This document shows positions 1 to 64,000 of a stretch of DNA of 64,000 bases, one piece after another. How positions within the stretch are numbered: the first letter of the stretch is position 1; every line of letters starts with the position of its first letter. The notes beneath the pieces are model-generated. The model was not told the DNA's origin, did no database searches, and worked only from the letters and a program-made list of their open reading frames with translations. The DNA is from an uncultured Sphingorhabdus sp. (lineage in GTDB: Bacteria; Pseudomonadota; Alphaproteobacteria; Sphingomonadales; Sphingomonadaceae), in assembly GCA_964597055.1 (NCBI GenBank), contig CAZQWC010000008.1, positions 121,603 to 185,602 of the forward strand, written 5' to 3'. A program made the translations under genes and the position numbers.

Positions 1-656
1 GAACGCCCGCCTTTATCTGTACCACTCTGGGCTATGGCCTTGTCTCGCTGGCTGCTTATGCGTTGAGCTTCTGGTCGGCACCCTATGCCGAAATCGTCCT
101 GAAACTGCCCAAGGCGGAACTGGCTTTCATCCTGGGTGCCAATGGCGCATTGAGCGGTTTCCTGGGCGTCATCATCGGCGGACGGATGGCCGATGCGTTG
201 CGGATGAAAAATCCCGCAGGCCGGATATTGATGATCATATTCGGCGTGGTCGGCCCGATCATTCCGATCTGGATCGGCTATACCACCGAAGATTCAACAC
301 TCTTCTACACAATGAACTTCATTGCAGGAATGCTAGGCGCGACCGCGCTGGGTGCCGCCGCAGCAACCACGCAAGACCTTGTGTTACCCCGCATGCGTGG
401 CACGGCGACAGCGGCCTTCTTCCTCGGCACCACCTTGGTTGGTCTGTCCTTTGGCCCCTATATGGTCGGGCAGATTTCCGACCTTGCGGGGACAATGGTC
501 GACGGCAAACTGGTTGGCGACCTGCGCGTTGGCATATTGTCGCTGATCGCCGTAGCCCCGATCGCGCTAGGATTGCTGATTGCGGCCTATCGCATGGTTC
601 CCGCAGCAGAGCGCACGTTGGTCGCCCGGGCACGTGAGGCTGGCGAACCGGTTTAA
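1..656 (+). CDS. MFS transporter (spinster-like), C-terminal part; 5' end outside window
   Basis: Frame is open from position 3 (TPAFICTTLGYGLVSLAAYAL...). Multiple TM segments and MFS motifs GGRMAD and QDLVLPRMRGTATA. Confidence 0.85.
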   Translation, partial: TPAFICTTLGYGLVSLAAYALSFWSAPYAEIVLKLPKAELAFILGANGALSGFLGVIIGGRMADALRMKNPAGRILMIIFGVVGPIIPIWIGYTTEDSTLFYTMNFIAGMLGATALGAAAATTQDLVLPRMRGTATAAFFLGTTLVGLSFGPYMVGQISDLAGTMVDGKLVGDLRVGILSLIAVAPIALGLLIAAYRMVPAAERTLVARAREAGEPV

Positions 657-675
657 TCATACGGTTAAATTCTTG

Positions 676-693
676 CTTGACGCTTGCGTAAAC
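676..693 (+). promoter_or_regulatory. LiuR-like (MerR-family) operator upstream of acyl-CoA dehydrogenase
   Basis: CTTGACGCTTGCGTAAAC; similar to the sites at 10444 and 20851 and to the recalled LiuR consensus sTTTACGTwwACGTAAAs. Confidence 0.55.
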
Positions 694-736
694 TTGCTGT
701 TTCTGGCGGCCAGAACAGCCTTAGGAGACTCGCGCC

Positions 737-1891
737 ATGTCGCTCGATGCATTGCACCGCACCGTTTACAACGAAGATCATGAAGCCTTCCGCTCGACGG
801 TCCGCCAGTTTGTCGCCAAAGAGATCGAGCCCAATGCCGACAAATGGGATGCAGACGGCCTCGTCCCGCGCGATGTTTGGCCCAAGGCGGGCGAGCTTGG
901 CCTGCTTTGCCCCACCGTTCCAGAGGAATTTGGCGGCCTTGGCCTGGATTTTGGCTATAACGCCATCATCAACGAGGAATTCGGCTACAACACCGACGTC
1001 GCAACGGGCTTTTCGCTACAGACCGATATCGTTGCCAACTACATCATCCAATATGGCTCCGAAGAGCAGAAAAATCAGTGGCTGCCGAAAATGGTTTCGG
1101 GTGAGGTCATCACCGCCATCGCCATGACCGAGCCGGGCACCGGTTCCGACCTACAGGGTATGCGCACCACCGCAAAGAAGGATGGCAACCACTATGTCGT
1201 CAACGGCGCAAAGACCTACATCACCAACGGCCAGAATGCCGACCTGATCCTCGTCTGCTGCAAGACCGACCCCGATGCGAACCCGGCCTATAAGGGCGTT
1301 TCAATCGTCCTCGTCGAAGCGGATCGCGAGGGTTTCAAGCGCGGCCGCAACTTGGACAAGGTCGGCCTCGATGCTGCCGACACATCGGAACTCTTCTTCG
1401 AAGATGTCCGCGTGCCGATCACCAACTGCCTCGGGCAGGAAGGCATGGGCTTCATCTATCTGATGAGCGAATTGCCGCAGGAACGTCTTTCGATTGCCAT
1501 CGGCGCGCAAACCGGTGCGCAGCGCAGCTTTGACCAGACGGTTGAATTCGTCCGCGAGCGCAAGGCATTCGGCAAACCGATCCTCGATTTCCAGAACACC
1601 CGTTTCGTGCTGGCAGACCTGAAGACCAAGCTGCAGGTGGGTTGGGCCCATATCGACTGGGCTCTAGCCCGCCACATCAAGAAGGAGCTGACTCCCGAAG
1701 AAGCATCGGCGGCAAAACTGTGGCATACAGAGCTGCAAGGCGAAGTCGTTGATAAGTGCCTTCAGCTTCATGGCGGTGCGGGCTTCATGAACGAATACCC
1801 CATTGCCAAGCAGTTCCGCGGCGCGCGCGTGACCCGCATCTTCGGCGGCACCAGCGAAATTATGAAAGAACTGATCGGGCGCAAGCTGTAA
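737..1891 (+). CDS. Acyl-CoA dehydrogenase (long-chain type)
   Basis: AIAMTEPGTGSDL, GAKTYITNG, LQLHGGAGF and IFGGTSEIMK motifs; SD AGGAG upstream. Confidence 0.95.
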   Translation: MSLDALHRTVYNEDHEAFRSTVRQFVAKEIEPNADKWDADGLVPRDVWPKAGELGLLCPTVPEEFGGLGLDFGYNAIINEEFGYNTDVATGFSLQTDIVANYIIQYGSEEQKNQWLPKMVSGEVITAIAMTEPGTGSDLQGMRTTAKKDGNHYVVNGAKTYITNGQNADLILVCCKTDPDANPAYKGVSIVLVEADREGFKRGRNLDKVGLDAADTSELFFEDVRVPITNCLGQEGMGFIYLMSELPQERLSIAIGAQTGAQRSFDQTVEFVRERKAFGKPILDFQNTRFVLADLKTKLQVGWAHIDWALARHIKKELTPEEASAAKLWHTELQGEVVDKCLQLHGGAGFMNEYPIAKQFRGARVTRIFGGTSEIMKELIGRKL

Positions 1892-2331
1892 TGGCGAAAC
1901 CCGAAGGTTGGCGGCTTAACCTGGCCGCCTATCCCATCATCCTCGAAAGCGACACGCGCTTTCAGGATATGGATATCAACGGGCATCTCAACAATGTCGC
2001 TTTCGCGTCGTTGTTCGAGAATGCCCGCGTCCAGTTGCACCGAAAGGCGCGGCCATGGACCGAGCGGCCAAAGAATGAGCGCACCATGGTCGCCTCGGTC
2101 GAGATCAATTACCTGCGTGAAGGAAATTTTCCCGCCCCGGTAACTATAGGTTCGGGCATTGGCCGCATCGGCAATTCAAGCTGGGTTGTGGTGCAGGCAA
2201 TGTTCCAGAAAGGTCAATGCATTGGTACCTGCGACAGCGTGATCGTCTGCCGCACCGACAATGAGGCCAAGCCCCTGCGTGCCGAGGTGGTTGCCGAGCT
2301 TGAAGAGATGATGGCGAAACCGGTTGATTAA
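1891..2331 (+). CDS. Acyl-CoA thioesterase (4HBT/FadM-like hotdog fold)
   Basis: TRFQDMDINGHLNNVAFASLFENAR motif; start overlaps the upstream stop (TAATG). Confidence 0.88.
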   Translation: MAKPEGWRLNLAAYPIILESDTRFQDMDINGHLNNVAFASLFENARVQLHRKARPWTERPKNERTMVASVEINYLREGNFPAPVTIGSGIGRIGNSSWVVVQAMFQKGQCIGTCDSVIVCRTDNEAKPLRAEVVAELEEMMAKPVD

Positions 2332-2339
2332 CTTCTTCT

Positions 2340-2361
2340 CCCCTCCCCTAAACGGGAGGGG
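2340..2361. repeat. Short REP-like hairpin between convergent genes (possible bidirectional terminator)
   Basis: CCCCTCCC-CTAAAC-GGGAGGGG; same stem type as 5635-5654 and the ends of the 13836-13974 element. Confidence 0.6.
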
Positions 2362-2370
2362 AATTAGGCC

Positions 2371-3174
2371 TTAGTCCGCGAAATTCGGTTTCCGCTTCTG
2401 CATTTCAGACATCACCGCCTCCATCTGGTTAGGCGTGCGAATAACCTTCAACTGCTCGTCGCTTTCCATCTGAAGCAGTTCGGCATCACTTGATGTCGCC
2501 AGCGCGTTGCACATGCGTTTGGCACCGCGGATGGCATGCGGGTTCTTGTTTGCGATTACCTGGGCCAAATCCATCGCCTTGGCGTGCGGTTCGTCGGAAA
2601 CATGGGTCGCAAAGCCCATTTCCTTGGCCTCGACGCCGTTGAATTCGCGGTTGGTGTAAATCATTTCGCGCAGCACATCGTCGGCCACCTGCGTGCGCCA
2701 CAGCGGCATGCCGCCGACATCGGGCACGAGGCCCCATTTCATTTCCATGATCGCAATGCGCGTATCGGGGTGGACAATGCGGATGTCAGCACCCGCCATG
2801 ATCTGGCTGCCCGCGCCGAATGCCACGCCATGCACGGCAGCAATCACCGGCACCGGAAGCTCGCGCCAGCCATAAGCGGCATATTGCGCGTTGTTCGAAA
2901 TGCCCTTGGTGCGATCGCCGAGCGATCCGCCCGCACTGCTCGCGCCCGGATCACGTTCGCTTTGCAGACTGGCAAGATCAAGGCCGGCACAAAATGCACG
3001 CCCTTCGCCAGAAAGCACAACAACACGAAGGCCTGGCGTTGCTTTCAACTGGTCTATTGCCTCTACCAACGCATTCCATTGTGCACCGTCGAGGGCGTTC
3101 ATCTTGTCAACGCGGGTCATGCGGACATCGGCGATGCCGTCTTCCAGCATAGCGATTGAAATGCGGTCGTTCAT
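2371..3174 (-). CDS. Enoyl-CoA hydratase/isomerase (crotonase family)
   Basis: SGEGRAFCAGLDL, VHGVAFGAGSQI and MEMKWGLVPDVGG motifs. Confidence 0.93.
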   Translation of the reverse strand: MNDRISIAMLEDGIADVRMTRVDKMNALDGAQWNALVEAIDQLKATPGLRVVVLSGEGRAFCAGLDLASLQSERDPGASSAGGSLGDRTKGISNNAQYAAYGWRELPVPVIAAVHGVAFGAGSQIMAGADIRIVHPDTRIAIMEMKWGLVPDVGGMPLWRTQVADDVLREMIYTNREFNGVEAKEMGFATHVSDEPHAKAMDLAQVIANKNPHAIRGAKRMCNALATSSDAELLQMESDEQLKVIRTPNQMEAVMSEMQKRKPNFAD

Positions 3175-3788
3175 TGCTTTTCTCTCCCAAGCGCCGCCTC
3201 AACCAAGGGCAGCTGATCATTGCCAAAATACATGTCGGTCCCGTCGACAAAAATCGAGGGCGATCCATATCCGCCGCGCGTAATCACCTCTTCGGTGTTG
3301 GTGCGCAGACATGCTTTCACGTCATCGCTTTGGGCAGCCGCCTTCAGCGCCGCGCCATCAAGGCCAATGCTGTCAGCGACCGAAGCCAAAACATCTGCGT
3401 CGTCCAGATTTTCCTGAGCGCCAAAATAGCTTTCGAACGCAGCCTTCGAAAATCGGCGGAGTGCATACTGATCACTTTCCAATGCGCAGGCAAAGCGCAT
3501 CGCATTCACACTCTTCGCCGGATGCCATTTGGATGGGAAGTTCATCTCCACCCCGGCCAGCGCGGCCCAATCGAGCAAAACCTTCCAGCTATGCTTGAGC
3601 TTGCGGTTGTCGGTCATTTCGCGCGCGGCATAGACTGATTGGTTCACCGCGTTGAACACTCCACCGACGAGGATCGGACGCAGCACGGCCTGCTCACCAG
3701 TCCGTTCCAGCAACGGCCACAAATTGGTGAAGGCCAGATAAGTCCATGGGCTGGAAAGGTCGTAGAAAAACTCGACGCGCGCGTTCAT
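3171..3788 (-). CDS. 2-hydroxychromene-2-carboxylate isomerase / GST-kappa (DsbA-like) family protein
   Basis: EFFYDLSSPWTYLA, RPILVGGVF and GGYGSPSIFVDG...YFGNDQL motifs. Confidence 0.9.
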   Translation of the reverse strand: MNARVEFFYDLSSPWTYLAFTNLWPLLERTGEQAVLRPILVGGVFNAVNQSVYAAREMTDNRKLKHSWKVLLDWAALAGVEMNFPSKWHPAKSVNAMRFACALESDQYALRRFSKAAFESYFGAQENLDDADVLASVADSIGLDGAALKAAAQSDDVKACLRTNTEEVITRGGYGSPSIFVDGTDMYFGNDQLPLVEAALGREKQ

Positions 3789-4255
3789 TCAGCTGGAACC
3801 TCCTCCAGCAAAGGCGCATTTTCGGCCTTGGCATCGAACTTCAGAAACACGTCCTTGATCCATTCGGGAAAAGGCATCGGCCGGTGGCTTTCCAGATCGA
3901 CGAACACGCTGACCAGTTCCACCTCTGCGCGCAGATCGTCCGAACCATCCTCGGTTGCGCCGTGGATTTCGACGACCTTGGTGATGCTGCTCCGCCCCAT
4001 CTTGGTGGTGCGGCACATCACCTCGATCATTTCGTCCGGGAAGATCGGTGCGTTCCAGAGCACGGTTGCCTTTTTGACATGGAACTCAAGCGGTTCATCG
4101 GGATTGACCAGCCGCAACCCGCAGGCTCGCCAATATTCGGTCACGGCGACGTCGGCATAATCGAGATAGCGCGCGTTGAAGACAACGCCCTGCGCGTCGG
4201 TCTCTGCCCAACGGACGCGCAACGGATAGCGGAATGCGAAATCTTTTTTGGCCAT
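3785..4255 (-). CDS. YbgC/FadM-family acyl-CoA thioesterase
   Basis: LRVRWAETDAQGVVFNARYLDY motif. Confidence 0.9.
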   Translation of the reverse strand: MAKKDFAFRYPLRVRWAETDAQGVVFNARYLDYADVAVTEYWRACGLRLVNPDEPLEFHVKKATVLWNAPIFPDEMIEVMCRTTKMGRSSITKVVEIHGATEDGSDDLRAEVELVSVFVDLESHRPMPFPEWIKDVFLKFDAKAENAPLLEEVPAE

Positions 4256-4278
4256 GCAAATTCGATGGCGGATTGCAA

Positions 4279-4312
4279 CCGATTAGGCAAGAGGCTGAAC
4301 CTGCCTAATCGG
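4279..4312. terminator. 11-bp inverted repeat after alaC (terminator-like or mRNA-stabilising hairpin)
   Basis: CCGATTAGGCA-N12-TGCCTAATCGG; no clear U-tract. Confidence 0.4.
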
Positions 4313-4328
4313 CTATCATTTCTTGTTA

Positions 4329-5540
4329 CTAAATTGCCTTCGCCTGCGTCGGCGTATTCACACCCATCGATTGCAGATAGCGTTTGATGTTGCGCGCGGC
4401 CTGCCGCAGCCGGTGTTCATTTTCGACCATCGCGATGCGGACAAAGCCTTCGCCATCCTCGCCATAGCCGACGCCTGGGGCAACTGCGACCTTGGCTTCG
4501 GTCAGCAATTGCTTCGAAAATTCGAGGCTACCCAAATGCGCGAGTGCGGGGGGCAGTGGCGCCCATGCGAACATCGATGCGCGCGGCGCAGGGATTTCCC
4601 ATCCGGCACGGCCAAAGGCCTCTACCAGTACATCGCGGCGCTTGTGATAAAGCTCGCGGTTTTTCTCGACGATATCCTGCGGGCCGTTGAGCGCCGCGCA
4701 CGCAGCCGCCTGAATCGGGGTGAATGCCCCATAATCGAGATAGCTCTTCACCCGCGTCATTGCGGCAATCAGCTGCTTGTTGCCCACGGCAAAGCCGATG
4801 CGCCAACCGGCCATCGAATAGGTTTTCGACAGCGAGGTGAATTCAATGGCAACATCCTTCGCACCCTTGACCTGCAGGATCGAAACTGTCGGATTTCCGT
4901 CAAAATAGAGCTCGGAATAGGCTAGGTCGGACAGGATCCAGACCTTGTTCTCCTTCGCCCAAGAAACCAACCGCTCATAGAATGCAAGGTCAACCGTTTC
5001 AGCGGTCGGGTTCGACGGATAGTTGACCACAAGGATCGACGGGCGTGGCACGGTGAACGCCATGGCGCGGTCGAGCGCGCGGAAATAATTCTCGTCCGGC
5101 GTTGTTGGAACGCTGCGGATTGTCGCGCCGGCGATAATGAATCCAAAGGTATGGATTGGATAGCTGGGATTGGGTGCGAGCACGACATCGCCGGGTGCAG
5201 TGATCGCGGTGGCAAGGCTGGCAAGCCCTTCCTTCGATCCCATGGTCACGACCACTTCGGTCTCGGGATCAACATCGACACCGAAACGGCGACCATAATA
5301 GTTCGCCTGCGCGCGGCGGAGGCCCGGAATGCCCTTTGACGCGGAATAGCCATGCGCATCGGGTTTCTGCGCAACCTCGACAAGCTTGTCGATGACATGC
5401 TGGGGCGGCGGCAGATCAGGATTGCCCATGCCGAGGTCGATAATGTCCTCTCCCGCCGAACGGGCGGCCGCTCGCATCGCATTCACTTCAGCGATGACAT
5501 AGGGCGGCAAGCGCTTCATGCGGTAGAATTCTTCGGACAT
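4329..5540 (-). CDS. alaC: PLP-dependent class I aminotransferase, AlaC/YfdZ-like (often annotated LL-DAP aminotransferase)
   Basis: RLPPYV..., DIIDLGMGNPD, GSKEG and SLSKTYSMAGWRIGF motifs, close to recalled E. coli YfdZ. Confidence 0.8.
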   Translation of the reverse strand: MSEEFYRMKRLPPYVIAEVNAMRAAARSAGEDIIDLGMGNPDLPPPQHVIDKLVEVAQKPDAHGYSASKGIPGLRRAQANYYGRRFGVDVDPETEVVVTMGSKEGLASLATAITAPGDVVLAPNPSYPIHTFGFIIAGATIRSVPTTPDENYFRALDRAMAFTVPRPSILVVNYPSNPTAETVDLAFYERLVSWAKENKVWILSDLAYSELYFDGNPTVSILQVKGAKDVAIEFTSLSKTYSMAGWRIGFAVGNKQLIAAMTRVKSYLDYGAFTPIQAAACAALNGPQDIVEKNRELYHKRRDVLVEAFGRAGWEIPAPRASMFAWAPLPPALAHLGSLEFSKQLLTEAKVAVAPGVGYGEDGEGFVRIAMVENEHRLRQAARNIKRYLQSMGVNTPTQAKAI

Positions 5541-5634
5541 CGGACTCCAGCGGCTCCTTGTTACAAATAGGTTAGAGAGCCGCCCTCATGCGCGATGTTT
5601 CATCGATTTGCCAGAAAAACCGGCGCTGCCGCTT

Positions 5635-5654
5635 CCCTCCCGCAAGCGGTAGGG
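5635..5654. repeat. REP-like hairpin downstream of DEAD-box helicase
   Basis: CCCTCCCGC-AA-GCGGTAGGG. Confidence 0.45.
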
Positions 5655-5661
5655 GGATTTG

Positions 5662-7443
5662 TCAACGCGGACGGTTGCCCTTGGCCTTGTGCTTTACGCC
5701 ATGCTTCGACGGAGCCCCACCTTGGCGGAAAGGGCGCTTGCCCTCGCCTGCGCCACCATCACCGCGCGGCCCCTTGAACGGGCGCGGACTGTGCCGGGGT
5801 GTAGCTTCATTGGCTCGGCCCTTGCGCTTGTTCTCGCGGGCCGCCTGACGCGGCGGGCCTTCGGCCTCGATGATTTCGACATCATTGTCTTCGTCATGTC
5901 CGCGTTGTGCCACTGCCTTGGCGAAATGCCGCGCAGCGGCAGCCGAAATACCGACATAGGTTTCATCGGCTGCAATGCGGATTGCGCCGATATCATTTTT
6001 GGTCACCCCGCCTCTGCGGCAAAGCAAGGGCAAGAGCCATTTGGGATCGGCATTGTTCCGGCGACCGATATTGAGTTTGAACCAGACTGAATCGTCAAAG
6101 CCTGCACGGCGATTGTCCGGCATCCGTTCCCCGCTGCCATTGTCGAGCAACTCTTCGGGGGCGGGCATTTTGGCGCGGTGCGCGCGGACCAACGCTGCAG
6201 CCACATCCTCGGCGCTCATCGATTCAAGCAAGCGTGCACCCAGCGCGCGATCTTCCTCTTCGGCTTCGACCGGGGTCAAAAGCATTTCGAGCAAGCGTTC
6301 ATGGTCTTTGGCACGGATATCGTCGGCGGTCGGAACCTTGATCCATTCCGCCTCGATCCGCGCACCGCGCAGCATCGATTCGACGCGCTTGCGCCGCTGA
6401 TAGGGGACGACAAGCACAGCTGTGCCTTTCTTGCCCGCACGCCCCGTACGGCCCGAGCGGTGCTGCAAGCCTTCGGCATCGCGCGGCAATTCAACATGGA
6501 TGACGAGCGACAGATTGGGAAGGTCGATCCCGCGCGCGGCAACGTCGGTGGCGACGCAGACACGGGCACGGCGGTCGCGCAACGCCTGCAGCGCCTGGTT
6601 GCGCTCGCTCTGGCTATGCTCGCCCGACAGCGCGACGGCATTGAAGCCGCGATTGGTCAGCTTTGAATAGAGATGCCGCACGCTTTCACGCGTCGCGCAA
6701 AACAGGATCGCGGTTTCCGCCTCGTGCAGCCGAAGCAGATTGACCACGGCATTCTCAATGTCGGGCGGCGCGACAGTGACTACCTGGTAGCTGATGTCAC
6801 CGTGGCCGCGATCTTCCCCCACGGTTGAAATGCGCAGCGCATCATTTTGGTAGCGCTTGGCGAGCGCGACGATCGGTTTCGGCATCGTCGCCGAGAACAG
6901 CAAAGTACGCCGATCTTCGGGCGTGGCGTTGAGGATGTCTTCCAGTTCCTCACGAAAGCCCATGTCGAGCATCTCGTCTGCTTCGTCGAGCACCGCAACT
7001 TTCAGCGCCGACAGGTCGAGTGCACCGCGTTCAAGATGGTCGCGCAGGCGCCCCGGCGTGCCGACCACAATTTGCGGGCCGGTTTGCAGGTTGCGGCGCT
7101 CTTTAGAGGCATCCATGCCGCCGACGCAGGTGGCGATGCGCACACCCGCCTTGCCATAAAGCCACATCAGTTCGCGGCTGACCTGCAGCGCCAGTTCGCG
7201 GGTGGGTGCGATGATCAAAGCGGCAGGTTCGCGCGCAAGGCTGATCAGCCCGCCGTCGAGAATCTGCGGCGCCATGGCGAGGCCAAAAGCAACAGTCTTT
7301 CCCGAGCCGGTTTGCGCCGAAACAATAAGGTCGCGGCCATCGGCTTCTTCGGCGATTACAGCAGTTTGCACGGGGGTAAGCGCGGTATAGCCGCGCGCGG
7401 TGAGCGCTTCGCCAAGAAGCGCGGGTAGGTTTTCAAATGTCAT
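5662..7443 (-). CDS. DEAD-box RNA helicase with C-terminal DbpA-type RNA-binding domain
   Basis: AQTGSGKT, PTRELA, DEAD, SAT, HRSGRTGRAG motifs; C-terminal WFKLNIGRR...IGAIRI. Confidence 0.95.
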   Translation of the reverse strand: MTFENLPALLGEALTARGYTALTPVQTAVIAEEADGRDLIVSAQTGSGKTVAFGLAMAPQILDGGLISLAREPAALIIAPTRELALQVSRELMWLYGKAGVRIATCVGGMDASKERRNLQTGPQIVVGTPGRLRDHLERGALDLSALKVAVLDEADEMLDMGFREELEDILNATPEDRRTLLFSATMPKPIVALAKRYQNDALRISTVGEDRGHGDISYQVVTVAPPDIENAVVNLLRLHEAETAILFCATRESVRHLYSKLTNRGFNAVALSGEHSQSERNQALQALRDRRARVCVATDVAARGIDLPNLSLVIHVELPRDAEGLQHRSGRTGRAGKKGTAVLVVPYQRRKRVESMLRGARIEAEWIKVPTADDIRAKDHERLLEMLLTPVEAEEEDRALGARLLESMSAEDVAAALVRAHRAKMPAPEELLDNGSGERMPDNRRAGFDDSVWFKLNIGRRNNADPKWLLPLLCRRGGVTKNDIGAIRIAADETYVGISAAAARHFAKAVAQRGHDEDNDVEIIEAEGPPRQAARENKRKGRANEATPRHSPRPFKGPRGDGGAGEGKRPFRQGGAPSKHGVKHKAKGNRPR

Positions 7444-7495
7444 TGGGGTTCCAGTTATCAGGCCCCCTTATGCGCCATATTTATTCGAATGTCCA

Positions 7496-7510
7496 TGTTG
7501 CACTGCACAA
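7496..7510. promoter_or_regulatory. PhaR-like operator in the helicase/phaC divergent region
   Basis: TGTTGCACTGCACAA; core TGCACTGCACAA is shared with two sites before the phasin gene. Confidence 0.65.
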
Positions 7511-7556
7511 CAAATAGTTGTTTCGCCAATTTGCCCGCATGGGTTATGCATCGTGC

Positions 7557-9200
7557 ATGGCCGATTCATCCAACATCCCGCCCGTCATGGACCCCGAACA
7601 GCTTGCAAAAATGGCAGAAAGTTTCGGTGCAGGTGCGGCGGACCCGCTGTCCGCCTATAAGCATGCGCTTGATGCCTGGGGTGAGGTGTTGGCGCCGCTG
7701 GCCAAGGCAGGGCACGACAAGGTCAATCCCAAGGATCGCCGCTTTGCTGCGCCGCAGTGGGAACATCCCGTTTTCGATCTGATGCGGCAAGGTTATCAAC
7801 TGATGTCCGATTACATGATCGGCGCGGCGCACGAGATAGAGCATCTGTCAAGGGCGGACAAAGCGAAACTCGAATTTGCGGTACGCACCGTTGTCGAGGC
7901 GATGAGCCCGGCCAATTCCCCGCTGACCAATCCGGTCGCACTCGAAAAAGCCATCGAAACCAAAGGGCAAAGCCTGATGACAGGCGTCAGCCACATGCTG
8001 GCCGACATGCAGCGCGGGCAATTGACCCATACCGATCCGCAAGCCTTCCGGCTGGGTGAGAATATCGCCTGCACCCCCGGTAAGGTTGTGCACCAGACGC
8101 CGCTCTATCAGTTGCTGCAATATACGCCGACGACCGACAAGGTTTTCGAAACCCCGCTGGTCATCTTCCCGCCATGGATCAACCGGTTCTACATCCTCGA
8201 TCTGACCGCCGAGAAAAGCTTCATCAAATGGTGCGTCGATCAAGGCATCACGGTTTTCGTGGTATCGTGGAAATCAGCTGACGCATCAATGCGCGACGTG
8301 GTGTGGGACGATTATATCGCGGCACAAATCGATGCGATTGAAACGATCCGTGATGCCTTGGGCGTCGAGAGCGTACACACCATCGGCTATTGCGTCGCCG
8401 GCACCACGCTAGCCGCAACTTTGGCAATCCTCGCCGCACGCGGAGAAGCGGATAAGGTCAAAAGTTCCACATTCTTCACCGCGCAGGTCGATTTCACCCG
8501 CGGAGGCGAACTGCTCAACTTCATCGACGAACACCAGTTGAAGATGATTGAATCGCTGGCTTCACAGCAAGGTTTCCTTGATGGCCGGTATCTGGCATTG
8601 ACCTTCAACCTGTTGCGTGGAAACGACCTCATCTGGTCGACTATCAACAAGCATTATCTACTTGGCGAGGAATATCCCGCTTTCGATCTGCTGCACTGGA
8701 ATGGTGATGTCACCAACCTGCCTGCCAAATGGCACAAAGATTATCTGTGTGACCTTTATCGCGACAACAAACTGGTCGAGCCGGGCGTTCTATCCGCGCT
8801 GGGCACACCGATAGACCTGCGCAAGGTGGAAACGCCGACTTATGTCCAAGCTGGGCGCGAAGATCATATTGCACCCGCCAGCAGCGTTTGGAAAATCCGC
8901 GACCATTTCAAAGGTCCGGTGCGTTTCGTGCTGGCAGGTAGCGGCCATATTGCAGGCGTGGTCAACCCGCCTGCGCAGGGCAAATATCAATATTGGCTCA
9001 ACGAAGATCCCAAGGTCGGAAGCCTCGACGAATATATCGAAGGCGCGAACGAGACTAAGGGCAGCTGGTGGCCCGATTGGCTGAACTGGCTTTCCGGACA
9101 AGCCCCCAAGCAGGTCGCCGCCAAAGGCGCCCGTCAACCGGGTGAAGGCAAGCTAAAGGCGCTGGAGGAAGCGCCGGGGAGCTATGTCAAAACGCGCTGA
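7557..9200 (+). CDS. phaC: Class I poly(3-hydroxyalkanoate) synthase
   Basis: PPWINRFYILDL, lipase-box GYCVAGT with catalytic Cys, DHIAP and SGHIAG motifs. Start at 7557 is inferred. Confidence 0.95.
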   Translation: MADSSNIPPVMDPEQLAKMAESFGAGAADPLSAYKHALDAWGEVLAPLAKAGHDKVNPKDRRFAAPQWEHPVFDLMRQGYQLMSDYMIGAAHEIEHLSRADKAKLEFAVRTVVEAMSPANSPLTNPVALEKAIETKGQSLMTGVSHMLADMQRGQLTHTDPQAFRLGENIACTPGKVVHQTPLYQLLQYTPTTDKVFETPLVIFPPWINRFYILDLTAEKSFIKWCVDQGITVFVVSWKSADASMRDVVWDDYIAAQIDAIETIRDALGVESVHTIGYCVAGTTLAATLAILAARGEADKVKSSTFFTAQVDFTRGGELLNFIDEHQLKMIESLASQQGFLDGRYLALTFNLLRGNDLIWSTINKHYLLGEEYPAFDLLHWNGDVTNLPAKWHKDYLCDLYRDNKLVEPGVLSALGTPIDLRKVETPTYVQAGREDHIAPASSVWKIRDHFKGPVRFVLAGSGHIAGVVNPPAQGKYQYWLNEDPKVGSLDEYIEGANETKGSWWPDWLNWLSGQAPKQVAAKGARQPGEGKLKALEEAPGSYVKTR

Positions 9201-10381
9201 GTGTTCAATTTGACGAAAAGGAAAGCCGTTGCGGCGATGATGTAAGAGACGACGGCTCCAGCTTGGAAAAGGTCATAACTGCCAGTCCAGTCATGAATCT
9301 TACCAAACAGAAGTACGCCGCATAGCGTACCCGTCCAGCCCGCAACCTGCACCCAGCCATAGATCGAACCATAGCGATCCAGGCCGAACCGACGGGCGAC
9401 AAAATAAGCAAGCAAGTCGATTTCCGCACCTTGCTGAACCCCAATCGCCGCAACCGCAAACAGGGCCGCGGCGTAATAGTTTTGCGTCTGCCAGAGCATC
9501 ACGCAGCCTATCGCCGGTATCAATGTAAAGAAAAACGCAGTGCGTTGGGGATGCACACGGTCCAGCATCCAGCCGCAGGCGAGCCTTCCAAAAAACTGGC
9601 CGGCGGCAAATGCCGATATTCCTATGGCCGCCTGTGCCGAGGTGAGTCCTTCTTCCAGCATCATCGGTGCCATTTGGCTGAGCATACCAGAGGCAGGCAT
9701 ATTGATTCCGATATAACTGAGGGCAATCAGCCAGAAAGCGGCGCTGCGGTGAAAGGGATCGGGTCCTTCTTCAGCCAGAATTGCGCGATCTGCGTCATTG
9801 GGCTTCCTAGGGGGAGTATCTGAAACCAGAAAAAGAATCGACGGCAGGCCAATCAGCAGCGCCAAAGCCGCGAGCATGAAATAGCCTGTGCGCCATCCTT
9901 CGAGCGTGATGATTCGCTCGAGCACAGGCGGCATGAAAATGGCTGCGAGCGAAAGCCCAGTCGCCGATAGGGCGAGCGCCAAACCGCGCTGCGAAGAAAA
10001 CCAGCCGTTGACAGCTCGCGTATAAGAAATCGAGGTTGTCGCGACACCAATTAAACCGGTCGCAAAAACCATGATCCCGAACAAGGCTGGGATGACGGCT
10101 GCAAAACCCAGGAAAAGATAAAGCAGGGCAATCGCAACCATGCCGGATGCCCAGACCTTGCGGCAACCAAAACGGTCCATTGCCCAGCCGACTAACGGTG
10201 CAGCGAGCGAGCCAATGCCAACCAGTGCTTGCAGTTGCGAAAACTCACCCAACGTCCAACCGGTTTCCTTTTGGAGTTGCGGGATGAACAGGCTGAAGAC
10301 AAAATAGAGCAGGTTGACGCCGGTGGCGGCCGCCAATGCTGCACCCAAAACGGTACGCCAGCCGCGCCGCCATTCCTCCAT
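9182..10381 (-). CDS. MFS transporter (12 TM)
   Basis: GWAMDRFGCR and GWMLDRVH repeats, GQFFGRL. SD GAGG before ATG 10381. 3' end overlaps the phaC 3' end by 19 bp. Confidence 0.88.
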   Translation of the reverse strand: MEEWRRGWRTVLGAALAAATGVNLLYFVFSLFIPQLQKETGWTLGEFSQLQALVGIGSLAAPLVGWAMDRFGCRKVWASGMVAIALLYLFLGFAAVIPALFGIMVFATGLIGVATTSISYTRAVNGWFSSQRGLALALSATGLSLAAIFMPPVLERIITLEGWRTGYFMLAALALLIGLPSILFLVSDTPPRKPNDADRAILAEEGPDPFHRSAAFWLIALSYIGINMPASGMLSQMAPMMLEEGLTSAQAAIGISAFAAGQFFGRLACGWMLDRVHPQRTAFFFTLIPAIGCVMLWQTQNYYAAALFAVAAIGVQQGAEIDLLAYFVARRFGLDRYGSIYGWVQVAGWTGTLCGVLLFGKIHDWTGSYDLFQAGAVVSYIIAATAFLFVKLNTQRVLT

Positions 10382-10443
10382 TATTGTCCTCTCCAAAGAC
10401 AAAAACCTCGATCACATCATGTTGGTAAAATACATGCAGGTCA

Positions 10444-10464
10444 ATTGACGTTTACGTAAACGTC
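10444..10464. promoter_or_regulatory. LiuR-like operator containing a perfect 18-bp palindrome
   Basis: GACGTTTACGTAAACGTC (10447-10464). ATTGACGTTTACGTAAAC matches the recalled LiuR box at 16/18. Confidence 0.75.
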
Positions 10465-10554
10465 CGGTAATCCAAAAAGCAGTCGGAAACGGTGCGAGTC
10501 GGCTCGCCATGCGAGATCGTGCGCGCTACACTGCCGCAACTGAGGAGAGCTGAC

Positions 10555-11748
10555 ATGGATATGGAATTCACCGCCGAAGACCTCGCTTTCCGTGACGAGG
10601 TCCGGGCATTTATCGCCGAAAATTACCCGCAGGAACTGCGCGGAAAGCAGGATGAAGGGGACGAACTGGGCAAAGAGGATTTCCTCGCCTGGCACCGCAT
10701 TTTGCACAAAAAGGGCTGGGTCGCCCCCGCATGGCCGGTTGAATATGGCGGCACGGGCTGGAGCCCCACCCAGCGCTATATCTGGTCGGAAGAAACCGCC
10801 CGCGCCGATTGCATCCGCCTGATGCCCTTCGGCCTGTCGATGGTCGGCCCGGTCATTTACACCTTTGGCACACCCGAACAGAAAGCCAAATTCCTTCCCC
10901 GCATCCTTTCGGGTGAGGATTGGTGGTGCCAGGGCTATTCGGAACCTGGCTCGGGCTCGGACCTTGCCTCGCTGCGCACCAAAGCCGTGCGCGATGGCGA
11001 ACATTATGTCGTCAACGGCCAGAAAACCTGGACGACGATGGCACAGCATGCCGATTGGGGTTTCTTCCTTGTCCGCACCGATTCCGATGCGAAGCAGCAG
11101 GAGGGCATTAGCTTCCTCCTTGTAGACATGAAAACGCCTGGCATCACCGTGCGCCCGATCATCACCTTGGGCGGCGAGCATGAAGTGAACGAAGTCTGGC
11201 TTGAGGACGTCCGCGTTCCGGTTGAAAACCGCGTTTACGAGGAGAATAAAGGCTGGACCTGCGCCAAGTTCCTGCTTGCCCACGAACGTACGGGCATTGC
11301 CGGCGTCGCGGCCTCAAAGCGCGGTATCGAGCGCATCAAGGATATCGCCCGTTCCGAACAGGATGGCGATCGTCCGCTGCTCGCCAACCCCTTCTTCAAG
11401 CGCAAGGTGGCCGAGCTGCAGACCGACCTGACTGCACTCGAATTCACCGAGCTGCGTAGCCTGGCGGGTGAAGCGGCAGGGCGTGGCCCCGGACCGGAAT
11501 CGAGCCTGCTCAAGATCAAGGGCTCGGAAATCCAGCAGCGCATTACTGAACTAGCATTGGAAGCGGTCGGCCATTATGGCGCGCCTTACTTCCGTGGCTT
11601 TGGCGAGGGCGACAACGAGCATCCGATCGGCCCGGACTATGCGCACCGCACCGCGCCGAGCTATTTCAACATGCGCAAGACCACCATTTATGGCGGATCC
11701 AACGAGATCCAGCATAACATCATCGCCAAGATGGTTCTGGGTCTTTGA
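10555..11748 (+). CDS. Acyl-CoA dehydrogenase, large subunit of a PimC/PimD-type pair
   Basis: WCQGYSEPGSGSDLASL, NGQKTWTT and TIYGGSNEIQ motifs; SD GAGGAG. Confidence 0.92.
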   Translation: MDMEFTAEDLAFRDEVRAFIAENYPQELRGKQDEGDELGKEDFLAWHRILHKKGWVAPAWPVEYGGTGWSPTQRYIWSEETARADCIRLMPFGLSMVGPVIYTFGTPEQKAKFLPRILSGEDWWCQGYSEPGSGSDLASLRTKAVRDGEHYVVNGQKTWTTMAQHADWGFFLVRTDSDAKQQEGISFLLVDMKTPGITVRPIITLGGEHEVNEVWLEDVRVPVENRVYEENKGWTCAKFLLAHERTGIAGVAASKRGIERIKDIARSEQDGDRPLLANPFFKRKVAELQTDLTALEFTELRSLAGEAAGRGPGPESSLLKIKGSEIQQRITELALEAVGHYGAPYFRGFGEGDNEHPIGPDYAHRTAPSYFNMRKTTIYGGSNEIQHNIIAKMVLGL

Positions 11749-11762
11749 GAGGATAAGCAAAA

Positions 11763-12899
11763 ATGGATTTTACCTACAACGAAACCCAGGGGATGATCCG
11801 CGACACGCTCGCGCGTTTTCTGGCCGACACTTATGATTTCGATACTCGCCAGAAAATGATTGCGACCGATGTGGGCCGTGATCCGGGCATTTGGAATGCA
11901 TTGGCCAATGATTTGGGCCTGCTGGGCGCTGCCTTTGACGAAGAGCATGGCGGCCTTGGTGGCGGAGCATTGGAAAATGCTTTGCTGATGGAAGAATTCG
12001 GCAAGGTTATCGCGATTGAGCCTTACCTTCAGACTGTCGTCATCGGCGGCGGCGCGCTGAAGGCAGTCGGCGGCGCACAGGCGGCGGCGCATATTCCGGG
12101 CATCATCTCTGGCGAAACCATCGTCGCCTTCGCCTATGCCGAACCGCAGGGTCGTTATGACCTCGCAAATATCCGCACGACGGCCAAGGCCGACGGCAGC
12201 GGTTATATCCTCAACGGTCACAAAGGCGTTGTGTACTGCGCGCCATGGGCAACGCATCTGCTGGTCACCGCCCGCACCGGCGGATCAACCCGCGAACGCA
12301 ACGGTGTCGAACTGTTTTTGATCGAAGCCAACCTGCCCGGCATCACGCGCCGCGATTATCCGACCGTCGACGGCAATCGCGCTTCGGAAGTCTATTTCGA
12401 AAATGTTGCGATCCCCGGCGATGCCTTGCTCGCTGGCGGGATGGATCTGATCGACCATGTGGTCGACGAAGCAACCGTCGCAGTCTGTGCAGAAGCCACC
12501 GGCGTGATGGCAAAGCTGCACGAAGGCACGCTCGACTATTCGAAACAGCGTCAGCAGTTTGGCCAGCCCATTGCTCGCTTCCAGGTGCTGCAGCACCGCA
12601 TGGTCGACATGTTCATGGAGGTCGAGCAGGCCAAGTCGATGACGACCTATGCCACGCTGCACCTCGACAAGCCCGCGCACGAGCGCATGGCCGCCGTATC
12701 GCAGTGCAAAGCCAAGGTTTCGCGCGGTGCCAAATTTGTCGGCCAGAACGCGATTCAGACGCATGGCGGCATCGGCATCACGCAAGAACTGGCGATCGGT
12801 CACTACTTCAAGCGCGCGACGCTCATCGAAGGCCAATTCGGTTCTGCCGATTATCACTATGACCGGTTTGAACGGCTCGTTATCGACGAAGCCGCATAA
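11763..12899 (+). CDS. Acyl-CoA dehydrogenase, small (PimD-type) subunit
   Basis: AYAEPQGRY, RQQFGQPIARFQVLQHR and IQTHGGIG motifs; follows its partner directly. Confidence 0.9.
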   Translation: MDFTYNETQGMIRDTLARFLADTYDFDTRQKMIATDVGRDPGIWNALANDLGLLGAAFDEEHGGLGGGALENALLMEEFGKVIAIEPYLQTVVIGGGALKAVGGAQAAAHIPGIISGETIVAFAYAEPQGRYDLANIRTTAKADGSGYILNGHKGVVYCAPWATHLLVTARTGGSTRERNGVELFLIEANLPGITRRDYPTVDGNRASEVYFENVAIPGDALLAGGMDLIDHVVDEATVAVCAEATGVMAKLHEGTLDYSKQRQQFGQPIARFQVLQHRMVDMFMEVEQAKSMTTYATLHLDKPAHERMAAVSQCKAKVSRGAKFVGQNAIQTHGGIGITQELAIGHYFKRATLIEGQFGSADYHYDRFERLVIDEAA

Positions 12900-12916
12900 A
12901 GTACGCATCGCCTGAA

Positions 12917-12949
12917 CTGTCCCCGGGACCATCCCCGGGGACAGCTTTT
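12917..12949 (+). terminator. Rho-independent terminator
   Basis: CTGTCCCCGGG-loop-CCCGGGGACAG followed by CTTTT. Confidence 0.7.
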
Positions 12950-12983
12950 CCCACAATCCGCTGTAAAAGGCGGATTTTATTTT

Positions 12984-13045
12984 TTGTGCACTGCACAATT
13001 TTCATTGACTCCCACCCCCTGAATCATTATTGTGCACTGCAACAA
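12984..13045 (+). promoter_or_regulatory. Two PhaR-like operators upstream of phasin
   Basis: TTGTGCA-C-TGCACAA perfect inverted repeat (12984-12998) and TTGTGCACTGCAACAA (13030-13045). Confidence 0.75.
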
Positions 13046-13065
13046 AACAGAAATGGTGCATGAAA

Positions 13066-13689
13066 ATGGCAAGCAAGGCTGAAACGACCGCAACTAAAGC
13101 CCGCAAGACTGCGGCGCCCAAGGCTGCACCCGCAAAGCCGGTTGTCACTGCAACCGAAGCAACGCCTGCAAAGGCAGAGCAGCTGGTGACGAGCATTGTC
13201 TCTGTGGATGACAAACCCCTCTCTGAAGGAGTCAAGAAAATGACTGACACCGTAGAAAAGACCGCCAAGGAAGCACAGGCCAAGGCTGCAGACTTTTTCG
13301 CCGACGTTCGCGAAAAGGCAACCGAAGCTGCTGAAAAGGGCAAGAAGTTTGCTGCTGAAGCAACCGAGTTCAACAAGGCCAACCTCGAAGCACTGGTTGA
13401 AGCCGGCAAGATCGTCGCCAAGGGCGCTCAGGATCTGGGCAAGACCAACCTCGAATATGCCAAGAAGAACTTCGAAGAAGCTCAGGCAGCCGTCAAGGAA
13501 GTCACTGGCGTGAAGAACCCGACCGACTTCGTGAAGCTGCAGGGCGAATGGATGCGCAAGGGCTTTGACACTGCGGTTGCGCAGGGTTCGAAGAACACCG
13601 AAGCGCTCGTGAAGCTTGCAAACGACATGTTCCAGCCGATCTCGAACCGTTTCGCGGTCGCTGCCGACTTTTTCAAGAAGGCTGCATAA
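13066..13689 (+). CDS. phaP: Phasin (PHA granule protein) with Ala/Lys/Pro-rich N-terminal extension; alternative start at 13240
   Basis: Ala/Lys/Glu-rich helical phasin core (FNKANLEALVEAGK...KNPTDFVKLQ), PhaR-like boxes and PHA gene context. Confidence 0.88.
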   Translation: MASKAETTATKARKTAAPKAAPAKPVVTATEATPAKAEQLVTSIVSVDDKPLSEGVKKMTDTVEKTAKEAQAKAADFFADVREKATEAAEKGKKFAAEATEFNKANLEALVEAGKIVAKGAQDLGKTNLEYAKKNFEEAQAAVKEVTGVKNPTDFVKLQGEWMRKGFDTAVAQGSKNTEALVKLANDMFQPISNRFAVAADFFKKAA

Positions 13690-13705
13690 GCCCTCCTGAA
13701 AGATT

Positions 13706-13778
13706 GCGCCGGGGCGTTAGAGCACCTGCCCCCTCTCTCCTCTCCTCCCTGGAGGCAGGAAACCACACAAACCGGCGC
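13706..13778 (+). ncRNA. Structured phasin 3'-UTR with a C-rich (anti-SD-like) loop
   Basis: Outer stem GCGCCGG/CCGGCGC, inner stem CCTGCC/GGCAGG, loop containing TCTCCTCTCCTCCC. Confidence 0.4.
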
Positions 13779-13784
13779 ATTTTG

Positions 13785-13825
13785 AAAGAGCCGTCCTTCC
13801 CAATCGGAAGGGCGGCTTTTTCTTT
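13785..13825 (+). terminator. Rho-independent terminator after phasin
   Basis: AGCCGTCCTTCC-CAATC-GGAAGGGCGGCT followed by TTTTCTTT. Confidence 0.85.
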
Positions 13826-13835
13826 GCTCATCTCG

Positions 13836-13974
13836 ATCCTCCCCATCGACTTGCGATGGGGAGGGGGACCGTTCGGCGCGCAGCGGCGAATGGTGGAGGG
13901 GACTGCAACGGTGCAATTCCCCTCCGTCATCGCTTCGCGATGCCACCTCCCCATCGCTAGTCGATGGGGAGGAT
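13836..13974. repeat. 139-bp MITE/RIME-like palindromic element
   Basis: Perfect 15-bp terminal inverted repeats ATCCTCCCCATCGAC/GTCGATGGGGAGGAT plus four internal hairpins. Confidence 0.8.
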
Positions 13975-14031
13975 AACATTTACCATTAACAGCACTTGCG
14001 GAACGCCCCCACCTTACCCTATTTTCGGGAC

Positions 14032-14397
14032 ATGGCTTTGGACCGGAATTCAAATATGCGCGTTACAGCGGGACCAGATGGCGATCGGGACGATACACGC
14101 GGCCCGGGCGTCGGGCTTGCCACGCGTACGCGGCCCAAAACCAAGAAGCCCAGCCAGTATAAAGTGCTGCTGCTCAACGACGACTACACGCCGATGGAAT
14201 TCGTTGTCCATGTCCTGAAAGCTTTCTTTCAGATGGATACTGAGCAAGCGACGCGTGTCATGCTGCATGTTCATCAAAAGGGCGTCGGCGTTTGCGGTAT
14301 CTTTACCTATGAGGTTGCCGAAACCAAGGTGAATCAGGTGATGGACTTCGCCAAAAAGCACCAGCACCCACTGCAATGCACGCTCGAAAAAGCCTGA
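14032..14397 (+). CDS. clpS: ATP-dependent Clp protease adaptor ClpS
   Basis: [17 protein letters not shown]...[10 protein letters not shown]...AETKV...HPLQCTLE. Start uncertain (14032 or 14057). Confidence 0.95.
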
Positions 14398-14400
14398 TTG

Positions 14401-16092
14401 CTATTTCGGCGAACTGTCTGCCAAACCGCCAAACACAGTCTTTCCGTCCTTGATCGTCGCAACAACGCGCAGCTTGTAAAGATCTGCTGGGTCGGCGGTC
14501 AGTGGATTGCCATCTAGCAAGACAAGGTCGGCGCGCTTGCCGGGCTCAATGCTGCCCTTGTCCTTATCCTCGCCAATTTGCCATGCAGCGTTGATTGTTA
14601 CCTGCTGCAATGCGCGATAGACCGGAATACGTTCCAATGGCCCCAAAATGTCGCCTGTCTGCGTGCGGCGGTTCACTGACGACCAGACCAACCGCATGAT
14701 ATCAGGGGGAACGACCGGCGAATCGTTATGCGCAGTCGGGCGCAAGCCCAGCGACCAGGCGGTTGCCTGCGGCGAGATGAAGTCGGCGCGCTTTGGCCCC
14801 AATGCCATATCGCGGTGCCAGTCCCCCCAATAGTAAGTGTGGTTGGCAAAAAAGCTCGGCTGGATGTCGAGCGTCTTCATCTCCTCAAGCTGGCCGCGCT
14901 GGACGACCTGGCTGTGGATCGCGATCGTCCGTTTGCCGGAAAGCCCGTTGGCGCGGACGCCATCGATCAAGGCCTGCGCGGCAGCATCCCCGTTCACATG
15001 GGCAAAGACCTGCCAGCCATTTTTTGCCGCATCGGAGAGTTTTTCATTAAACTGCTTCAGATCGATCGCCGGATATCCGGCATAGCCTTCCTTCTGCCCG
15101 TCTGGCGGGACAGGAACCGGGTCCTTCAGCCACGCCGTCCGGCCCTGCGGCGAACCGTCGAGGGTAAGCTTGATGCCGGCGATACGGAGATTGCCGCTAT
15201 AGCTCTTTCCTATGCGTCCTCTAACTTCTTCCGGCCAATTACGTTCGAAAGACACTAAGGTGACGATATCAATTGGGAACAAACCGCGCTTGGCGGCTTC
15301 ATCAAGTGCAGCCCAGTTTTCGGGCATTACACGCCCATCCTGCCCGGTTGTAATGCCATTTGCGGCGTAAATCTTCGCCCCGGCCACCAGCGGAGCAATT
15401 GCGGCATCAATGCTGGCGGGGGTGAGGATCTTGATTATGGGATACATGGCCGTTTCTTCGACCACGCCATTTGGCGTCTTTCCGTCTGCCTCCCGCCGGA
15501 TTACGCCACCTTGCGGATCGGGTGTGTCGGGCCCGTAGCCGACAAGCTTAAGCATGGCAGAATTCATTGACGCGAAATGGCCGCTCACATGGATGATCAG
15601 GATCGGGATGTCAGTCGACACCATATCGAGATCGGCCCGTGTCGGGTGACGTCGCTCGGTTAGTTGAGAATCGTCATAGCCATTGCCAATCAGCAACGGC
15701 ATACCATCGGGACGCTTATAATTACGCAGCGCGTCCAGCAACTCTGCCATATTGGTCACCCGTGCAACCGGCGGGGGTTGCAATTGGGCCATCGCAGCGT
15801 TTTGACCGACATATCCCATATGCCCGTGCGCATCGATAAACCCGGGGAGCAAAGTCCTCCCTTTTAGGTCAACCATCTCAACCTTACCGCGAGCGACCTT
15901 TTTCACTTCCGCCAGTTTTCCGGTGGCCGCAATACGACCCTCGCGTAACAGAACCGCCTCGACAGACGCCGCCTCATCGCCCGCCATGGTGATGATCGGT
16001 CCACCTGTCAGGATTGTGTCAGGCGCCTTGGGCGGCGTCGCGGCGAGCAACAGCGGCGCAAGCAGTAACAGGTGATGGCGGCGCATTTTCAT
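14401..16092 (-). CDS. Secreted amidohydrolase-3 (YtcJ-like) metal-dependent hydrolase
   Basis: Signal peptide, LPGFIDAHGH, HVNGDAA and GSIEPGKRADLVLL motifs; SD GGGAGG. Confidence 0.88.
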   Translation of the reverse strand: MKMRRHHLLLLAPLLLAATPPKAPDTILTGGPIITMAGDEAASVEAVLLREGRIAATGKLAEVKKVARGKVEMVDLKGRTLLPGFIDAHGHMGYVGQNAAMAQLQPPPVARVTNMAELLDALRNYKRPDGMPLLIGNGYDDSQLTERRHPTRADLDMVSTDIPILIIHVSGHFASMNSAMLKLVGYGPDTPDPQGGVIRREADGKTPNGVVEETAMYPIIKILTPASIDAAIAPLVAGAKIYAANGITTGQDGRVMPENWAALDEAAKRGLFPIDIVTLVSFERNWPEEVRGRIGKSYSGNLRIAGIKLTLDGSPQGRTAWLKDPVPVPPDGQKEGYAGYPAIDLKQFNEKLSDAAKNGWQVFAHVNGDAAAQALIDGVRANGLSGKRTIAIHSQVVQRGQLEEMKTLDIQPSFFANHTYYWGDWHRDMALGPKRADFISPQATAWSLGLRPTAHNDSPVVPPDIMRLVWSSVNRRTQTGDILGPLERIPVYRALQQVTINAAWQIGEDKDKGSIEPGKRADLVLLDGNPLTADPADLYKLRVVATIKDGKTVFGGLADSSPK

Positions 16093-16178
16093 TGTCCCCT
16101 CCCAAGGAATATTTGTGCCTGTATCGATTGCAAATTCGCAACTGGCAAGCAATCCTGCGATGACGAGGAGAATCATCA

Positions 16179-16904
16179 ATGGCCGCAGCATTGATTATCG
16201 GGGCAGGTGACGCGACGGGCGGTGCCATCGCCAAGGCCTTTGCCACAGAAGGCTACACAGCCTGCGTCAACCGCCGCCCGCGACATTCCGATAAGCTGGA
16301 GGAGCTGGCGCAATCGATACGCGACGCCGGACATAAGGCTCAGGCCTATCCGGCGGATGCGCGCGACGAGGATGCGATGGTAGCATTGGTCGAGACTATC
16401 GAACGCGATGTCGGGCCTATCGAAGTCGCGGTCTTCAACATAGGGGCCAATGTCCGCTTCGGTATCACCGAGACGACGGCTCAGGTTTATCGAAAGGTCT
16501 GGGAGATGGCGACTTTTGCCGGCTTCCTGATGGGGCGTGAGGTTGCACGGCATATGGTGCAGCGGCAGCGCGGCACGATTATCTTTACCGGTGCAACTGC
16601 CTCAATCCGCGGCGGCGCAGGCTATTCGGCATTTTCAGGAGCCAAGGCCGCGCTGCGTATGCTGGCACAATCTATGGCGCGCGAGTTGGGGCCGCAGAAT
16701 ATCCATGTAGCGCACAGCATCATCGACGGCGGTATCGACACCGAATTTATACGCGGCATCCGTCCTGATTTCGACGACGCCAAGGCAAATGAACTGGTGC
16801 TGTCGCCAGAGGCCATTGCTGCGCAATATGTTGCACTGCATAAGCAGCATCGCAGCGCGTGGACCCACGAGCTGGACCTGCGCCCTTGGGGAGAAACATG
16901 GTGA
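16179..16904 (+). CDS. SDR family oxidoreductase
   Basis: IGAGDATGGAIA, FTGATAS and AFSGAKAALR motifs. Confidence 0.9.
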   Translation: MAAALIIGAGDATGGAIAKAFATEGYTACVNRRPRHSDKLEELAQSIRDAGHKAQAYPADARDEDAMVALVETIERDVGPIEVAVFNIGANVRFGITETTAQVYRKVWEMATFAGFLMGREVARHMVQRQRGTIIFTGATASIRGGAGYSAFSGAKAALRMLAQSMARELGPQNIHVAHSIIDGGIDTEFIRGIRPDFDDAKANELVLSPEAIAAQYVALHKQHRSAWTHELDLRPWGETW

Positions 16905-17503
16905 GCAAAAGCTTTGAATTCCTGTTTGATTTCGGCGGCCCCAACAGCTTCCTTGCCCACAAAGTTCTACCAGATCTGTGCAAGGAAACAGGCGCAACGG
17001 CCACCTATGTGCCTATCCTGCTGGGCGGACTTTTCAAAATCACCAACAATCAAGCGCCTATGATGCGCTATGCCGAAACGCCGGCAAAGCGCGACTATGA
17101 AATGCTTGAGTTCAACCGTTTCGTAAAGGCGCATAACCTTCCATTCAAAATGAACCCCAATTTCCCCATCAACTCGCTGCACCTGATGCGCGGTGCAGTT
17201 GCTGCGCAGCATTTGGGCTGCTTCATGCCCTATGTCGAAGCGATCATGGCGGCGATGTGGGAGGATGGTGCGAATATGGGCGATCCGGCGGTTGTCAAAG
17301 ATGTACTCGATGCAGCCGGGCTGGATGGAGCAGCTCTGCTTGCCAAAGCCGAGGACGCGGAGGTGAAGGCTGAACTTGTTACAAACACCGAAAAGGCCGC
17401 TGCACGCGGTGCATTTGGCGTGCCCACTTTCTTCGTCGGCAATGAAATGTTCTGGGGCAAAGAGCGACTGGGCCAGGTAGCGGAAGCGCTGCGCAAAGGA
17501 TGA
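16898..17503 (+). CDS. 2-hydroxychromene-2-carboxylate isomerase / GST-kappa family protein
   Basis: FLFDFGGPNSFL, PILLGG and GAFGVPTFFVGNEMFWGKERL motifs; overlaps the SDR stop. Confidence 0.88.
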   Translation: MVSKSFEFLFDFGGPNSFLAHKVLPDLCKETGATATYVPILLGGLFKITNNQAPMMRYAETPAKRDYEMLEFNRFVKAHNLPFKMNPNFPINSLHLMRGAVAAQHLGCFMPYVEAIMAAMWEDGANMGDPAVVKDVLDAAGLDGAALLAKAEDAEVKAELVTNTEKAAARGAFGVPTFFVGNEMFWGKERLGQVAEALRKG

Positions 17504-17539
17504 GCTTGCACGCGGCGCGCATCGCGCTAAACCGCTGCG

Positions 17540-18823
17540 ATGGACAAAATAATCATTCGCGGTGGCAATAAGCTCAAAGGCAAAATTCCAATTTCGGGAG
17601 CGAAAAACAGCGCGTTGACGCTGCTGCCTTGCGCGCTTCTCACTGACGAGCCGCTTACACTTCGAAACTTGCCGCGCTTGGCCGATATTGACGGCTTCCA
17701 GCACCTGATGAACCAGTTCGGCATTTCGACGACGATTGCCGGTTCGCGTCCCGAGGATTTTGGCCGGGTGATGACGCTGGAGGCAACGCGCATCACTTCG
17801 TCGGTTGCACCCTATGAACTGGTCCGCAAGATGCGTGCCTCGATACTCGTGCTTGGCCCGATGCTCGCTCGTATGGGTGAAGCGACCGTGTCGCTGCCCG
17901 GTGGCTGCGCAATCGGCAACCGCCCGATTGACCTCCATTTGAAGGCGCTCGAAGCCTTTGGTGCAGAGATTGAGTTGGCCTCAGGGTACGTCAAGGCAAC
18001 CGCGCCCAAGGGAGGGCTACCAGGGGGCAGTTATACCTTCCCCGTGGTTTCGGTTGGCGCGACTGAAAATGCTTTGATGGCAGCCGTGCTCGCCAAGGGC
18101 ACGTGCGTGCTGCACAATGCCGCTCGCGAACCCGAAATCGTTGATCTTTGTAATTTGCTCGTCGCCATGGGCGCTGAAATCGAAGGCATTGGTAGCTCTG
18201 ACCTTACCATCCACGGCAAGGATAGGCTGCACGGTGCCACCTACAGGGTGATGGGGGATCGTATCGAGGCGGGCAGCTATGCTTGCGCGGTTGCCACAAC
18301 CGGCGGCGAAGTTGAACTTATCGGTGCCAATGAAAGCGAAATGCAGGCAACTGTCGATGCGCTGCGGGCATGCGGCGTTACCGTTGAATCGATCAAGGGT
18401 GGCTTACGTGTGGCCGCAGAAGGTCGCCTGAAACCGCTGACCATCTCAACCGCCCCCTATCCCGGCTTTGCCACCGATATGCAGGCACAGTTCATGGCGA
18501 TGCTATGCATGGCCGATGGTGCCAGCGTGCTGACCGAAACCATCTTCGAAAACCGCTATATGCATGTCCCCGAGCTGAACCGCATGGGTGCGCATATCGA
18601 AACCAAGGGGCGCACCGCCATCGTGCACGGCGTGCCCAAGCTGACCGGTGCACCGGTGATGGCCACCGACTTGCGCGCCTCGATGAGCCTTATCATCGCA
18701 GGCTTGGTCGCCGAAGGACAGACTGAGGTCAGCCGCATCTACCACCTCGATCGCGGTTATGAACGGTTGGAGGAAAAACTGAGCCTCGTTGGAGCGGACA
18801 TTGAACGGGTCGGGGCGGACTAA
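17540..18823 (+). CDS. murA: UDP-N-acetylglucosamine 1-carboxyvinyltransferase
   Basis: [35 protein letters not shown] and HLDRGYE motifs. Confidence 0.98.
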
Positions 18824-18888
18824 AGGATTTTGCAGCCACTTGATAAGCATGTGAACTTCGGGCAATTTACCTGCAGAGGGATTGTTCG

Positions 18889-19512
18889 ATGAAGTCTGTT
18901 AAGTCCATTTCTGGCAACCGGCATCCTGTGCTGGAATCAATCCGTTATAGCCCGATTGCCACCGTTGTCAGCGACCCTCGGCAAACCGACAACCCATTGA
19001 TCGCCGTCAATCAGGCCTTCCTTGACCTGACCGGCTATGATGAAGATGAGGTAGTTGGCCGGAATTGCCGATTTTTGCGCGGCGCAAAAACCGAAACCGC
19101 ACAGACCGAAAAGCTGCGTGTCGCCATCGAACAGCGAACACCAACAATCGCAGAGTTGGTGAATTACAAAAAGGACGGCACCCAGTTTCGCAACGCCGTG
19201 ATGATCGCGCCATTGTTCGATGCCGATGGAGAAATCGAATATTTTGTCGGTTCGCAGATTGAAATTGCCAAAACAGACGACAGCATCACCGCGATCCGCC
19301 AACAGCAGGCAGCGGCGCTTGTCGACACATTGTCGCCGCGTCAACGCGAGATACTGAAGCTGATGGCACAGGGATATCGCACAAAACAGATTGCCTATAT
19401 GCTGACCCTCAGCGAAAAGACCGTGCAGATGCATCGCATGCTGTTGTTCAAGAAATTGTCGACATCGAATGCCGCTGATGCTGTACGGATAGCTGTAGAA
19501 GCAGGTATTTAA
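18889..19512 (+). CDS. EL222-like LOV-HTH (LuxR-type) blue-light transcription factor
   Basis: LOV signature GRNCRFL and DNPLIAVNQAF; C-terminal LSPRQREIL...LSEKTVQMHR...AVRIAVEAGI HTH. Confidence 0.92.
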   Translation: MKSVKSISGNRHPVLESIRYSPIATVVSDPRQTDNPLIAVNQAFLDLTGYDEDEVVGRNCRFLRGAKTETAQTEKLRVAIEQRTPTIAELVNYKKDGTQFRNAVMIAPLFDADGEIEYFVGSQIEIAKTDDSITAIRQQQAAALVDTLSPRQREILKLMAQGYRTKQIAYMLTLSEKTVQMHRMLLFKKLSTSNAADAVRIAVEAGI

Positions 19513-19574
19513 CCCCGACGTTCCTCCTATGGGCGAAAAGCGGTATGGCTAAACTGTGGGTTGAGGAGCAAACC

Positions 19575-19685
19575 ATGTTCACGGAGCGGTTGATGCAATC
19601 ATCGCACCGGCCAAGTGCGGACCCTGAATCCCTCCCTTATACCGCACCTCACATTGTCGCCAATTTCCCCCCGATTTGGCGATGA
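19575..19685 (+). CDS. Candidate small protein, 36 aa (MFTERLMQSSHRPSADPESLPYTAPHIVANFPPIWR)
   Basis: Strong SD GAGGAG; stop overlaps the next ATG (ATGA). Below the ORF-track cutoff. Confidence 0.4.
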   Translation: MFTERLMQSSHRPSADPESLPYTAPHIVANFPPIWR

Positions 19686-19858
19686 CAAAGCCGGTACAGA
19701 TTGCCGCTTCCGCGACGCGGTTATTTACCGAAAATGTCGAGCCATCCTCTTGGGTTGGCGTCGGGTCGCAACTGGTGCCGCTCCTGCGCATGCAGGGCGG
19801 CATCTTGTTTATGTGGCGCTATTGGTTTTCAGCCTCTCGACCAGCCAGATCCGGATAG
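19682..19858 (+). CDS. Candidate small protein, 58 aa
   Basis: ATGA-coupled to the 36-aa ORF, but overlaps the convergent RHH gene by 50 bp. Confidence 0.3.
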   Translation: MTKPVQIAASATRLFTENVEPSSWVGVGSQLVPLLRMQGGILFMWRYWFSASRPARSG

Positions 19859-20060
19859 CACCAGCAAGACCACTGGGCGTCGGCGAAGCGAGCCGCTCAT
19901 TATCGATCGCTGCAACAAGCGCATTGACCGGCAACCCTGTTTCTTCCGAAGCTGCCTTCAGCATATCCCAAAACAGCGGCTCCAGACTGATCGAAGTCTG
20001 GTGCCCTGATATGGTGACGCTGCGCTTGACCGGCGGGTGATAAGGTGACCGGCCAGCCAT
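19809..20060 (-). CDS. Ribbon-helix-helix domain protein (RHH_4-like)
   Basis: KRSVTISGHQTSISLEPLFWDML...LAGAIRIWL motif. Confidence 0.85.
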   Translation of the reverse strand: MAGRSPYHPPVKRSVTISGHQTSISLEPLFWDMLKAASEETGLPVNALVAAIDNERLASPTPSGLAGAIRIWLVERLKTNSAT

Positions 20061-20062
20061 TA

Positions 20063-20785
20063 TCAATACATATGCTGTCCGCCGTTGATCGACAGGGTCG
20101 ATCCGGTGATAAAGCCCGCATTGTCGCTGGTCAGGAATTCGACGCCGCGCGCGATTTCATCGGCCTGGCCGAGGCGGCCTATGGGGATCTGCGCGACAAT
20201 TTTTTCCATCACATTGTCAGGGATCGTCGCGAGCATTTCGGTCGCAATATAACCTGGCGCGATGGCATTGGCGGTGACGCCAAAACGCGCACCTTCCATC
20301 GCCAGCGACTTGGTGAAGCCATGGATGCCAGACTTGGCAGCAGCATAATTGACCTGGCCGATCTGCCCACCCTGACCGTTGACCGAACCGACATTGACGA
20401 TGCGTCCCCATTTGCGTTCGCGCATTCCGGCAAACACAGCCTTCGCCATGTTAAAGCAACCGGTCAGGTCGACGCGGATAACCTCATCCCATTGCTCGAA
20501 TGTCATTTTGACCATCGTTGCATCGCGGGTGATGCCCGCATTGTTGACCATGATGTCGACGGGCCCGAACTCGGCTTCGATGGCTGCGCATGCGTCCAAA
20601 CAAGCCTGATGATTGCCCACATCCCATTTGCGCACAGCGATACCAGTACGGTCGGAAAACTCCTTGGCAGCCGCATCATTGCCGCCATAGTTGGCGATGA
20701 CAAAGCGTCCCTTCTCCTTCAGCTTCAGGCTGATTGCCTCACCAATTCCGCGTGTGCCGCCGGTAACCACCGCAATGCGCGTCAT
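20063..20785 (-). CDS. phbB: Acetoacetyl-CoA reductase
   Basis: VTGGTRGIG, NNAGITRD, SVNGQGGQIGQVNYAAAKSG and LSINGGQHMY motifs; SD AGGAG. Confidence 0.92.
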   Translation of the reverse strand: MTRIAVVTGGTRGIGEAISLKLKEKGRFVIANYGGNDAAAKEFSDRTGIAVRKWDVGNHQACLDACAAIEAEFGPVDIMVNNAGITRDATMVKMTFEQWDEVIRVDLTGCFNMAKAVFAGMRERKWGRIVNVGSVNGQGGQIGQVNYAAAKSGIHGFTKSLAMEGARFGVTANAIAPGYIATEMLATIPDNVMEKIVAQIPIGRLGQADEIARGVEFLTSDNAGFITGSTLSINGGQHMY

Positions 20786-20850
20786 CTCATCCACTCCTGA
20801 CTGTTTAATCGTCTTATGAGCGGCATAACCAGAGTTGGGGCGGGCAACAA

Positions 20851-20868
20851 GTTTCCGTAAACGTCAGT
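20851..20868 (-). promoter_or_regulatory. LiuR-like operator upstream of phbB
   Basis: Minus-strand ACTGACGTTTACGGAAAC(TTG); shares the AAACTTG tail with the 676 site. Confidence 0.55.
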
Positions 20869-20878
20869 GCATCGCTAT

Positions 20879-21877
20879 TCACAGCCAGCCGGAAAGTTCC
20901 CGCCGCACAAGGGCTTCAAGCATGTCCATGCCGGGTTCGCTGTCATTCAGGCACGGCAGATAGGCATAATGCTCCCCACCTGCTTCCTCGAACTGCTCCT
21001 TGCCCTGCATCGCCAGCTCTTCGAGCGTTTCAAGGCAGTCGGCTGAGAAGCCAGGCGCGAAAATGGCGATCTTCTTTTTGCCTTCGTTCGCGAGCCTTTT
21101 GATTGTGTCTTCGGTTGACGGCTCAAGCCATTTTGCTCGACCGAAGCGTGACTGGAAAGCGATCGTCAGCGGCTTGCCCAATGCTTCGGACAGCAATCGC
21201 GCGGTCTTTTGGCAGTGGCAGTGATAGGGGTCGCCCAGATGCAAAGTCCGCTCCGGCATGCCGTGGAAGCTGGCGACGATAGCTTCTGGTTCGAAATCGA
21301 GCTTTGCCAGCTCCGCATTCAACGTTGCGGCTAACGCCGCTATATGCGCCGGATCGTCGTGATAGGCAGGCAAAGTCCGCAATGCCGGTTGCCAGCGCAT
21401 AGCCGCGAGCGCGCGTCCAACTTCGTCAATGACAGTTGCGGTCGTCGCGCCCGAATATTGCGGATAGAGCGGCGCTACAAGGATTCTGTTGCAGCCATCG
21501 GCCTTCATAGCGGACAGCTGTGAAGCGATAGCGGGCTGCCCATAGCGCATCGCGACGCGGACATCGGCTGCGCTGCCCAGCCTGCTTTGCAACGCGGCTG
21601 CCTGCCGGTTTGTATAAACCGCGAGCGGCGAGCCTTCATCCATCCAGACCTTGGCATAGTTAGCAGCGGACTTGACCGGTCGCGTGCGCAGGATGATGCC
21701 GTGCAATATGGGTTTCCAGACCAATGGCGGAATTTCCACTACACGTCGGTCAGAGAGGAATTCCGCCAGATAGCGGCGTACCGCCGCCGTATCGGGGGCA
21801 TCGGGCGTGCCAAGATTGACAAGCAGCACACCGACATTGGGTGCCGCGACAGGGGGATGATTGGCTGGTAACATCAT
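20879..21877 (-). CDS. hemH: Ferrochelatase
   Basis: LLVNLGTPD, PLYPQYSGATT, SFHGMP, FQSRFG and DCLETLEE motifs. Confidence 0.96.
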   Translation of the reverse strand: MMLPANHPPVAAPNVGVLLVNLGTPDAPDTAAVRRYLAEFLSDRRVVEIPPLVWKPILHGIILRTRPVKSAANYAKVWMDEGSPLAVYTNRQAAALQSRLGSAADVRVAMRYGQPAIASQLSAMKADGCNRILVAPLYPQYSGATTATVIDEVGRALAAMRWQPALRTLPAYHDDPAHIAALAATLNAELAKLDFEPEAIVASFHGMPERTLHLGDPYHCHCQKTARLLSEALGKPLTIAFQSRFGRAKWLEPSTEDTIKRLANEGKKKIAIFAPGFSADCLETLEELAMQGKEQFEEAGGEHYAYLPCLNDSEPGMDMLEALVRRELSGWL

Positions 21878-21892
21878 GCGCCCCGTTAGCCG

Positions 21893-24163
21893 TTACAATC
21901 CGCGCGACAATAAGGGGAGTTCCCGTAGTCGAACCCCAGCAGCGGAAAACAGCGCGTTGGCAATCGCAGGGGCCACGGCGGGCACACCAAGCTCACTCAC
22001 GCCTCCGGGTTCTTCATCGCTGCGGATGAATTCGACTTCAATCTCCGGAATATCGGCAAGTACCGGCAAATCGATGTCGCGCAACCGGCGCGCAAGCGGC
22101 AGGCCGTTTTCATATTCTGTCGCAGACCCCAGCGCCTGAGCGAGACCAAAGATGATTCCGCCTTCGATTTGTTGCCGGGCAATTTCCGGATTGATCAACC
22201 GACCGCAATCGACGGCAGCCGATATCCGGTCAACCCTTACGCCTTGGTCGCCGGTTCGCGCCGAAGCGATGACTGCGATGTGACTGCCGTACATCGAATG
22301 GCAGGCCAGCCCTTTGCCGCTGGCCCCTGCGCCACCATCCCAACCTGACAATGTGGCAACCGTCGTCAGGCAACGGGCGAGCCGTGTTTGGCCGACGAGC
22401 ATCTGCATCCTATAGGAAAGCGGTTCGACGCCAGCGGCAGCGGCCAGTTCGTTGATAAAGCTTTCAACAAAAAACGCCGTGTAGCTATGCGCGTTCCCGC
22501 GCCACAAGCCGGTCGGCAGCGGCAGATCGACCGGGAAATGATCGACGGTCAAATTGGGGATGGCATAGGGTGGCATCGCCCCGTCTATCGCGAGCGGATC
22601 ATGCGTATCCGACGTGTCGGCGATGGCATCCACCGCGCTATCGCCCTGCAGACGGCGCCATTGCTGCCGCGCCGTCGCCGGAACGGCAATGCGCACGGCC
22701 AGTCCCTCAATCCGTCCGCCGCGTCCCATTGCCGCGGTCATGCGCGCATGCGCCGGCGGGCGGACCGCATCGCGCATGAAATCCTCCGGCCTTGACCAGA
22801 TAAGCTGCACCGGACGCTCGACATGTTTTGCTAGTACCGCGGCCTGCGCGGCGATTTGCGATTCAAGGTTTCGGCCAAAGCTGCCGCCTGCCATCATCTG
22901 GATTATCGCGACGGCGTCAGGCTCGATCCCGATAGCCTTGGCAGCGGCAAGTCGCGCAGCTTCGGGCGCTTGCGTCGCCAGCCACAAGGTCAACCGCCCG
23001 TTACGATATTCCGCCGTAGCACTGCGTGTTTCAATCGGCGCGTGTAGTGCGGCCTGCACGGCATATTGGCTTTTGAAAACCTTGGTGCCTGCCGACTTTT
23101 CAAGCGAAGCATCGACCGAACCGATATCAACCAGACGCGCGCCCGGCCCTTTGTTGAGGGCACGCTCCAGCGCTTCGCTGATGCTGGGACTTTCAGGCAT
23201 TCGGCCTTTGGTCGAAAACACCGGAGCGATTGCATCTAGTGCCTTGTTGGCAGCCCACCAATTTGTGGCCAGCGCTGCCACCCATGTATCGGTGCGCACA
23301 ACGTCGACCAGACCCTTGATTCCAGCAGCACCTGCACGATCAATTTCCTTGAGATGCGTTTCGCCAATCGGCCCCGCCCGGACTGACGCATAGAGCATGT
23401 CGGGGAGCCGGATGTCGCCGGCAAAATTGGCACTGCCGTCAACTTTGGCCGCAACATCAAGCCGCAATACCTCTTTGCCCGAAAGGCCGTTTTGCGGGGT
23501 TGGCCGTAGCGGTACAGGATCGGGCACATCATACCCCGATGCGTCCGCGACCAGTTCGGCAAATGCGATCTTCTTTTTGCCGAAAAAGACAAAGCCACCG
23601 CCGGTTTCGCAATTCTCCCACATCGTATCCCACCGGGCGGCAGCGGCCTGACACAGCATCACGCGCGCCGCAGCACCTGCCATGCGGCAGGGCATTTCGA
23701 ACTGGCGAATGGAAGTCGATCCTGCCGTTATCATGAAGCTGTTATTCTCGGCCCAGCGCTCGCTCCAATCATCGAGCATAGCGCTGCCCGCGATGCCCCC
23801 CACAGCAGCGGGTATCATGGCGGAGCGCCATTCCCTGACAAACAGATCATTTGCGAAAAGCGGGCTATTCAAGGCTGGCTGGACTGCTACCGTGCGCCAG
23901 TCTGCTCCCAGTTCGCCGGCGACAATTTGCGCCAGTGAGGTATAGACACCCTGCCCCATTTCGCTTTGTGGAACGGCAATGGTAATCTTGCCATCTTCAG
24001 CAATTTTCAGCCAGCTGCCGAACACATATTCGCCTTCGTCGGCAGCCAGATTGGGGCGATATTCGCGCGGCCAGAATTGCCATGCGACCAAAAGGCCGAC
24101 ACCCACACCGCCGCCAATTAGCAGGCTACGCCGAGACGGCTGAAAGTCCCTAAATTTGCTCAA
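21893..24163 (-). CDS. Molybdopterin-binding subunit, isoquinoline 1-oxidoreductase beta (IorB)-like, with Tat-like N-terminus
   Basis: SRRSLL, SEMGQGVYT, GGSFGR, QQIEGGIIFGL and GGVSELGVPAVAPAIANA motifs. Confidence 0.9.
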   Translation of the reverse strand: MSKFRDFQPSRRSLLIGGGVGVGLLVAWQFWPREYRPNLAADEGEYVFGSWLKIAEDGKITIAVPQSEMGQGVYTSLAQIVAGELGADWRTVAVQPALNSPLFANDLFVREWRSAMIPAAVGGIAGSAMLDDWSERWAENNSFMITAGSTSIRQFEMPCRMAGAAARVMLCQAAAARWDTMWENCETGGGFVFFGKKKIAFAELVADASGYDVPDPVPLRPTPQNGLSGKEVLRLDVAAKVDGSANFAGDIRLPDMLYASVRAGPIGETHLKEIDRAGAAGIKGLVDVVRTDTWVAALATNWWAANKALDAIAPVFSTKGRMPESPSISEALERALNKGPGARLVDIGSVDASLEKSAGTKVFKSQYAVQAALHAPIETRSATAEYRNGRLTLWLATQAPEAARLAAAKAIGIEPDAVAIIQMMAGGSFGRNLESQIAAQAAVLAKHVERPVQLIWSRPEDFMRDAVRPPAHARMTAAMGRGGRIEGLAVRIAVPATARQQWRRLQGDSAVDAIADTSDTHDPLAIDGAMPPYAIPNLTVDHFPVDLPLPTGLWRGNAHSYTAFFVESFINELAAAAGVEPLSYRMQMLVGQTRLARCLTTVATLSGWDGGAGASGKGLACHSMYGSHIAVIASARTGDQGVRVDRISAAVDCGRLINPEIARQQIEGGIIFGLAQALGSATEYENGLPLARRLRDIDLPVLADIPEIEVEFIRSDEEPGGVSELGVPAVAPAIANALFSAAGVRLRELPLLSRGL

Positions 24164-25134
24164 CCAGCGCTCCGATGATTATCGACCCACGTCACGACCT
24201 TGCCGGCAATCTGGCCGAATGCCTGACCGATCAGGCCATCGGTCAGCGCCGGAGGCATGCCTTCGTCGCTAGCTGTGCGGATCGAGATGTCCAAGGGAAT
24301 GCGCCCCAGAAAGGGAATTCCCAGTTCACGGGCTGCGGCCTCTGCCCCGCCGATGCCAAATGGATCGCTGACTTCGCCGCAATGCGGGCAGACATAGCCT
24401 GCCATATTTTCAACCAGTCCGATGATCGGAACCTTGGCGGTTTCAAAAAAGGCAATCGCGCGGGTTGCATCCATCAATGCAAGGTCTTGAGGGGTTGAGA
24501 CAATCACCGCACCGACCGGCTTGTGTTTCTGGATCATCGACAACTGGATGTCGCCAGTCCCCGGCGGCATATCGACAACGATGTCGCGGACGTCCCCCCA
24601 GACCGCATCGACCAGTTGCGACAGTGCCTGCCCCGCCATCGGCCCGCGCCAAGCGATGGCCTGTCTCGGTGCCGCCAGCTGGCCCATCGACAGAAAGGGA
24701 ACGCCGCCTGCACCAACCGTCGGAACCAGTTTTTTGCCCTCGGCCTCTGGCTTCACGCCTTCAACGCCCAGCAGCCGCGGCTGTGACGGCCCATAAATGT
24801 CGGCATCAACGAGGCCTGCCGCGCGCCCGGCTTTGCGCATGGCGACAGCCAGATTGGTCGACAGGGTCGATTTGCCAACCCCGCCTTTGCCACTGGCAAC
24901 TGCAATCAACCGGGGCACAATCCGTTCGGCAGTCTGCAATATGCGGATGACGCGGCCGGGGACCGCCGCCTCCATCACCCGGTGTAATTCTTCCGCAAGT
25001 TGCTCGCGCTGCTGCGCGCCGAGCCCGGCCACATCGAGAACCAGCGAAACCTTGTCGTCCGCAAGCTTGAGTCCGCTTGCCCGCTCTCCTGCAACCTGTT
25101 CGATTGCGGATTGGATTTTTTGAACATCAACCAT
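24160..25134 (-). CDS. mrp: Mrp/NBP35 (ApbC) Fe-S cluster carrier ATPase
   Basis: SGKGGVGKST, DADIYGPS, DMPPGTGD and ENMAGYVCPHCG motifs. Confidence 0.93.
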   Translation of the reverse strand: MVDVQKIQSAIEQVAGERASGLKLADDKVSLVLDVAGLGAQQREQLAEELHRVMEAAVPGRVIRILQTAERIVPRLIAVASGKGGVGKSTLSTNLAVAMRKAGRAAGLVDADIYGPSQPRLLGVEGVKPEAEGKKLVPTVGAGGVPFLSMGQLAAPRQAIAWRGPMAGQALSQLVDAVWGDVRDIVVDMPPGTGDIQLSMIQKHKPVGAVIVSTPQDLALMDATRAIAFFETAKVPIIGLVENMAGYVCPHCGEVSDPFGIGGAEAAARELGIPFLGRIPLDISIRTASDEGMPPALTDGLIGQAFGQIAGKVVTWVDNHRSAG

Positions 25135-25197
25135 CGTTGACCGAATAGAATCAGATTTTCGGGAATGACACTGTTTTTCTCGAAAAGGCGTTCCTAT

Positions 25198-26346
25198 ATG
25201 TCGAACATGATGAAAAACGAGGAAGGGGGAGCAGCCCGGCCCATGAGTAATGAAGGCAAGGGGCCATGGGACGCTCCAGACAATGGCGACACCAAGGGTC
25301 AGGGCGGAACGCCTCAACCCACATCGGCCAATGGTAGCAACGGCAATGATGCCCAACCCTCAAGCCCATGGGAACCAAGCCCGCAGCGCGGATCGAATGC
25401 GCGCGGCCCCTCACTCGAAGATCTTTTCCGCCGCAAGGCCGGTGGTGGCGGAGGCGGTTTTGGCGGCCTTCCCCAGCGCCCCGATGGCAAAAGCTGGTGG
25501 CCGATTGTTGCAGGCGGCTTGGTCGCAATCTGGCTGCTATGGACCAGCGTTCACCGCATCGGCCCCGAGCAGGAAGGCGTAGTAACCCTGTTCGGCAGCT
25601 ATTCGCGCACCGTTCAGCCCGGTATCGCGCTGACCCTGCCTGCCCCGATCGAGCGGCTCGAAAAGGTCGATACGCAACAAATTCGCACCACCTCCATCGG
25701 TTCGGTCCGGGCGAATGCGGAAAATCTGGTGCTGACCAAAGACCAGAATCTGGTCGACATGGCTTATGACATCCGCTGGTCGATCAAGGATCCCGAGCTT
25801 TATCTGTTCCAGCTCGATCAGCCTGACGCCAGTGTGCAGGAAGTTGCAGAAAGCGCCATGCGTGCGGCGGTGGCCAATTTCAATCTTATTCAGGCAATCG
25901 GCGGCAGCCGGTCCGAAATCGAGGCGCAGGTGCGTCAGCGGATGCAGGCAATTCTCGACGAATATCGGTCGGGCGTGATGGTTCGCAGCATTTCGATCCG
26001 CGAATCCGACCCACCGGCCGAGGTCAACGACGCCTTCCGCGAAGTGAACGCGTCGCAGCAGCGTCGCGAAAGCTATCTGAATGACGCCCGTGCCTATGCC
26101 AGCCGCGTGACCGAACTAGCGCTGGGTGAAACGGCCGAATTCGACAAGATTTACGAGCAATATAGAACCGCACCCGAAGTGACGCGGCGACGTATCTACT
26201 ATGAAACCATGGAGCAGGTGCTGAGCAAGGTCGACAAGACCATCGTGGAAAGCGGAAGCGTGACCCCCTATCTGCCGCTGCCCGAAATTCAGCGCCGCGC
26301 GGCGGCTGCCACCGATACCGTGACAGTTACGGGGAAAAAGCAATGA
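25198..26346 (+). CDS. hflK: FtsH protease modulator HflK (start uncertain: 25198 or 25243)
   Basis: N-terminal GPW...PW, Gly-rich linker, SPFH domain, YRTAPEVTRRRIYYETM. Confidence 0.92.
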   Translation: MSNMMKNEEGGAARPMSNEGKGPWDAPDNGDTKGQGGTPQPTSANGSNGNDAQPSSPWEPSPQRGSNARGPSLEDLFRRKAGGGGGGFGGLPQRPDGKSWWPIVAGGLVAIWLLWTSVHRIGPEQEGVVTLFGSYSRTVQPGIALTLPAPIERLEKVDTQQIRTTSIGSVRANAENLVLTKDQNLVDMAYDIRWSIKDPELYLFQLDQPDASVQEVAESAMRAAVANFNLIQAIGGSRSEIEAQVRQRMQAILDEYRSGVMVRSISIRESDPPAEVNDAFREVNASQQRRESYLNDARAYASRVTELALGETAEFDKIYEQYRTAPEVTRRRIYYETMEQVLSKVDKTIVESGSVTPYLPLPEIQRRAAAATDTVTVTGKKQ

Positions 26347-27203
26347 GCAGAACTTTTCTTCAGAATCCTGTCGCTCTCGGCTTCAGCGGGCTTGCGGCAC
26401 TCGTGCTGCTTGGCATGTCAGTTTCGGTAGTCCCCGAAACGAAGCAGGTCATAATTAGCAGTTACGGCCAGGTTATGCGCGTTCGCAACGCATATGATCC
26501 AAAGCAACAATTTGGAAACACTGAGGCAGGATTGGTCTGGCGGATCCCATTCGTAGAGCAGGTTCAATTTGTCGACAAAAGAGTCTTAAGCGTCGAAATG
26601 GAACGCCAGGAAGTTCTGTCGACCGACCAGTTGCGCTTGCAAGTGGATGCCTTTGCACGGTTTCGGGTAACCCAGCCTGCCCTTATGTACCGCACCATTC
26701 GCACCGAAGACCGGTTGCGCGAACAGCTGCGGACGATTCTCGGCTCTTCGCTCCGTAACGAGCTGGGTCGTCGCTCCTTTGCGACCATGCTCAGCCCGGA
26801 GCGCGGCGAGGTGATGGAAAATGTCCAGAAATCACTGAACCGCGAAGCCCGCAAATATGGCGCGGAAATCATCGACGTGCGCATCAAGCGCGCCGACCTG
26901 CCCGATGGTGCACCGCTCAAATCCGCGTTCCAGCGGATGCGCAGCGCGCGCCAACAGGAAGCAATCGCGATCGATGCCGAAGGCCAGAAGGAAGCGCAGA
27001 TCATTCGCGCCAATGCCGAGGCCGAAGCCGCACGCATTTATGCCGCGAGCTATGGCAAGGATCCCGAATTCTACGATTTCTATCGCGGAATGCAGTCCTA
27101 TCGCCGCACTTTCGTCCAGGAAGGCCAGGATGGTGCAGGCAAGACCACGTTCGTGCTGTCGCCAAATAATGATTATTTGAGGAAATTTCGTGAAGGCCGC
27201 TGA
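26343..27203 (+). CDS. hflC: FtsH protease modulator HflC
   Basis: DVRIKRADLP, RMRSAR and YGKDPEFYDFYR motifs; ATGA overlap with hflK. Confidence 0.93.
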   Translation: MSRTFLQNPVALGFSGLAALVLLGMSVSVVPETKQVIISSYGQVMRVRNAYDPKQQFGNTEAGLVWRIPFVEQVQFVDKRVLSVEMERQEVLSTDQLRLQVDAFARFRVTQPALMYRTIRTEDRLREQLRTILGSSLRNELGRRSFATMLSPERGEVMENVQKSLNREARKYGAEIIDVRIKRADLPDGAPLKSAFQRMRSARQQEAIAIDAEGQKEAQIIRANAEAEAARIYAASYGKDPEFYDFYRGMQSYRRTFVQEGQDGAGKTTFVLSPNNDYLRKFREGR

Positions 27204-27265
27204 TTAAGTGACGTTCGTCGAAGCTGGTTTGCCGTTTGCATGACCCAAACCGGCGGACGACAATT

Positions 27266-27280
27266 GTTCAATTGGCGTTC
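27266..27280. promoter_or_regulatory. Alphaproteobacterial LexA-box-like GTTC-N7-GTTC upstream of Do protease
   Basis: GTTC-AATTGGC-GTTC in the intergenic gap; could be a chance match. Confidence 0.3.
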
Positions 27281-27342
27281 ATTAATGTATCGCAAGGACG
27301 ACCGGGATTAGCCCGGAAAAGTCCGGCAATGAATGAAGAGGA

Positions 27343-28842
27343 ATGACTATCGTGCGTTATGCTTATGGAGTTACTGCTCTGCTTCTGCTTTCGGGCAGCG
27401 CCTTTGCGCTTTCGACCGGAAACGCAGGGCCGGTTCCCGCTCCGGGTGCCGTTACGATTGCACAATCAGGCCTTGCGCCGCGCGGTGCGCCGAACAGCTT
27501 CGCTGATCTGGCAGCCCAGCTGCAGCCCGCCGTGGTCAACATCGCGACCAAGCAAAAGGTTCAGGTTGCCACCAGCTTCAACCCCTTCACCGGCGAACGC
27601 CGCCCCGTCACGCAGGAACAGCAGAGCGGTGGTTCGGGCTTTTTCATCAGCGCCGACGGCCTGATCGTCACCAACAACCACGTCATCGCTGGCGGCCCTA
27701 AAGGTGATGCTGTCGATGAAGTCAATGTGACCCTGTTCGATGGCCGCGAATTCAAGGCGGAAATTCTTGGCCGCGACGCAACGTCGGATCTCGCGTTGCT
27801 CAAGATCAAAGTGAGCGGCGTTCCCTTTGTCGAAATGCAGACCTCGGAAAGCAATCGTGTCGGTGACTGGGTGATTGCGATCGGCAACCCGCTTGGCCTT
27901 GGCAGCACGGTTACAGCGGGCATCATTTCGGCCTTGCAGCGCAACATTGGCGCAGGCGGTGCTTATGACCGCTTCATCCAGACCGATACCGCGATCAATC
28001 CCGGCAATTCGGGTGGCCCGCTGTTCAACCTCGACGGCAAGGTTATCGGTATCAACAACCGCCTGATTTCGCCGGTTGGTGCAAATATCGGCGTCGGTTT
28101 TGCCATACCTGCCGAAGAAGCCATTCCCGTAATCGATTCGCTGCGCAAGGGCGTCCGTCCCGAACGTGGCTATCTGGGGATTGGTATCCAGCCTGTGGGT
28201 GCGGACATGGCCGATGCACTGGGCATCGACAAGAACAAGGGTGAGTTCGTCACCCGCATCGTCAAAGATGAAGCCGCCGACAAGGCTGGCCTGAAAGAGG
28301 GCGACATTGTTCTGAAGGTCAATGGCCGTGACGTGACCCCCGACGACACGCTGTCCTACATTGTCGCTAACATCAAACCCGGCACCAAAATCCCGCTCGA
28401 CATCCTGCGCGAGGGCAAGCCAATGCGGTTGACCGCAACCGTTGGCACACGCCCAACCGAAGAGAAATTGGCGCAAAGCAATTTTGATCCGGACGAAAAC
28501 AAGGACTTCGACCAGAAGGGCGACGATGCCGATACCAAGGCTATCCGCGATGCGCTGGGCGTGAGCGTCATTCCGCTCGACCCTGAAATTGCTCGCCAGC
28601 TTGGTATGGGCACCGACATCAAGGGTGTTGTTGTCGACATTCCGGGTGCAGGTTCGGCGGCGCAGGCAGGTATCCGCCGCGGCGATGTGATCGTCTCGGT
28701 CAACTATAAGGCCGTGACCACCACCGCGCAATTTGCTGCTGCGGTCAGCGAGGCCAAAAAGGCCGGACGCAGCGCAGTTCTCTTGGGTGTCAAGCGTCGC
28801 GGTGCGCCAACGCAATATGCCACGGTGCGGCTGGATGACTGA
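27343..28842 (+). CDS. degP: DegP/DegQ (Do) periplasmic serine protease with two PDZ domains
   Basis: GSGFFI, TNNHV, DLALLK and AINPGNSGGPL catalytic-triad motifs; start may be GTG 27352. Confidence 0.9.
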   Translation: MTIVRYAYGVTALLLLSGSAFALSTGNAGPVPAPGAVTIAQSGLAPRGAPNSFADLAAQLQPAVVNIATKQKVQVATSFNPFTGERRPVTQEQQSGGSGFFISADGLIVTNNHVIAGGPKGDAVDEVNVTLFDGREFKAEILGRDATSDLALLKIKVSGVPFVEMQTSESNRVGDWVIAIGNPLGLGSTVTAGIISALQRNIGAGGAYDRFIQTDTAINPGNSGGPLFNLDGKVIGINNRLISPVGANIGVGFAIPAEEAIPVIDSLRKGVRPERGYLGIGIQPVGADMADALGIDKNKGEFVTRIVKDEAADKAGLKEGDIVLKVNGRDVTPDDTLSYIVANIKPGTKIPLDILREGKPMRLTATVGTRPTEEKLAQSNFDPDENKDFDQKGDDADTKAIRDALGVSVIPLDPEIARQLGMGTDIKGVVVDIPGAGSAAQAGIRRGDVIVSVNYKAVTTTAQFAAAVSEAKKAGRSAVLLGVKRRGAPTQYATVRLDD

Positions 28843-28884
28843 TCCCGCTACCAACTGATCCAAAGGGGTGTTAGTGAGCGTTGC

Positions 28885-30108
28885 ATGACGCTGACCGACA
28901 CCCCCCAAAACACCACTATGTGGCGCGATGACGCCGAAAGCCTGCTTCCTGACCTTGTAGAACTCCGCCGCGCGATCCATCGCGAGCCCGAACTCGGCCT
29001 GCAGAACCCCAAAACGCTGGCGAAGATAAAAGCCGCACTCGCCGGACTTCCGCTCGAGTTTCGCGAGGGGCCATCGACAACTGGTTTGCTCGCCATATTG
29101 CGCGGCCCTTCAAATGGTCGCACCGTATTACTGCGCGGCGATATGGATGCGCTTCCGCTGCACGAGGATACAGGCCTCGACTTTGCATCCGAGACAAACG
29201 GCGCGATGCACGCTTGCGGACATGACACCCATGTCGCGATGCTGGTGGGTGCGGCAAAGATGCTGTGTGCGCGCAAGCAGCAACTGACCGGTACCGTCTA
29301 CTTCATGTTCCAGCCGGGCGAGGAGGGCCATCATGGCGCGCGCTTCATGCTCGACGACGGCTTGCTCGATCCGCTACCCGATGCGGCCTTTGCGCTCCAT
29401 ATCATGCCCAATGCACCGCGCGGGATTTTCACCGGTCGTGCGGGCCCGCTGCTGGCCTCGTCCGATGTTTTGTCGATCAGGATCATGGGCAAGGGCGGCC
29501 ATGCTTCTATGCCGCACGATGCAGTGGATCCCATTCCGGTCGCCTGCGAAATCGTCTCGGCAATCCAGACGATGGTGACGCGCAAGGTATCGGTGTTTGA
29601 CCCCGCGGTTATCACAATAGCCAAGATCGAAGCGGGGACGACCAACAACATCATTCCCGAAACCGCCCATTTGCTCGGCACCATCCGCACGCTCAGCCCG
29701 CGCCGCCGCGCGATGGTGGCAGAAGAACTGCACCGCCTCGCCCCCGGCATTGCTGCCGCGCACGGATGTGAAGCGCAGGTGCATATCGAGCAAGGCTTTC
29801 CGGTCACGCTATGCGACGACCGCGCGGTCCGTTTCGGGCAAGAGGTGGTCGAAGCTACTTTCGGCGCCGAAAGCTGGAAGACACTCGACGCCCCGATAAT
29901 GGGGGCAGAGGATTTCGCCTATGTGCTGGAAAAGGTTCCCGGCGCGATGTTTTTCCTGGGAGCCAGCCATGAGGGTGATGACTGGCGGCAATGTTGCGGC
30001 CTGCATTCGAGCCGTATGGTGCTCGACGAAAGCGTGATGGCCAAGGGGGCAGCGCTGCACGCTGCTATTGCCGAACGCTTCCTTGCCGACGGTTTCGACG
30101 CAAGCTAA
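28885..30108 (+). CDS. M20D family amidohydrolase (hippurate hydrolase-like)
   Basis: HREPELG, LRGDMDALP, MHACGHD, QPGEEG and GAEDFA motifs. Confidence 0.92.
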   Translation: MTLTDTPQNTTMWRDDAESLLPDLVELRRAIHREPELGLQNPKTLAKIKAALAGLPLEFREGPSTTGLLAILRGPSNGRTVLLRGDMDALPLHEDTGLDFASETNGAMHACGHDTHVAMLVGAAKMLCARKQQLTGTVYFMFQPGEEGHHGARFMLDDGLLDPLPDAAFALHIMPNAPRGIFTGRAGPLLASSDVLSIRIMGKGGHASMPHDAVDPIPVACEIVSAIQTMVTRKVSVFDPAVITIAKIEAGTTNNIIPETAHLLGTIRTLSPRRRAMVAEELHRLAPGIAAAHGCEAQVHIEQGFPVTLCDDRAVRFGQEVVEATFGAESWKTLDAPIMGAEDFAYVLEKVPGAMFFLGASHEGDDWRQCCGLHSSRMVLDESVMAKGAALHAAIAERFLADGFDAS

Positions 30109-30142
30109 CACACCCAAAGAATATATAACTCAGGGGAAATCC

Positions 30143-31048
30143 ATGCCATCCGGTCTCGCCGCGCTTCTTGACGACATCGCTACTATCGCCAAGGTCGCTG
30201 CTGCCTCAGTTGACGATGTTGCCGCTGCTGCAGGCAAGGCTGGCAGCAAGGCTGCCGGGGTGGTGATCGATGACACTGCGGTTACCCCGCAATATGTGAC
30301 CGGTTTCACTCCTGATCGCGAACTGCCGATTATCTGGCGCATCGCCAAGGGATCGCTGATCAACAAGATTATCATCATTCTGCCAGTGGCGTTGTTGCTC
30401 AGCTTCTTCCTGCCATGGGCGATTACCCCGCTGCTTATGCTTGGCGGAGCGTTCCTTTGCTTTGAAGGGGCTGAAAAAGTCCTCGAAAAACTGATCCCAC
30501 ATGAGGAAGAGACGCTAGCCGAGGAATTTGCCGAGGTCTGCAGCAAGACGCATGAAGAAAATATGGTGAAGGGCGCGGTGCGGACCGACTTCATCCTCTC
30601 GGCCGAAATTATGGCGATAGCCTTGAACGAAGTGAAAGGCCTCGCTGAAACCTCCATCTGGTTGGAGGCCGCTGTATTGGCGCTGGTTGCCGTGGTAATC
30701 ACCATCGCGGTTTATGGTGTGGTCGGTTTCATCGTGAAGATGGACGATATCGGCCTGCACATGGCGCAACGCGAAAATGGCACGACACAGGCGCTGGGTC
30801 GCGGTTTGGTCAAGGGCATGCCCAAATTGATGACTTTCCTGTCAGTCGTTGGCACCGCAGCAATGCTGTGGGTTGGTGGACAGATCATCGTCCACGGCTT
30901 TGGCTTGCACCCTGCGGAATGGTTCGGCCTGCACGCAGCTGCGCTTGCATGGATCGTCGATGCAGGGCTATCCGGTGTCGCAGGGTTGGCAATTGGTACC
31001 GCTATTGTCGGCGTGCACCATCTATGGGCAGCACGCAAAAAAGCCTAA
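30143..31048 (+). CDS. DUF808 (YedI-like) inner-membrane protein
   Basis: GLAALLDDIA, GVVIDDTAVTP, ELPIIWRIAKGSL and RTDFILSAEIM motifs. Confidence 0.9.
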   Translation: MPSGLAALLDDIATIAKVAAASVDDVAAAAGKAGSKAAGVVIDDTAVTPQYVTGFTPDRELPIIWRIAKGSLINKIIIILPVALLLSFFLPWAITPLLMLGGAFLCFEGAEKVLEKLIPHEEETLAEEFAEVCSKTHEENMVKGAVRTDFILSAEIMAIALNEVKGLAETSIWLEAAVLALVAVVITIAVYGVVGFIVKMDDIGLHMAQRENGTTQALGRGLVKGMPKLMTFLSVVGTAAMLWVGGQIIVHGFGLHPAEWFGLHAAALAWIVDAGLSGVAGLAIGTAIVGVHHLWAARKKA

Positions 31049-32637
31049 GGAACCAGCACCGTATCGCGCGCCTCGGGCAGCAGCTTGGGGTAATCGAGCG
31101 TATAGTGCAGCCCGCGGCTTTCCTTACGGGATAGCGCGGAGCGGATGATGAGATCGGCCACTTCTACCAGATTGCGCAGTTCGATCAGGTCGGGTGTCAC
31201 GCGGAAGTGGCTGTAATAATCCTCCACCTCCCGCCGCAGCAGGTCGATGCGGTGTTTGGCGCGTTCGAGCCGCTTGGTGGTACGGACGATACCGACGAAA
31301 TTCCACATGAACTGGCGGATTTCGCGCCAACATTGGGCGATCACAACCTCTTCATCGCTGTCGGTGACGCGGCTTTCATCCCAGGGCCGGATGGCAGGCG
31401 GCGGCGGTAATTCATCCCAATGCGCATCGATATGCGCGGCGCAGGCATCGCCGAAGACGAAACATTCGAGCAGGCTGTTTGAGGCAAGGCGGTTCGCCCC
31501 GTGCAGCCCTGACTGGGTCACTTCGCCTGCCGCATATAGTCCTGGCGCGTCAGTACGACCATCCAGATCGACCAGCACTCCGCCACAAGTATAATGCTGT
31601 GCTGGCACAACCGGGATTGGTTCTTTGGTGATATCGATGCCCAGCCCAATCAGCTTTTCATAGATATTGGGGAAATGTTCGCGAACGAATTCGGGGTCCT
31701 TATGGCTGATATCCAGATGGACATAATCAAGGCCGTCGCGCTTGATTTCCCCATCATTTGCCCGCGCCACAATATCGCGCGGGGCAAGCTCTGCACGCTC
31801 GTCATAATCGGGCATATAGCGGTGCCCGCTCTTCGGGTTTTTGAGGATACCGCCCTCCCCGCGCACCGCCTCGGTAATCAGGAAATTCTTGACCTCCAGA
31901 TTATAGAGGCAGGTCGGGTGGAACTGCATCATTTCCATATTCGACACGCGGCATCCCGCGCGCCAGGCCATGGCTATGCCATCGCCGGTCGCACCGCGTG
32001 GTGCAGTGGAATAGAGGTAGGTGCGCCCTGCCCCGCCGGTCGCAAGGATGGTGGCGCGCGCGGTGAACGCCTCCACCTTCCCGCTCTTCCGGTTGAGCGC
32101 ATAAATGCCATGCACCCGCCCGCTGGTTGAAAAGCGCTCCTGATGGCGGCCAACGATCAGGTCTATCGCGACCATATCGGGCACCAAAGTGATATTGGGG
32201 TTTTCACGCGCAGCGGCTTCCAACGCCTGCTGCACCGCCCAGCCGGTCGCGTCATTGACATGGACGATACGGCGATGACTGTGCCCGCCTTCGCGCGTCA
32301 GATGCCAGTTTTCGCCAAATTCGTTGGTAGGCCCGCCCAGGTTGAAGGGCACACCCAGCTTGGCCAACCGGTCGATCGCCTGAGGAGCGTGTTCGATGAC
32401 AAATTCGACGGTCGCACGGTTGTTCAGCCCCGCGCCAGCTACCATCGTGTCTTCGATATGGCTTTCAAAGGTATCGCCCGGCTCGAGCACCGCCGCAATC
32501 CCGCCCTGCGCCCATGCCGTGGCACCATCGGACAGCGCGCCTTTCGCCAATACGCTAACCTTGTGCTTCTGCGCCAGCTGCAGCGCCGCTGTCAGCCCTG
32601 CCGCACCAGATCCGATGATGAGGACATCGGTTTCCAC
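31045..32637 (-). CDS. nadB: L-aspartate oxidase
   Basis: DVLIIGSGAAGL, WAQGGIAAV, TREGGHS, QFHPT and GLHGANRLASNSLLE motifs; GTG start 4 bp after the ABC gene stop. Confidence 0.96.
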   Translation of the reverse strand: METDVLIIGSGAAGLTAALQLAQKHKVSVLAKGALSDGATAWAQGGIAAVLEPGDTFESHIEDTMVAGAGLNNRATVEFVIEHAPQAIDRLAKLGVPFNLGGPTNEFGENWHLTREGGHSHRRIVHVNDATGWAVQQALEAAARENPNITLVPDMVAIDLIVGRHQERFSTSGRVHGIYALNRKSGKVEAFTARATILATGGAGRTYLYSTAPRGATGDGIAMAWRAGCRVSNMEMMQFHPTCLYNLEVKNFLITEAVRGEGGILKNPKSGHRYMPDYDERAELAPRDIVARANDGEIKRDGLDYVHLDISHKDPEFVREHFPNIYEKLIGLGIDITKEPIPVVPAQHYTCGGVLVDLDGRTDAPGLYAAGEVTQSGLHGANRLASNSLLECFVFGDACAAHIDAHWDELPPPPAIRPWDESRVTDSDEEVVIAQCWREIRQFMWNFVGIVRTTKRLERAKHRIDLLRREVEDYYSHFRVTPDLIELRNLVEVADLIIRSALSRKESRGLHYTLDYPKLLPEARDTVLVP

Positions 32638-32641
32638 GGCC

Positions 32642-33565
32642 TTATTCCGCGCTGCCGCTGGTAAGGCTGAGGAACACATCCTCGAGGTCAGCCTCTTTGG
32701 TAGTCACGTCGACAATGCCCAAGCCAAGCCCTTGCACCGCTGCCAGTACTTCACCCGCATTCATCCGGTCCTTATTATAGGTGATCTCGACCGTCCGGTC
32801 GGCGACCAGTTCGGTCTTTTCAAAGGCATCATGTCTGGGGGCTTCGCTAACGTCGCGGTCGAGCGTCAACACCACTGCCTTTTCGCGCGCCATACCCACC
32901 AACTCTTTCGTCGGCTTGTTAGCGATCAGCTTGCCATGGTTGATGATCGCAATGCGGTCGCAAAGCTGCTCGGCTTCTTCAAGATAGTGGGTGGTCAACA
33001 CTACTGTCGTACCCTGCTTGTTGAGTTCGACCACATATTCCCAAAGCTGTTGGCGCAATTCGATATCGACGCCTGCGGTAGGCTCATCAAGCACGATCAC
33101 CGGCGGCGAATGCACCATCGCCTTGGCCACCAGCAGCCGCCGCTTCATCCCGCCCGACAGCGTGCGCGCATAGGCATCTGCCTTGTCCTCCAGCCGAACG
33201 GCCTTGAGCAACTCCATAGATTGGCGCTTTTCCTTGGGGACACCATAAAGTCCGGCAAACAATTCCAATGTTTCGAACGGTGTGAAGAAGGGATCGAACA
33301 TGATCTCTTGCGGCACAATGCCAATCGACGCCTTGGCGTTGCGCGGATTGACGTCGATGTCGAAGCCCCAGATACTCGCACTACCCGAGGTCTTTTGCAC
33401 CATTCCCGCCAATATGTTGATAATCGTCGATTTTCCGGCACCATTTGGTCCAAGAAGGCCGAAAATCGAACCACGTTCGACATCAAAACTGACGCCGTCG
33501 AGCGCCTGTTTGCCGTTGGAATAGCGTTTGGTGAGTTCGCGGATCGAAATGGCGGCTTGTGTCAT
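32642..33565 (-). CDS. ABC transporter ATP-binding protein (YadG-like)
   Basis: GPNGAGKST, LSGGMKRR and LDEPTAGVD motifs; no permease adjacent. Confidence 0.92.
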   Translation of the reverse strand: MTQAAISIRELTKRYSNGKQALDGVSFDVERGSIFGLLGPNGAGKSTIINILAGMVQKTSGSASIWGFDIDVNPRNAKASIGIVPQEIMFDPFFTPFETLELFAGLYGVPKEKRQSMELLKAVRLEDKADAYARTLSGGMKRRLLVAKAMVHSPPVIVLDEPTAGVDIELRQQLWEYVVELNKQGTTVVLTTHYLEEAEQLCDRIAIINHGKLIANKPTKELVGMAREKAVVLTLDRDVSEAPRHDAFEKTELVADRTVEITYNKDRMNAGEVLAAVQGLGLGIVDVTTKEADLEDVFLSLTSGSAE

Positions 33566-33624
33566 AGATGTTAATCGATAGCCGAGGCCCGACCCGCACG
33601 CAACGCAAGGCTTTGCATCAAAGG

Positions 33625-33643
33625 GTTAAGGACAATTAACCAT
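33625..33643 (+). promoter_or_regulatory. CtrA-like half-sites upstream of the DUF4402 genes
   Basis: GTTAA-N6-TTAACCAT; spacing is one base short of TTAA-N7-TTAA, but TTAACCAT is a recalled half-site. Confidence 0.3.
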
Positions 33644-33687
33644 AAGCGCTAACGCAATATTGCACCCTGTCCTGCCATTGCACCCCT

Positions 33688-34243
33688 ATGCGTGGGGCAA
33701 AAACCCAGAACTTATGCGCGCGATTCGCGCTGGCTGCGGCTGTATTGGCTGCGGTATCGATGCCCGCACGTGCCGAAACCGAAGCGATGGATTCGCAAGT
33801 CGCCGTCGTCGCTCCGGGAAGTTTCTACAAAGTTCGGGATCTTTACTTCGGCGTCATTTCGTCAAGCCTGCTTCCGGGCACGGTAACCGTTGCGCCCAAT
33901 GGCACCCGCACCGCAACCGGCGGCGTGACACTGATCGGGAACAGCCACCATCCCGCTGAATTTGCAGGAATGAAGCCGACCCAAGCGAACCGTCCTGTCC
34001 GGATGCGGGTTGCGTCGAACACGGTTTTGCTGACTGGTCCTGGAACACCAATGGTAGCCAGCCTGTTTCGCGCCAATACCAATCCCGGCATACCGTTATC
34101 TACCATCACGCGCAACTATCAGGTCCAGCAGACCAGCAATGGCACCTTTGCGCTCTCTGTTGGCGCAACGCTGACCGTAAAATGCCAACCAGCAGCCCGG
34201 CACCTTTACCGGAACCTGGTTCCTGACCCTCGACTACCAATAA
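33688..34243 (+). pseudogene. DUF4402 (pilin/Csu-like secreted) protein, copy 1, frameshifted by +1 A at 34179-34182
   Basis: Removing one A from GTAAAAT gives LTVNANQQPGTFTGTWFLTLDYQ-stop (TAA 34241-34243), matching the paralog end LEVNANQAPGTYSGIWTITLNYQ. Confidence 0.85.
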
Positions 34244-34328
34244 GCGTAAGCGACCATATGCCCAACGTGCCCTTTCCGATAAGCCGCTGTTTACCATATG
34301 GTTATAACCTTTCGGCTATGGCTTTGGC

Positions 34329-34877
34329 ATGAGTGCGTTCCGTCTGCTCCCCTATGCCCCGCTTGCCTTGGTAGCATGCTGGCTTTCCTGCATGGCTTCA
34401 CCCGCTTTTGCCCAGAATGCCACCGAGCAAGTCCAGGCCCAGGTCGGCGTCGTGACCCCATTGAGCTTTATCCAGACCGAAGAGCTGAACTTCGGGAAAA
34501 TCTTTGCCAGCAACACCGCCGGAACAGTAACAGTCGCCCCCAATGGCACGCGCACACGCACTGGCGGGGTGACCTTGTTTGGCAGCGACCATCAGCCCGC
34601 CGAATTTGCCGGCATGGGCAGCTTCAACCAGCGCGTTCAGGTATCGCTCGGCAGCAACACGATATTCCTGACGGGCCCCGGTGTCCGAATGCGCGCGCGA
34701 ACCTTTACCATTGGCAGTACGCCGACCGCGGTACTTTCGACCAACCCCCAGGTTTTCCGCATAGCTGCGGCGACCGGCGCTTTCCGCTTCCCGGTCGGGG
34801 CAACTTTGGAGGTCAACGCCAATCAGGCGCCCGGGACCTATAGCGGCATCTGGACGATCACGCTCAACTATCAGTGA
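34329..34877 (+). CDS. DUF4402 (pilin/Csu-like secreted) protein, copy 2
   Basis: Signal peptide ending AFA-Q; LNFGKI...GTVTVAPNG; VGATLEVNANQAPGTYSG. Confidence 0.85.
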   Translation: MSAFRLLPYAPLALVACWLSCMASPAFAQNATEQVQAQVGVVTPLSFIQTEELNFGKIFASNTAGTVTVAPNGTRTRTGGVTLFGSDHQPAEFAGMGSFNQRVQVSLGSNTIFLTGPGVRMRARTFTIGSTPTAVLSTNPQVFRIAAATGAFRFPVGATLEVNANQAPGTYSGIWTITLNYQ

Positions 34878-34922
34878 AAAGTCCCGTTGCGGCTGCGCAG
34901 GTGCTTTGCTAACGGCGACGAC

Positions 34923-35126
34923 ATGACAGACGCACCCGAAACCATCCTTGTCCGCACGCACCGCATCGCTTGCGACGGAAGTGGCGATGGCGTTCCTGCC
35001 GCGCTTGGCCATCCACGCGTGTGGCTGGAAATCGACGAAAGCGGCATGGTCGAATGTGGCTATTGCGATCGCCGCTATGTGCTTGTCGGCGGACCTGCCG
35101 ATAATGGGACGCCAAACAAGGGCTGA
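34923..35126 (+). CDS. zf-CHCC zinc-finger protein
   Basis: IACDG...LGHPRVWLEI...VECGYCDRRY motif. Confidence 0.9.
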   Translation: MTDAPETILVRTHRIACDGSGDGVPAALGHPRVWLEIDESGMVECGYCDRRYVLVGGPADNGTPNKG

Positions 35127-35166
35127 AGCCCCTTCCGTTCCGTGCCACAGTCCTTATATCGGTGGC

Positions 35167-36594
35167 ATGAGCATTTCAGACCCGCGCAGCTTCCTTTACC
35201 AACCCGGCCTTCTCGATCCCGATGGATCCATGCGAGTCACGCGTGACGCCCTGAAGGCGTGCGACGATGGCGAACTCTATCTGCAATATAGTGCTAGCGA
35301 GAGTTTCGGCTTTGACGATGGTCGCCTGAAAATGGCCGATTACTCAACCGCTTCCGGCTTTGGCCTGCGCGGCGTATCGGGGGAAATGACAGGTTTCAGC
35401 CACGCCAACGATCTGAGCGAAGGCGCGATCCGCCGCGCGGCAGAGACGCTGCAACTGCTTGATCCTGCAAAAGGACAGGTCGCGCCGCCACCGCGCAAGA
35501 ATAACCGCCACTTGTACACCGATGGCAACCCGCTCGATCTGGTTCCGTTCGCCAAGAAGGTTGCCCTGTGTCAGCAGATTGATGCCGCCGCCCGAGCACG
35601 CGACCCCCGTGTCGCGCAGGTTTCGGTTTCGCTGGCAGGCAGCTGGTCGGTGATTGAAATCGTCCGCGCCGATGGTTTTGTCGCGACCGACATCCGCCCG
35701 CTGGTGCGCCTCAACGTTTCAATCGTCACCGAGGAGAATGGCCGTCGCGAAACCGGCACCTACGGTTTTGGCGGGCGCAAGCTCTATGACGATCTATTCG
35801 ATGAAGCCGCCTGGAACCACGCCATCGACGAAGCATTGGCGCAGTCGCTCACCAACCTGCGCTCGGTCGATGCCCCCGCGGGCGAAATGACCGTGCTGCT
35901 CGGCCCCGGCTGGCCCGGCGTGTTGCTGCACGAAGCGGTCGGGCATGGTCTTGAAGGCGATTTTAATCGTAAGGGCACCAGCGCCTTTTCGGGCAAGATC
36001 GGGCAGCGGGTAGCAGCACCCGGCGTGACCGTTGTCGATGACGGCAGCATGGCGGATCGACGTGGCTCGCTGTCGATCGATGATGAAGGCACACCGACGC
36101 AGGAGAATATCCTGATCGAGGACGGCATCCTGAAAGGCTATATGCAGGACCGGCTGAACGCCCGGCTGATGGGTGTCGAGCCCACCGGCAATGGCCGCCG
36201 CCAGAGCTATGCCCACGCCCCGATGCCGCGCATGACCAATACCTTCATGCGCGGGGGCAATGACGATCCCGCCGAACTGCTGAGCCGCGTCAAGGACGGC
36301 ATCTTCGCCAAGAGTTTCGGGGGCGGTCAGGTCGACATTGTTTCGGGCAAATTCGTCTTCAGCTGCACCGAGGCCTATCGCGTCAAAAATGGCAAACTCG
36401 GCGATCCGATTAAGGGCGCGACGCTGATCGGCGATGGCCCGACGTCGCTCACCAAGATTATCGGCATCGGCAATGACATGGCGCTCGACGAAGGCATCGG
36501 CGTCTGCGGCAAGGGCGGACAGAGCGTGCCTGCGGGCGTAGGCCAGCCGACGACACTGGTCAGTGCGTTGACCGTTGGCGGCACTGCTGGATGA
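35167..36594 (+). CDS. tldD: Metalloprotease TldD
   Basis: GVLLHEAVGHGLEGDFNRKG, PMPRMTNT and CGKGGQSVPAGVGQPT motifs. Confidence 0.96.
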   Translation: MSISDPRSFLYQPGLLDPDGSMRVTRDALKACDDGELYLQYSASESFGFDDGRLKMADYSTASGFGLRGVSGEMTGFSHANDLSEGAIRRAAETLQLLDPAKGQVAPPPRKNNRHLYTDGNPLDLVPFAKKVALCQQIDAAARARDPRVAQVSVSLAGSWSVIEIVRADGFVATDIRPLVRLNVSIVTEENGRRETGTYGFGGRKLYDDLFDEAAWNHAIDEALAQSLTNLRSVDAPAGEMTVLLGPGWPGVLLHEAVGHGLEGDFNRKGTSAFSGKIGQRVAAPGVTVVDDGSMADRRGSLSIDDEGTPTQENILIEDGILKGYMQDRLNARLMGVEPTGNGRRQSYAHAPMPRMTNTFMRGGNDDPAELLSRVKDGIFAKSFGGGQVDIVSGKFVFSCTEAYRVKNGKLGDPIKGATLIGDGPTSLTKIIGIGNDMALDEGIGVCGKGGQSVPAGVGQPTTLVSALTVGGTAG

Positions 36595-37169
36595 TCGACG
36601 ACGACGAAGTGGAGGTTGTTGAACCGCCCTCAGACTGGGCTGAACAGCTTCTTCGCTTCTGGTTTGTCGAGCATGGACTTGCCGACTGGTTCAAGGGCGG
36701 TGATGCTTTTGATGTTGCCGTGACCGCAGGCTTTACGGATTGGCGCCATGCGTTGCGCGAACTGCCGACCGAGAGTTTTCTAACCGACCCGCACACCGCA
36801 CTTGCGGCAGTTATCCTGTTCGACCAAGTGCCGCGCAATGCGTATCGCGGAAACGCCGAAGCCTTTGCAACCGATCATCTTGCGCTGGCGATTGCCAAGG
36901 CAGCCATAGCGGGTGCGTTCGACGCCAGCCTTTCGAAAGACGAACGGCTTTTCCTTTATCTGCCTTTCGAACATAGCGAAAATCGCGACGACCAGCGCGA
37001 ATCCGTCCGCCTAACCAGCCAGCTTGGCGATCAGGACCTGCTGAAATTTGCGCAAGATCATCAGGCTATGATCGAACGCTTCGGGCGCTTTCCGCACCGC
37101 AACAAGACACTTGGCCGCGCAGATCGCCCGGGCGAGGCAGAGGCTGTTGCCGCAGGTAACAAGTGGTAA
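36591..37169 (+). CDS. DUF924 family protein
   Basis: ILFDQVPRNAYRG, FLYLPFEHSE and IERFGRFPHRN motifs. Confidence 0.92.
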   Translation: MIDDDEVEVVEPPSDWAEQLLRFWFVEHGLADWFKGGDAFDVAVTAGFTDWRHALRELPTESFLTDPHTALAAVILFDQVPRNAYRGNAEAFATDHLALAIAKAAIAGAFDASLSKDERLFLYLPFEHSENRDDQRESVRLTSQLGDQDLLKFAQDHQAMIERFGRFPHRNKTLGRADRPGEAEAVAAGNKW

Positions 37170-37173
37170 TTGC

Positions 37174-37189
37174 TGGCACTATAACTGCT
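37174..37189 (+). promoter_or_regulatory. Possible sigma54 -24/-12 promoter
   Basis: TGGCACTATAACTGCT has GG-N10-GC, with two mismatches to TGGCACGNNNNTTGCW. Confidence 0.3.
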
Positions 37190-37289
37190 AATCGCTTGCG
37201 CTGCATCAATGCAGACATATAACTTAAGCACATAGAATCGGGTCGCACAGGTTCCAGGCGCAATAGCGTCGAACGGAAGGAGTTTTGCC

Positions 37290-38486
37290 GTGCGTACCAT
37301 GTACCGATTTGCTTCAATCGCCACCCTTGCCACCGCATTGGCGGTTGTTCCCGGCTCCGCCCAGAAAACGACAGGCCCCAAGGCAACTTATGCCATGGAC
37401 GTGCAGACCATGTCGGGAATGGGCATGGGGGCCATGATGGGCGGCGGCCTAGGCAGCCTGCTCGGTGGTGGTGGCGACAATTATATGCTCGAACTGCGGC
37501 TGACTTCGGCCACGCCGTCGCCGGTCCAACCGGAAAAGGGCGACCATTTCTTCCAGCCGCAAGCGAAGATGGGCAAGTCGGTGCCCTTGCTCGGCGATGC
37601 ACCCGGCGAGTCAAAGCCGGATCGCGATTATGACCCAAACCAGACGATGGAAAAGCCCAAGGGCCGCATCCTGATGTTCTGGGGCTGCCACGCAAACGCG
37701 CCAAAGGGCCAGCCGTTCATCATCGACTTCGCCAAGATGCCGACCGCCAAGATGCCCGCCAACATGCCGCAACAGATGCAGCGCTATGAGGCACAAGCCA
37801 AGGCGCGCGATGCGAACGCCGCATGGTGGCCCAATGGCAAGAGCGGAAAGCAACCCAAATCGGGCTCCTCGCTGCGCGGCGAGCACCGCATCGCCAGTGC
37901 GTTCACACCTGAAATCAAGTTCGCGCTGGTCAATGATTATATGGCCTCACTGAACGTGAACACGAATGACTCAGGTGCCCCGATCCTGCTCAACTGGAAC
38001 AGTGTACCGACCGCCACGGGCTATGTTGCCTGGGCGATGGGTGGCATGGAGCGCGCAGGTCAAGGCGGCGACATGGTGATGTGGACCTCAGCCAACAACC
38101 GCGATTTTGGCGAAGGCATGGGCTGGCTGTCGCCCGCCGAAGTGCAGCGCCAGATCGCCGCCAAAAATGTGATGCCGCCGTCGCAGACCAGTTGCCAGAT
38201 CCCGGCTGAGGCCAAATCGGCAGCCGGGGGCATGATGTTCGGCAGCATGAATGCCTTTGGCCCTGAAGAAAATTTTGCCTTCCCGCCCAAACCCACCGAT
38301 CCCAAAGCTGTCTGGAACATCGAATGGACCGCCAAGGCCCGCTTCCGTGCCTTTGCGAGCTTCATGACCGGAATGGGAAATAGCGGAATGGGCGGCATGG
38401 GCGACGGCGGGACTGCACCTGCGCCGAAGAAAAAGAAGCCGTGTAAGGGCCCGCTTGGGATTCCCATCCCCGGGACCGAGTGCTGA
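37290..38486 (+). CDS. Hypothetical secreted Met/Gly-rich protein
   Basis: 398-aa ORF, GTG start with SD AGGAG, signal peptide ending GSA-Q, host-like codon usage. Confidence 0.8.
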   Translation: MRTMYRFASIATLATALAVVPGSAQKTTGPKATYAMDVQTMSGMGMGAMMGGGLGSLLGGGGDNYMLELRLTSATPSPVQPEKGDHFFQPQAKMGKSVPLLGDAPGESKPDRDYDPNQTMEKPKGRILMFWGCHANAPKGQPFIIDFAKMPTAKMPANMPQQMQRYEAQAKARDANAAWWPNGKSGKQPKSGSSLRGEHRIASAFTPEIKFALVNDYMASLNVNTNDSGAPILLNWNSVPTATGYVAWAMGGMERAGQGGDMVMWTSANNRDFGEGMGWLSPAEVQRQIAAKNVMPPSQTSCQIPAEAKSAAGGMMFGSMNAFGPEENFAFPPKPTDPKAVWNIEWTAKARFRAFASFMTGMGNSGMGGMGDGGTAPAPKKKKPCKGPLGIPIPGTEC

Positions 38487-38527
38487 TCAGCCTTTGCGTC
38501 GAACCGTTCATTCTTGTCCAAGACCTT

Positions 38528-38617
38528 GTCACCGCCGACTTGATCGGGGGCCATGGCCTGAGCAATCGGCTTAAATTTCAGTGTCAGACCATGGATTCCC
38601 GCTTTCGCGGGAATGAC
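38528..38617. repeat. REP pair (BIME-like), alphaproteobacterial type
   Basis: GTCACCGCCGACTTGATCGGGGGCCATGG ... CCATGGATTCCCGCTTTCGCGGGAATGAC. Confidence 0.8.
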
Positions 38618-38665
38618 ATATAAATCGTGCTGGACGCCACACCCGCGCTTTGGCACATCAGGCAC

Positions 38666-39226
38666 ATGTCCGAATTTTTCGACGCCCTGAACGACAAGCA
38701 TGTCGAGATGATCGGCAAGCAGCCGGTATTCTTTGTGGCGACGGCTGCTTCGGACGGTCGGATCAACTTGTCACCCAAAGGCTATGACAGCTTTCGCGTC
38801 TTGTCGCCCAGCCAATTTGGCTATCTCGACCTTGGCGGATCGGGAAATGAAACGCATGCACATTTATCGGTCGACGGGCGCATCACCTTCATGTTTTGCA
38901 ATTTCGAACAGCCTGCGCTGATCCTGCGCATTTATGGGCGTGGCCGACCCGTGCTGCCGCAGGATTCCGAATGGGAAGAACTGGCCAGCCATTTCGAAAT
39001 CCTCCCCGGAACGCGGCAAATCATAGTGGCAGACGTCGATAGCGTGCAGACCAGTTGCGGCTGGGGCGTGCCCTTCATGGCCTTTGATCGTGAACGCGAA
39101 ACACTGAAGAAAGCGCATGCAGCTATGGATGCGGACGCTTGGATAGCAAAAGCTCAAGGCCGGACCAAAAGCATCGATGGAATATCGACCCGCCCGACCG
39201 ACCGCTATTTTGGGCCAGCCGACTGA
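38666..39226 (+). CDS. Pyridoxamine 5'-phosphate oxidase-like FMN-binding protein
   Basis: INLSPKG, YLDLGGSGNET, RITFMFCNF and VQTSCGWGVP motifs. Confidence 0.88.
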   Translation: MSEFFDALNDKHVEMIGKQPVFFVATAASDGRINLSPKGYDSFRVLSPSQFGYLDLGGSGNETHAHLSVDGRITFMFCNFEQPALILRIYGRGRPVLPQDSEWEELASHFEILPGTRQIIVADVDSVQTSCGWGVPFMAFDRERETLKKAHAAMDADAWIAKAQGRTKSIDGISTRPTDRYFGPAD

Positions 39227-39228
39227 CC

Positions 39229-39930
39229 GTGCCGTCCATCAAGGTCGCAACCTACAATATCCGCAAATGCGTCGGTACCGATCGCCGCCGCAATCCGGAG
39301 CGCATTTTAGAGATACTGGGTGAAATCGACGCCGACATCGTCGCACTTCAGGAGGCCGACAGACGTTTCGGAAACCGGCTGAGCGCGATCCCCTACCATT
39401 TGCTGCTCGAGCAGGGCTTGTATCGACCCGTTGAAATCGGCGGGCGGCCGCAAAGCATCGGCTGGCATGGCAATGCCCTACTGGTGAAGCGGGGCATCGA
39501 GGTCAGGCACAGCGAGATTGTTCCGTTACCGACCCTAGAACCACGTGGCGCCGTGCTCGCCGATCTGGTCGTCGACGGCCATCCGCTGCGCGTCATCGGT
39601 ACGCATCTTGACCTTTCGGGGCTCTGGCGGCGGCGGCAAATCCGCGCGCTGCTGGCCCGGCTCGACGGCGCGTTTCACCATCTGCCCACCGTGCTGATGG
39701 GGGATTTCAACCAATGGTCGGATCGCGGCGCGCTTTCGGAGTTCGCATTCCACCACCACCGGCTGGTCAAAACACCGCCCAGTTTCCACAGCAACCGCCC
39801 CGTGGCGCGGCTTGATCGCATCATCGTCAGCCATGATATCGCGGTAGAGAGCAGCGGCGCGCATATCTCAGACCTGTCGAAACGGGCATCAGACCATCTG
39901 CCCCTTTGGGCGACACTCAAGCATGCCTAA
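39229..39930 (+). CDS. Endonuclease/exonuclease/phosphatase family protein
   Basis: VATYNIRK, ALQEAD, MGDFN and SDHLP motifs. Confidence 0.9.
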   Translation: MPSIKVATYNIRKCVGTDRRRNPERILEILGEIDADIVALQEADRRFGNRLSAIPYHLLLEQGLYRPVEIGGRPQSIGWHGNALLVKRGIEVRHSEIVPLPTLEPRGAVLADLVVDGHPLRVIGTHLDLSGLWRRRQIRALLARLDGAFHHLPTVLMGDFNQWSDRGALSEFAFHHHRLVKTPPSFHSNRPVARLDRIIVSHDIAVESSGAHISDLSKRASDHLPLWATLKHA

Positions 39931-39969
39931 TTTTTATACAGCTAAATATCGATGATTATTTTTTAGGCA
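39924..39969. promoter_or_regulatory. Tandem NtrC-like enhancer sites
   Basis: Two 17-bp sites, TGCCTAA-TTT-TTATACA and TGATTAT-TTT-TTAGGCA, together defining TGCCTAA-N3-TTAGGCA, upstream of a sigma54 promoter. Confidence 0.6.
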
Positions 39970-40021
39970 TTGTATCGAAGACTTGAGTCTGCAACCCGCG
40001 GAATCCAAGGCTTTCTAATTC

Positions 40022-40037
40022 TGGCACACCCTTTGCA
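40022..40037 (+). promoter_or_regulatory. sigma54 -24/-12 promoter of glnK-amtB
   Basis: TGGCACACCCTTTGCA: GG-N10-GC, near consensus. Confidence 0.88.
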
Positions 40038-40070
40038 TCGTGCATTGCACAACCACAAAAGGGGGCGTGC

Positions 40071-40409
40071 ATGAAATATATCATTGCCATCATCAAGCCG
40101 CACAAGCTGGACGAGGTGCGCGAAGCACTCGCCGGATTGGGCGTGTCGGGCATGACCGTGACCGAAGTCAAAGGCTTTGGCCGCCAGAAAGGGCAGACCG
40201 AAGTTTATCGCGGCGCGGAATACACCACCAATATGGTGCCCAAGATCAAGATCGAAGTCGCATGCACCAGCGAGAGCGCAGGGGCGGTGGTCGAAGCAAT
40301 CCAGGCTGCCGCAGCCACCGGATCAATCGGTGACGGCAAGATCTTCGAAATCGAACTCGCTGCAGCAACGCGTATCCGCACCGGCGAAGCCGGCGACGCG
40401 GCGCTGTAA
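40071..40409 (+). CDS. glnK: P-II nitrogen regulatory protein
   Basis: AIIKPHKLDEV, GFGRQKGQTEVYRGAEY and GDGKIF motifs; 112 aa, directly upstream of amtB. Confidence 0.93.
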   Translation: MKYIIAIIKPHKLDEVREALAGLGVSGMTVTEVKGFGRQKGQTEVYRGAEYTTNMVPKIKIEVACTSESAGAVVEAIQAAAATGSIGDGKIFEIELAAATRIRTGEAGDAAL

Positions 40410-40443
40410 CCAGAACATCCGGACTAACCAGGGAAGAAAGCAT

Positions 40444-41907
40444 ATGCTTAAACACATGAAATGGGTTGGCGCGACGGGGGCGGCGGTATTTGCCGCACTC
40501 CCCGCTTTCGCGCAGGAGGCAGCCGAAGCGGCTGCAGAGGGTGCTGCCGCCGCAACGGCTGCGGTCGCTGATGGCCCGATCAAGGCCCCCACCGTCGAAC
40601 AGATGGCGGGCATGGTCGACAAGGGCGACACCACCTGGATGCTGATCAGCTCCGCACTTGTGCTGCTGATGTCGATCCCGGCGCTCGCGCTTTTCTACGG
40701 CGGCCTCGTTCGCACCAAGAACATGCTCAGCCTGCTGATGCAGGTGTTCATGATCGTTTCGGTCGCGGCGCTTGTCTGGGTCAGCTATGGCTACAGCCTT
40801 GCCTTCACCAGCGGCGGGCCATTTATCGGCGGTTTCTCCAAGGCATTCCTCGCAGGCGTCGATGCGACCACACTCGCAGCGACCTTCAGCAACAATGTCT
40901 ACATTCCGGAATATGCCTTTGTCGTGTTCCAGATGACCTTTGCTTGCATCACGCCGGCGCTGATTGTCGGTGCCTTTGCAGAGCGCATCAAGTTCACGCC
41001 GCTGATCATCTTCACGGTATTGTGGCTGACTTTTGCCTATTTCCCCATCGCACACATGGTGTGGTACTGGGCTGGCCCGGACTTCCTGCCCGACGCACCG
41101 ACTGATTTCGGTTACCTGTGGGGCATGGGAGCTCTGGATTTCGCAGGCGGCACCGTTGTCCACATCAATGCTGGTATCGCTGGTCTTGTCGGATGCCTCA
41201 TCATCGGCAAACGCGTCGGCTATGGCAAGGAAGCCACCCCGCCGCACAGCCTTACCATGACCATGATCGGCGCTTCGCTGCTGTGGGTGGGCTGGTTCGG
41301 CTTCAACGCTGGTTCCAACCTTGAAGCCAACGGCCTTGCTGCGCTCGCCTTCATCAACACCTTCGTCGCCACCGCTGCAGCAGCTGTTGCATGGTGCATC
41401 ATCGAGCAGTTCCACCACGGCAAGCCTTCATTGCTTGGCGCGGTTACGGGTGCAGTTGCCGGCCTTGTGGCAATCACGCCGGCCAGCGGGTTCGCGGCAC
41501 CCATGACCTCAATCCTGCTTGGCTTCGCAGCTTCGGCCGTCTGCTACCTCTTCGTCGCAGTGGTGAAGAACAAGCTGAAATATGACGACACCCTCGACGT
41601 ATTCGGTGTGCACGGTATCGGTGGTATCGTTGGCGCCATCGGTACCGGCATCGTTGCAGACCCAGCACTCGGCGGACAGGGCTTCTTTGACTACACCGTG
41701 TTCCCGGCTGTTCCTGGCACCTATGACATGGCAGCCCAAGTGATCACCCAGATCAAGGCTGTCGGCATCACCGTGGTGTGGACCGGCGTTGTCTCGGCGG
41801 TTCTTTTCTACGCGCTCAAATTCACCCTCGGCCTGCGCCCGAGCGAAGAAGCCGAACGCGAAGGGCTCGACCTCTCCGAACATGGCGAACGCGCCTACAA
41901 CTACTAA
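40444..41907 (+). CDS. amtB: Ammonium transporter
   Basis: GDTTWMLIS, FQMTFACIT, DFAGGTVVHINAG, WVGWFGFNAGS and DDTLDVFGVHG motifs. Confidence 0.97.
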   Translation: MLKHMKWVGATGAAVFAALPAFAQEAAEAAAEGAAAATAAVADGPIKAPTVEQMAGMVDKGDTTWMLISSALVLLMSIPALALFYGGLVRTKNMLSLLMQVFMIVSVAALVWVSYGYSLAFTSGGPFIGGFSKAFLAGVDATTLAATFSNNVYIPEYAFVVFQMTFACITPALIVGAFAERIKFTPLIIFTVLWLTFAYFPIAHMVWYWAGPDFLPDAPTDFGYLWGMGALDFAGGTVVHINAGIAGLVGCLIIGKRVGYGKEATPPHSLTMTMIGASLLWVGWFGFNAGSNLEANGLAALAFINTFVATAAAAVAWCIIEQFHHGKPSLLGAVTGAVAGLVAITPASGFAAPMTSILLGFAASAVCYLFVAVVKNKLKYDDTLDVFGVHGIGGIVGAIGTGIVADPALGGQGFFDYTVFPAVPGTYDMAAQVITQIKAVGITVVWTGVVSAVLFYALKFTLGLRPSEEAEREGLDLSEHGERAYNY

Positions 41908-41961
41908 GGTTATGGAAGGCGGAGCTGGGTAGGCGACGCTTTCCACCAAATTTCAGAGCTT

Positions 41962-42068
41962 GGCGGCGGGGTTTATTCCTCCCTCTCCCAAATCCCGCTG
42001 CCTCCCGATGTTCCTCCCGCGAACGTCCAACTTCCACGCCCGGGTCCGAAATGGCCCGGGCTTTTTTT
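41962..42068 (+). ncRNA. Candidate 3'-UTR sRNA with two CCUCCC-loop hairpins (cuckoo/alpha-r14-like architecture)
   Basis: Hairpin GGCGGCGGGGTTT/AAATCCCGCTGCC with loop ATTCCTCCCTCTCCC; hairpin GATGTT/AACGTC with loop CCTCCCGCG; then a terminator. Confidence 0.6.
42038..42068 (+). terminator. Rho-independent terminator
   Basis: GCCCGGGTCC-GAAAT-GGCCCGGGC followed by a T7 tract. Confidence 0.88.
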
Positions 42069-42199
42069 GTGGCATAAATGTTACAATTCGCAGGGTATTT
42101 GCAGGACAACACGATTGGGGGTGCCGCAAACCGCCTTATCCCGACTATAAAAGGACCACTGCGGACCTAGATAACCGTGGACAAATTCGGGAGTAGGAC

Positions 42200-44590
42200 A
42201 TGAAAAACTTGAAAAGCCGCACTTCGGCTCGCCATTTCATTCAACTTGTCGCCGGAACCTCGCTCGCCGCCCTGATTGCGCAGGGTGCGACGGCGCAGGA
42301 TGCCGAGGAACAAGCCGATGACAATGTCATCATCGTCACCGCGACCAAGCGTGACGCCAACCTGCAGGACATTCCTTTTTCGATTAACGCCCAGACCGCA
42401 GCGGACATTCAACGCTCGGGCGCAGTCACGCTTGAAGATCTGTCGCGCAATGTCGCTGGCCTTGCCGTCCAGAATCTCGGGCCCGGCCAAAGCCAGGTTT
42501 CGGTTCGCGGCGTGTCTGCAGGGCAAGTCGTGCGCGACCAACCTGGCGTAAAAGAGCAAGTCGGCGTCTACCTCGATGAATCAGTGGTCTCGTTGTCGCT
42601 GTTTACGCCTGACCTTGACCTGTTCGACCTCAACCGTGTTGAAACCCTGCGCGGGCCGCAAGGCACATTGTTCGGTTCGGGCTCGGTCGGCGGTACAATC
42701 CGCTATATCACTAACCAGCCCCGCATCGGAACCACCGAAGGCATGGTCGAAGGCAATCTGAACCTTGTCGATGGTGATGATATTGGCGGCCATTTGAAAG
42801 GTGCCGTGAACGTTCCGCTCGGTGACAATGCCGCGCTTCGCGCCGTCGGCTACTTCACCCGCTATGGCGGCTTCATCAATGCCATCGGCCCGGCTGGTGG
42901 CGAAGATGTCAACAGCGGCGAACGCTATGGCGGTCGTCTGGCGCTGACCTTTGAACCTTCGGACAGCGTCAGCATAACGCCGCGAGTGGTTTATCAGAAG
43001 GTGAAGGCTGACGGCTTCAACCGGCAGGAAATCTACAGCCTCTTCGCGAACCGCTTCACCACAACACGGCCAGCCGTCACCTTTGACGAGCGCGAGCAAT
43101 ATCTGTTGCTCCGCGAAGGTTTTGAAGACGAAACGCTGATTGCCGATGCGACGATCAAGATCGGCATGGGCGGTGTGGATTTGACCTCGGTCACCTCGTA
43201 CATCGACCGCAGCATTTTGGTAAGCCGCGATGCAAGCGCGCTGACCGGTTCGGTGTCGGTTGACCTTGGCTATCCCGACGCAGCCGTCCTGTTGCCCTCC
43301 AACCTTCGCGACACCACCGACCTACAGACGTTCACGCAGGAACTTCGCCTGTCTTCGAACGGCGATGGCCCGCTGCAGTGGGTTTTTGGCGGCTTCTACT
43401 CGAAAATCGATCGCGCTTATGCCCAGCGCCTCCCAACGCCGGGCTATGACGCGTTTACCGATGCCACGCTGGGTGCAGGCACTTCGGCTGCTGTCGCAAA
43501 TGGCTTCCCGGCCAATTCGCCGTTCAACTCCGATCTGCCTTATGACATCAAGCAGTTCGCGATTTTCGGTGAAGTTTCCTACGATCTGACCGACGCGCTC
43601 AACGTGACTGCGGGCGGGCGTTATTATGATTTCAAAGAAGAACGCACGATCACTACGGGCGGCCTATTTGCCAATGGCGACAATGGTGTTGTCGACAGAA
43701 CGAAGTCCGATGGTTTCACGCCGCGGCTGTTGCTCAGCTATGATGTCAGCGAAGATGTGACAATCAATGCGCAGGCCTCGAAAGGCTTCCGTCTGGGCGG
43801 CGTCAACGATCCGCTCAACACCCCGCTCTGCAACGCGCAGGATCTTGCCCTGTTTGGCGGTTTTCAGAATTATGATGACGAAACGCTGTGGAACTATGAA
43901 CTGGGCATCAAGACCCAGGGCGATGGTTTCACGTTCAACGCGGGCGCCTTCTACAACGACATCAAGAACCTGCAGGTTACGCTTGATGCCGGAAGCTGCT
44001 CGTCGCGCATCGTCTTCAACGTCGACAAGGCGCACAGCGCGGGCGTCGAGTTCGAGCTTGGCCTCGAGCCTGCCGAAGGGCTTGACCTTTCACTTTCAGG
44101 CAGCCTCATCGAAGCCGAATTCGATACCACGCTCCCCGGCGCGCTGGCTCCGGCAACCGGTATCCGCGAAGGCAATCGCCTGCCGTCAGTGCCGAAGTTC
44201 CAATTGTCGGCAGCCGCCAGCTATGAATGGCCGATCAGCGATGGTGCAGACGCCTATGTCTCGGCATCGTTCCAGCATGTCGGCAATCGCTTTACCCAGC
44301 CAGCGGATCAGGAGAACAACCCGCGCACCTTTACCCACGGTCTTCCCTTTGGTGGGCAGCCTGTGGGCTCGGCGACAACGGTCAACCTGCGCCTGCCGAG
44401 CTATGAGTTGGTCAATCTGAGTGCAGGCGTTGATTTTGACGGCGGCCTATCGCTGGTCGCTTATGTCAACAACCTGTTCGACGAAAATGCGCTGTTGTCG
44501 TTTGACCGTGAACGTGGCGGACGGGCGCGTCTTGGTTATAATGTCGGCCAGCCACGCACCTTCGGCATCACCGCACGCCAGAAATTCTGA
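42200..44590 (+). CDS. TonB-dependent outer-membrane receptor
   Basis: Signal peptide, TonB box IIVTATKR, ETLRGPQGTLFG, terminal Phe (ITARQKF). Confidence 0.95.
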   Translation: MKNLKSRTSARHFIQLVAGTSLAALIAQGATAQDAEEQADDNVIIVTATKRDANLQDIPFSINAQTAADIQRSGAVTLEDLSRNVAGLAVQNLGPGQSQVSVRGVSAGQVVRDQPGVKEQVGVYLDESVVSLSLFTPDLDLFDLNRVETLRGPQGTLFGSGSVGGTIRYITNQPRIGTTEGMVEGNLNLVDGDDIGGHLKGAVNVPLGDNAALRAVGYFTRYGGFINAIGPAGGEDVNSGERYGGRLALTFEPSDSVSITPRVVYQKVKADGFNRQEIYSLFANRFTTTRPAVTFDEREQYLLLREGFEDETLIADATIKIGMGGVDLTSVTSYIDRSILVSRDASALTGSVSVDLGYPDAAVLLPSNLRDTTDLQTFTQELRLSSNGDGPLQWVFGGFYSKIDRAYAQRLPTPGYDAFTDATLGAGTSAAVANGFPANSPFNSDLPYDIKQFAIFGEVSYDLTDALNVTAGGRYYDFKEERTITTGGLFANGDNGVVDRTKSDGFTPRLLLSYDVSEDVTINAQASKGFRLGGVNDPLNTPLCNAQDLALFGGFQNYDDETLWNYELGIKTQGDGFTFNAGAFYNDIKNLQVTLDAGSCSSRIVFNVDKAHSAGVEFELGLEPAEGLDLSLSGSLIEAEFDTTLPGALAPATGIREGNRLPSVPKFQLSAAASYEWPISDGADAYVSASFQHVGNRFTQPADQENNPRTFTHGLPFGGQPVGSATTVNLRLPSYELVNLSAGVDFDGGLSLVAYVNNLFDENALLSFDRERGGRARLGYNVGQPRTFGITARQKF

Positions 44591-44613
44591 CGCACATCGA
44601 AAAGCAGACAAAG

Positions 44614-44644
44614 AAAAGGGCGGCTCTCGGGCCGCCCTTTTTAT
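44614..44644. terminator. Bidirectional Rho-independent terminator
   Basis: AAAAGGGCGGC-loop-GCCGCCCTTTTT between the convergent TBDR and dnaN. Confidence 0.88.
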
Positions 44645-44660
44645 TTGGCTTTGCAGTTGA

Positions 44661-45776
44661 TTAAACGCGCATCGGCATCAGCACGTAGAGCGCTGGCGAT
44701 TTGTCATTTTCGCGGATCAATGTCGGGGCGCTGGCGTCTGCAAGGTGCAGCTCAACGGTATCGCCCTCAATTTCGCCCAAAATGTCGAGCAGATAGCGGG
44801 CATTGAAACCGATTTCGAAGCCGTCGTCCGAATAGCTGCCCGGAACCTCTTCGGCCGCGGTGCCATTTTCCGGCGAAGTGACCGACAAGGTGATCTTGTC
44901 CTTGTCGAGCGCCATCTTGACTGCACGGGTCTTTTCGGTGGCGATGGTCGCGACGCGATCGACGCCTTCAGAAAAGCTCTTCGGGTCGATTTTCAGCAAC
45001 TTGTCGTTACCGGTCGGGATAACGCGGCTGTAATCGGGGAAGGTGCCATCGATCAGCTTCGACGTCAGCACGGCGCTGTCGAACGTGAAGCGGATTTTGG
45101 ACGCAGACAAATCGATCTGGATCGCATTGCTGCCGCTTTCATCAAGCAGCTTGCGCAATTCTGCAACGCATTTGCGCGGTACAATCACATCGGGCATGCC
45201 CTCTGCACCCGCCGGACGCGGAAGGGTAACGCGCGCAAGGCGGTGACCATCAGTGGCAGCTGCCTTCAGCATCGGATCGCCATCGTCGGTGACGTGCAGG
45301 AAAATGCCGTTGAGATAATAGCGCGTTTCTTCGGTCGAGATCGCAAAGCGCGTCTTGTCGATTATCTGGATCAGCGAAGGCGCGGGCAGTTCGAAACTGG
45401 TCGGCAGTTCACCTTCGGCAATCATCGGAAAATCGTCGCGCGGCAATGTCGCAAGGCTGAAGCGTGCGCGGCCCGCGTTGACCGCCATACGGCCATCGGC
45501 AGCATTCAGCTGCACCTGGCTGCCGTCGGGCATTTTGCGCGCGATTTCAAATAGCGTATGCGCTGAAACCGTGGTTGCGCCGGGGATTTCGACATCGCCC
45601 GCGATGGTTTCGACAATCTGCAGGTCAAGGTCAGTCGCGGTCAGGCGGATAGCGCCATTTTCGCTCGCCTCAATCAGCACATTCGAGAGAATGGGGATGG
45701 TGTTACGCCGTTCCACCACCGATTGCACATGGCCAAGGCTCTTCAGCAGTGTGGCGCGCTCGATCGTCGCTTTCAT
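44661..45776 (-). CDS. dnaN: DNA polymerase III beta clamp
   Basis: VERRNTIPILSN, TEETRYYLNG, ATDGHRL, LIDGTFPDY and VLMPMRV motifs. Confidence 0.98.
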   Translation of the reverse strand: MKATIERATLLKSLGHVQSVVERRNTIPILSNVLIEASENGAIRLTATDLDLQIVETIAGDVEIPGATTVSAHTLFEIARKMPDGSQVQLNAADGRMAVNAGRARFSLATLPRDDFPMIAEGELPTSFELPAPSLIQIIDKTRFAISTEETRYYLNGIFLHVTDDGDPMLKAAATDGHRLARVTLPRPAGAEGMPDVIVPRKCVAELRKLLDESGSNAIQIDLSASKIRFTFDSAVLTSKLIDGTFPDYSRVIPTGNDKLLKIDPKSFSEGVDRVATIATEKTRAVKMALDKDKITLSVTSPENGTAAEEVPGSYSDDGFEIGFNARYLLDILGEIEGDTVELHLADASAPTLIRENDKSPALYVLMPMRV

Positions 45777-45963
45777 CGTCCGGTCATTCCCCTTAAGCCG
45801 CTTCCAGATGGAAACGGCAATTCTTCCTAAATTGCCAAAGGGTCAAAACCCCCAATTTCGGCGAATCTTCCTTAACAAGTTGGAGACCTAGGGCAAGCCG
45901 ATTGCCTTTACAGCGCCGATTAATCTGTGGAAGAAGGCTGATGAAGCAAAAGGGGTTAGGATT

Positions 45964-46608
45964 TTGAGCACAAACGGAAAAAGACTGTTCATTGCGCGGC
46001 ACGGCGAAACGGTATTCAACGCAGTCGCGCGGATGCAGGGGCAGCAGGCGGTACACACTCCGTTGACCCGCGCGGGGTTTTTGCAGGCTGACGCGATGGG
46101 CCGAGCTTTGGCTCCTTGGTTTGAAGGTAAGCCGACGCCGATTTTATGGTCGTCAACTGCCGGTCGTGCTTTGCAAACGCTGGCTATCGTTGCGGAGCAT
46201 GTCGGCGCAGATTGGCATCAGACAAAGGCGGATGACCGACTGCAGGAAATCGATGTCGGCGACTGGTCCGAACGCACTTATGCCGATATCCACGCCGAAA
46301 TCGGTCCCTTCGTCGATCATGATGCAGGGCTTTTCACCGTGCGCCCGCCCAATGGCGAATGGTATGATGACATTGCCCACCGCCTGAACGACTGGATCGC
46401 CGATGCCACCTCAGAGCCGGGTGATGCGATTGTCCTGATGCACGGCATGTCGGCCCGGGTATTGCGCGGCCTGCTGCTCGGTGTTGAACCGCACCCACTG
46501 TGTGATGTGCCTATCGCCGACAGCCTGCCGCAGGGCAGTATGGTGATGATACAGGATGGCGTGGAGCAGATTGTCACCTTGGGCGAAGGGCAATTGGAGC
46601 GCGCTTGA
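45964..46608 (+). CDS. Histidine phosphatase (phosphoglycerate mutase-like)
   Basis: IARHGET, LQEIDVGDW and LMHG motifs; TTG start. Confidence 0.88.
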   Translation: MSTNGKRLFIARHGETVFNAVARMQGQQAVHTPLTRAGFLQADAMGRALAPWFEGKPTPILWSSTAGRALQTLAIVAEHVGADWHQTKADDRLQEIDVGDWSERTYADIHAEIGPFVDHDAGLFTVRPPNGEWYDDIAHRLNDWIADATSEPGDAIVLMHGMSARVLRGLLLGVEPHPLCDVPIADSLPQGSMVMIQDGVEQIVTLGEGQLERA

Positions 46609-47078
46609 AACATCTCATGCTCCTTGCTGCGGTACTAATCGCTGCCCCTGCCCTCGCCAAGGAACGTTTGGGCGCTTGGCAAAGCTGGGCGGCGTTCCGC
46701 GATGCCGAAACACCCCGCTGCTACGCCATCGGAGCACCCGAGGAATCGAGCGGCGAAGGGGGCTATGTGTCGGTCGGCTTCTGGCCTAAGCGTGGATTGG
46801 GGCATCAGATCTATGTCCACCTTTCACGGGCAAGATCCGAAAATAGCGGCATCACCCTCAGCGCAGGCGGGCGCCGTTTCCGTCTGATAGCCAAAGGCAA
46901 TAGCGGCTGGGCCAAGGACCGACAGACCGACATGGCGATCATCGCTGCGATCCGGTCCTCGCAGTCGTTGAGCATCACTAGCATGGCCCGCGACGGTCGC
47001 ACGATCGTCGATGCCTATGCCACCCGTGGGGCCGCCAGTGCAATCGATGCAGCCGCCTTGGGGTGTGCGGGGCGATAG
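46605..47078 (+). CDS. Invasion-associated locus B (IalB)-like secreted protein
   Basis: Signal peptide; GAWQSWAAF...CYA; [16 protein letters not shown]; TTGA overlap with upstream gene. Confidence 0.7.
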
Positions 47079-47128
47079 CCAGCCAAGACTCGCTTTTCCC
47101 GACCGACCTCCCTATATCGCCGCGCATC

Positions 47129-48370
47129 ATGCAGATACCCGGCCATATCGATCCCGTAGTCACTCCGCGCGCCATCACGCCGCGTTCCGATGGTCGTATC
47201 GACCTGATGGGGCTCTCGCATCTGCAGATCAAACAGATTTTCCTGGAAAGCCAGCTCGACGACAAAGCGGCCAAGCTGCGCTCGAAGCAGGTGTTCCACT
47301 GGATCTACCATCGCGGTGTCACCGATTTTGAGATGATGACCGACATCGCCAAGACGATGCGCCCCTGGCTGGCGCAACGTTTCGTGATTGGTCGTCCCGA
47401 AGTGATCGAGGCGCAGGTCAGCAGCGATGGTACCCGCAAATGGCTGCTGCGTACCGACGACGCGCAGGACTATGAAATGGTCTTCATCCCCGATGCGGAT
47501 CGCGGCACGCTGTGCATCTCTTCGCAGGTCGGTTGCACACTCAACTGCCGTTTTTGCCACACCGGTACGATGCGGCTGGTGCGCAACCTGACGCCGGGTG
47601 AGATTGTCGGTCAGGTCATGCTGGCGCGCGACGCGCTGGGAGAATGGCCAAAGGGCAATATGGCCGGATTCGGCGAAGAGGATGACGAGGACGACGATAC
47701 CGGCCACTACACCTCCGATGGCCGGATGCTCACCAACATCGTGCTGATGGGCATGGGGGAGCCGCTGTATAATTTCGACAATGTCCGTGATGCGCTGAAG
47801 GTCGTGATGCATGGCGACGGGCTTGCCTTGTCGAAGCGGCGCATCACATTGTCGACCAGCGGCGTTGTGCCGATGATGGAAAAGGCGGGCGAGGAAATCG
47901 GTGTGAACCTCGCCGTGTCACTCCATGCCATCAGCAAGGAAATCCGCGATGAGATCGTTCCATTGAACCGCAAATATGGCATTGAGGAACTGCTGCAGGC
48001 CTGCGCCGACTATCCGGGCGCGAATAATGCGCGGCGCATCACTTTCGAATATGTAATGCTGAAGGACAAGAATGACAGCGACGATGATGCCCGCGAACTG
48101 GTGCGCCTTATCAAGCAGTACAAACTTCCCGCCAAGGTCAATCTGATCCCGTTCAACCCCTGGCCGGGCGCACCCTATGAATGCTCAACTCCCGAGCGTA
48201 TCCGCGCCTTTAGCAACCTGATCTTTGAACATGGCATTAGCGCGCCTGTACGTACCCCACGCGGGCGCGACATCATGGCGGCGTGCGGCCAGCTGAAATC
48301 GGCGGCTGAGAAGAAGAGCCGGGCCGAACTGGACCGGCTAGCAGAGGAAAAACTGGCGGCTTTGGGGTAA
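47129..48370 (+). CDS. rlmN: 23S rRNA m2A2503 / tRNA m2A37 methyltransferase
   Basis: [15 protein letters not shown] radical-SAM motif, MGMGEPL and [12 protein letters not shown]. Confidence 0.97.
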
Positions 48371-48379
48371 CTGAAGGGT

Positions 48380-48976
48380 TCAAGCGAACGAAGCCAATAC
48401 AAGTAAGTGACTACGTAATGCGTTCCTCCATTCAGCGCCTTTATGCCTGAAAGCGTAGCCTAATTCCTCTATGTCACCAATAATTCTTGCTGCGACTTTT
48501 GCGAAGCTATGTAAACCGGAAACCTCAATCGACCACCCTTGTGGCTGGAAATGAACGAACTGATTGCGAATTTCGTCGTGGAGCCTCTTGATCCATTGAT
48601 ATTCTTGATCTGAAATCGGAATCCCGTGCGTATTGCTTCGATCACCTGCAGAATGGTCTTTTCGTGTGGCCTTCAAAAGGTCAGGAAGTGTCATCAGGCG
48701 CGTTTTTGGCCGAATGGCATTCGGATCATTACGCTGTTGCTCATAGTAAGCCAGCCACTCGTCCACATTGCACACGATGCCGATGGGTGGAGCAGTTGTG
48801 ACGAGATGGCACACGCAAGCGCCTTGAAGAGCCGAGTGAAGGGCAAGCATGATCCACTTCCAAGCCTGCTCGTCCTGATTCACGACAGCAAAACATCGGA
48901 TCGCATGTCTAACCGAACCAGCTACGTCCTCTGCCTCATCGGTGCTGATCCAGTGAGCATCGCTCATTCGTGACAT
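48380..48976 (-). CDS. Hypothetical protein with HEPN-like RxxxxH motif
   Basis: Visibly AT-richer ORF; IRNQFVHF in a predicted helical context; SD GGAGG before ATG 48976. Confidence 0.65.
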   Translation of the reverse strand: MSRMSDAHWISTDEAEDVAGSVRHAIRCFAVVNQDEQAWKWIMLALHSALQGACVCHLVTTAPPIGIVCNVDEWLAYYEQQRNDPNAIRPKTRLMTLPDLLKATRKDHSAGDRSNTHGIPISDQEYQWIKRLHDEIRNQFVHFQPQGWSIEVSGLHSFAKVAARIIGDIEELGYAFRHKGAEWRNALRSHLLVLASFA

Positions 48977-49015
48977 TGCGTTCCCTCCATCAAATCCTGC
49001 GCGAAATCTATCCAC

Positions 49016-49093
49016 GTCGCCCCGCACTTGATGCGGGGCTTGGCTTTTCACCGTCGCCAGAAAAGCCTAACCCCGTGTCAAGCACGGGGTGAC
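49016..49093. repeat. REP pair with central hairpin (BIME-like)
   Basis: GTCGCCCCGCACTTGATGCGGGGC ... GGCTTTTC/GAAAAGCC ... ACCCCGTGTCAAGCACGGGGTGAC; same family as 38528. Confidence 0.8.
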
Positions 49094-49595
49094 GAAGTCC
49101 GGCAATTAATCGTTCGCCACGTGGTTGGCATGCTTTGCCCGCTGAGCAGCTTGGCTGCCTTAGATAGCCGCAATGGTGTCGCCATCGAGTTCTTCCGTCA
49201 GCAACGCTTTTTGTTCCCAAGGCCCGTCAAACAGAGCCTCCATCTCAGAATTGAGCGCATTTATATCGTCGGGACCGATAAACCCGCTCTTGGACAGGCC
49301 CCATATGGATTTAGGCTGTTCAACCGGCATGCAGCCATTTCAAGCCAACGGCCGCACAATGTCAACGTTGAAACATACCACTTTTGTTCTTGCAATGTAG
49401 GATATGTTTTGCTCCAAACTAGCTATGAACCAGAATTGCTCCCCAAACCGCACTGCATCTCATTCCAAGCACGCGCCTGTTTTGCGGCTGCTTTCAGCGC
49501 GCAAAGGGCAAGGCCGGGAATATGTTTCAGGTGAGACTTTTGGCCCCGCGCACTGTCACGCCACGACTCAAAAACGACGCTTTTGCGCCAAATAG

Positions 49596-50369
49596 TCAAA
49601 CAAAAAGCGCGACCGACTGCATGCCCGTCATCATCGGCTCGCCCCTGCTGTTCCAGACCGTCATATATTGGCTGCTCGCGCCATGCACCGCATGGTGGGT
49701 TTCGCTTTCGAGGAACCACCAGCCGTTTTCGGTATCGGGCGCATCGGTGAGCAGGTTGATCTGCCAGTTGATCGAGCTGATCATGCCTTCCTTCTTCATC
49801 AACCCCATCGTCGAAGGCGGCAGGGCATCGCCCATGCAGATCAAATTGGCCACAGGATCAAGGCCTTCACGCTCTTTCAAGCGATGCCAGTTGGCAAGAC
49901 GTGGCTTATCCATGCCAAGGATCAGCCGCTTTTCGGGATAATCCATATTGTGGGTAAAAAATTCGGGCGGGCCGCTGCGGGTTTTGCCATCTTCGGGGAT
50001 AGGCGGGAATTCCGGGCGGGGCAGGCCTTCATAGTCGATATGGCTTTCGCGGCGCGCCATGAAAACGAAGACGCAGCTCAGGCCGACCTCTTCGCCCACC
50101 GTAATTTCGCTCTTGATAAAGGCGCTGTTGCGGCCACGGCGCAGAACCTTGCTGTGGATCTCCACCTCGCCCGACAGCGGCCCCGAAAAGGCGATCTGCG
50201 CGGTCAACAGCGGCGGCAGATCCGGTGCGGCCAGCTTTGCCGACTGATAGGCCAATGCCGAACTCAAACCGCCATAGGCCGTCCGCCCCTGATGCCAGGT
50301 CGAGGGGATGGTGATTTTCTGGTCGGTCGTGTCAGCGCGGAACTGCGCGAGGATGTCTGCAAGGTTCAT
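49596..50369 (-). CDS. TesB-like acyl-CoA thioesterase (double hotdog)
   Basis: WHQGRTAYGGL, VLRRGRNSAF, CMGDALPP and GASSQYMTVW motifs. Confidence 0.88.
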   Translation of the reverse strand: MNLADILAQFRADTTDQKITIPSTWHQGRTAYGGLSSALAYQSAKLAAPDLPPLLTAQIAFSGPLSGEVEIHSKVLRRGRNSAFIKSEITVGEEVGLSCVFVFMARRESHIDYEGLPRPEFPPIPEDGKTRSGPPEFFTHNMDYPEKRLILGMDKPRLANWHRLKEREGLDPVANLICMGDALPPSTMGLMKKEGMISSINWQINLLTDAPDTENGWWFLESETHHAVHGASSQYMTVWNSRGEPMMTGMQSVALFV

Positions 50370-50420
50370 AACATCCGCTTATCGCGGGCATTGCCGTGCG
50401 ACAAGGTTGGAAGACAATAT

Positions 50421-50458
50421 GGGGTTCTCGTGACCAAACCGCAAAAAGTGCCGTTAAG
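50421..50458 (+). mobile_element. Tn3-family terminal inverted repeat (left end)
   Basis: 38 bp GGGGTTCTCGTGACCAAACCGCAAAAAGTGCCGTTAAG: starts GGGG and ends CGTTAAG like the Tn3 IR. Flanking 5-mer AATAT is the predicted target duplication. Confidence 0.8.
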
Positions 50459-50524
50459 CATGTGTTTGATATAATTGAATAAACAATAACAGAATTATCG
50501 CAACCAATTGAATCTGAACAAAAT

Positions 50525-51097
50525 TCAGATATTTGATCTTTCTTCCTGAACCGATTCGAGTGCTCGGTAGAGCGTGGCATGGTGGCATTTGAGGAGTTTG
50601 GCGGCTTCTCTGACCGACGTTCCCTCGTTCACCAAGCGACTTCCCAGCATAATTTGGTCTGCTGTCAGCTTCGGTGGTCGACCAAAACGGACCCCGCGCG
50701 CCTTTGCCGCGATACGACCAGAGCTTGTGCGCTGGTGGATGAGCGCGCGCTCGAATTCTGCGATCCCGGCAAAAACGGTCAACACCATTCGACCGGCGGG
50801 GGAAGTTGTGTCAGCCCAAGGCTCAGCCAATGATTTAAGGCCGGTGCCGTGCTCATTCAAACGTTCCGCAATTTCGAGAAGGTCGCGGGTAGAGCGTGCG
50901 AGGCGATCGAGTCGGGTGACAATGACCACATCTTCGGAGCGAATGTTATCGAGCAACCGGGCCAATTCGGGCCGATCTCGGCGTGCTCCTGAAATCTTCT
51001 CTTCAAAAATCCGCGTGCAGTCGGCAGCATTGAGTGCTGCCCTCTGGAGCGTGAGGTCCTGATCGTCCGTCGAGACGCGTGCATAGCCAATCAACAT
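50525..51097 (-). CDS. tnpR: Serine recombinase / Tn3-family resolvase
   Basis: MLIGYARVSTDDQ, VTRLDRLARS, DTTSPAGRM, AEFERALI, GVRFGRPPKL and C-terminal HTH. Confidence 0.93.
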   Translation of the reverse strand: MLIGYARVSTDDQDLTLQRAALNAADCTRIFEEKISGARRDRPELARLLDNIRSEDVVIVTRLDRLARSTRDLLEIAERLNEHGTGLKSLAEPWADTTSPAGRMVLTVFAGIAEFERALIHQRTSSGRIAAKARGVRFGRPPKLTADQIMLGSRLVNEGTSVREAAKLLKCHHATLYRALESVQEERSNI

Positions 51098-51210
51098 GTC
51101 GCATATATGTATCGAAACTAGAGGCTTTAGCAACAGATATTTGCGACACGCATTGATGCCATTATTCATGGCTCACCGACAGTGTCGCAGAAATTAGGAG
51201 TTATGCGACA
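51097..51210. promoter_or_regulatory. Putative res site (resolvase subsites)
   Basis: TGTCGCA (51097)...TGCGACA (51142) and TGTCGCA-N14-TGCGACA (51183-51210), overlapping the tnpR start. Confidence 0.7.
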
Positions 51211-51307
51211 GGCATGCCCCTAATTGAGGCGTATCGTAACGGCAGCAAAGTTGGGGAGTCCGGACAGGCGGCTTTCGGCTAGCTCATAGCCTGAAATGGA
51301 CATTCGT

Positions 51308-51667
51308 TCATCGCTCCGCGCTGGGCTGAGGTTTTAAGCTCGCCGTCCTCCACGCGCACACGGCAAGCCCAGCAAACAATAGCCCTCCGACAATGACCTG
51401 TGGTCCGGGAAGGACCGACCATGCAGCTGCAAAGAATCCAACCATCATCGCGTTTATGATCACCAAGACTGATCGACTTGCGCGATCCTGTGCGTTCATC
51501 GCAACCAGGTTTGCCGCTGCTCCAATTACAATGGCGAAACCGGTGCCAACGAACCACAAGGTGTCGGCATTCCACCTGCTATAGATCAACGTGGCCAATG
51601 CAATGTGCACCAGCCCAAGCAGGCCAGCAGCGACTACTAAGGCGATCGTAATTCGGCGTAGCGTCAT
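51308..51667 (-). CDS. Hypothetical 4-TM membrane protein (119 aa)
   Basis: Four hydrophobic segments; ATG overlaps the stop of the reconstructed upstream gene (ATGA). Confidence 0.75.
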   Translation of the reverse strand: MTLRRITIALVVAAGLLGLVHIALATLIYSRWNADTLWFVGTGFAIVIGAAANLVAMNAQDRASRSVLVIINAMMVGFFAAAWSVLPGPQVIVGGLLFAGLAVCAWRTASLKPQPSAER

Positions 51668-51696
51668 TTTGTGAGCCTTTTCCGTTGCTCGACCCA
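51664..51696 (-). pseudogene. Detached C-terminal stub (W-VEQRKRLTK-stop) of the membrane-protein gene interrupted at 63646
   Basis: In frame with ...IAIGVPAW at 63646 when the CCCA junctions are joined; its TGA overlaps the next ATG. Confidence 0.8.
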
Positions 51697-51762
51697 GAAG
51701 AGGAATCCAATAATTTCAGTATTTTATTGATATAAAAATGGAATCCCCGTTTGATTTTGGCG

Positions 51763-51782
51763 TTGCCCCAACGCCTTGCCCC
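51763..51782. repeat. Putative integrase arm-type sites, left end
   Basis: TTGCCCCAA (51763) and TTGCCCC (51776), 13 bp apart. Confidence 0.6.
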
Positions 51783-51815
51783 GGGACTATTTCGATTGAC
51801 TGGTTCGAGTACTAA

Positions 51816-52010
51816 GCAGCTTTAAAACCGGTTTCGAATCGCTTCGAATTTGCCATTTTCAATGCCAATGACGAGATGGAATTGGTAGCAGCGATGAACG
51901 GCCAAACCAATGTACTTAGCACGCACAATGTCCGCGACTTTCAAAGGCTGTAGAACGGCTCGGGCTTCGGGTATTGCGACTGGGGGGAGAGAGGCTCGAC
52001 CGGTCGGGGA
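51816..52010 (+). pseudogene. Degenerate PIN-domain toxin gene
   Basis: NANDEMELVAAMNGQTNVLSTHNVRDF-stop(51951), then shifted frame AVERLGLRVLRLG; resembles the PIN C-terminal motif DPxDxxVLxxAxxGxAxxLVTxNxRDF. Confidence 0.65.
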
Positions 52011-52267
52011 CGAGCTCTGATAGGTTCGAAAAGCTGCTATGCTGATCGTATTCAGCAGTTGCAGTGTTTTTGAACCCGAACCGATTCAGCTTTGCGCCAT
52101 TCTTATTGCTGTCCCGCTATTCTTAAATAACGCCGCTCAGTTTTAAGGTTTGTGACACAGCCATTAAAATAAAATGTTATTGGCAGCACAAGTACATCAT
52201 ATCTGGCTCGACGAGTGGTGTAACATGCACTAGCTAAGCATCTCAATAGCAGGGGAAAGAGGGAAGC

Positions 52268-55264
52268 GTGCCAGGCACATTTTACGAGCAGCCGATCCTT
52301 AACTCGCCTTACAGCGAGCCGCGCTACCATCACCCCTTGGATGATCACGGGCAGCCGCTTGACCAACCCGCAGTTGAAGGGCGTCGGACATCCAAGTTTA
52401 TCGTTCCCGTCCCGAAATCGCGAAAAGTGGCAGCAGCCGCGCAGGCTTCGCTCGACCTCGAAACCTATACACCCAATAGCCTGATTAACGAGATCAGAGG
52501 CTATGTCGATGCTTGGCGCAAGACACCAAACCCGGCAGATTGGGGAGTCACGCCAACTACGGCCCGGCTTTTGGACTATTGGCGCAATCACAATTTTTCA
52601 TCTGTTCGCCCCTTCTTTTGTCAGGTCGAAGCAGTCGAAACGATTATCTGGCTAACCGAAGTCGCGCCGAAGCGAGCAGCTACGAAGGGTCTGCTAGATC
52701 AAATCCAGAGAGCCAATGACGAGGCAAATCCGGCGCTATTCCGACTAGCCATGAAGATGGCGACCGGCAGCGGCAAAACAACGGTCATGGCGATGCTGAT
52801 CGCATGGCAGACGGTTAACGCCGTACGGCGCGATTCGAAGCTATTTAGCCGCGCCTTCCTGATCGTTGCGCCGGGGATCACCATCAAAGACCGCCTGCGC
52901 GTCCTGATGCCAAGCGCGCCCGATAATTATTACGAAGAGCGCGAGCTAGTTCCGCCTGAAATGCTGAACGAAGTGAAGCGTGCTGAGATTGTGATCACCA
53001 ATTATCACGCCTTTCAGCACCGCGAGACCGGCCCGACCGGCAAAGTCGCGAAAGGCCTGCTTCAGGGTAACGACCCTGAGCCGATCCGCACCACCGAAAG
53101 TGACGGCGAAATGCTGCGCCGGGCTTGTGGCCATCTTCTCAATCACAAAAACGTCAATGTCATCAATGATGAGGCGCACCACTGCTATCGCCACAAGACC
53201 GGCGGCGAAGAGGAAAAGCTGACCGGCGACGACAAGAAGGAAGCCGAGGCTAACGAGGAAGCTGCCCGGCTGTGGATCAACGGCATCGAGGCATTGAAGC
53301 GCAAAGTCGGAGTGCGTGCCGTCCTTGATCTATCCGCCACACCTTTCTTCTTACGTGGCTCGGGCTATCCCGAAGGCTTCCTCTTCCCGTGGGTCGTTTC
53401 GGATTTCAGCCTGATGGATGCGATTGAATGCGGTATTGTCAAACTGCCGCGCGTTCCGGTCTCTGACAATCTCCCACAGACAGAGACACTTGTTTACCGC
53501 GATTTATGGAAACATGTCGGTAAACACCTGCCCAAAAGTGCCGCTGCTGCTGGCAAACTTGACCCCTCCAGCCTGCCCAACGAGTTGAAGACCGCACTTT
53601 ACGCACTCTACAGCCACTACAAAGAAACCTTTGAACTGTGGGATCGTGAGGGCATCGACGTGCCCCCAGTTTTCATCGTGGTTTGCCAGAATACCGCCAT
53701 TTCCAAGTTAGTGTTTGAATGGATCGCTGGCTTTGAACGCGACTTGGGCGAGGATGGCAGTGATCGCGCACGATTTGAGATCGGCAATCTTGAACTATTC
53801 AGCAATTACGATCCCACAGGCGGACGTTTCCCGCGCCCCCGAACGCTCCTGATCGACTCCCGCCAGATCGAAGCGGGCGACGCGCTCGACAAAAGTTTCC
53901 GCGACATGGCCGAAAGCGAAATCGAGCAATTCAAGCGCGAACTGAACCAGCGCGATGGCGCGGGTAGCGGCGACAAGGTGAGCGATGGAGAACTGCTCCG
54001 CGAAGTGATGAACACTGTTGGGCGCAAGGGTAAGCTGGGCGAGCAAATCCGTTGCGTCGTTTCGGTCTCAATGCTGACCGAGGGATGGGATACCAACACC
54101 GTAACGCACATCCTGGGCGTCCGCGCGTTCGGCACGCAATTGCTGTGTGAACAGGTCGTTGGGCGTGGCCTGCGTCGGCAGTCCTACGATCTCGATCCCG
54201 AAACCGGCCTGTTCCCGGTTGAATATGCCGACATTATGGGCATCCCGTTCGACTTCTCAGGCAAGCCGCAGACGGCAACGCCAATCAAGCCGCGCCCCGT
54301 CACGCGCGTTCACGCGATCAAAGAGCGTAGCGAGCTTGAGATCATCTTCCCGCGTATCAGCGGCTACCGTAAGGAATTGCCAGAAGAGCGGCTTGAGGCA
54401 GAGTTTGACGAAGAGTCCAAGCTGATCATCACCACAGCCGATATTGGGCCGACATCTGTCTTAATGGAGGGCATTGTTGGCCAAAGCACGCTGATCACAA
54501 CGCAGGTGCTGGAAAGCCTTCGCCCGTCGGAAATCAGCTTCAATCTCGGCAAATATTTACTCAACAATCATTTCCGCGACAATGATGGCCTCGCCAAGCG
54601 GCACTTGTTCCCGCAAATTCAGCGGATTGCCCGGCGCTGGATCGATGGCGGTTATCTGGTTTGCGCAGGCGTGCCGATTGGGGCGATCCTCTATGAAGAC
54701 CAACTCGCCCGCGCCGCGCAGAAGATCAACATTGCGCTGTCCCGAGCGAGCGACAGCCCGGTGAAGGCGGTGCTTGATCCTTACAATCCCAAGGGATCGA
54801 CGCGATTTGTCAACTTCATCACCTCGAAGGCGTGCTGGACGACCGGGGCGCGGCCTCCCAAAAGCCATATCAGCCATGTCGTGCTCGATAGCAGCTGGGA
54901 GGAGCAGCTGGCAGGCGTGCTGGAAAACCATCCGCGCGTCATCGCCTATGCCAAGAACCAGGCATTGGGATTTGAAGTGCCTTATCTGGATGGCGCGGTC
55001 TTGCGCCGCTACGTCCCCGATTTTCTGGTGCGGCTTGATGTCGGTCAGGCCGAGCCTTTGAACCTTGTGCTGGAGGTGAAGGGCTATCGCGGCGAGGATG
55101 CCAAGCTCAAGGCTCAAACGATGCGCGACCTGTGGGTGCCCGGCGTCAACCAGATGGGCGGCTTTGGCCGGTGGGCGTTTGCGGAATTTAGCGATTGGGC
55201 GGTGATGGAAGAGGATTTCGCGGCGCTGGTTGAGCGGTTGATTGGGAGTACGGGGCATGAGTGA
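52268..55264 (+). CDS. res: Type III restriction endonuclease Res subunit (BPTD_3080-like, res-before-mod subfamily)
   Basis: KMATGSGKT, NDEAHH, SVSMLTEGWD and C-terminal YVPDF...LEVKG PD-(D/E)xK nuclease. Confidence 0.93.
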   Translation: MPGTFYEQPILNSPYSEPRYHHPLDDHGQPLDQPAVEGRRTSKFIVPVPKSRKVAAAAQASLDLETYTPNSLINEIRGYVDAWRKTPNPADWGVTPTTARLLDYWRNHNFSSVRPFFCQVEAVETIIWLTEVAPKRAATKGLLDQIQRANDEANPALFRLAMKMATGSGKTTVMAMLIAWQTVNAVRRDSKLFSRAFLIVAPGITIKDRLRVLMPSAPDNYYEERELVPPEMLNEVKRAEIVITNYHAFQHRETGPTGKVAKGLLQGNDPEPIRTTESDGEMLRRACGHLLNHKNVNVINDEAHHCYRHKTGGEEEKLTGDDKKEAEANEEAARLWINGIEALKRKVGVRAVLDLSATPFFLRGSGYPEGFLFPWVVSDFSLMDAIECGIVKLPRVPVSDNLPQTETLVYRDLWKHVGKHLPKSAAAAGKLDPSSLPNELKTALYALYSHYKETFELWDREGIDVPPVFIVVCQNTAISKLVFEWIAGFERDLGEDGSDRARFEIGNLELFSNYDPTGGRFPRPRTLLIDSRQIEAGDALDKSFRDMAESEIEQFKRELNQRDGAGSGDKVSDGELLREVMNTVGRKGKLGEQIRCVVSVSMLTEGWDTNTVTHILGVRAFGTQLLCEQVVGRGLRRQSYDLDPETGLFPVEYADIMGIPFDFSGKPQTATPIKPRPVTRVHAIKERSELEIIFPRISGYRKELPEERLEAEFDEESKLIITTADIGPTSVLMEGIVGQSTLITTQVLESLRPSEISFNLGKYLLNNHFRDNDGLAKRHLFPQIQRIARRWIDGGYLVCAGVPIGAILYEDQLARAAQKINIALSRASDSPVKAVLDPYNPKGSTRFVNFITSKACWTTGARPPKSHISHVVLDSSWEEQLAGVLENHPRVIAYAKNQALGFEVPYLDGAVLRRYVPDFLVRLDVGQAEPLNLVLEVKGYRGEDAKLKAQTMRDLWVPGVNQMGGFGRWAFAEFSDWAVMEEDFAALVERLIGSTGHE

Positions 55265-55265
55265 T

Positions 55266-55321
55266 GTACGATTTTCGTACGAAATTAATTGCGAAGTAGG
55301 ACATTACGTCCTATGTAAGCT
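55266..55321 (+). promoter_or_regulatory. Palindrome-rich internal promoter/operator region between res and NYN
   Basis: GTACGA-TTT-TCGTAC, TTTCGTACGAAA (55273-55284), TAGGAC-ATTAC-GTCCTA (55297-55313). Confidence 0.45.
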
Positions 55322-55329
55322 TCACATCT

Positions 55330-55394
55330 GCCCCTTGAGAGTAGGTTGGCCCGTTAATCGAGGGCCGTACCGAAATCTTGGGGCTTATTTTTTT
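55330..55394 (+). ncRNA. Structured RNA leader of the NYN gene, ending in a U-tract
   Basis: GCCCC..GAGA / TCTT-GGGGC outer stem, GGCCC/GGGCC inner hairpin, then TTATTTTTTT; 14 nt before the ATG. Confidence 0.6.
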
Positions 55395-55408
55395 CAGGGC
55401 CAGCGCAT

Positions 55409-56230
55409 ATGAATGGCGGCCCCATCCTTACCCGACAAATTGCAATCATGATCGACGGCGGTTTCTTTCTGCGCCGTGCGGAATCAATGGGTTTAATTCG
55501 GCGCATCGGTGATGTTGATACAATCGCCGCTCTGTTGCGGCGCATGTGCCGCCGTCATGTCCAGATGCTGACGGGGCAAGACGGCAAAAACTGGCACCGT
55601 CACATTTACCGCATATTTTATTATGACGCGCATCCCTATTCCGGCGTCGCCCACCATCCGCTTCACAATCAGCAATTCTTCTATGAAAAAAGCGACATGG
55701 CCGTATTCCGGCGCGCGCTGTTCGAACGATTGCGGCAAGAGCGCAACGTGGCGCTCCGCCTAGGCGAGGTTATCCGGCACGATGAATGGGTGATCCCCAC
55801 GCACAAGCTAAAGCCGCTTTTGCCTTCACGGGATTGGTTCGCCGGGATCGATTTTGACGCAGTGGACGATCAGGGCCGGATCACGCTTTCCGCCGAAGCA
55901 CTGGAAACGGCAAAGCGGCTGCAGGGCAAATGGCAGAATTTGCAGAACGACGATGTGTCACTAGATCTGCGTCAAAAGGGTGTTGATATGCGGATCGGGC
56001 TGGATATCGCTGCTCTCGCACTCAAAAGGTTCGTAAACACGATCATCCTTGTAACTGGCGACAGCGATTTTGTGCCTGCCGCCAAACTGGCCCGACGCGA
56101 AGGAATACAATTCATCCTCGATCCGCTTTGGCAACCGCGCAAGGTGGATGAATTGCTTGAACATATCGATGGCCTGCAATCCGGCCTCCCCAAACCCAGA
56201 CCACCCAAACCGGCAGGAAACCCCGCATAA
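55409..56230 (+). CDS. NYN-domain (LabA/DUF88, PIN-fold) ribonuclease
   Basis: IMIDGGFF, QKGVDMRIGLD and LVTGDSDFVPAAKLARREG motifs; stop overlaps the mod start (TAATG). Confidence 0.9.
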   Translation: MNGGPILTRQIAIMIDGGFFLRRAESMGLIRRIGDVDTIAALLRRMCRRHVQMLTGQDGKNWHRHIYRIFYYDAHPYSGVAHHPLHNQQFFYEKSDMAVFRRALFERLRQERNVALRLGEVIRHDEWVIPTHKLKPLLPSRDWFAGIDFDAVDDQGRITLSAEALETAKRLQGKWQNLQNDDVSLDLRQKGVDMRIGLDIAALALKRFVNTIILVTGDSDFVPAAKLARREGIQFILDPLWQPRKVDELLEHIDGLQSGLPKPRPPKPAGNPA

Positions 56231-59169
56231 TGGCCCGCGCCCCGAAATCGCCTAAATCCGTTGATGCGCTGAAGCATGATGCGGCATCGCGCCGAAATAT
56301 TCCTACAGCGGAGATGGAGAGTTTCTTCCTGCGGGAAGAGGATAATGCGCCGATGCCGCCGGTGGCTTATCCGCGCGCGCGGCCGTTGGCAGCGGGGGAG
56401 ACGCGGACGGAGGATGAGGTTTCCAGCCCCGAGCTGATCTGGAACGGCGCGAAGATTAAAATAACGCCCGCGCAGATGGAACAGCTTGCCACCACCGGCG
56501 AGCTGGAGCTGGGCGATGCGCAACTGGTGTGGCGGGGGAAGGATACGCAGGACTGGCAAGACCTGATCGTCAATGTGCCGCCGCTCTATATTCAGGAGAA
56601 GATCCACCCCAAGGCGATCATCGACGATCTGAAACGCCGGGCGGCGCAGAACAAGGAGGCGGCCAGCGCCGCGCCTGATCTGTTCGCCGATTTCAACGGT
56701 GTGCCGCCGGATGCGCGCGCGGAATTTTACCAGCACGACCAGCACTGGTCGAACCGGATGATCCTGGGCGACAGCCTTCAGGTGATGGCCAGCCTGGCCG
56801 AGCGCGAATCCTTACGCGGTAAGGTGCAGTGCATCTATTTCGATCCGCCCTACGGGATCAAATTCAACAGCAATTGGCAGGTATCGACGCAAAGCCGCGA
56901 CGTGAAGGACGGCAAGCAGGCCGACATCAGCCGCGAGCCCGAACAGGTGAAGGCGTTCCGCGATACCTGGAAGGACGGCATCCACTCCTACCTCACCTAC
57001 CTCCGCGACCGCCTGACCGTGATGCGCGACCTGCTGACCGACAGCGGCAGTATTTTTGTGCAGATTGGCGATGAAAATGTGCATCGGGTGCGCGCGGTGA
57101 TGGACGAGGTGTTTGGGGAAGAGAATTTCCGCTCCTGCATTTACTTTGCCACCACAGGAGGCCTTGCGACGAATGGGTTAAGCCGCATCGGGGATTACGT
57201 TCTTTGGTTTTCGAGGTCGGATCAGCCCAAAATTCGCCCGCTCTTTGTCGAGAAGAGGGGCGCCGATGACGATACAAGTGCCTACAAAAGTATCGAATTG
57301 TTGGACGGGACGCGCCGTCGTCTCACCGTAGCCGAACAGCAAAACACCGAATTGCTACCGGAGGGATCGAAGGTATTCCGCATTAGCGATTTATGTGGTC
57401 AGGGTCCGCCTAATCAGCCGACACCTTTCGATTTTGATGGCATCACATACAATCCGACCAAGAGCAGCCATTGGAAGCCAAACTACCCGAACGGGATGCG
57501 CCGTTTAGCCCGTAGCCAGAGATTTTACGGCACCGGAAAAACTCTAAACTACGTCCGCTATTTCGAAGATTACGCCGTGTCTCCATTCAATGATGTATGG
57601 CTAGACACCGGTCACTCGGGTTTCGCCTACGATAAGCTCTATGTCGTGCAAACTGCAACAAAAGTCATCGAACGCTGCATCCTGATGGCGACCGATCCCG
57701 GCGATCTCGTTCTCGATCCCACCTGCGGCTCTGGCACTACTGCCTATGTCGCCGAGCAATGGGGGCGGCGCTGGATCACGATGGACACCAGCCGGGTCGC
57801 GCTTGCGCTGGCCCGCACCCGCATCATGGCGGCGCGATACCCTTGGTATTTGCTCGCCGACAGCAAGGAAGGCCGCGCCAAGGAAGCCGCGCTCACTCAG
57901 CGCGTGCCCGCCGAAACGCCCGTCCATCACGATATCCGCCAAGGCTTCGTCTATGAACGCGTGCCGCACATCACACTGAAAAGCATCGCCAACAATCCGC
58001 TGATCGATGAGATCTGGGAGAAGTGGCAGGCGGTGCTTGAACCACTGCGGGCGGCGTTGAATGCGGCCTGCGGCGAGACGTGGGAAGAATGGCAAATTCC
58101 GCGTGAATTGCCCGCGACCACTCCGCCATCTGCCGCCGATCCTCACGCCAAATGGTGGGAGGCGCGCATCGCCCGCCAGCAGGAAATCGACGCCAGCATC
58201 GCCGCGCGCGCCGATGTGGAATATCTTTATGACAAGCCCTATCAGGACAATGCCCGCGTCCGCGTCGCGGGGCCGTTCACCGTCGAAAGCCTCTCCCCCC
58301 ACCGCGTCCTTCCCGCCAGCGAAGAGGAGCTTATCGAAGAGGTTGAGGCTGCCGAGGGCAAACGCCGCCGCGTCACCGGCGATGCGGTGGACAGCGATTT
58401 CGTGCCCAATGTGCTCGATTACCTCAAATCCGAAGGCGTGAAGCAGCAGGACAAGGGCGACCGCATCACCTTTGAAAGCCTGTCCCCCTGGCCCGGCCAC
58501 TGGATTGGCGCGCAGGGCGTTTTCATGGAGGGCTCGGAAGGCCAGCAGGTGGAGCGCCGCGCGGCCATATTGATCGGGCCGGAATTCGGCACGCTGGGCC
58601 GCGCCGACCTCGTTGCCGCCGCGCGTGAGGCCGCCGATGCGCGCTTCGACCTCGTCATCGCCTGCGCTTTCAACTTTGACGCCCATTCATCAGAACTGGG
58701 CAGCCTCGGGTCTTTGCGCATCCTGAAGGCGCGCATCAACCCCGACATGCAAATGTCCGGCGAGCTGAAGAATACCGGACGTGGAAACATGTTCATCGTC
58801 TTTGGCGAACCCGATGTGGAGATATTGGACGACGGCGGCGAAACCATCCGCGTGAAGGTGAACGGCGTCGATGTGTTCGACCCCAATACCGGCGATATCC
58901 GCAGCAACGACACCAAGGGCATCGCCGCATGGTTCATCGACACCGACTATAACGAAGAAAGCTTTTTCGTCCGCCACGCCTATTTCCTCGGCGCGAACGA
59001 TCCGTACAAATCACTGAAAACTGCGTTGAGGGCGGAGATTGATGAGGAGGCGTGGGCTACGCTCTATGCCGACACCTCCCGCCCGTTCGAGCGGCCAGCA
59101 GGCGGCCGGATTGCGGTGAAGGTGATCAATCACTTCGGCGATGAAGTGATGAAGGTGTTTGGGGTTTAG
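56230..59169 (+). CDS. mod: Type III RM Mod subunit (beta-class N6-adenine methyltransferase, long C-terminal extension)
   Basis: YFDPPYG (motif IV), then a variable TRD, then VLDPTCGSGTT (motif I); directly linked to Res. Confidence 0.93.
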   Translation: MARAPKSPKSVDALKHDAASRRNIPTAEMESFFLREEDNAPMPPVAYPRARPLAAGETRTEDEVSSPELIWNGAKIKITPAQMEQLATTGELELGDAQLVWRGKDTQDWQDLIVNVPPLYIQEKIHPKAIIDDLKRRAAQNKEAASAAPDLFADFNGVPPDARAEFYQHDQHWSNRMILGDSLQVMASLAERESLRGKVQCIYFDPPYGIKFNSNWQVSTQSRDVKDGKQADISREPEQVKAFRDTWKDGIHSYLTYLRDRLTVMRDLLTDSGSIFVQIGDENVHRVRAVMDEVFGEENFRSCIYFATTGGLATNGLSRIGDYVLWFSRSDQPKIRPLFVEKRGADDDTSAYKSIELLDGTRRRLTVAEQQNTELLPEGSKVFRISDLCGQGPPNQPTPFDFDGITYNPTKSSHWKPNYPNGMRRLARSQRFYGTGKTLNYVRYFEDYAVSPFNDVWLDTGHSGFAYDKLYVVQTATKVIERCILMATDPGDLVLDPTCGSGTTAYVAEQWGRRWITMDTSRVALALARTRIMAARYPWYLLADSKEGRAKEAALTQRVPAETPVHHDIRQGFVYERVPHITLKSIANNPLIDEIWEKWQAVLEPLRAALNAACGETWEEWQIPRELPATTPPSAADPHAKWWEARIARQQEIDASIAARADVEYLYDKPYQDNARVRVAGPFTVESLSPHRVLPASEEELIEEVEAAEGKRRRVTGDAVDSDFVPNVLDYLKSEGVKQQDKGDRITFESLSPWPGHWIGAQGVFMEGSEGQQVERRAAILIGPEFGTLGRADLVAAAREAADARFDLVIACAFNFDAHSSELGSLGSLRILKARINPDMQMSGELKNTGRGNMFIVFGEPDVEILDDGGETIRVKVNGVDVFDPNTGDIRSNDTKGIAAWFIDTDYNEESFFVRHAYFLGANDPYKSLKTALRAEIDEEAWATLYADTSRPFERPAGGRIAVKVINHFGDEVMKVFGV

Positions 59170-59178
59170 GGGGAAATC

Positions 59179-59796
59179 ATGCCGAAGACAGTCGAGTGGT
59201 ATCCTAAAATTCGGAACCAAAGCCTCGCCCTTGCGGTGCGTGAGGCTGGCTTTGATCTAACAATGTTTGATGAATATTCGGAAGCAACACAGACCGAAAT
59301 TCGGAAACGCGCTATCAAAATTGTTCTCCGAAACATTGCAGAGGAATTTGAGAACGTCACTGGCAAGGAGCTATCCGACATACGCCAAGGTGTGTACGTC
59401 ATTTGTGTTTCTAGTCCTTTTACAATCGGATACGAGTCGGGATGTAGCGAGGTAATTTACATCGGCATCGGTAAGATCGCATCGCGATTGGAATCTCATT
59501 TCAACAAAAGTCTTTTCGATTTTATGATGAGCGTTGCAGGCGCAAATTTCGACTTTTATCTGACCGAGCCAAAAGGCTCTCCTGGTGATTTGTACTACAA
59601 GCACATCGAATATATGCTTCTCGAAAAGTTTTGGGATAAGCATGATTGCTATCCGCTCCTGAATACCAACGCAGGCAGTCGCAAAGAATTTGACGAAATA
59701 GGGAAGGGTTGGGACAAGCCGCTTAAGGCATCGGGTAAAAAGCCGATTTGGGAAATTCGCGCGACCAAACATTGCGAATTTGCAAAGTTGGATTGA
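59179..59796 (+). CDS. GIY-YIG-like nuclease
   Basis: GVYVI...VIYIGIG...RLESH...IEYMLLE...PLLN matches the GIY-YIG R/E/N catalytic layout; visibly AT-richer. Confidence 0.7.
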   Translation: MPKTVEWYPKIRNQSLALAVREAGFDLTMFDEYSEATQTEIRKRAIKIVLRNIAEEFENVTGKELSDIRQGVYVICVSSPFTIGYESGCSEVIYIGIGKIASRLESHFNKSLFDFMMSVAGANFDFYLTEPKGSPGDLYYKHIEYMLLEKFWDKHDCYPLLNTNAGSRKEFDEIGKGWDKPLKASGKKPIWEIRATKHCEFAKLD

Positions 59797-61866
59797 ATGA
59801 ACTTCCTCATCGCCGACACCTTCACAGCATCCTTCAACCGCCTGTCAGGGCAGGATCAGAAGGCGGTGAAAGCGAGCGTGTTCGACCTGCAAATGGACCC
59901 AACGGGCAACGGGCTACAACTTCACCGGATTGATCAATCAAAAGATGCAAACTTCTGGTCGGCGCGGGTCAACCGCGATGTCCGGCTGATCGTCCACAAA
60001 ACCACAAGCTCGATGCTGGTTGCCTATGTTGATCATCATGACAAGGCCTATGCCTGGGCCGAACGCCGCCGGATTGAAGCGCATCCGAAAACCGGTGCGA
60101 TCCAGATCGTCGAAGTGCGCGAGTTGGTGGAGGAGGTTGCGCCACCCGAAACCTTCGATTTTGTCTTTCCGGCACAAACCGCCCCCGCAGCATCCGAAAG
60201 CCTGCGCCACTTTGCCTCGCTCAGCGATGAAGCCTTGCTGTCTGTTGGAGTGCCCGCGGATTGGTTGGCCGATGTCCGCGCGGCAAGCGAGGACGATTTC
60301 TTCACCCTCGCCGATCATTTGCCCGCAGAGGCAGCTGAGGCCCTTCTGGAATATGCGGATACGGGCAAGCTTGTCGTGCCCGCGCCGGTAGCGGCAGCCG
60401 ATCCCTATACCCACCCCGATGCACTGCGCCGCATCCGCCCGATTGCCGATCAGGTAGAGCTCGAACAGGCGCTGGCCTTCCCTTGGGAAAAATGGGGCGT
60501 TTTTCTGCACCCTTCGCAACGCGAAATTGTGGAACGGAGTTATTCCGGGCCAGCTCGTGTCGCCGGTTCGGCGGGTACCGGCAAGACCGTGGTCGCATTG
60601 CATCGCGCGGTCAGGCTTGCACGCGAGAACCCCGCCGCGCGTGTGTTGCTGGCCAGCTTTTCACAACCGCTTGCAGATGCCTTGACCAAAAAGGTGTCAG
60701 TGCTTGCGCCCGATACCGGCACCGTCGTTCCACGTATTACGACTGCTTCATTCCAAGGTATCGCAGATCAACTGCATCAGCTTGAACATGGCGTGCGGCC
60801 ACGCATTGCGTCTGAACCTGTCCTTCGCGAGCGGATAGCAGAAGCGGCAAAGTCGTTTCAGATAACCGGCTTTTCAGAACGCTTCCTGCTTTCCGAATGG
60901 ACCAACGTGATCGACGCGTGGGGGATCAGGACGGAGGGCGAGTATGTAGATGTGCAGCGCATGGGTCGCAAAGCCAGGTTGGGGCCGAAACAACGCGAGC
61001 GCCTTTGGCCCGTCTTTGACGCTGTTCGCCAAGCCTTGGCCGCCGAACGTTACACCACTTGGCCAGTTGTATTTTCAGACTTGGCCCAGCGCTTTGAGAG
61101 CAAAACTGCCAAGCCGTTTGACCATATCCTGATCGATGAAGCACAGGACCTAGGACCGTCAGAACTGCGTTTTTTCGCGGCCATTGCGCCCGACCATTCA
61201 GACGCGCTTTTTCTGGCTGGCGATTTGGGGCAACGCATTTTCCAGCATCCTTTTTCGTGGAAAGGTTTGGGCGTCGATGTGCGCGGACGGTCCTTCACAT
61301 TGAAAGTTTGTTATCGAACATCGCAGGAAATCCGCCAAGCTGCTGACGGATTGTTACCCACTGTGTTGCGGGACGTCGACGGCAATGAGGATGAACGGCG
61401 CGGGACAATTTCGGTGTTCAGCGGACCGGAACCTTATGTAAAAATCAATGCTTCGACCGGCGAGGAATCGGCCATCGTACGTGCCTTCATCGAGAAGGCT
61501 CTGGCGGACGGGATCAGCGCGAATGAGATTGGTATTTTTGTTCGATCTCCTGCCCAGGTTGAACGCGCGCTCACATGCGTTTCAGACATTGCAGGTCGGG
61601 AACAGATTACGGTGAATGTAATGCATCTCGCTAAAGGCCTGGAGTTTCGCGCGGTCGCAATAATGGCCTGTGATGAGGGCATCCTCCCCTTGGATGAACG
61701 GGTCGCAGAAGCCACTGACGATGCGGAACTGGACGACGTTTACGAGACCGAGCGCCGGTTGCTATATGTTGCCTGTACGCGGGCTCGAGAACGATTGATG
61801 GTGAGTGGGGTCGCCCCCGGATCGGAATACCTCAACGATCTAAATTCGGCACAAAACACCGACTAG
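59797..61866 (+). CDS. SF1 UvrD-like helicase with N-terminal RelE/ParE-like domain
   Basis: GSAGTGKT, IDEAQD, GDLGQRI, YRTS, HLAKGLEF and LYVACTRA; N-terminal about 88 aa (FTASFNRL...FWSARVNRDVRLIVH...YVDHHD). Confidence 0.88.
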   Translation: MNFLIADTFTASFNRLSGQDQKAVKASVFDLQMDPTGNGLQLHRIDQSKDANFWSARVNRDVRLIVHKTTSSMLVAYVDHHDKAYAWAERRRIEAHPKTGAIQIVEVRELVEEVAPPETFDFVFPAQTAPAASESLRHFASLSDEALLSVGVPADWLADVRAASEDDFFTLADHLPAEAAEALLEYADTGKLVVPAPVAAADPYTHPDALRRIRPIADQVELEQALAFPWEKWGVFLHPSQREIVERSYSGPARVAGSAGTGKTVVALHRAVRLARENPAARVLLASFSQPLADALTKKVSVLAPDTGTVVPRITTASFQGIADQLHQLEHGVRPRIASEPVLRERIAEAAKSFQITGFSERFLLSEWTNVIDAWGIRTEGEYVDVQRMGRKARLGPKQRERLWPVFDAVRQALAAERYTTWPVVFSDLAQRFESKTAKPFDHILIDEAQDLGPSELRFFAAIAPDHSDALFLAGDLGQRIFQHPFSWKGLGVDVRGRSFTLKVCYRTSQEIRQAADGLLPTVLRDVDGNEDERRGTISVFSGPEPYVKINASTGEESAIVRAFIEKALADGISANEIGIFVRSPAQVERALTCVSDIAGREQITVNVMHLAKGLEFRAVAIMACDEGILPLDERVAEATDDAELDDVYETERRLLYVACTRARERLMVSGVAPGSEYLNDLNSAQNTD

Positions 61867-62160
61867 AAGCGACCGAAGTTTCGATGGTTATGAGCAGCAA
61901 ATGCTCGCGCAATTCAGCACGCGGCATATTCGCGCTTGCAATTCGAGACTGTTGACCGGATCGGGACCAGCAGCATGGAATAGGCTAGCACACCCTACAC
62001 ATTGAAATGTAGCGATTTTTGGCGGTTTTGTGCGGGTTTGCGAGGATGGCAGCTTTCAAGTTGAATCCAAGTCATTGACTTACATACAAGTCAACCTGCC
62101 ATAAGCACATGATTTATATTGATATATTTGGCGCTCAGGTCAAAAATTGGCGACTTGAAT

Positions 62161-63417
62161 TCAAATCACCCTAGGCCCCATCCGAGCAGTCCCTTTCCCA
62201 AGGTCCGGGCCTGGAAACTGTACCACTTCACCACCAGATCGAAGTTGATCTAGATAGTCGCTCCACCATTGATGCATCGCCACGCGTTCATCCCAATAGC
62301 GTCCCCGGTTGTATGTCGCGCGCACCGCGTTGCTATCCGCATGGGCCAGAGATCGTTCAATGGCATCGGGGTTCCACTTGCCGCTTTCGTTCAACAGCGT
62401 GGACGCCGTGGTGCGCCATCCGTGCGCTGTCATCTCGCTTGTTGTGTACCCCATCCGGCGCAGCGCCTGATTAATAGTGTTCTCGCTCATGGGCCGCAGC
62501 GATGTGTGAAATGCGGGAAATACGAAGCCGGTTGGGCCGGTCAGCGGATGCAAATCAGCGAGATACCCCATTACCTGTCGGGAGAGCGGAACCGAGTGAG
62601 GACGCCGCGCTTTCATCCTTCCTTGGGGGACAGTCCACACCGCCTTCTCGAAGTCAAATTCGTGCCATTCGGAAAGGCGCAGCTCGCCAGGTCGGGACAT
62701 TAGATGGGGCGCGATTTGCATCGCGATGCGAGTGATCGCCGAACCCGAATAAACATCGATAGCGCGCAGCAACTCGCCCACCGCCTTGGGCTCTATAATG
62801 GCTGCATGGTGCGTGACCTTGGGCGTTATTAGCGCGCCGGAAAGAACTACGGCGGGATCGTGTTCCGCCCTCGCCGTTGCAATTGCATAACGGAAAACCC
62901 GACTGGCAAATGAACGGCAACGTCGGGCGGTCTCATACTTGCCTTTAGCTTCCAATCGGCGCAGCGCAGCAAGCACTTCGATGGGTCGAATATCCGCAAC
63001 TGGCATCTTTGCGATGGGCTCCAGCTGCTGCAACAGCCAAACCGCTTTGGTGACGGTCACTTCCGCCTTTTGTTCGGCAATCATCTTGCGCTGGATATAT
63101 TCGCGCGCGACATCGCCAAACACATTGGCCGCGCTGATTGAAGCAATCAGGCGCTTGCGTTGACGCTCTGCGGAGGGATCAATGCCATCGTCCAACAGCC
63201 GCCGCGCGTCTTCTTGTTTGCGGCGGGCAGCAGAGAGCGACACCGCTGGATAGCGCCCGAGCGAGAACCGCTTTTCCTTGCCGCGAAAAGTATATTTGTA
63301 CCGCCACAGTTTGGAGCCGTTCGGCTCGACCTCGATATATAGTCCGCGCTGATCGACTTTCTTGTATCGTTTGTCGGCGGGCTTGAGCGAGCGAAGCATG
63401 GCATCAGTAAGCGGCAC
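62161..63417 (-). CDS. int: Tyrosine integrase, P4-like with N-terminal arm-DNA-binding domain
   Basis: GLYIEVEPNGSKLWRYKY, SRPGELR, HGWRTTAST, LAHAD and YNRGRY motifs; GTG start with SD AGGAG. Confidence 0.93.
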   Translation of the reverse strand: MPLTDAMLRSLKPADKRYKKVDQRGLYIEVEPNGSKLWRYKYTFRGKEKRFSLGRYPAVSLSAARRKQEDARRLLDDGIDPSAERQRKRLIASISAANVFGDVAREYIQRKMIAEQKAEVTVTKAVWLLQQLEPIAKMPVADIRPIEVLAALRRLEAKGKYETARRCRSFASRVFRYAIATARAEHDPAVVLSGALITPKVTHHAAIIEPKAVGELLRAIDVYSGSAITRIAMQIAPHLMSRPGELRLSEWHEFDFEKAVWTVPQGRMKARRPHSVPLSRQVMGYLADLHPLTGPTGFVFPAFHTSLRPMSENTINQALRRMGYTTSEMTAHGWRTTASTLLNESGKWNPDAIERSLAHADSNAVRATYNRGRYWDERVAMHQWWSDYLDQLRSGGEVVQFPGPDLGKGTARMGPRVI

Positions 63418-63475
63418 AATCGAACTCCTTCTTGGTCCGGGGTCGATCACGTATCGCCACAGCAAATTTATGTGC

Positions 63476-63526
63476 TGGGGCAACCGGTTCGGGTCACCTC
63501 AAACTGCCCCAAATTTCTGCCCCAAA
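63476..63526. repeat. Putative integrase arm-type sites, right end
   Basis: CTGCCCCAAA at 63504 and 63517 (13 bp apart) plus inverted TGGGGCAA at 63476. Confidence 0.6.
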
Positions 63527-64000
63527 ATCACATTGGAAGCACTGGAACAAATGTGAACAACGCCAGACAGCGAAGTGCCATAAATGGCAGATTTCTGCCG
63601 TTTTGTCGAGATACAATGAGATGTACTAAGAAGAACAAATGGTGCCCAAGCCGGAACCCCAATCGCAATCATCATGGCCAGCAAGAGGATGGCGACGTAC
63701 TCAATTGCAATCGCCCTGTAGAAGTGGGCGAATGCTTGGGGAGGCAGCAAATGATCGATGCCGATAGCGACGAAGCCAGACACGACAATTACCGGGGTAG
63801 CCAATAGGACTGCGGCGCGCAGCCCTCTCACCGCAGTGAAAAACGCACCCATGGCAATTGCGGCTGCCGCAAAATAGGCGAGCATCGAAGGTATGGTAGC
63901 ACCAGAGGCCGAAAGTTGTCCGGCCAGCCGGATATGGAGAACACTCCATGCCACGGCACAGAGAACCAACGTCCAGCGAGCGGCATTGAGAATGGTCGTT
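63499..64000 (-). CDS. Membrane protein, 5' end outside window, interrupted after Trp at 63646 and now ending in 48 element-derived residues
   Basis: Frame is open to the window edge; hydrophobic helices up to IAIGVPAW, then non-TM sequence to the stop at 63499. Confidence 0.75.
   Translation of the reverse strand, partial: TTILNAARWTLVLCAVAWSVLHIRLAGQLSASGATIPSMLAYFAAAAIAMGAFFTAVRGLRAAVLLATPVIVVSGFVAIGIDHLLPPQAFAHFYRAIAIEYVAILLLAMMIAIGVPAWAPFVLLSTSHCISTKRQKSAIYGTSLSGVVHICSSASNVILGQKFGAV

Follow-up and report, generated by a model that had tools for sequence, protein, structure and literature searches.

The described RNAs that lie closest to the element reported here are found in three groups of bacteria. 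The cuckoo RNAs CcsR1-4 of Rhodobacter sphaeroides originate in the ccaF1 mRNA's 3′ UTR, from which they are freed by RNase E at U-adjacent sites; the corresponding 5′ ends were mapped at ACUUC and GUUUCC (PMC8034643). Because these RNAs are made from the ccaF1 3′ UTR, their expression follows the parent promoter. A survey of 2,680 genomes placed cuckoo RNAs only in Rhodobacteraceae, four families of Rhizobiales and Polymorphum, with none in Sphingomonadales (PMC4615179).

As for NfeR1, the alpha-r14 RNA of Sinorhizobium meliloti, it has a gene of its own, which LsrB activates, and its three hairpins each hold an identical CCUCCUCCC unpaired (PMC10746234). Its tie to NtrC, mentioned in an earlier note on the DNA analysed here, stands as a link and needs a direction: NtrC represses NfeR1, and NfeR1 silences ntrBC (PMC10746234). 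Finally, GlnZ of Enterobacteriaceae derives from the 3′ UTR of glnA, an NtrC-controlled nitrogen-assimilation mRNA with which it shares the terminator (PMC9731577). Nitrogen control in Alphaproteobacteria is understood mostly via NtrBC, PII and sigma54, and almost no sRNAs have been characterised in the sphingomonads, a group that abounds in freshwater, soil, the phyllosphere and wastewater.

The 3′ end of the glnK-amtB operon

The window, that is, the whole 64-kb stretch of DNA that was analysed, encodes an AmtB with 98% identity to that of Sphingorhabdus buctiana, and on this ground the DNA was assigned to Sphingorhabdus. The features of the locus are collected in Table 1. The amtB reading frame closes with a TAA codon at 41905-41907, and the next gene, for a TonB-dependent receptor, starts at 42200; this downstream neighbour is kept in just 6 of 80 loci, which rules out a role of the intervening element linked to the receptor. 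The earlier note had called the operon sigma54-type, and this is borne out by the box upstream of glnK, which is near the consensus (pattern TGGCAC-N5-TTGCA) and has counterparts in the related loci: of the 70 that could be evaluated, 57 have a GG-N10-GC box 47-72 nt upstream of glnK, and those devoid of it are mainly from Rhodobacterales.

Table 1. Positions, within the 64-kb window, of the glnK-amtB genes and of the elements that surround them
Feature	Position	Strand	Basis
Sigma54-type promoter box TGGCACaccctTTGCA upstream of glnK	40023-40038	+	read from sequence
glnK (P-II nitrogen regulator)	40071-40409	+	Pfam P-II, E 1.3e-28
amtB (ammonium transporter, 487 aa)	40444-41907	+	Pfam Ammonium_transp, E 1.4e-113
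Hairpin 0, GGAAGGCG (41914-41921) paired with CGCUUUCC (41937-41944)	41914-41944	+	fold
Single-stranded linker: AAAUUUCA (41948-41955), then AGCUU (41957-41961)	41948-41961	+	position frequencies
Conserved RNA unit matched by covariance model R1	41955-42068	+	92.1 bits, E 2.6e-25
Hairpin 1, 13-bp stem, 15-nt pyrimidine loop AUUCCUCCCUCUCCC	41962-42002	+	fold
Second CCUCCC, from the base of hairpin 1 into a 4-nt linker	42001-42006	+	fold, unpaired probability
Hairpin 2, core GUUC/GAAC at 42010-42024, loop CUCCCGC	42007-42027	+	fold
Single-stranded spacer CCAACUUCCA before the terminator	42028-42037	+	fold
Intrinsic terminator, stem 42038-42061, U7 at 42062-42068	42038-42068	+	terminator analysis

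Past the amtB stop codon, the order of the elements is hairpin 0, an AU-rich linker, hairpin 1, a CCUCCC linker, hairpin 2 and a strong terminator. The hairpin, the AU-rich linker, the two hairpins with CCTCCC in the loop and the terminator read by the earlier note were all found again at the same positions; the CCUCCC between the two hairpins had been missed there. The loop of hairpin 1 contains CCUCCCUCUCCC, with the first CCUCCC at 41978-41983; the second copy has its last four bases (UCCC) in the inter-hairpin linker, with an unpaired probability of 1.0, and the third, at 42013-42018, belongs to hairpin 2. Overall, the bases of the motifs have a predicted unpaired probability of about 1.0, those closing the stems excepted. 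The window holds 29 copies of CCTCCC on its two strands, the number expected from shuffling; in the amtB 3′ UTR, three of them lie on one strand within 41 nt, and the fold of the element has a z-score of −3.15. This clustering and this z-score, and above all the covarying conservation in more than 100 other genomes described below, set the element apart from chance.

Hairpin 0 is limited to the Sphingorhabdus-like clade and stands outside the conserved RNA unit. In the relatives that have it, it is preserved by compensatory changes, as in the GGGGGACG/CGUUCCCC pairing of two of them (L010 and L012); Novosphingobium and Sphingomonas have no hairpin 0, and their stop codon is 0-20 nt from the RNA unit. 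It may serve to shield the upstream amtB fragment at its 3′ end.

Regarding the linker, the AU-rich AAAUUUCA that the earlier note had singled out is present, but it is not conserved across the family, like the other positions 5′ of AGNUU; the conserved motif is AGNUU itself, just downstream, with frequencies, among 117 unique sequences, of 0.86 for A, 0.82 for G, any base at N, 0.96 and 0.87 for the two U, and 1.00 and 0.97 for the two G that follow. The AGCUU of the window is a candidate RNase E site and a candidate 5′ boundary of the RNA unit. At the other end, the terminator has a 9-bp stem (8 of 9 pairs GC) and a 6-nt loop, UCCGAA, with no aSD (anti-Shine-Dalgarno) motif, and it forms the shared 3′ end of the amtB mRNA and the RNA unit. 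The spacer in front of it is frequently AACUU-like in the family and variable in length; the idea that the 5′ AGCUUGG might pair at long range with the CCAACUU of this spacer was considered and dropped, as there is no covariation and the spacer is often missing.

Conservation and distribution of the amtB-tail RNA

Eighty amtB loci were fetched from species-representative genomes, 79 of them with downstream DNA. Nearly all the Sphingomonadales loci have one layout 3′ of the stop codon: (A)AGNUUGG, a CU-rich loop closed by a GC-rich stem, ..CC.., GUUCCUCCYGCGRAC, a spacer and the terminator. From the alignment of 53 amtB-ascertained sequences (A1), RNAalifold gives a consensus of three helices with 94.8% of canonical pair cells, against 76.0% in the shuffled control; in a fitted alignment of 100 distinct sequences, the values are 96.4% and 73.6%. 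The latter alignment is biased towards the model; nonetheless, sliding the partners by 1-3 columns left 41-55% of canonical cells in it, as in A1, and none of 500 shuffles equalled either alignment in any of the measures. Compensatory changes are found in 23 of the 28 pairs in both alignments, so that the covariation analysis suggested in the earlier note came out in favour of a structured RNA, and the frequent G-U pairs are compatible with the + strand only.

The three helices evolve in different ways. Hairpin 1 has compensatory changes in 12 of its 13 pairs and all 10 stem pairs of the terminator covary across the family; these two stems drift freely, whereas the core of hairpin 2, GUUC-CUCC(C/U)GC-G(A/G)AC, is invariant in all 53 sequences of A1 and the pair flanking it covaries (UA 39, CG 31, GC 13, UG 12). 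The hairpin 1 loops, with a median of 16 nt, are 90-93% pyrimidine; CUCC occurs in 84 of the 100 sequences and in 50 of 58 amtB-ascertained members, the other 8 having a loop without any CUCC, which weighs against the mechanism proposed below. Two minimal variants (L062 and L059) retain hairpin 2 and the terminator only. The earlier note had named stems conserved on unconserved loops as the pattern that would speak against its proposal; the family has the opposite one, with loops that are conserved and stems that vary.

The covariance model R1, built here for the RNA unit, has the unit of Table 1 as its single strong match in the window. Directly 3′ of amtB, it is positive in 67 of the 79 amtB-ascertained loci (E ≤ 4e-6) with one strong match per locus, and it scores at least 61 bits in 62 of these 67; the positives include held-out sequences (L009, L010, L012, L015 and L076), and no second strong match occurs elsewhere in 600 kb. 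The isolates S. buctiana CGMCC 1.12929 (L001) and Sphingomonas parapaucimobilis (L201) score 95.7 and 61.6 bits, respectively. An element at 13719-13821 of the window was rejected as a paralogue (R1 11.6 bits, E 1.7).

Since this first set of loci had been ascertained through amtB, the reverse search was made from the RNA motif, by scanning the 24-nt pattern of hairpin 2 against metagenome contigs. Eighty loci were returned, 64 of them R1-positive, and amtB ends 22-127 nt before the pattern in all 60 R1-positive loci with enough upstream DNA; the AmtB proteins of these 60 have 31-99% identity with that of the window, and glnK lies upstream. None of the 16 pattern matches devoid of an R1 match has amtB, and they are chance matches. 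A mobile or repeated terminator cassette is ruled out, as every R1-positive locus found through the motif follows amtB. Because amtB is always upstream and the downstream neighbour is not conserved, the RNA belongs to the 3′ end of glnK-amtB whatever the Amt clade.

Outside this group, S. meliloti, Rhizobium, Shinella, Methylobacterium, Tistrella, Azospirillum and the Paracoccus plasmid pAMI6 showed no aSD hairpins 3′ of amtB, and blastn of the element against plasmids gave terminator-like Azospirillum matches only. As judged by comparison of genomes and contigs, the RNA accompanies amtB across the whole order Sphingomonadales, and the structured RNA with exposed anti-SD loops proposed for the amtB 3′ UTR is real, conserved and covarying in more than 100 genomes.

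Transcription and proposed function

Among the relatives, 0-75 nt separate the amtB stop codon from the start of the RNA unit; in two of them (L015 and L067), the stop codon overlaps the AGNUU motif. The third-codon (synonymous) positions of the last 70 amtB codons vary freely, so that no conserved promoter is hidden in the coding sequence, and no sigma70-like site was found for the unit; a promoter embedded in the 3′ end of amtB thus has no support. In the public RNA data (16 runs checked, the material being low-depth assembler contigs), three metatranscriptome contigs join the coding sequence and the UTR with 0 mismatches: X26 (41280-42030), X25 (41741-41989) and X27 (41820-41993). The variable spacing, the lack of an own promoter site, the sigma54-type box and these contigs together indicate that the RNA is the tail of a sigma54-driven operon transcript. 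That the unit has no promoter of its own, and owes its synthesis wholly to the sigma54-type glnK-amtB promoter, is well supported at the sequence level. In keeping with the general regulation of glnK-amtB, this promoter presumably fires under nitrogen limitation through NtrC, the sigma54 consensus being the one indication of it at the locus.

The contigs of these runs were inspected for traces of a discrete RNA. Several of them, such as X29 (41923-42006) and X30 (41791-42028), cross the proposed cleavage site uncut; X26, X30 and X37 stop before the terminator, which is where the coverage of X26 ends. In the four better-covered runs, the depth of the UTR equals that of the coding sequence, and two of the four read through the terminator, which indicates DNA carry-over or read-through. 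In eight low-coverage runs, selected for holding the UTR, only about 41790-42090 of the locus was assembled, which as a sign of a discrete RNA is suggestive only. The lack of a small-RNA peak is uninformative, since RNAs of about 110 nt drop out of standard libraries. As for its class, the unit has the position of a type II 3′UTR sRNA: it lies immediately 3′ of the stop codon, on the same strand as the mRNA, and shares the intrinsic terminator of the latter. The lack of an own promoter, also typical of this class, is read here from sequence.

The proposed mechanism starts from the last ~110 nt of the glnK-amtB transcript (about 41957-42068), which form a conserved RNA module: a long CU-rich loop on a stable hairpin, the invariant loop CUCC(C/U)GC on a short one, and the intrinsic terminator of the operon; the length of about 110-120 nt predicted in the earlier note fits this unit. 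An endonuclease, most likely RNase E, would cut in the single-stranded AGNUU before hairpin 1 and release an sRNA of ~110 nt with three exposed sequences that copy the anti-Shine-Dalgarno of the ribosome, while hairpin 0, 5′ of the cut, would shield what is left of the amtB mRNA. The released sRNA would then pair with the GGAGG-type ribosome-binding sites of other mRNAs and lower their translation, and the operon would gain a non-coding output, as happens with GlnZ from glnA in enterobacteria and CcsR1-4 from ccaF1 in Rhodobacter. The pairing with GGAGG-type sites is argued from the conservation of three exposed CCUCCC; such pairing has been demonstrated for NfeR1 (PMC10746234) and proposed for cuckoo RNAs (PMC4615179). 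Within the window, translation initiation regions (TIRs) of the GGGAGG type are three only.

Several other readings of the element were weighed against this one. That it is a mere terminator region with incidental upstream hairpins agrees with the strength of the terminator; it is, however, hardly conceivable and, faced with the comparative data, untenable, as hairpins 1 and 2 covary or stay invariant over more than 100 genomes and the amtB genes of Rhizobiaceae, Methylobacterium, Tistrella and Azospirillum terminate without such aSD hairpins. An independent sRNA gene, with a promoter inside or just after the 3′ end of amtB (type I 3′UTR sRNA), has precedents in DapZ and MicL, two 3′UTR sRNAs with their own promoter, and could account for contig X28, which starts at 41960 with no coverage of the coding sequence; yet the depth of this contig is a mere 3 and it passes through the terminator, and together with the spacing of 0-75 nt, the unconstrained synonymous sites and the lack of a promoter-like site, it leaves this origin very improbable. 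An action in cis would see the element stay on the amtB mRNA, where its loops would fold onto the ribosome-binding site of glnK or amtB, or set the half-life of the transcript, tuning the output of GlnK and AmtB; the model is the icaR 3′UTR of Staphylococcus aureus, where a C-rich anti-SD motif works in cis on the 5′ UTR of the same mRNA. The strict, single-copy link to amtB, kept across AmtB clades only 31% identical, would suit this arrangement, as would the uncut CDS-UTR molecules seen in the RNA contigs and the amtB TIR of Novosphingobium, ACAGGAGGGAA, which is complementary to the hairpin 2 loop CCUCCUG. By contrast, the loop is CCUCCCG in the Sphingorhabdus clade, where the amtB TIR reads AGGGAAG and that of glnK AGGGGG; comparing loops and TIRs, neither a conserved self-pairing with glnK or amtB nor any loop-TIR covariation was found, which makes the cis action less likely, and three redundant aSD sites behind a conserved single-stranded boundary motif better fit a released regulator. 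Overall, regulation purely in cis is unlikely, if still worth some weight.

The remaining reading concerns hairpin 2 (GUUC-CUCCYGC-GAAC), taken as the site of an RNA-binding protein (e.g., DUF1127-type, or Hfq/ProQ-like) or of one RNA partner, with the CU-rich loops not serving as generic anti-SD seeds. Its 15-nt core does not change in 53 of 53 sequences, stem bases and GCG included, in a molecule whose other helices drift, and it persists with the terminator in the two minimal variants; moreover, CcaF1 binds the CcsR RNAs in Rhodobacter (PMC8034643). The invariance of the loop, GCG included, exceeds what generic SD pairing needs, so that a protein-binding site or one specific partner is possible; the locus shows no link to a candidate protein, though, and the CCUCC content agrees with the established aSD logic of alphaproteobacterial sRNAs. 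A purely protein-binding or decoy RNA is considered rather improbable. The explanation that best accommodates the evidence, and that is held to be somewhat probable, is a conserved module of a sigma54-driven operon, released as an anti-SD sRNA that acts on other mRNAs; the amtB-tail RNA is most likely a nitrogen-starvation riboregulator.

A broader picture can be drawn only tentatively, with doubts that slightly outweigh the arguments for it. In Sphingomonadales, the ammonium-transporter operon would carry, order-wide, a single-copy riboregulator fixed at its 3′ end, and a cuckoo-like counterpart of different architecture would occupy this position in Rhodobacterales; nitrogen starvation would co-produce the anti-SD RNA in a fixed ratio with AmtB, throttling a set of mRNAs, and hairpin 2 would be an element dedicated to one RNA or protein partner. 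If true, nitrogen-assimilation mRNAs that release 3′UTR sRNAs, as for GlnZ, and the anti-SD principle of the cuckoo RNAs would both be extended to another order and gain a new parent gene, and the nitrogen stress response of Alphaproteobacteria would include a previously unrecognised post-transcriptional arm. What is available now is the conserved RNA that closes glnK-amtB, a covariance model for it and over 100 homologues from which targets can be predicted comparatively, which make the hypothesis of an ammonium-transporter operon with a non-coding repressor output testable.

Comparison with known RNAs

The Rfam 15 search gave no family at its gathering score in the whole window, and none at the element in 20 related loci, a tRNA elsewhere in one of them (L058) being the only hit. 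The best match was ar14 (RF02344), aligned over the full length of the model (41956-42068) with 29.5 bits and E 0.0074, against a gathering score of 58.8; the Betaproteobacterial toxic sRNA reached 22.9 bits (gathering score 50), and suhB/mmgR (alpha-r8, RF00519) 20.1 bits with E 0.61 (gathering score 41). With these sub-threshold matches alone, a known Rfam family is ruled out. Between 39500 and 43000, the CcsR1 model (RF02791) had no match at E ≤ 10, and none of the loops of the amtB-tail RNA contains the canonical CCUCCUCCC, so that this RNA is not a member of the ar14/cuckoo group brought up in the earlier note. No amtB-linked sRNA, nor any description of the element, was found in the literature search; the amtB-tail RNA is therefore a new family, with no description in Rfam 15 or in the literature searched, and its addition would fill this gap in Rfam.

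At the amtB 3′ ends of Rhodobacterales (L036, L065, L070 and L071), a hairpin and/or the terminator loop carries CCUCCUCCC or CCUCCCUC, and the scores are 35-47 bits on ar14 and only 13-22 bits on R1. These elements have the same position after glnK-amtB and an architecture unlike that of the Sphingomonadales RNA; the two may be homologous or convergent.

Compared with the icaR 3′UTR, the amtB-tail RNA has in common the C-rich anti-SD motif; the conserved self-complementarity is what was not found here. With GlnZ, it shares the origin in the tail of a nitrogen-assimilation mRNA and the use of the mRNA terminator, with the processing established by experiment for GlnZ and inferred here; the two have no similarity in sequence or structure, they differ in parent gene and bacterial class, and GlnZ uses specific seeds (e.g., versus sucA) where the RNA described here has aSD loops. 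As regards NfeR1 and the other alpha-r14 RNAs of S. meliloti, the presence of several redundant aSD motifs is common to both, and NfeR1 is tied to nitrogen stress and NtrBC (PMC10746234). NfeR1 is, however, its own transcription unit, whereas the amtB-tail RNA ends the transcript of an operon for which activation by NtrC is presumed; instead of three hairpins with an identical CCUCCUCCC, it has the loops AUUCCUCCCUCUCCC and CUCCCGC, and it has no regulated promoter of its own.

A likeness in design is also seen with CcsR1-4 and RSs0680, the cuckoo RNAs of R. sphaeroides (RF02791), whose hairpins also expose anti-SD loops of the CCUCC type; in addition, the conserved single-stranded AGNUU before hairpin 1 resembles the U-adjacent RNase E sites of CcsR1-4 (PMC8034643). 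The differences lie in the parent gene, amtB here and a DUF1127 gene for CcsR; in the copy number, a single unit per locus and per 64-kb window with neither a DUF1127 neighbour nor a multi-copy array, against the tandem array of CcsR; and in the loops, CCUCCCUCUCCC and CUCCYGC against CCUCCUCCC. The two aSD hairpins are also very unequal here (13 bp with a 15-nt loop versus 5-7 bp with a 7-nt loop) and carry a variant motif, and they differ in size from the cuckoo hairpins. In conclusion, the amtB-tail RNA belongs to none of CcsR, GlnZ and NfeR1 and is like them in its working principle only, and the term "cuckoo-like" fits its probable mode of action, not its family membership.

Members and possible relatives of the amtB-linked RNA family at other loci

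The simplest members of the amtB-linked RNA family lack hairpin 1, and in these the stop codon is followed directly by hairpin 2 and then by the terminator; in three of them (L030, L037 and L053), the sequence of hairpin 2 is GUUCCUCCCCAAGGAAAC, so that its CCUCC is partly paired. As for gene order, several of the metagenome loci have a second glnK, approximately 65-69% identical, beginning 70-200 nt past the RNA element, and this places the RNA between two tandem glnK(-amtB) units.

Outside this group, the Rhizobiaceae amtB 3' UTRs listed in the table have in common a conserved CCCGUCGCGG stretch and hairpins ahead of the terminator; CCUCC is absent from these three UTRs, and they match R1, the covariance model of the amtB-linked family, weakly, at 22-30 bits. 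The Rhizobiaceae element may be distantly related to the family.

At the glnK-amtB 3' ends of the four Rhodobacterales/Paracoccaceae loci, CCUCCUCCC-like sequence occurs in the hairpins and in the terminator loops. These ends score 35-47 bits on the Rfam ar14 model, below its gathering score of 58.8, and the RNA is cuckoo-like in character; this amtB-linked RNA is not among the conserved neighbourhoods given in the cuckoo paper (PMC4615179).

Coordinates of the features (window positions, or positions internal to each amtB locus, L-numbers)
Feature	Position	Strand	Basis or remark
Phasin gene	window 13030-13689	+	Pfam Phasin_2
Structured phasin 3' UTR	window 13689-13826	+	fold
Palindromic unit, 2 copies, CCTCCCCATCG...CGATGGGGAGG	window 13836-13974		resembles REP element
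Minimal members without hairpin 1	L062 4330-4398; L059 4311-4394; L030, L037, L053		
Second glnK 3' of the RNA element	L122 2272-2607; L132 8372-8707; L156 2514-2849; also L093, L151, L160		
Rhizobiaceae amtB 3' UTRs	L202 2431-2530; L203 2491-2630; L208 2422-2525		S. meliloti, Rhizobium, Shinella
Rhodobacterales/Paracoccaceae glnK-amtB 3' ends	L071 4311-4430; L036 4304-4416; L070 4358-4482; L065 4407-4519		

Read depth inside amtB

In all RNA and DNA runs, word depth reached 200-970x at window 41215-41376, where the contigs were 33-60 nt long and carried mismatches. This pile-up comes from other organisms, through a highly conserved motif in their AmtB, and does not reflect expression of the window locus.

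The phasin-gene 3' UTR

The 3' UTR of the phasin gene folds into a hairpin whose 17-nt loop (CCCUCUCUCCUCUCCUCCCU) is CU-rich; a long-range stem encloses this hairpin, with a 17-bp terminator after the stem (MFE -61.5, z -4.65; 0/200 shuffles). The element did not match R1 (11.6 bits) or any Rfam family; it may be a second 3' UTR anti-SD RNA besides the amtB-linked one. The palindromic unit next to it looks like a REP element, and its two copies explain why CCTCCC matches cluster there on both strands.

In S. meliloti, phasins are controlled by MmgR, an anti-SD sRNA, and the phasin 3' UTR element recalls it.

What the first reader, a model, noticed from the sequence alone, without database searches (positions are those of the whole stretch)
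51693..63648. Exact ends of a 12-kb integrative defence islet: tRNA-type attP inserted off-target through a 4-bp core
Seen: the left junction is GCTCGA-CCCA-GAAGAGGAATCCAA and the right is CAAATGGTG-CCCA-AGCCGGAACC. Circularising gives TGGTGCCCAGAAGAGGA, whose reverse complement TCCTCTTCTGGGCACCA reads as a tRNA 3' end (tRNA-Leu, from recall). The outer halves rebuild a protein-coding sequence, not a tRNA. Established: P4-like integrases target tRNA 3' ends and usually need 6-8 bp of overlap identity. Here only CCCA is shared. Inference: a secondary-site integration, and I see no excisionase gene in the element.
Basis: partly seen in the sequence, partly recalled or inferred. Interest (0 to 1): 0.8.

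Follow-up and report, generated by a model that had tools for sequence, protein, structure and literature searches.

The report
Defence island inserted off its tRNA target
A 12-kb mobile island carrying a restriction-modification system, whose integrase family normally inserts into a leucine tRNA gene, has instead landed in the end of an ordinary membrane-protein gene using only four shared bases; the phenomenon is known, but this is a cleanly documented natural case.

Summary
The observation and the interpretation both hold. The junction strings are at the stated coordinates (CCCA at 51693-51696 and 63645-63648).

- **attP:** Joining the two island ends gives TCCTCTTCTGGGCACCA. This matches exactly the last 17 nt of the Sphingomonadales tRNA-Leu(CAG) gene. 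That gene lies 200-300 bp upstream of about 60 of 80 related integrases (60-76% identical).
- **Empty site:** Contigs from six sequencing runs skip exactly 11,952 bp with 4 ambiguous bases. Three fetched loci at 83-97% identity read GGCT-TGGG-TCGAG, as predicted.
- **Target:** The target is the last 10 codons of a 189-aa membrane-protein gene in a PadR operon on a sphingomonad chromosome.
- **attB versus attP:** Apart from TGGG they match at 0 of the 10 neighbouring positions, with 11 mismatches over the 17-nt register.
- **Element:** The integrase is intact, both attP arms look intact, and no excisionase was detected. The cargo is a BPTD_3080-family restriction-modification cassette plus a UvrD-like helicase.

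Secondary-site integration of tRNA-targeting elements is well known (lambda, SXT, SGI1, and ICEBs1 with up to 12 of 17 mismatches). I therefore class this as a new member of a known kind: well supported and of moderate interest.

The parts
51693..51696 (.). Left copy of the 4-bp crossover identity CCCA (TGGG in integrase orientation). This is the int-distal junction, P-O-B'.
   Evidence: Skip joints 51692->63645 with 'both=4'. The BLAST pieces of L088 and L090 overlap by exactly 4 nt.
63645..63648 (.). Right copy of CCCA. This is the int-proximal junction, B-O-P'.
51697..51704 (-). GAAGAGGA, reverse complement TCCTCTTC. This is the part of the attP core derived from the tRNA T-stem and acceptor stem, left at the int-distal end.
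   Evidence: Exact match to tRNA-Leu(CAG) in L008-L028.
63640..63644 (-). TGGTG, reverse complement CACCA. This is the tRNA discriminator plus CCA part of the attP core, left at the int-proximal end.
51697..51810 (-). attP P arm (int-distal). It holds a pseudo-T-loop (TTGGATT) and two TGCCCC repeats 13 nt apart, at 51764-51769 and 51777-51782. These are candidate arm-type sites.
   Evidence: motif enrichment; a contig of run X31 matches 51697-51810 and is preceded by the reverse complement of a tRNA 3' end.
63418..63644 (-). attP P' arm, between the core and the int start. It holds a conserved 28-nt palindrome-containing block at 63582-63609, TGCCCC repeats at 63505-63510 and 63518-63523, and an inverted copy at 63477-63482.
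62161..63417 (-). P4-type tyrosine integrase, 418 aa from the GTG at 63417, which has AGGAG 7 nt upstream. The mechanical ORF from the TTG at 63483 is 440 aa.
   Evidence: Pfam Arm-DNA-bind_3 + Phage_int_M + Phage_integrase. The 418-aa product is on record. Catalytic R, K, HxxR, H and Y are conserved.
52268..55264 (+). BPTD_3080-family restriction endonuclease, 998 aa (ResIII helicase domain).
   Evidence: NCBIfam NF046055, 1248.6 bits against a cutoff of 800. Pfam ResIII.
55409..56230 (+). NYN-domain protein, 273 aa. It occupies the variable middle position of the cassette.
   Evidence: Pfam NYN. DUF3883 or a hypothetical protein sits at the same position on plasmids.
56230..59169 (+). Type III-class N6/N4 DNA methyltransferase, 979 aa.
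   Evidence: PADLOC MTase_III PDLC03632, full length, 1200 bits. Pfam N6_N4_Mtase.
59179..59796 (+). 205-aa protein with no family match. Its stop abuts the start of the helicase gene.
   Evidence: No hit in Pfam, NCBIfam or PADLOC.
59797..61866 (+). UvrD/GajB-like superfamily-1 helicase, 689 aa, with about 230 uncharacterised N-terminal residues.
   Evidence: Pfam UvrD-helicase and UvrD_C. PADLOC GajB-like.
63649..64000 (-). Body of the interrupted 189-aa membrane-protein gene, which runs off the window. In the filled state it reads into the island and ends at 63499 with a 48-aa foreign tail.
51664..51692 (-). Displaced 3' end of the interrupted gene (codons VEQRKRLTK plus the stop). The stop overlaps the ATG of the next gene.
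51308..51667 (-). Downstream 119-aa membrane-protein gene of the same operon. The insertion separates it from its upstream partner by 12 kb.
   Evidence: Operon order PadR, 189 aa, about 115-119 aa in L088 and L090.

Best explanation
This is an 11,952-bp integrative island. It consists of a P4-type tyrosine integrase, an attP site, and a five-gene BPTD_3080-type restriction-modification plus UvrD-helicase cassette. The natural target of its lineage is the 3' end of tRNA-Leu(CAG).

Its circular form recombined with a chromosomal pseudo-attB inside the last 10 codons of a 189-aa membrane-protein gene in a PadR operon. I infer that the integrase cut attP at its usual place, in the acceptor-stem part of the tRNA-derived core. 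Strands were exchanged with a target that shares only TGGG.

The likely mechanism is inferred, not shown:
- TGGG lies next to one cleavage site of a 6-8-bp overlap region.
- The first strand swap used this homology.
- The heterologous remainder was carried as a heteroduplex, or as a stalled Holliday junction, and was resolved by replication or by host enzymes.

The product has hybrid sites with mismatched cores: B-TGGG-CACCA... at the int-proximal end and ...TCCTCTTC-TGGG-B' at the int-distal end. By analogy with ICEBs1 secondary-site insertions, I expect it to excise poorly or not at all. That would explain why one identical junction is found in many wastewater, sludge and biofilm samples, and why the element was found nowhere else.
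For: Shown:
- The junction sequences are as described.
- The rebuilt attP carries the exact 17-nt 3' end of tRNA-Leu(CAG), followed by the P'-arm start TTTGTTCTTC that the closest relatives share.
- About 60 of 80 related integrases lie 200-300 bp downstream of tRNA-Leu(CAG) on the same strand. Those without a full tRNA beside them still keep at least 15 nt of a tRNA 3' end, and some are tandem arrays.
- The nearest relative, L084, is a decayed copy at tRNA-Leu(CAG).
- The empty site is seen as a skip joint 51692->63645 with 4 ambiguous bases in runs X16, X9, X31, X33 and X12, and in X45 as an empty-site contig whose unmatched end is the left flank. It is also seen as real sequence in L088, L089 and L090.
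- Intact homologues end GVPxWVEQ....
- The integrase is full length and its catalytic residues are conserved.
- Both arms keep conserved or repeated motifs.
- The break in the element falls within the 17-nt core of an 11,952-bp circle, a chance of about 0.0014.

Precedent:
- ICEBs1, whose primary site is also a tRNA-Leu gene, inserts at sites with up to 10-12 of 17 mismatches. Its heteroduplex is resolved by replication, and excision from the most divergent sites is undetectable (PMC3715440).
Against: - No circular form and no copy of this exact element at tRNA-Leu were found. The claim that the canonical site is tRNA-Leu therefore rests on relatives and on the attP sequence, not on this element itself.
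- attB is a poorer match to attP than most of the other 359 TGGG sites in the 52-kb background: 0 of 10 flanking matches against a mean of 2.45. Some of those sites have 8-9-nt core matches. Simple homology therefore does not explain the choice of site.
- The cleavage positions and the length of the overlap region of this integrase are unknown.
- Filled and empty alleles coexist in runs X16 and X45. This could mean either strain mixture or ongoing excision.
Confidence: 0.88

Rival explanations
1. Integrase-independent illegitimate recombination. A circular or linear copy of the island joined the chromosome by microhomology-mediated end joining or replication slippage at a 4-bp microhomology.
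For: Only 4 bp are shared and the flanks show no resemblance at all. This is the signature of microhomology-mediated joining. No excisionase was detected and no circle was seen.
Against: The element's break point falls inside the tRNA-derived 17-nt attP core, about 220 nt upstream of int. That is where the integrase is expected to cut, and the chance of hitting it at random on the circle is about 17/11,952. The insertion is also conservative: no base is lost or gained at either junction and the 4 bp are present once at each end. That is typical of site-specific recombination and unusual for end joining.
Confidence: 0.06
2. The membrane-protein gene end is a genuine, evolved alternative primary attB for an integrase whose specificity has changed.
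For: The identical insertion is present in samples from at least six studies, so it is stable and widespread.
Against: attP still carries a perfect tRNA-Leu 17-mer, and attB matches it at only 6 of 17 positions. An element adapted to a new site would be expected to share its core with that site. Among the 80 relatives, none has a non-tRNA junction. The distribution fits one event followed by clonal spread, because every junction is identical.
Confidence: 0.03
3. The 12-kb segment is ancestral and the 'empty sites' are precise deletions, or the junction is an assembly chimera.
For: None specific. It is considered because the window's source is a metagenome-type assembly.
Against: The empty state occurs in relatives down to 83% nucleotide identity. 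There the ORF is intact and the ATGA stop/start overlap with the next gene is preserved, so the empty state is ancestral. The filled junctions were assembled independently in many runs, including a 19.8-kb contig at 100% identity.
Confidence: 0.01

Closest known systems
ICEBs1 insertions at secondary attachment sites in Bacillus subtilis (Menard and Grossman 2013, PMC3715440)
   Same: Both have a tyrosine-recombinase element whose primary site is the 3' part of a tRNA-Leu gene. Both show off-target insertion into protein-coding genes. The target differs from the 17-bp core at up to 10-12 positions there and at 11 of 17 here. In both, the left and right ends carry different crossover sequences.
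   Different: ICEBs1 is a conjugative element of Firmicutes with an unrelated Int/Xis pair. Most of its secondary insertions were recovered in the laboratory after the primary site had been deleted. Here the event is natural, in an alphaproteobacterium, in a 12-kb island with no conjugation genes and no detected Xis. Its excision behaviour has not been measured.
P4-type (Arm-DNA-bind_3/DUF4102) integrase genomic islands at tRNA 3' ends
   Same: The integrase domain architecture matches. int lies about 220 nt downstream of the core and in the same orientation as the tRNA. attP contains the tRNA 3' end, so a canonical insertion would regenerate the gene. Relatives form tandem arrays at the tRNA.
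   Different: This copy is not at a tRNA gene and has no 15-17-nt direct repeat. Only 4 bp are duplicated.
Secondary attachment sites of phage lambda, SXT (pntB) and SGI1 (sodB-purR) (discussed in PMC2297512)
   Same: In each case a site-specific tyrosine recombinase uses a degenerate attB with partial identity in the overlap region.
   Different: Those secondary sites usually keep most of the overlap region and core. SGI1's second attB has a single substitution in the putative 7-bp overlap. Here nothing beyond 4 bp is kept.
BPTD_3080-family restriction-modification cassettes on alphaproteobacterial plasmids (for example Sphingomonas aliaeris NZ_CP061036.1 and Rhizobium leguminosarum NZ_CP071401.1)
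   Same: The gene order is the same: REase, a variable small gene, a methyltransferase of about 975 aa, one or more small genes, and a UvrD-like helicase of about 685 aa. The REase is 73-75% identical.
   Different: Here the cassette is carried by a minimal integrase island rather than a plasmid, and the variable gene is an NYN-domain protein.

Membership tests
P4-type tRNA-targeting integrase island | Tyrosine integrase with an N-terminal Arm-DNA-bind_3 (DUF4102) domain, a central domain and a catalytic domain | tested here: met
   Pfam PF13356, PF22022 and PF00589. NCBIfam PRK09692 integrase domain.
P4-type tRNA-targeting integrase island | Catalytic residues R, K, HxxR, H/W and Y present, and the gene full length | tested here: met
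   Alignment with 10 relatives shows RPGELR, RMKxRxPH, HGWR, LAH and TYNRG all conserved.
P4-type tRNA-targeting integrase island | attP carries the 3' end of the target tRNA next to int | tested here: met
   17 of 17 nt identical to the tRNA-Leu(CAG) 3' end, with the core 222 nt upstream of the int start.
P4-type tRNA-targeting integrase island | Integrated at a tRNA gene and flanked by a direct repeat of the tRNA 3' end (15 nt or more in this family) | tested here: not met
   No tRNA in the window. The flanks rebuild a protein-coding gene, and the repeat is 4 bp.
Secondary-site (off-target) site-specific integration | An unoccupied target in relatives that matches the joined flanks exactly, with no loss or gain of bases | tested here: met
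   Skip joint of 11,952 bp with 4 ambiguous bases in five runs, plus an empty-site contig in X45. L088, L089 and L090.
Secondary-site (off-target) site-specific integration | The element's break point lies within its normal attP core, and the primary site of the lineage is known | tested here: met
   The break is at TGGG inside the tRNA-derived 17-mer. About 60 of 80 relatives sit at tRNA-Leu(CAG).
Secondary-site (off-target) site-specific integration | Excision from the secondary site is reduced | not testable with these tools
   Only assembled contigs were available. No circle joint was seen in X1, X5, X16 or X25, but contigs drop rare forms.
Type III-class R-M (BPTD_3080 family) | REase matches the curated equivalog model above its cutoff, and is paired with an N6/N4 methyltransferase | tested here: met
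   NF046055 at 1248.6 bits against a cutoff of 800. PADLOC MTase_III over the full length.
Type III-class R-M (BPTD_3080 family) | Demonstrated restriction and modification activity | not testable with these tools
Integrative conjugative or mobilisable element (ICE/IME) | Relaxase, type IV secretion or coupling-protein genes | tested here: not met
   None of the six genes has such a domain. No room is left in the 12 kb.
Gabija defence system | GajA (ATPase-TOPRIM) together with a GajB helicase | tested here: not met
   Only a GajB-like UvrD helicase matches, and no GajA model was hit.

The most novel reading that the evidence does not exclude
This P4-type integrase lineage may need homology only in the 3-4 bases next to one cleavage site and tolerate complete heterology elsewhere in the core, as IntDOT and CTnBST do. 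In that case tRNA-targeting islands could seed themselves at essentially any TGGG when the opportunity arises. This copy might then still be excisable, which would explain why filled and empty alleles coexist on identical flanks in X16 and X45.
Probability: 0.15. Interest if true: 0.55.

Novelty: new member of a known kind. Interest (0 to 1): 0.35.

Why it matters
This is a natural, base-pair-resolved example of a tRNA-targeting island landing off target. The empty site, the filled site and the lineage's canonical site are all documented.

The event pins the effective crossover of this sphingomonad integrase family to the TGGG of the acceptor stem. Canonical insertions cannot show this, because there the identity runs for 15-17 nt.

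It also shows how a small restriction-modification island can become fixed in a chromosome away from the usual tRNA hot spot, damaging a host operon in the process. Island-finding tools that rely on tRNA anchors and long direct repeats would miss it.

It does not change the current understanding of site-specific recombination.

Tried and rejected
- **Longer or imperfect direct repeats at the ends:** none found.
- **Exact-protein look-up of the flanking 119-aa gene to find empty sites:** all 7 contigs carried the island.
- **Exact look-up of the 440-aa integrase ORF:** not on record. This was resolved by using the GTG start, which gives 418 aa.
- **Hidden similarity between attB and attP as an explanation for site choice:** rejected. 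attB scores below average among the 359 TGGG sites. A gapped resemblance (ATTGG...TTCC) seen by eye is in a different register, and I did not pursue it.
- **Other off-target events among the 80 relatives:** none. Every locus without an adjacent full tRNA still keeps at least 15 nt of a tRNA 3' end.
- **Distal ends of the relatives' islands:** they lie beyond the 10-kb flank, so P arms could not be compared.
- **The same cargo next to related integrases:** absent.
- **Two metagenome scans for this element's canonical attL, or for attP/attR:** 0 hits.
- **Circle joints in contigs:** none.
- **Excisionase among small ORFs:** no Pfam hit.
- **Promoter and terminator scans at the ends:** nothing above shuffled expectation, except a hairpin after the int stop.
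Full report
**1. Observation**

GCTCGA-CCCA-GAAGAGG has its CCCA at 51693-51696, and AATGGTG-CCCA-AGCCGG has its CCCA at 63645-63648. No longer direct or imperfect repeat brackets the segment. ARAGORN finds no tRNA gene anywhere in the 64 kb.

Removing 51697-63648 joins the flanks into one continuous minus-strand reading frame ending ...GVPAWVEQRKRLTK*. Its TGA overlaps the ATG of the next gene (ATGA), the usual signature of translationally coupled operon genes.

**2. What the segment contains**

Between the junctions lie five plus-strand genes and one minus-strand gene.

| Coordinates | Strand | Product | Evidence |
|---|---|---|---|
| 52268-55264 | + | 998-aa BPTD_3080-family restriction endonuclease with a ResIII helicase domain | NCBIfam equivalog, 1248.6 bits against a cutoff of 800 |
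| 55409-56230 | + | 273-aa NYN-domain protein | |
| 56230-59169 | + | 979-aa Type III-class methyltransferase | full-length match to a PADLOC model |
| 59179-59796 | + | 205-aa protein with no family match | |
| 59797-61866 | + | 689-aa UvrD/GajB-like helicase | |
| 62161-63417 | - | P4-type tyrosine integrase (Arm-DNA-bind_3, central and catalytic domains) | |

The mechanical integrase ORF starts at a TTG at 63483. The GTG at 63417 has AGGAG 7 nt upstream and gives MPLTDAM..., and that 418-aa product is the one on record in public assemblies. The protein aligns end to end with its relatives, and the catalytic R, K, HxxR, H and Y are conserved.

The same cassette order recurs on Sphingomonas and Rhizobium plasmids among other defence genes: endonuclease, variable small gene, methyltransferase, small gene(s), UvrD-like helicase. 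'Defence islet' is therefore a fair description. No relaxase or secretion genes are present.

**3. The attP reading**

In integrase orientation the circularised junction reads ...AAATTATTGGATTCCTCTTC-TGGG-CACCATTTGTTCTTCTTAG....

A scan of one genome per bacterial species found 80 loci encoding integrases 47-90% identical, most of them 60-76% identical. Nearly all are Sphingomonadales.
- In about 60 of the 80, a tRNA-Leu(CAG) gene lies 200-300 bp upstream of int on the same strand.
- That tRNA ends ...GGTTCGAGTCCTCTTCTGGGCACCA. Its last 17 nt are identical to the rebuilt junction.
- The TTTGTTCTTC that follows CCA is shared with the closest relatives.
- Relatives without a complete tRNA beside int still have 15-22 nt of a tRNA 3' end there. 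Three of them have the full tRNA 4.5-8.6 kb upstream, so they are tandem arrays.
- The nearest relative by sequence, L084, is a truncated integrase remnant at tRNA-Leu(CAG).

The window's int-proximal junction keeps only 9 nt of the tRNA end (TGGGCACCA). It is the only non-tRNA junction among the 81.

Both arms look intact.
- The P' arm keeps a 28-nt block containing a palindrome (63582-63609) that is 100% conserved in many relatives.
- Each arm has a pair of GGGGCA motifs 13 nt apart, where about 0.07 per 200 nt would be expected. I propose these as arm-type sites. This is an inference.

**4. The empty site**

Contigs of public runs were laid on 50000-64000.

| Run | What was seen |
|---|---|
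| X16, X9, X31, X33, X12 | A joint from 51692 to 63645 that skips 11,952 bp, with 4 bases fitting either side |
| X45 | An empty-site contig matching from 63645, whose preceding unmatched end is the left flank (...TTGCTCGA) |
| X16 (at 99% likeness or more) | The empty joint at depth 12, plus island contigs at depth 9-10 that break about 30 nt from each junction, as a de Bruijn graph does when two alleles share flanks |
| X45 | Both forms |
| X1, X5, X25 | Only the filled form |
| X42 | A contig spanning the right junction in the filled form (island-to-flank, 100% identity) |

A protein search with the rebuilt C-terminal fragment found intact 189-aa homologues ending GVPxWVEQ.... The DNA of three of them reads ...GGTTCCGGCT-TGGG-TCGAGCAACGG... 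(L088 and L089 at 97% identity, L090 at 83%). Their matches to the window's two flanks overlap by exactly the 4 nt.

The target operon is a PadR regulator, the 189-aa membrane protein and a 115-119-aa membrane protein. The surrounding window is chromosomal: dnaN, rlmN, tldD, nadB.

The insertion replaces the last 9 residues of the 189-aa protein with a 48-residue island-encoded tail. It also separates the downstream gene from its partner by 12 kb. I derived both points from the sequence.

**5. Why this site?**

Apart from TGGG, attB and attP agree at 0 of the 10 neighbouring positions and at 6 of the 17 positions of the tRNA-derived register. The 52-kb background has 359 other TGGG sites, whose mean is 2.45 of 10 flanking matches. 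Several have longer core matches: TCTGGGCA three times and TGGGCACCA once. The site was therefore not chosen by best identity, and I have no explanation for the choice beyond chance.

Two things argue for an integrase-catalysed event and against microhomology-mediated joining. The insertion is conservative, and the break falls inside the 17-nt core of a 12-kb circle.

The observed ends are equally consistent with two 7-bp overlaps: TGGGCAC (phage side) against TGGGTCG (host side), or TTCTGGG against GCTTGGG. In either case one replication lineage of the heteroduplex has been fixed. The data cannot distinguish the two.

**6. Comparison with what is known**

Secondary-site integration is long established for lambda, SXT and SGI1 (PMC2297512) and has been studied most closely for ICEBs1, whose primary site is also a tRNA-Leu gene. 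In ICEBs1:
- secondary sites differ from the 17-bp attB at 2-12 positions;
- mismatched crossover regions are resolved by replication into unlike left and right ends;
- excision from the most divergent sites is below detection (PMC3715440).

The present case fits that pattern, with 11 of 17 mismatches. It differs in being a natural event, in an alphaproteobacterial P4-type island that has no conjugation genes and no detectable excisionase.

By analogy I expect the island to be largely stuck. Three results fit this:
- every sample shows the one identical junction;
- no circle joint was seen in contigs;
- this element was not found at a tRNA or anywhere else.

None of this is proof. Contigs drop rare forms, and the coexistence of the two alleles could reflect either strain mixture or excision.

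**7. Verdict**

The phenomenon is a known kind, and this is a new and well-resolved instance.

Its specific value is threefold:
- it locates the effective crossover of this integrase family at the acceptor-stem TGGG;
- it illustrates how little target identity can suffice;
- it shows that a defence island can sit away from tRNA hot spots, without the repeats that island finders look for.

Noticed in passing
window 51764-51769, 51777-51782, 63505-63510, 63518-63523 and 63477-63482: There are pairs of TGCCCC (GGGGCA in int orientation) 13 nt apart on both attP arms, plus one inverted copy near int. Most relatives carry a TGGCCC-type tandem pair at the same distance from CCA. These are candidate arm-type sites that may co-vary with integrase lineage.
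   Followed up: partly
window 63582-63609: A 28-nt block, TCGACAAAACGGCAGAAATCTGCCATTT (int orientation), contains the palindrome GGCAGA-AA-TCTGCC. It is 100% conserved in the P' arm of many integrase relatives that are only 65-70% identical. It may be a binding site or operator of unknown partner.
   Followed up: partly
window 50525-51250: A serine recombinase (resolvase/invertase family) lies next to the target operon. Synteny with the empty-site loci and with the X31 contig stops at about 51240-51250. Contigs of X16 and X20 that carry the filled junction have a divergent stretch at 51104-51193, with 27 substitutions and 4 indels. This may be a second variable or mobile boundary.
   Followed up: no
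L084 9700-10650: The nearest relative of the element is 90% identical over the integrase N-terminal half and 80% over the P' arm. It is a truncated integrase remnant sitting at a tRNA-Leu(CAG) gene in another alphaproteobacterial MAG.
   Followed up: partly
L013, L028, L087: These loci have tandem arrays. A full tRNA lies 4.5-8.6 kb upstream of a second copy of the tRNA 3' end, and that second copy precedes the integrase.
   Followed up: partly
run X31 ('organism A'), contig laid on window 51697-51810: A 4.4-kb contig matches the island's P arm with 17 mismatches. It is preceded by ...AAAAATGGTGCCG, the reverse complement of a tRNA 3' end. This suggests a related island at its canonical site in that organism.
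   Followed up: no
window 55409-56230; L097 12012-12980; L098 11987-12910: The gene between the endonuclease and the methyltransferase of the BPTD_3080 cassette varies. It is an NYN-domain protein here, DUF3883 in Sphingomonas aliaeris and a hypothetical protein in Rhizobium. It may be an exchangeable accessory or effector module.
   Followed up: no
window 59797-60500: The first 230 or so residues of the UvrD-like helicase, and the whole translationally abutting 205-aa protein upstream of it, match no family in Pfam, NCBIfam or PADLOC.
   Followed up: no
L031: A contig labelled as a Prosthecochloris vibrioformis MAG carries a sphingomonad-type integrase with a degenerate tRNA-Leu end. This is probably a binning contaminant.
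   Followed up: no

Follow-up and report, generated by a model that had tools for sequence, protein, structure and literature searches.

A putative Type III-like restriction-modification locus with an ArmD-like helicase gene and two variable slots between its core genes

The five-gene locus studied here lies in a 64-kb stretch of DNA from an uncultured Sphingorhabdus sp. (hereafter the window, meaning all 64,000 nucleotides analyzed) and is best explained as a mosaic, in which a widespread Res-Mod-Hel core is combined with exchangeable cargo in two hypervariable slots on an integrase-bearing island; we put the probability of this reading at roughly 70%. The core would be a three-gene, ATP-dependent Type III-like restriction-modification (RM) system comprising a helicase-nuclease (Res), an m6A-type methyltransferase (Mod) and Hel, an ArmD-like helicase whose N-terminal domain has the RelE fold, while the Res-Mod and Mod-Hel junctions would be slots for the exchange of accessory defence genes, most of them of nuclease type. 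The initial annotation of this DNA had described a Type III-like RM operon with additional nuclease-fold genes, which our analysis supports, and had recognized no named system in its composition, in agreement with PADLOC yielding generic matches only. However, its proposal of a fixed five-gene system did not hold, as the NYN gene and orf4 were found in only 3–4 of 72 (L006, L066 and L074) and 2 of 53 (L029 and L065) related loci, respectively, and assorted independently. For annotation, this means that the five genes should not be treated as a fixed system.

Gene order and the conserved core

Direct reading of the sequence bore out the five co-oriented open reading frames on the plus strand, together with the junctions described earlier (Table 1). 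The TGA stop codon of Res is followed by a 144-nt gap, the TAA stop codon of the NYN gene shares one base with the ATG of Mod (TAATG at 56228–56232), 9 nt separate the Mod stop codon from the ATG of orf4, and the TGA of orf4 abuts the ATG of Hel. The domain labels given at first could be kept for four of the five products, namely Res, NYN, Mod and the RelE-fold UvrD-type Hel, while for orf4 the GIY-YIG label is backed by motifs and topology only. An identical copy of the complete five-gene block was present on an independent metagenome contig (L087), and since the Res-Mod-Hel order was also kept in more than 50 species, the gene arrangement goes beyond chance.

Table 1. Positions of the genes, domains, slots and island markers in the window
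Feature	Position	Strand	Length and start	Description or basis
Serine recombinase (resolvase/invertase)	50525–51169	-		left-hand island marker; Pfam Resolvase 1e-42 and HTH_7
Res	52268–55264	+	998 aa, GTG start	core gene 1, Type III-like restriction subunit; SF2 translocase and C-terminal PD-(D/E)XK nuclease
Slot 1 (Res-Mod)	55265–56229	+		here a spacer and the NYN gene
NYN gene	55409–56230	+	273 aa	slot-1 cargo, NYN/LabA-like PIN-fold protein; Pfam PF01936
Mod	56230–59169	+	979 aa	core gene 2, beta-class DNA methyltransferase; Pfam N6_N4_Mtase 7e-32
mod central segment, motif IV to motif I	57137–57630	+		DNA homology to closest relatives lost, then resumes
Slot 2 (Mod-Hel)	59170–59796	+		here orf4
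orf4	59179–59796	+	205 aa	slot-2 cargo, unannotated family
Hel	59797–61866	+	689 aa	core gene 3, ArmD-like protein
Hel RelE/ParE-fold N-terminal domain	59797–60135	+	aa 1–113	alignment, AF2 and Foldseek
Hel helical middle domain	60214–60501	+	aa ~140–235	alignment, AF2 secondary structure and pLDDT
Hel SF1 UvrD/GajB-like helicase core	60502–61866	+		Pfam UvrD-helicase, UvrD_C and AAA_19
P4-type tyrosine integrase	62161–63483	-		right-hand marker; Pfam Arm-DNA-bind_3, Phage_int_M and Phage_integrase

The conservation of the core was assessed in a survey of 80 Res-anchored loci from other species, in which open reading frames were called mechanically. Mod followed Res in 72 of the 80 loci, and Hel followed Mod in 53 of the 62 loci that could be evaluated. 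The presence of Hel varied with the identity of Res to the window protein, from all 31 loci at 70% or more, to 18 out of 20 between 58 and 70% and 4 out of 11 below 58%. Where present, Hel was always the last gene of the operon and co-oriented, directly abutting Mod if slot 2 was empty, and Res-Mod was found in all three contexts that we sampled from the Hel side. When compared with their window counterparts, the three core proteins covaried in identity (r = 0.86–0.92), with the divergence of Hel tracking that of Res and Mod at r = 0.92, which agrees with the earlier view that the RelE-helicase is linked to this RM system. The bare triad occurred in nine loci as well as on a Pseudomonas plasmid, where it is annotated as 'BPTD_3080 family restriction endonuclease - DNA methyltransferase - 3'-5' exonuclease'. 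The 9 of 62 evaluable loci that lacked Hel were for the most part distant from the window locus, and in two of the 9 a transposase gene came right after Mod. Res-Mod is thus able to exist without Hel, which may therefore be an add-on rather than a subunit. Despite the NCBI family name, our search of the literature returned no experiment on the Res-Mod-Hel family.

Res matched the NCBIfam family NF046055 ('BPTD_3080 family restriction endonuclease') over its full length, scoring 1248.6 bits against a cut-off of 800, with residues 7–986 aligned to positions 2–968 of the 970-position profile. In Pfam, it matched ResIII and, weakly, RE_endonuc. The motor motifs (Walker A at G167–T171, DEAH at 301–304, SAT at 356–358 and motif VI at Q629–R637) as well as the nuclease residues of the C-terminal PD-(D/E)XK domain (D918, E936 and K938) were identified, and the catalytic motif residues were kept in 79 out of 79 homologues. 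With 24.6 bits, Res fell far short of the cut-off of 564 for the curated Type III Res family (NF012027), and the REase_III models of PADLOC scored 18–27 bits across about 45 residues only. No DruE/DrmA/YprA-type match for Res was found with PADLOC.

Mod, which is predicted to be an m6A methyltransferase, matched the beta-class Pfam family PF01555 (N6_N4_Mtase) and, over its full length, the PADLOC model MTase_III (PDLC03632; 1200 bits). Its DPPY motif (205–208) precedes the CGSGT motif (499–503), and the motifs were kept in 55–57 of 57 homologues. In the centre of mod, the DNA ceased to align with that of its closest relatives (L004, L005 and L029), and by analogy with the architecture of Type III Mod proteins this segment is likely the target-recognition domain. 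At its C-terminus, Mod is extended by an uncharacterised segment of about 440 aa, which makes it approximately 330 aa longer than classical Type III Mod proteins.

For Hel, BLASTP returned an end-to-end alignment with E. coli ArmD (32% identity over residues 5–670, E = 5e-98), a protein of 704 aa whose gene adjoins those for a DruE/YprA-like helicase, matching DruE at 2e-104 in PADLOC, and a giant methyltransferase. Residues K263 and D447 of Hel correspond to K266 (Walker A) and D454 (Walker B), which are the residues mutated in published work on ArmD (PMC12458937). The helicase core carries a Walker A motif (GSAGTGKT, including K263), DEAQD at 447–451, YRTS at 506–509 and VACTRAR at 658–664, and its best PADLOC match was GajB (1e-22). 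The middle domain of Hel is conserved yet uncharacterised and could also be aligned in ArmD; it is preceded by a variable linker (aa 114–139) of low AF2 confidence.

The RelE-fold N-terminal domain was the most conserved part of Hel in the family alignment, with invariant residues that include H43, R44, W54, S55, R57, R63, H67, Y77, H80, H81, Y85, W87, R90 and R91. AF2 modelled it with a pLDDT of 83–91 as a beta-alpha-alpha-beta-beta-beta(-alpha) fold that is superposable on RelE and YoeB, and Foldseek matched the model to structures of YoeB, RelE, YafQ and ParE with a probability of 1.0 and target TM-scores of 0.6–0.79, and also to HigB. YoeB (2a6r_C) was matched at E = 3e-5 and 3bpq_B with a target TM-score of 0.79 and an rmsd of 2.3, and RelE3 (3bpq_B) was also the top match of the domain profile against the PDB (E = 0.054). 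No Pfam family matched the domain above its gathering score (HigB-like_toxin gave 19.2 bits against a cut-off of 27), and HigB-like_toxin was weakly matched by 21 of 22 members of the Hel family. Judging from the YoeB alignment, the invariant residues R57, R63, H81 and Y85 could be catalytic. Toxins of the RelE/ParE superfamily are characterised by mRNA cleavage that depends on the ribosome and by a cognate antitoxin that neutralises them. A conserved small antitoxin gene was not found upstream of Hel among the related loci, as the gene preceding Hel varies or is Mod itself.

Variable genes between the core genes

Both junctions between core genes differed widely in size and content. Slot 1 was empty in 28 of 72 related loci (gaps of 12–76 bp) and measured up to 4025 bp in the others, while slot 2 was empty in 11 of 53 loci and ranged from −1 to 3822 bp in the survey, reaching 11.5 kb in a Nitrospirota locus (L086), where it includes an OLD/TOPRIM and UvrD pair. 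Cargo genes, of which nearly all were co-oriented with the core, formed about 18 families in slot 1 and about 41 families in slot 2, and one family only was common to both slots. Of 110 pairs of loci that shared 85% or more identity in Res, four had the same content in slot 2, and slot contents were unlike even where Res was 93–97% identical. Likewise, the closest backbones (L004 and L005; Res 91–92% identical) hold other cargo, and the NYN gene and orf4 occurred jointly only in this strain and on contig L087. This mosaicism suggests that cargo would be exchanged by recombination, likely homologous recombination in the conserved core genes on either side.

The cargo matched Pfam families such as GmrSD, REase-ARP/PDDEXK_13, NOV_C, HNH_2, PDDEXK_4, PIN, MBL, DUF4062 and DUF6119, GmrSD-type enzymes being the commonest in slot 1. 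Many cargo families also matched PADLOC models for defence or candidate defence proteins, including HEC-05/NsnA/SspE-like (10 proteins), PDC-S11 (8), HNH, TmtA and a TIR effector.

The NYN protein scored 35 bits against PF01936 (cut-off 24.2), with residues 188–235 only being aligned. Seven of its aspartates (D16, D73, D193, D199, D218, D238 and D254) were invariant in 31 homologues and D220 nearly so, and the protein is predicted to be a metal-dependent nuclease and is probably an RNase. Its homologues were located within Type I or classical Type III loci or, on the same type of backbone, in slot 1, and the subfamily sharing at least 48% identity was almost exclusively found in slot 1 or within other RM loci.

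The product of orf4 is possibly a divergent GIY-YIG-type nuclease. Its motif residues (GVY73, Y94-I-G96, R103, H107, E144 and N162) and the order of secondary-structure elements in a confident AF2 model (pLDDT 88.8; beta-beta-beta-alpha-beta-alpha) fit a GIY-YIG core, and G71, Y73, Y85, Y94, G96, R103, H107, E144 and N162 are conserved within its family. The motifs behind the earlier label were thus present, whereas profile and fold matches in Pfam, the PDB and Foldseek were insignificant. GIY_YIG_2 was the commonest weak Pfam match in the family (9 of 46 members, best E = 0.019). Foldseek gave no PDB match with E < 0.1 and no GIY-YIG structure among the top 50 listed; GIY-YIG entries of BFVD were reached at E = 0.4–1.4 only, and hhalign against one bona fide GIY-YIG protein returned a probability of 0.1. 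The homologues fell into 93 clusters, all labelled 'hypothetical' and none with a Pfam domain; the family also occurs behind a classical Mod-Res pair (after the classical Res, in Dehalococcoidia) and mid-way in the long slot 2 of L086. The model of the initial annotation would predict that the accessory genes co-occur with this RM system across genomes. Even though the survey spoke against this for the NYN gene and orf4, the result is softened by their recurrence beside other RM types, and the confinement of the NYN subfamily to RM loci, together with the occurrence of the orf4 family after a classical Mod-Res pair, speaks for a coupling to RM systems in particular and against cargo that stands on its own.

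Likeness to known systems and competing explanations

ARMADA type II of E. coli (ArmA-ArmB-ArmC-ArmD) is an experimentally validated phage defence system in which ArmD, a RelE-like/GajB-like helicase, is required and which is reported to act directly and non-abortively (bioRxiv 2025, 10.1101/2025.09.22.677730; PMC12458937). Its terminal gene encodes the same kind of protein as Hel, and both loci share the logic of a methyltransferase, an ATP-dependent helicase-nuclease and an ArmD-type protein encoded co-directionally on mobile elements. However, ArmA (a BrxHII/Snf2-like helicase) and the PglX-like ArmB are absent among the five ORFs of the operon, and ArmC (a YprA-like DEAD/DEAH helicase that also carries DUF1998 and a nuclease of Vsr type) has no counterpart in the operon, which instead encodes a Type III-like Res (SF2 and PD-(D/E)XK) and a beta-class N6_N4 Mod rather than a PglX/N6_Mtase. 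Moreover, the ARMADA text consulted describes a strict gene order without mention of cargo slots (PMC12458937), whereas the window locus has two.

With the Type III enzymes EcoP1I and EcoP15I, the locus shares the layout of Mod, in which DPPY precedes FxGxG around a variable centre and MTase_III is matched at full length, and the plan of Res, in which an SF2 motor at the N-terminus is combined with a PD-(D/E)XK nuclease at the C-terminus. Type III systems differ in that they consist of two genes, mod-res, whereas here a third conserved gene is added and the order runs res-(slot)-mod-(slot)-hel, and in that the window Res falls into NF046055 instead of NF012027. For cleavage, Type III enzymes require ATP, a Mod2Res complex and two unmethylated asymmetric sites in inverse orientation. 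An RNase-fold gene within an RM operon, and with it the idea of layering an RNase upon RM, is reminiscent of the anticodon nucleases PrrC and RloC, PrrC being encoded within the EcoprrI Type IC locus (PMC12707154, PMC3710099). Yet their folds are unrelated to NYN and the RelE-like domain, and their ABC-ATPase sensor is missing here; Pfam, PADLOC and NCBIfam detected neither an ABC-ATPase N-terminal domain nor a C-terminal anticodon nuclease in the five proteins of the operon. Variable defence genes at fixed sites between conserved genes are likewise found in BREX islands, where BrxU (GmrSD) works independently of its host system (PMC12707154), and in P2/P4 elements, which hold hotspots of antiviral systems (PMC9122126). 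Unlike there, the two hotspots described here lie within an RM operon, between subunit genes, and have almost non-overlapping repertoires. Finally, the helicase core of Hel resembles that of Gabija, even though GajB lacks the RelE-like N-terminal domain and no OLD/TOPRIM gene for a GajA partner was found in the window operon with Pfam or PADLOC.

Gene content, the integrity of catalytic motifs, the RelE fold, the homology to ArmD, the conserved triad and the turnover of cargo are established by the sequence data, whereas the biochemical steps that follow, and any coupling of cargo to core, are inferred. Under the mosaic reading, Mod would mark host DNA, and Res-Mod would find unmodified sites in incoming DNA and then cut. 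Hel could serve as a third working subunit that engages DNA ends or intermediates produced by Res, as GajB-type helicases do, and might either drive further processing or activate its RelE-like domain. The slot genes may broaden protection through further activities, either independent or coupled to RM, much as the GmrSD-type enzymes that occupy this slot elsewhere in the survey would act on modified phages. It is conceivable, though on balance doubtful, that Res-Mod-ArmD-like loci form a distinct, widespread and as yet uncharacterised defence class in which the RelE-fold helicase is an obligatory third subunit in common with ARMADA II, the slots are a dedicated cassette-exchange platform and the slot-specific cargo is functionally wired to the core instead of being just a neighbour. 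NYN, the orf4 family, GmrSD-like proteins, PDC-S11 and other cargo might then, for example, respond to the state of Res-Mod or be activated by Hel, and the NYN and orf4 families would be new RM-dependent effectors.

Alternatively, Hel might be an autonomous single-gene defence or abortive module, a toxin fused to a helicase sensor, that travels with RM-like systems but has no part in restriction itself. The nine evaluable Res-Mod loci without Hel, the strong conservation of the RelE domain, the location of Hel homologues beside three different methyltransferase/helicase-nuclease systems (the BPTD_3080-type RM, E. coli ARMADA II and a DruE-like system in Thermus) and the armD deletion in EDL933, which was milder in effect than other arm mutants, are consistent with this. 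We nevertheless consider it unlikely, given the invariably terminal, co-oriented position of Hel, its co-divergence with Res and Mod, the presence of Res-Mod in every context sampled from the Hel side, and the loss of ARMADA II protection in a plasmid assay upon armD deletion or K266A mutation (PMC12458937). Still less probable is the dedicated five-gene layered system proposed at first, with NYN and the RelE-helicase acting as guards or abortive effectors upon RM inhibition and the GIY-YIG protein adding DNA targets. The tight, translationally coupled junctions, the recurrence of NYN and orf4 families beside RM genes, the precedents of PrrC in EcoprrI (PMC12707154) and of other RM-linked RNase domains (PMC3710099), and the RelE domain that is a defence effector in Cami1 (structural match 8phj) would fit such a system. 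However, the full combination was found only in this strain, NYN and orf4 are each found in about 4% of related loci, where dozens of unrelated genes or nothing at all take their place, and neither protein has a sensor or ATPase domain recognisable by Pfam or PADLOC. A guard or abortive role of Hel is further weakened by ARMADA II, which is reported to be non-abortive and to need ArmD for primary defence (PMC12458937).

Free-standing homing endonucleases classically include GIY-YIG-like and HNH proteins, and the cargo, or at any rate orf4 and the HNH genes, could consist of selfish elements of this kind that bring no benefit to the host. Slot-specific cargo, its fast turnover among near-identical backbones and the precise insertions between conserved genes speak for this. 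Even so, we give the idea very little credence, as most cargo is of other types (GmrSD, PIN, NYN, MBL, TIR-like, ASCH and DUF6119), many families match PADLOC defence or candidate models, and orf4 homologues also occur at another junction, as in Dehalococcoidia, and within a slot, as in L086; moreover, the GIY-YIG assignment of orf4 is itself unproven.

If the mosaic reading holds, ArmD-like proteins may generally accompany ATP-dependent defence that is based on methylation, since the ArmD-type helicase links a Type III-like RM family to ARMADA II, and this three-gene system, being much smaller, would lend itself to studies of the role of the RelE-fold helicase. The slots would offer natural experiments, in which one backbone is paired with dozens of different small genes, often uncharacterised. 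Candidates for defence genes or for accessories of RM could therefore be drawn from a compact set to which the NYN subfamily and the unannotated orf4 family belong. Slot-specific repertoires and very fast turnover also raise the question of whether RM-embedded genes are coupled to their host system, like PrrC, or independent of it, like BrxU.

Mobile-element setting

The locus is flanked by two markers of mobility, namely a serine recombinase gene on the left, in a region (48–53 kb of the window) where the GC content falls, and a P4-type integrase gene directly downstream of Hel. The 64-kb window contains no tRNA gene and no flanking direct repeat, and the attachment site of the integrase is beyond the window. 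The Res-Mod-Hel triad was also present on plasmids and on IMG/VR contigs.

Res-Mod-Hel triad with two variable slots

The initial annotation had proposed a dedicated, layered defence operon of five genes, encoding a restriction subunit (Res), an NYN protein, a methyltransferase (Mod), a GIY-YIG protein (hereafter orf4) and a RelE-like/UvrD helicase (Hel). When the ORFs were read from the window, all five co-oriented genes were confirmed at their positions (see the table below), as were the junctions: the NYN stop overlaps the Mod start (TAATG), the orf4 ATG follows the Mod stop after 9 nt, and the orf4 TGA abuts the Hel ATG. Both the one-base NYN/Mod overlap and the lack of any gap between orf4 and Hel point to translational coupling; such tight junctions are compatible with functional coupling but do not prove it. 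A 144-nt spacer between Res and the NYN gene had been absent from the earlier description. Within this spacer, at 55340-55400 and just 5' of the NYN start, a GGCCC...GGGCC stem-loop precedes a T-run (TTATTTTTTT) by ~20 nt; the structure, which was missed by a consensus terminator scan, may represent an attenuator, what is left of a terminator, or a scar from the insertion of cargo. Promoter and terminator scans performed no better than on shuffled sequence, and an Rfam search of 46-64 kb gave no match.

Features of the operon and its flanks (window coordinates)
Feature	Position	Strand	Remarks
Serine resolvase	50525-51169	-	left of operon
Res	52268-55264	+	998 aa, GTG start
NYN gene	55409-56230	+	273 aa
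Mod	56230-59169	+	979 aa
orf4	59179-59796	+	205 aa
Hel	59797-61866	+	689 aa
P4-type integrase	62161-63483	-	directly right of operon

We then surveyed the gene neighbourhoods of 80 loci anchored on Res, each from a different species and with a Res 54%-92% identical to that of the window; most belonged to Alphaproteobacteria, and some to Beta- and Gammaproteobacteria, Chloroflexota, Eremiobacterota, Gemmatimonadota-like bacteria and Bacteroidota. Res was followed by Mod in 72/80 loci, and Mod by Hel in 53 of the 62 loci with enough downstream sequence. Hel was present in 31/31 loci whose Res was at least 70% identical to the window, in 18/20 at 58-70% and in 4/11 below 58%, and the identities of Res, Mod and Hel to the window covaried (r = 0.86-0.92). 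Sampling from the Hel side returned the arrangement Res-(x)-Mod-(x)-Hel in all three contexts. In two related loci, L004 and L005, Res is 91-92% identical to the window, Mod 76% and Hel 79%, a mosaic backbone that points to recombination inside the operon. Together, a methyltransferase, a motor-nuclease and a RelE-fold SF1 helicase, all three intact, form a conserved, co-diverging and mobile triad.

Directly 3' of Mod, loci L040, L053, L055 and L080 carry HNH and GmrSD genes, a NOV_C/MTaX1 protein or a DDE transposase, and Hel was not seen. In Hel-less Res-Mod loci, the terminal helicase has apparently been lost or displaced, or lies beyond the fetched sequence.

The junctions between Res and Mod (slot 1) and between Mod and Hel (slot 2) vary in length and content. 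The Res-Mod gap spans 12-4025 bp and is empty in 28/72 loci, the Mod-Hel gap spans -1 to 3822 bp and is empty in 11/53, and nine loci have both slots empty. Among genes of at least 100 aa in the gaps, slot 1 accounts for ~18 cargo families and slot 2 for ~41, nearly all genes being co-oriented across the surveyed loci (L004-L083). A GmrSD-like family was the only one common to both slots; these slot-specific repertoires could reflect regulation, coupling to the adjoining core gene or constraints on recombination. Cargo turnover is fast: slot-2 content was identical in just 4/110 pairs of loci with Res at least 85% identical, and even pairs at 93-97% differ. By sequence, the cargo looks like defence genes, with Pfam matches to GmrSD, REase-ARP/PDDEXK_13, NOV_C, HNH_2, PDDEXK_4, PIN, metallo-beta-lactamase, DUF4062, DUF6119 and ASCH+DUF4357, and PADLOC matches to HEC-05/PDC-M55C/NsnA/SspE-like (10 proteins), PDC-S11 (8), HNH, TmtA, HEC-06, PDC-S14 and a TIR effector. 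The slot 2 of a Nitrospirota locus (L086) extends over 11.5 kb (6905-18436) ahead of a terminal ArmD-like helicase, and holds an AAA_15 ATPase, DUF429, an orf4 homologue, CTD6, MC2, another AAA ATPase and an OLD/TOPRIM plus UvrD (Gabija-like) pair.

The genes found in the slots of the window are rare in this sample. Indeed, NYN homologues occupied slot 1 in only three surveyed loci (L006, L066, L074) and orf4 homologues slot 2 in only two (L029, L065), and both occurred together nowhere besides L087, an independent metagenome contig whose five-gene block is 100% identical. The genes had been observed correctly, whereas their reading as a dedicated five-gene layered system is only partly right. 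The object of interest is this triad with its slots, not the particular five-gene combination.

Core proteins of the triad

Res is a full-length match to NCBIfam NF046055, 'BPTD_3080 family restriction endonuclease' (1248 bits; cut-off 800), a name for which a literature search found nothing, and scores far below the cut-off of the classical Type III Res model (24.6 vs 564 bits). Pfam assigns ResIII and, weakly, a C-terminal RE_endonuc. Its SF2 motifs (GxGKT 167-171, DEAH 301-304, SAT 356-358, QxxGRxxR 629-637) and PD-(D/E)XK residues (D918, E936, K938) are kept in 79/79 homologues. Mod is a beta-class methyltransferase (PF01555), in which DPPY 205-208 precedes CGSGT 499-503, both motifs being kept in 55-57 of 57 homologues, and its full length is covered by PDLC03632, the Type III methyltransferase model of PADLOC (1200 bits). 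The Type III RM core noted earlier is borne out as a Type III-like one, with a Res outside the curated Type III Res family.

Between motifs IV and I of mod, at ~57137-57630, the DNA loses its similarity to the closest relatives and regains it further on. This segment probably encodes the target-recognition domain, so that relatives likely differ in specificity. The C-terminal ~440 residues of Mod (~540-979) are without a Pfam match, yet are conserved across the family; with this extension, the window Mod (979 aa) is much longer than the classical Type III Mods of loci L084 and L093 (545-599 aa). The extension may serve as a docking surface for Res or Hel.

In Hel, the SF1 UvrD/GajB-type core is intact (GSAGTGKT with K263, DEAQD 447-451, YRTS, VACTRAR), and residues 1-113 are the most conserved part, at ~85-93% identity vs ~73% for the whole protein. 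The best PDB match of the family profile was RelE3, aligned end to end (E 0.054), and 21/22 family members gave a weak match to HigB-like_toxin, so that RelE/ParE kinship in sequence searches is below threshold yet consistent. The question is settled at the level of the predicted structure: in an AlphaFold model of residues 1-235 (N-domain pLDDT 83-91), Foldseek matched the toxins YoeB, RelE, YafQ, ParE and HigB with probability 1.0, target TM-scores of 0.6-0.79 and rmsd of 2.3-3 Å, and also returned the CARF-RelE effector Cami1. Modelled residues 1-113 thus adopt a RelE/ParE fold, and the RelE-like/UvrD label stands. A weak alignment to YoeB nominates R57, R63, H81 and Y85 as candidate catalytic residues. 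A search of the N-domain against 50%-identity representatives returned 2048 clusters; most of the matches listed (106-703 aa) fall far short of the ~690-aa helicases and resemble gene fragments, and the cluster table is therefore uninformative on alternative architectures. The possibility that orf4 is the antitoxin of the RelE domain was ruled out, as nearly all Hel-bearing loci are without orf4.

NYN and orf4 as RM-associated modules

The NYN label also withstood scrutiny: the 273-aa protein is NYN/LabA-like (PF01936 above threshold), and across 31 homologues D16, D73, D193, D199, D218, D238 and D254 are invariant and D220 nearly so. The orf4 protein belongs to a small family of 93 clusters, all 'hypothetical' and without a Pfam domain, in which the GIY-YIG-like residues G71, Y73, Y85, Y94, G96, R103, H107, E144 and N162 are real and conserved, and its structure model (pLDDT 88.8) has a beta-beta-beta-alpha-beta-alpha order compatible with GIY-YIG. 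However, Foldseek searches of PDB and BFVD, a Pfam scan of each family member, a profile HMM run on PDB sequences and an hhalign comparison with a genuine GIY-YIG neighbour protein gave no significant GIY-YIG match. We consider a GIY-YIG-type identity plausible, at roughly even odds. Gtr2, the best PDB sequence match of orf4, looks spurious.

Most of the ~30 closest metagenome homologues of NYN (at least 45% identity) lie in Res-NYN-Mod(-...-Hel) loci of the same backbone. Others belong to Type I loci ordered hsdM-hsdS-NYN, in which a 751-aa protein without a Pfam match and a ~519-aa protein with a faint PDDEXK_7/DUF2357 match come next; in a Brucella genome, the order is NYN-Mod(545 aa)-Res(880 aa). 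When the 89 genes adjoining 60 NYN homologues were assigned to Pfam families, the most frequent were N6_N4_Mtase (10), ResIII (8), Phage_integrase (7), Methylase_S (4) and N6_Mtase (3); homologues at 38-43% identity have varied contexts. In Dehalococcoidia, a classical Mod(599 aa)-Res(868 aa) pair is followed by an orf4 homologue, and elsewhere orf4 homologues lie within slot 2. In the contexts sampled, NYN and orf4 are linked to RM, and given this recurrence we regard both as RM-associated accessory modules that travel among RM loci rather than as subunits here. In the Type I loci L090-L092 and L099-L101 (Marinobacter and metagenomes), the NYN homologue always precedes the same two proteins, and the three genes may form a conserved accessory module.

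Relation to ARMADA, proposed mechanism and genomic setting

In a tblastn search of plasmids, a conjugative one from Pseudomonas avellanae proved to carry the bare triad, annotated as 'BPTD_3080 family restriction endonuclease / site-specific DNA-methyltransferase / 3'-5' exonuclease'. More distant full-length Hel homologues are encoded on plasmids of Thermus and of E. coli/Klebsiella, where their neighbours are giant methyltransferases and helicases (1838-2113 aa) that match Druantia DruE models (1e-97 to 1e-104). In the E. coli homologue (704 aa), lysine 266 of Walker A and aspartate 454 of Walker B fall at the very positions mutated in published ArmD, a component of the phage-defence system ARMADA type II; K263 and D447 of the window Hel are their equivalents. 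Window Hel and E. coli ArmD are collinear over residues 5-670 (32% identity, E 5e-98), across the RelE-like domain, the helical middle domain and the helicase core. At a minimum of 95% identity, armD is present in 533/5426 complete E. coli genomes, at 540 places (518 chromosomal and 22 on plasmids, IncY included); the E. coli IncY plasmid NZ_CP139341 (L178) carries it. Literature searches on Type III RM and UvrD/RelE fusions had returned general precedents only, before ARMADA emerged through the plasmid matches.

According to PMC12458937, loss of any of the four ARMADA II genes or the ArmD K266A substitution abolished protection, D454N reduced it, and defence is direct and non-abortive; the ARMADA papers (PMC12458937; 10.1101/2025.09.22.677730) also report that loss of armD in EDL933 had less effect than did the other mutations. 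Despite the shared ArmD-type helicase, ArmA, ArmB and ArmC are missing here, so the locus is not ARMADA; Gabija was likewise ruled out, as there is no GajA. The searched text of both papers contains no mention of ArmD-like genes attached to Type III-like RM.

We propose that Mod would methylate an asymmetric site, with m6A predicted from its DPPY motif, that Res-Mod would cut unmodified incoming DNA in an ATP-dependent manner, and that the ArmD-like helicase would act on the resulting ends or intermediates. By analogy with ArmD, Hel may be needed for full defence rather than as a pure suicide back-up, and its RelE-like domain could cleave mRNA on the ribosome, bind RNA or provide contacts only. 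Slot genes might broaden coverage, with GmrSD-type enzymes taking modified phages that escape RM, and NYN and orf4 are predicted to contribute extra nuclease activities. Cargo would be exchanged by homologous recombination between the conserved flanks, as the mosaicism suggests. The locus is predicted to work like a Type III RM system, from which it differs in a Res outside the curated family, a reversed gene order and a third core gene. Precedents include PrrC, embedded in the EcoprrI locus, and BrxU, located in a BREX island (PMC12707154), as well as the hotspots that P2/P4 elements carry (PMC9122126). In the literature searched, we found no earlier description of a BPTD_3080-type RM paired with an ArmD-like helicase, or of an RM operon with two slot-specific hypervariable positions.

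The operon lies on an apparent genomic island, flanked by the resolvase and the integrase, and GC dips to 0.525-0.55 at 48000-53000 vs ~0.59 upstream. Within the window there is no attachment site, tRNA gene or flanking direct repeat, which would place the right end of the island beyond 64000. The sequence was found only in DNA metagenome runs (bioreactor, sludge, wastewater), and copies of the triad also occur on plasmids and on IMG/VR contigs.
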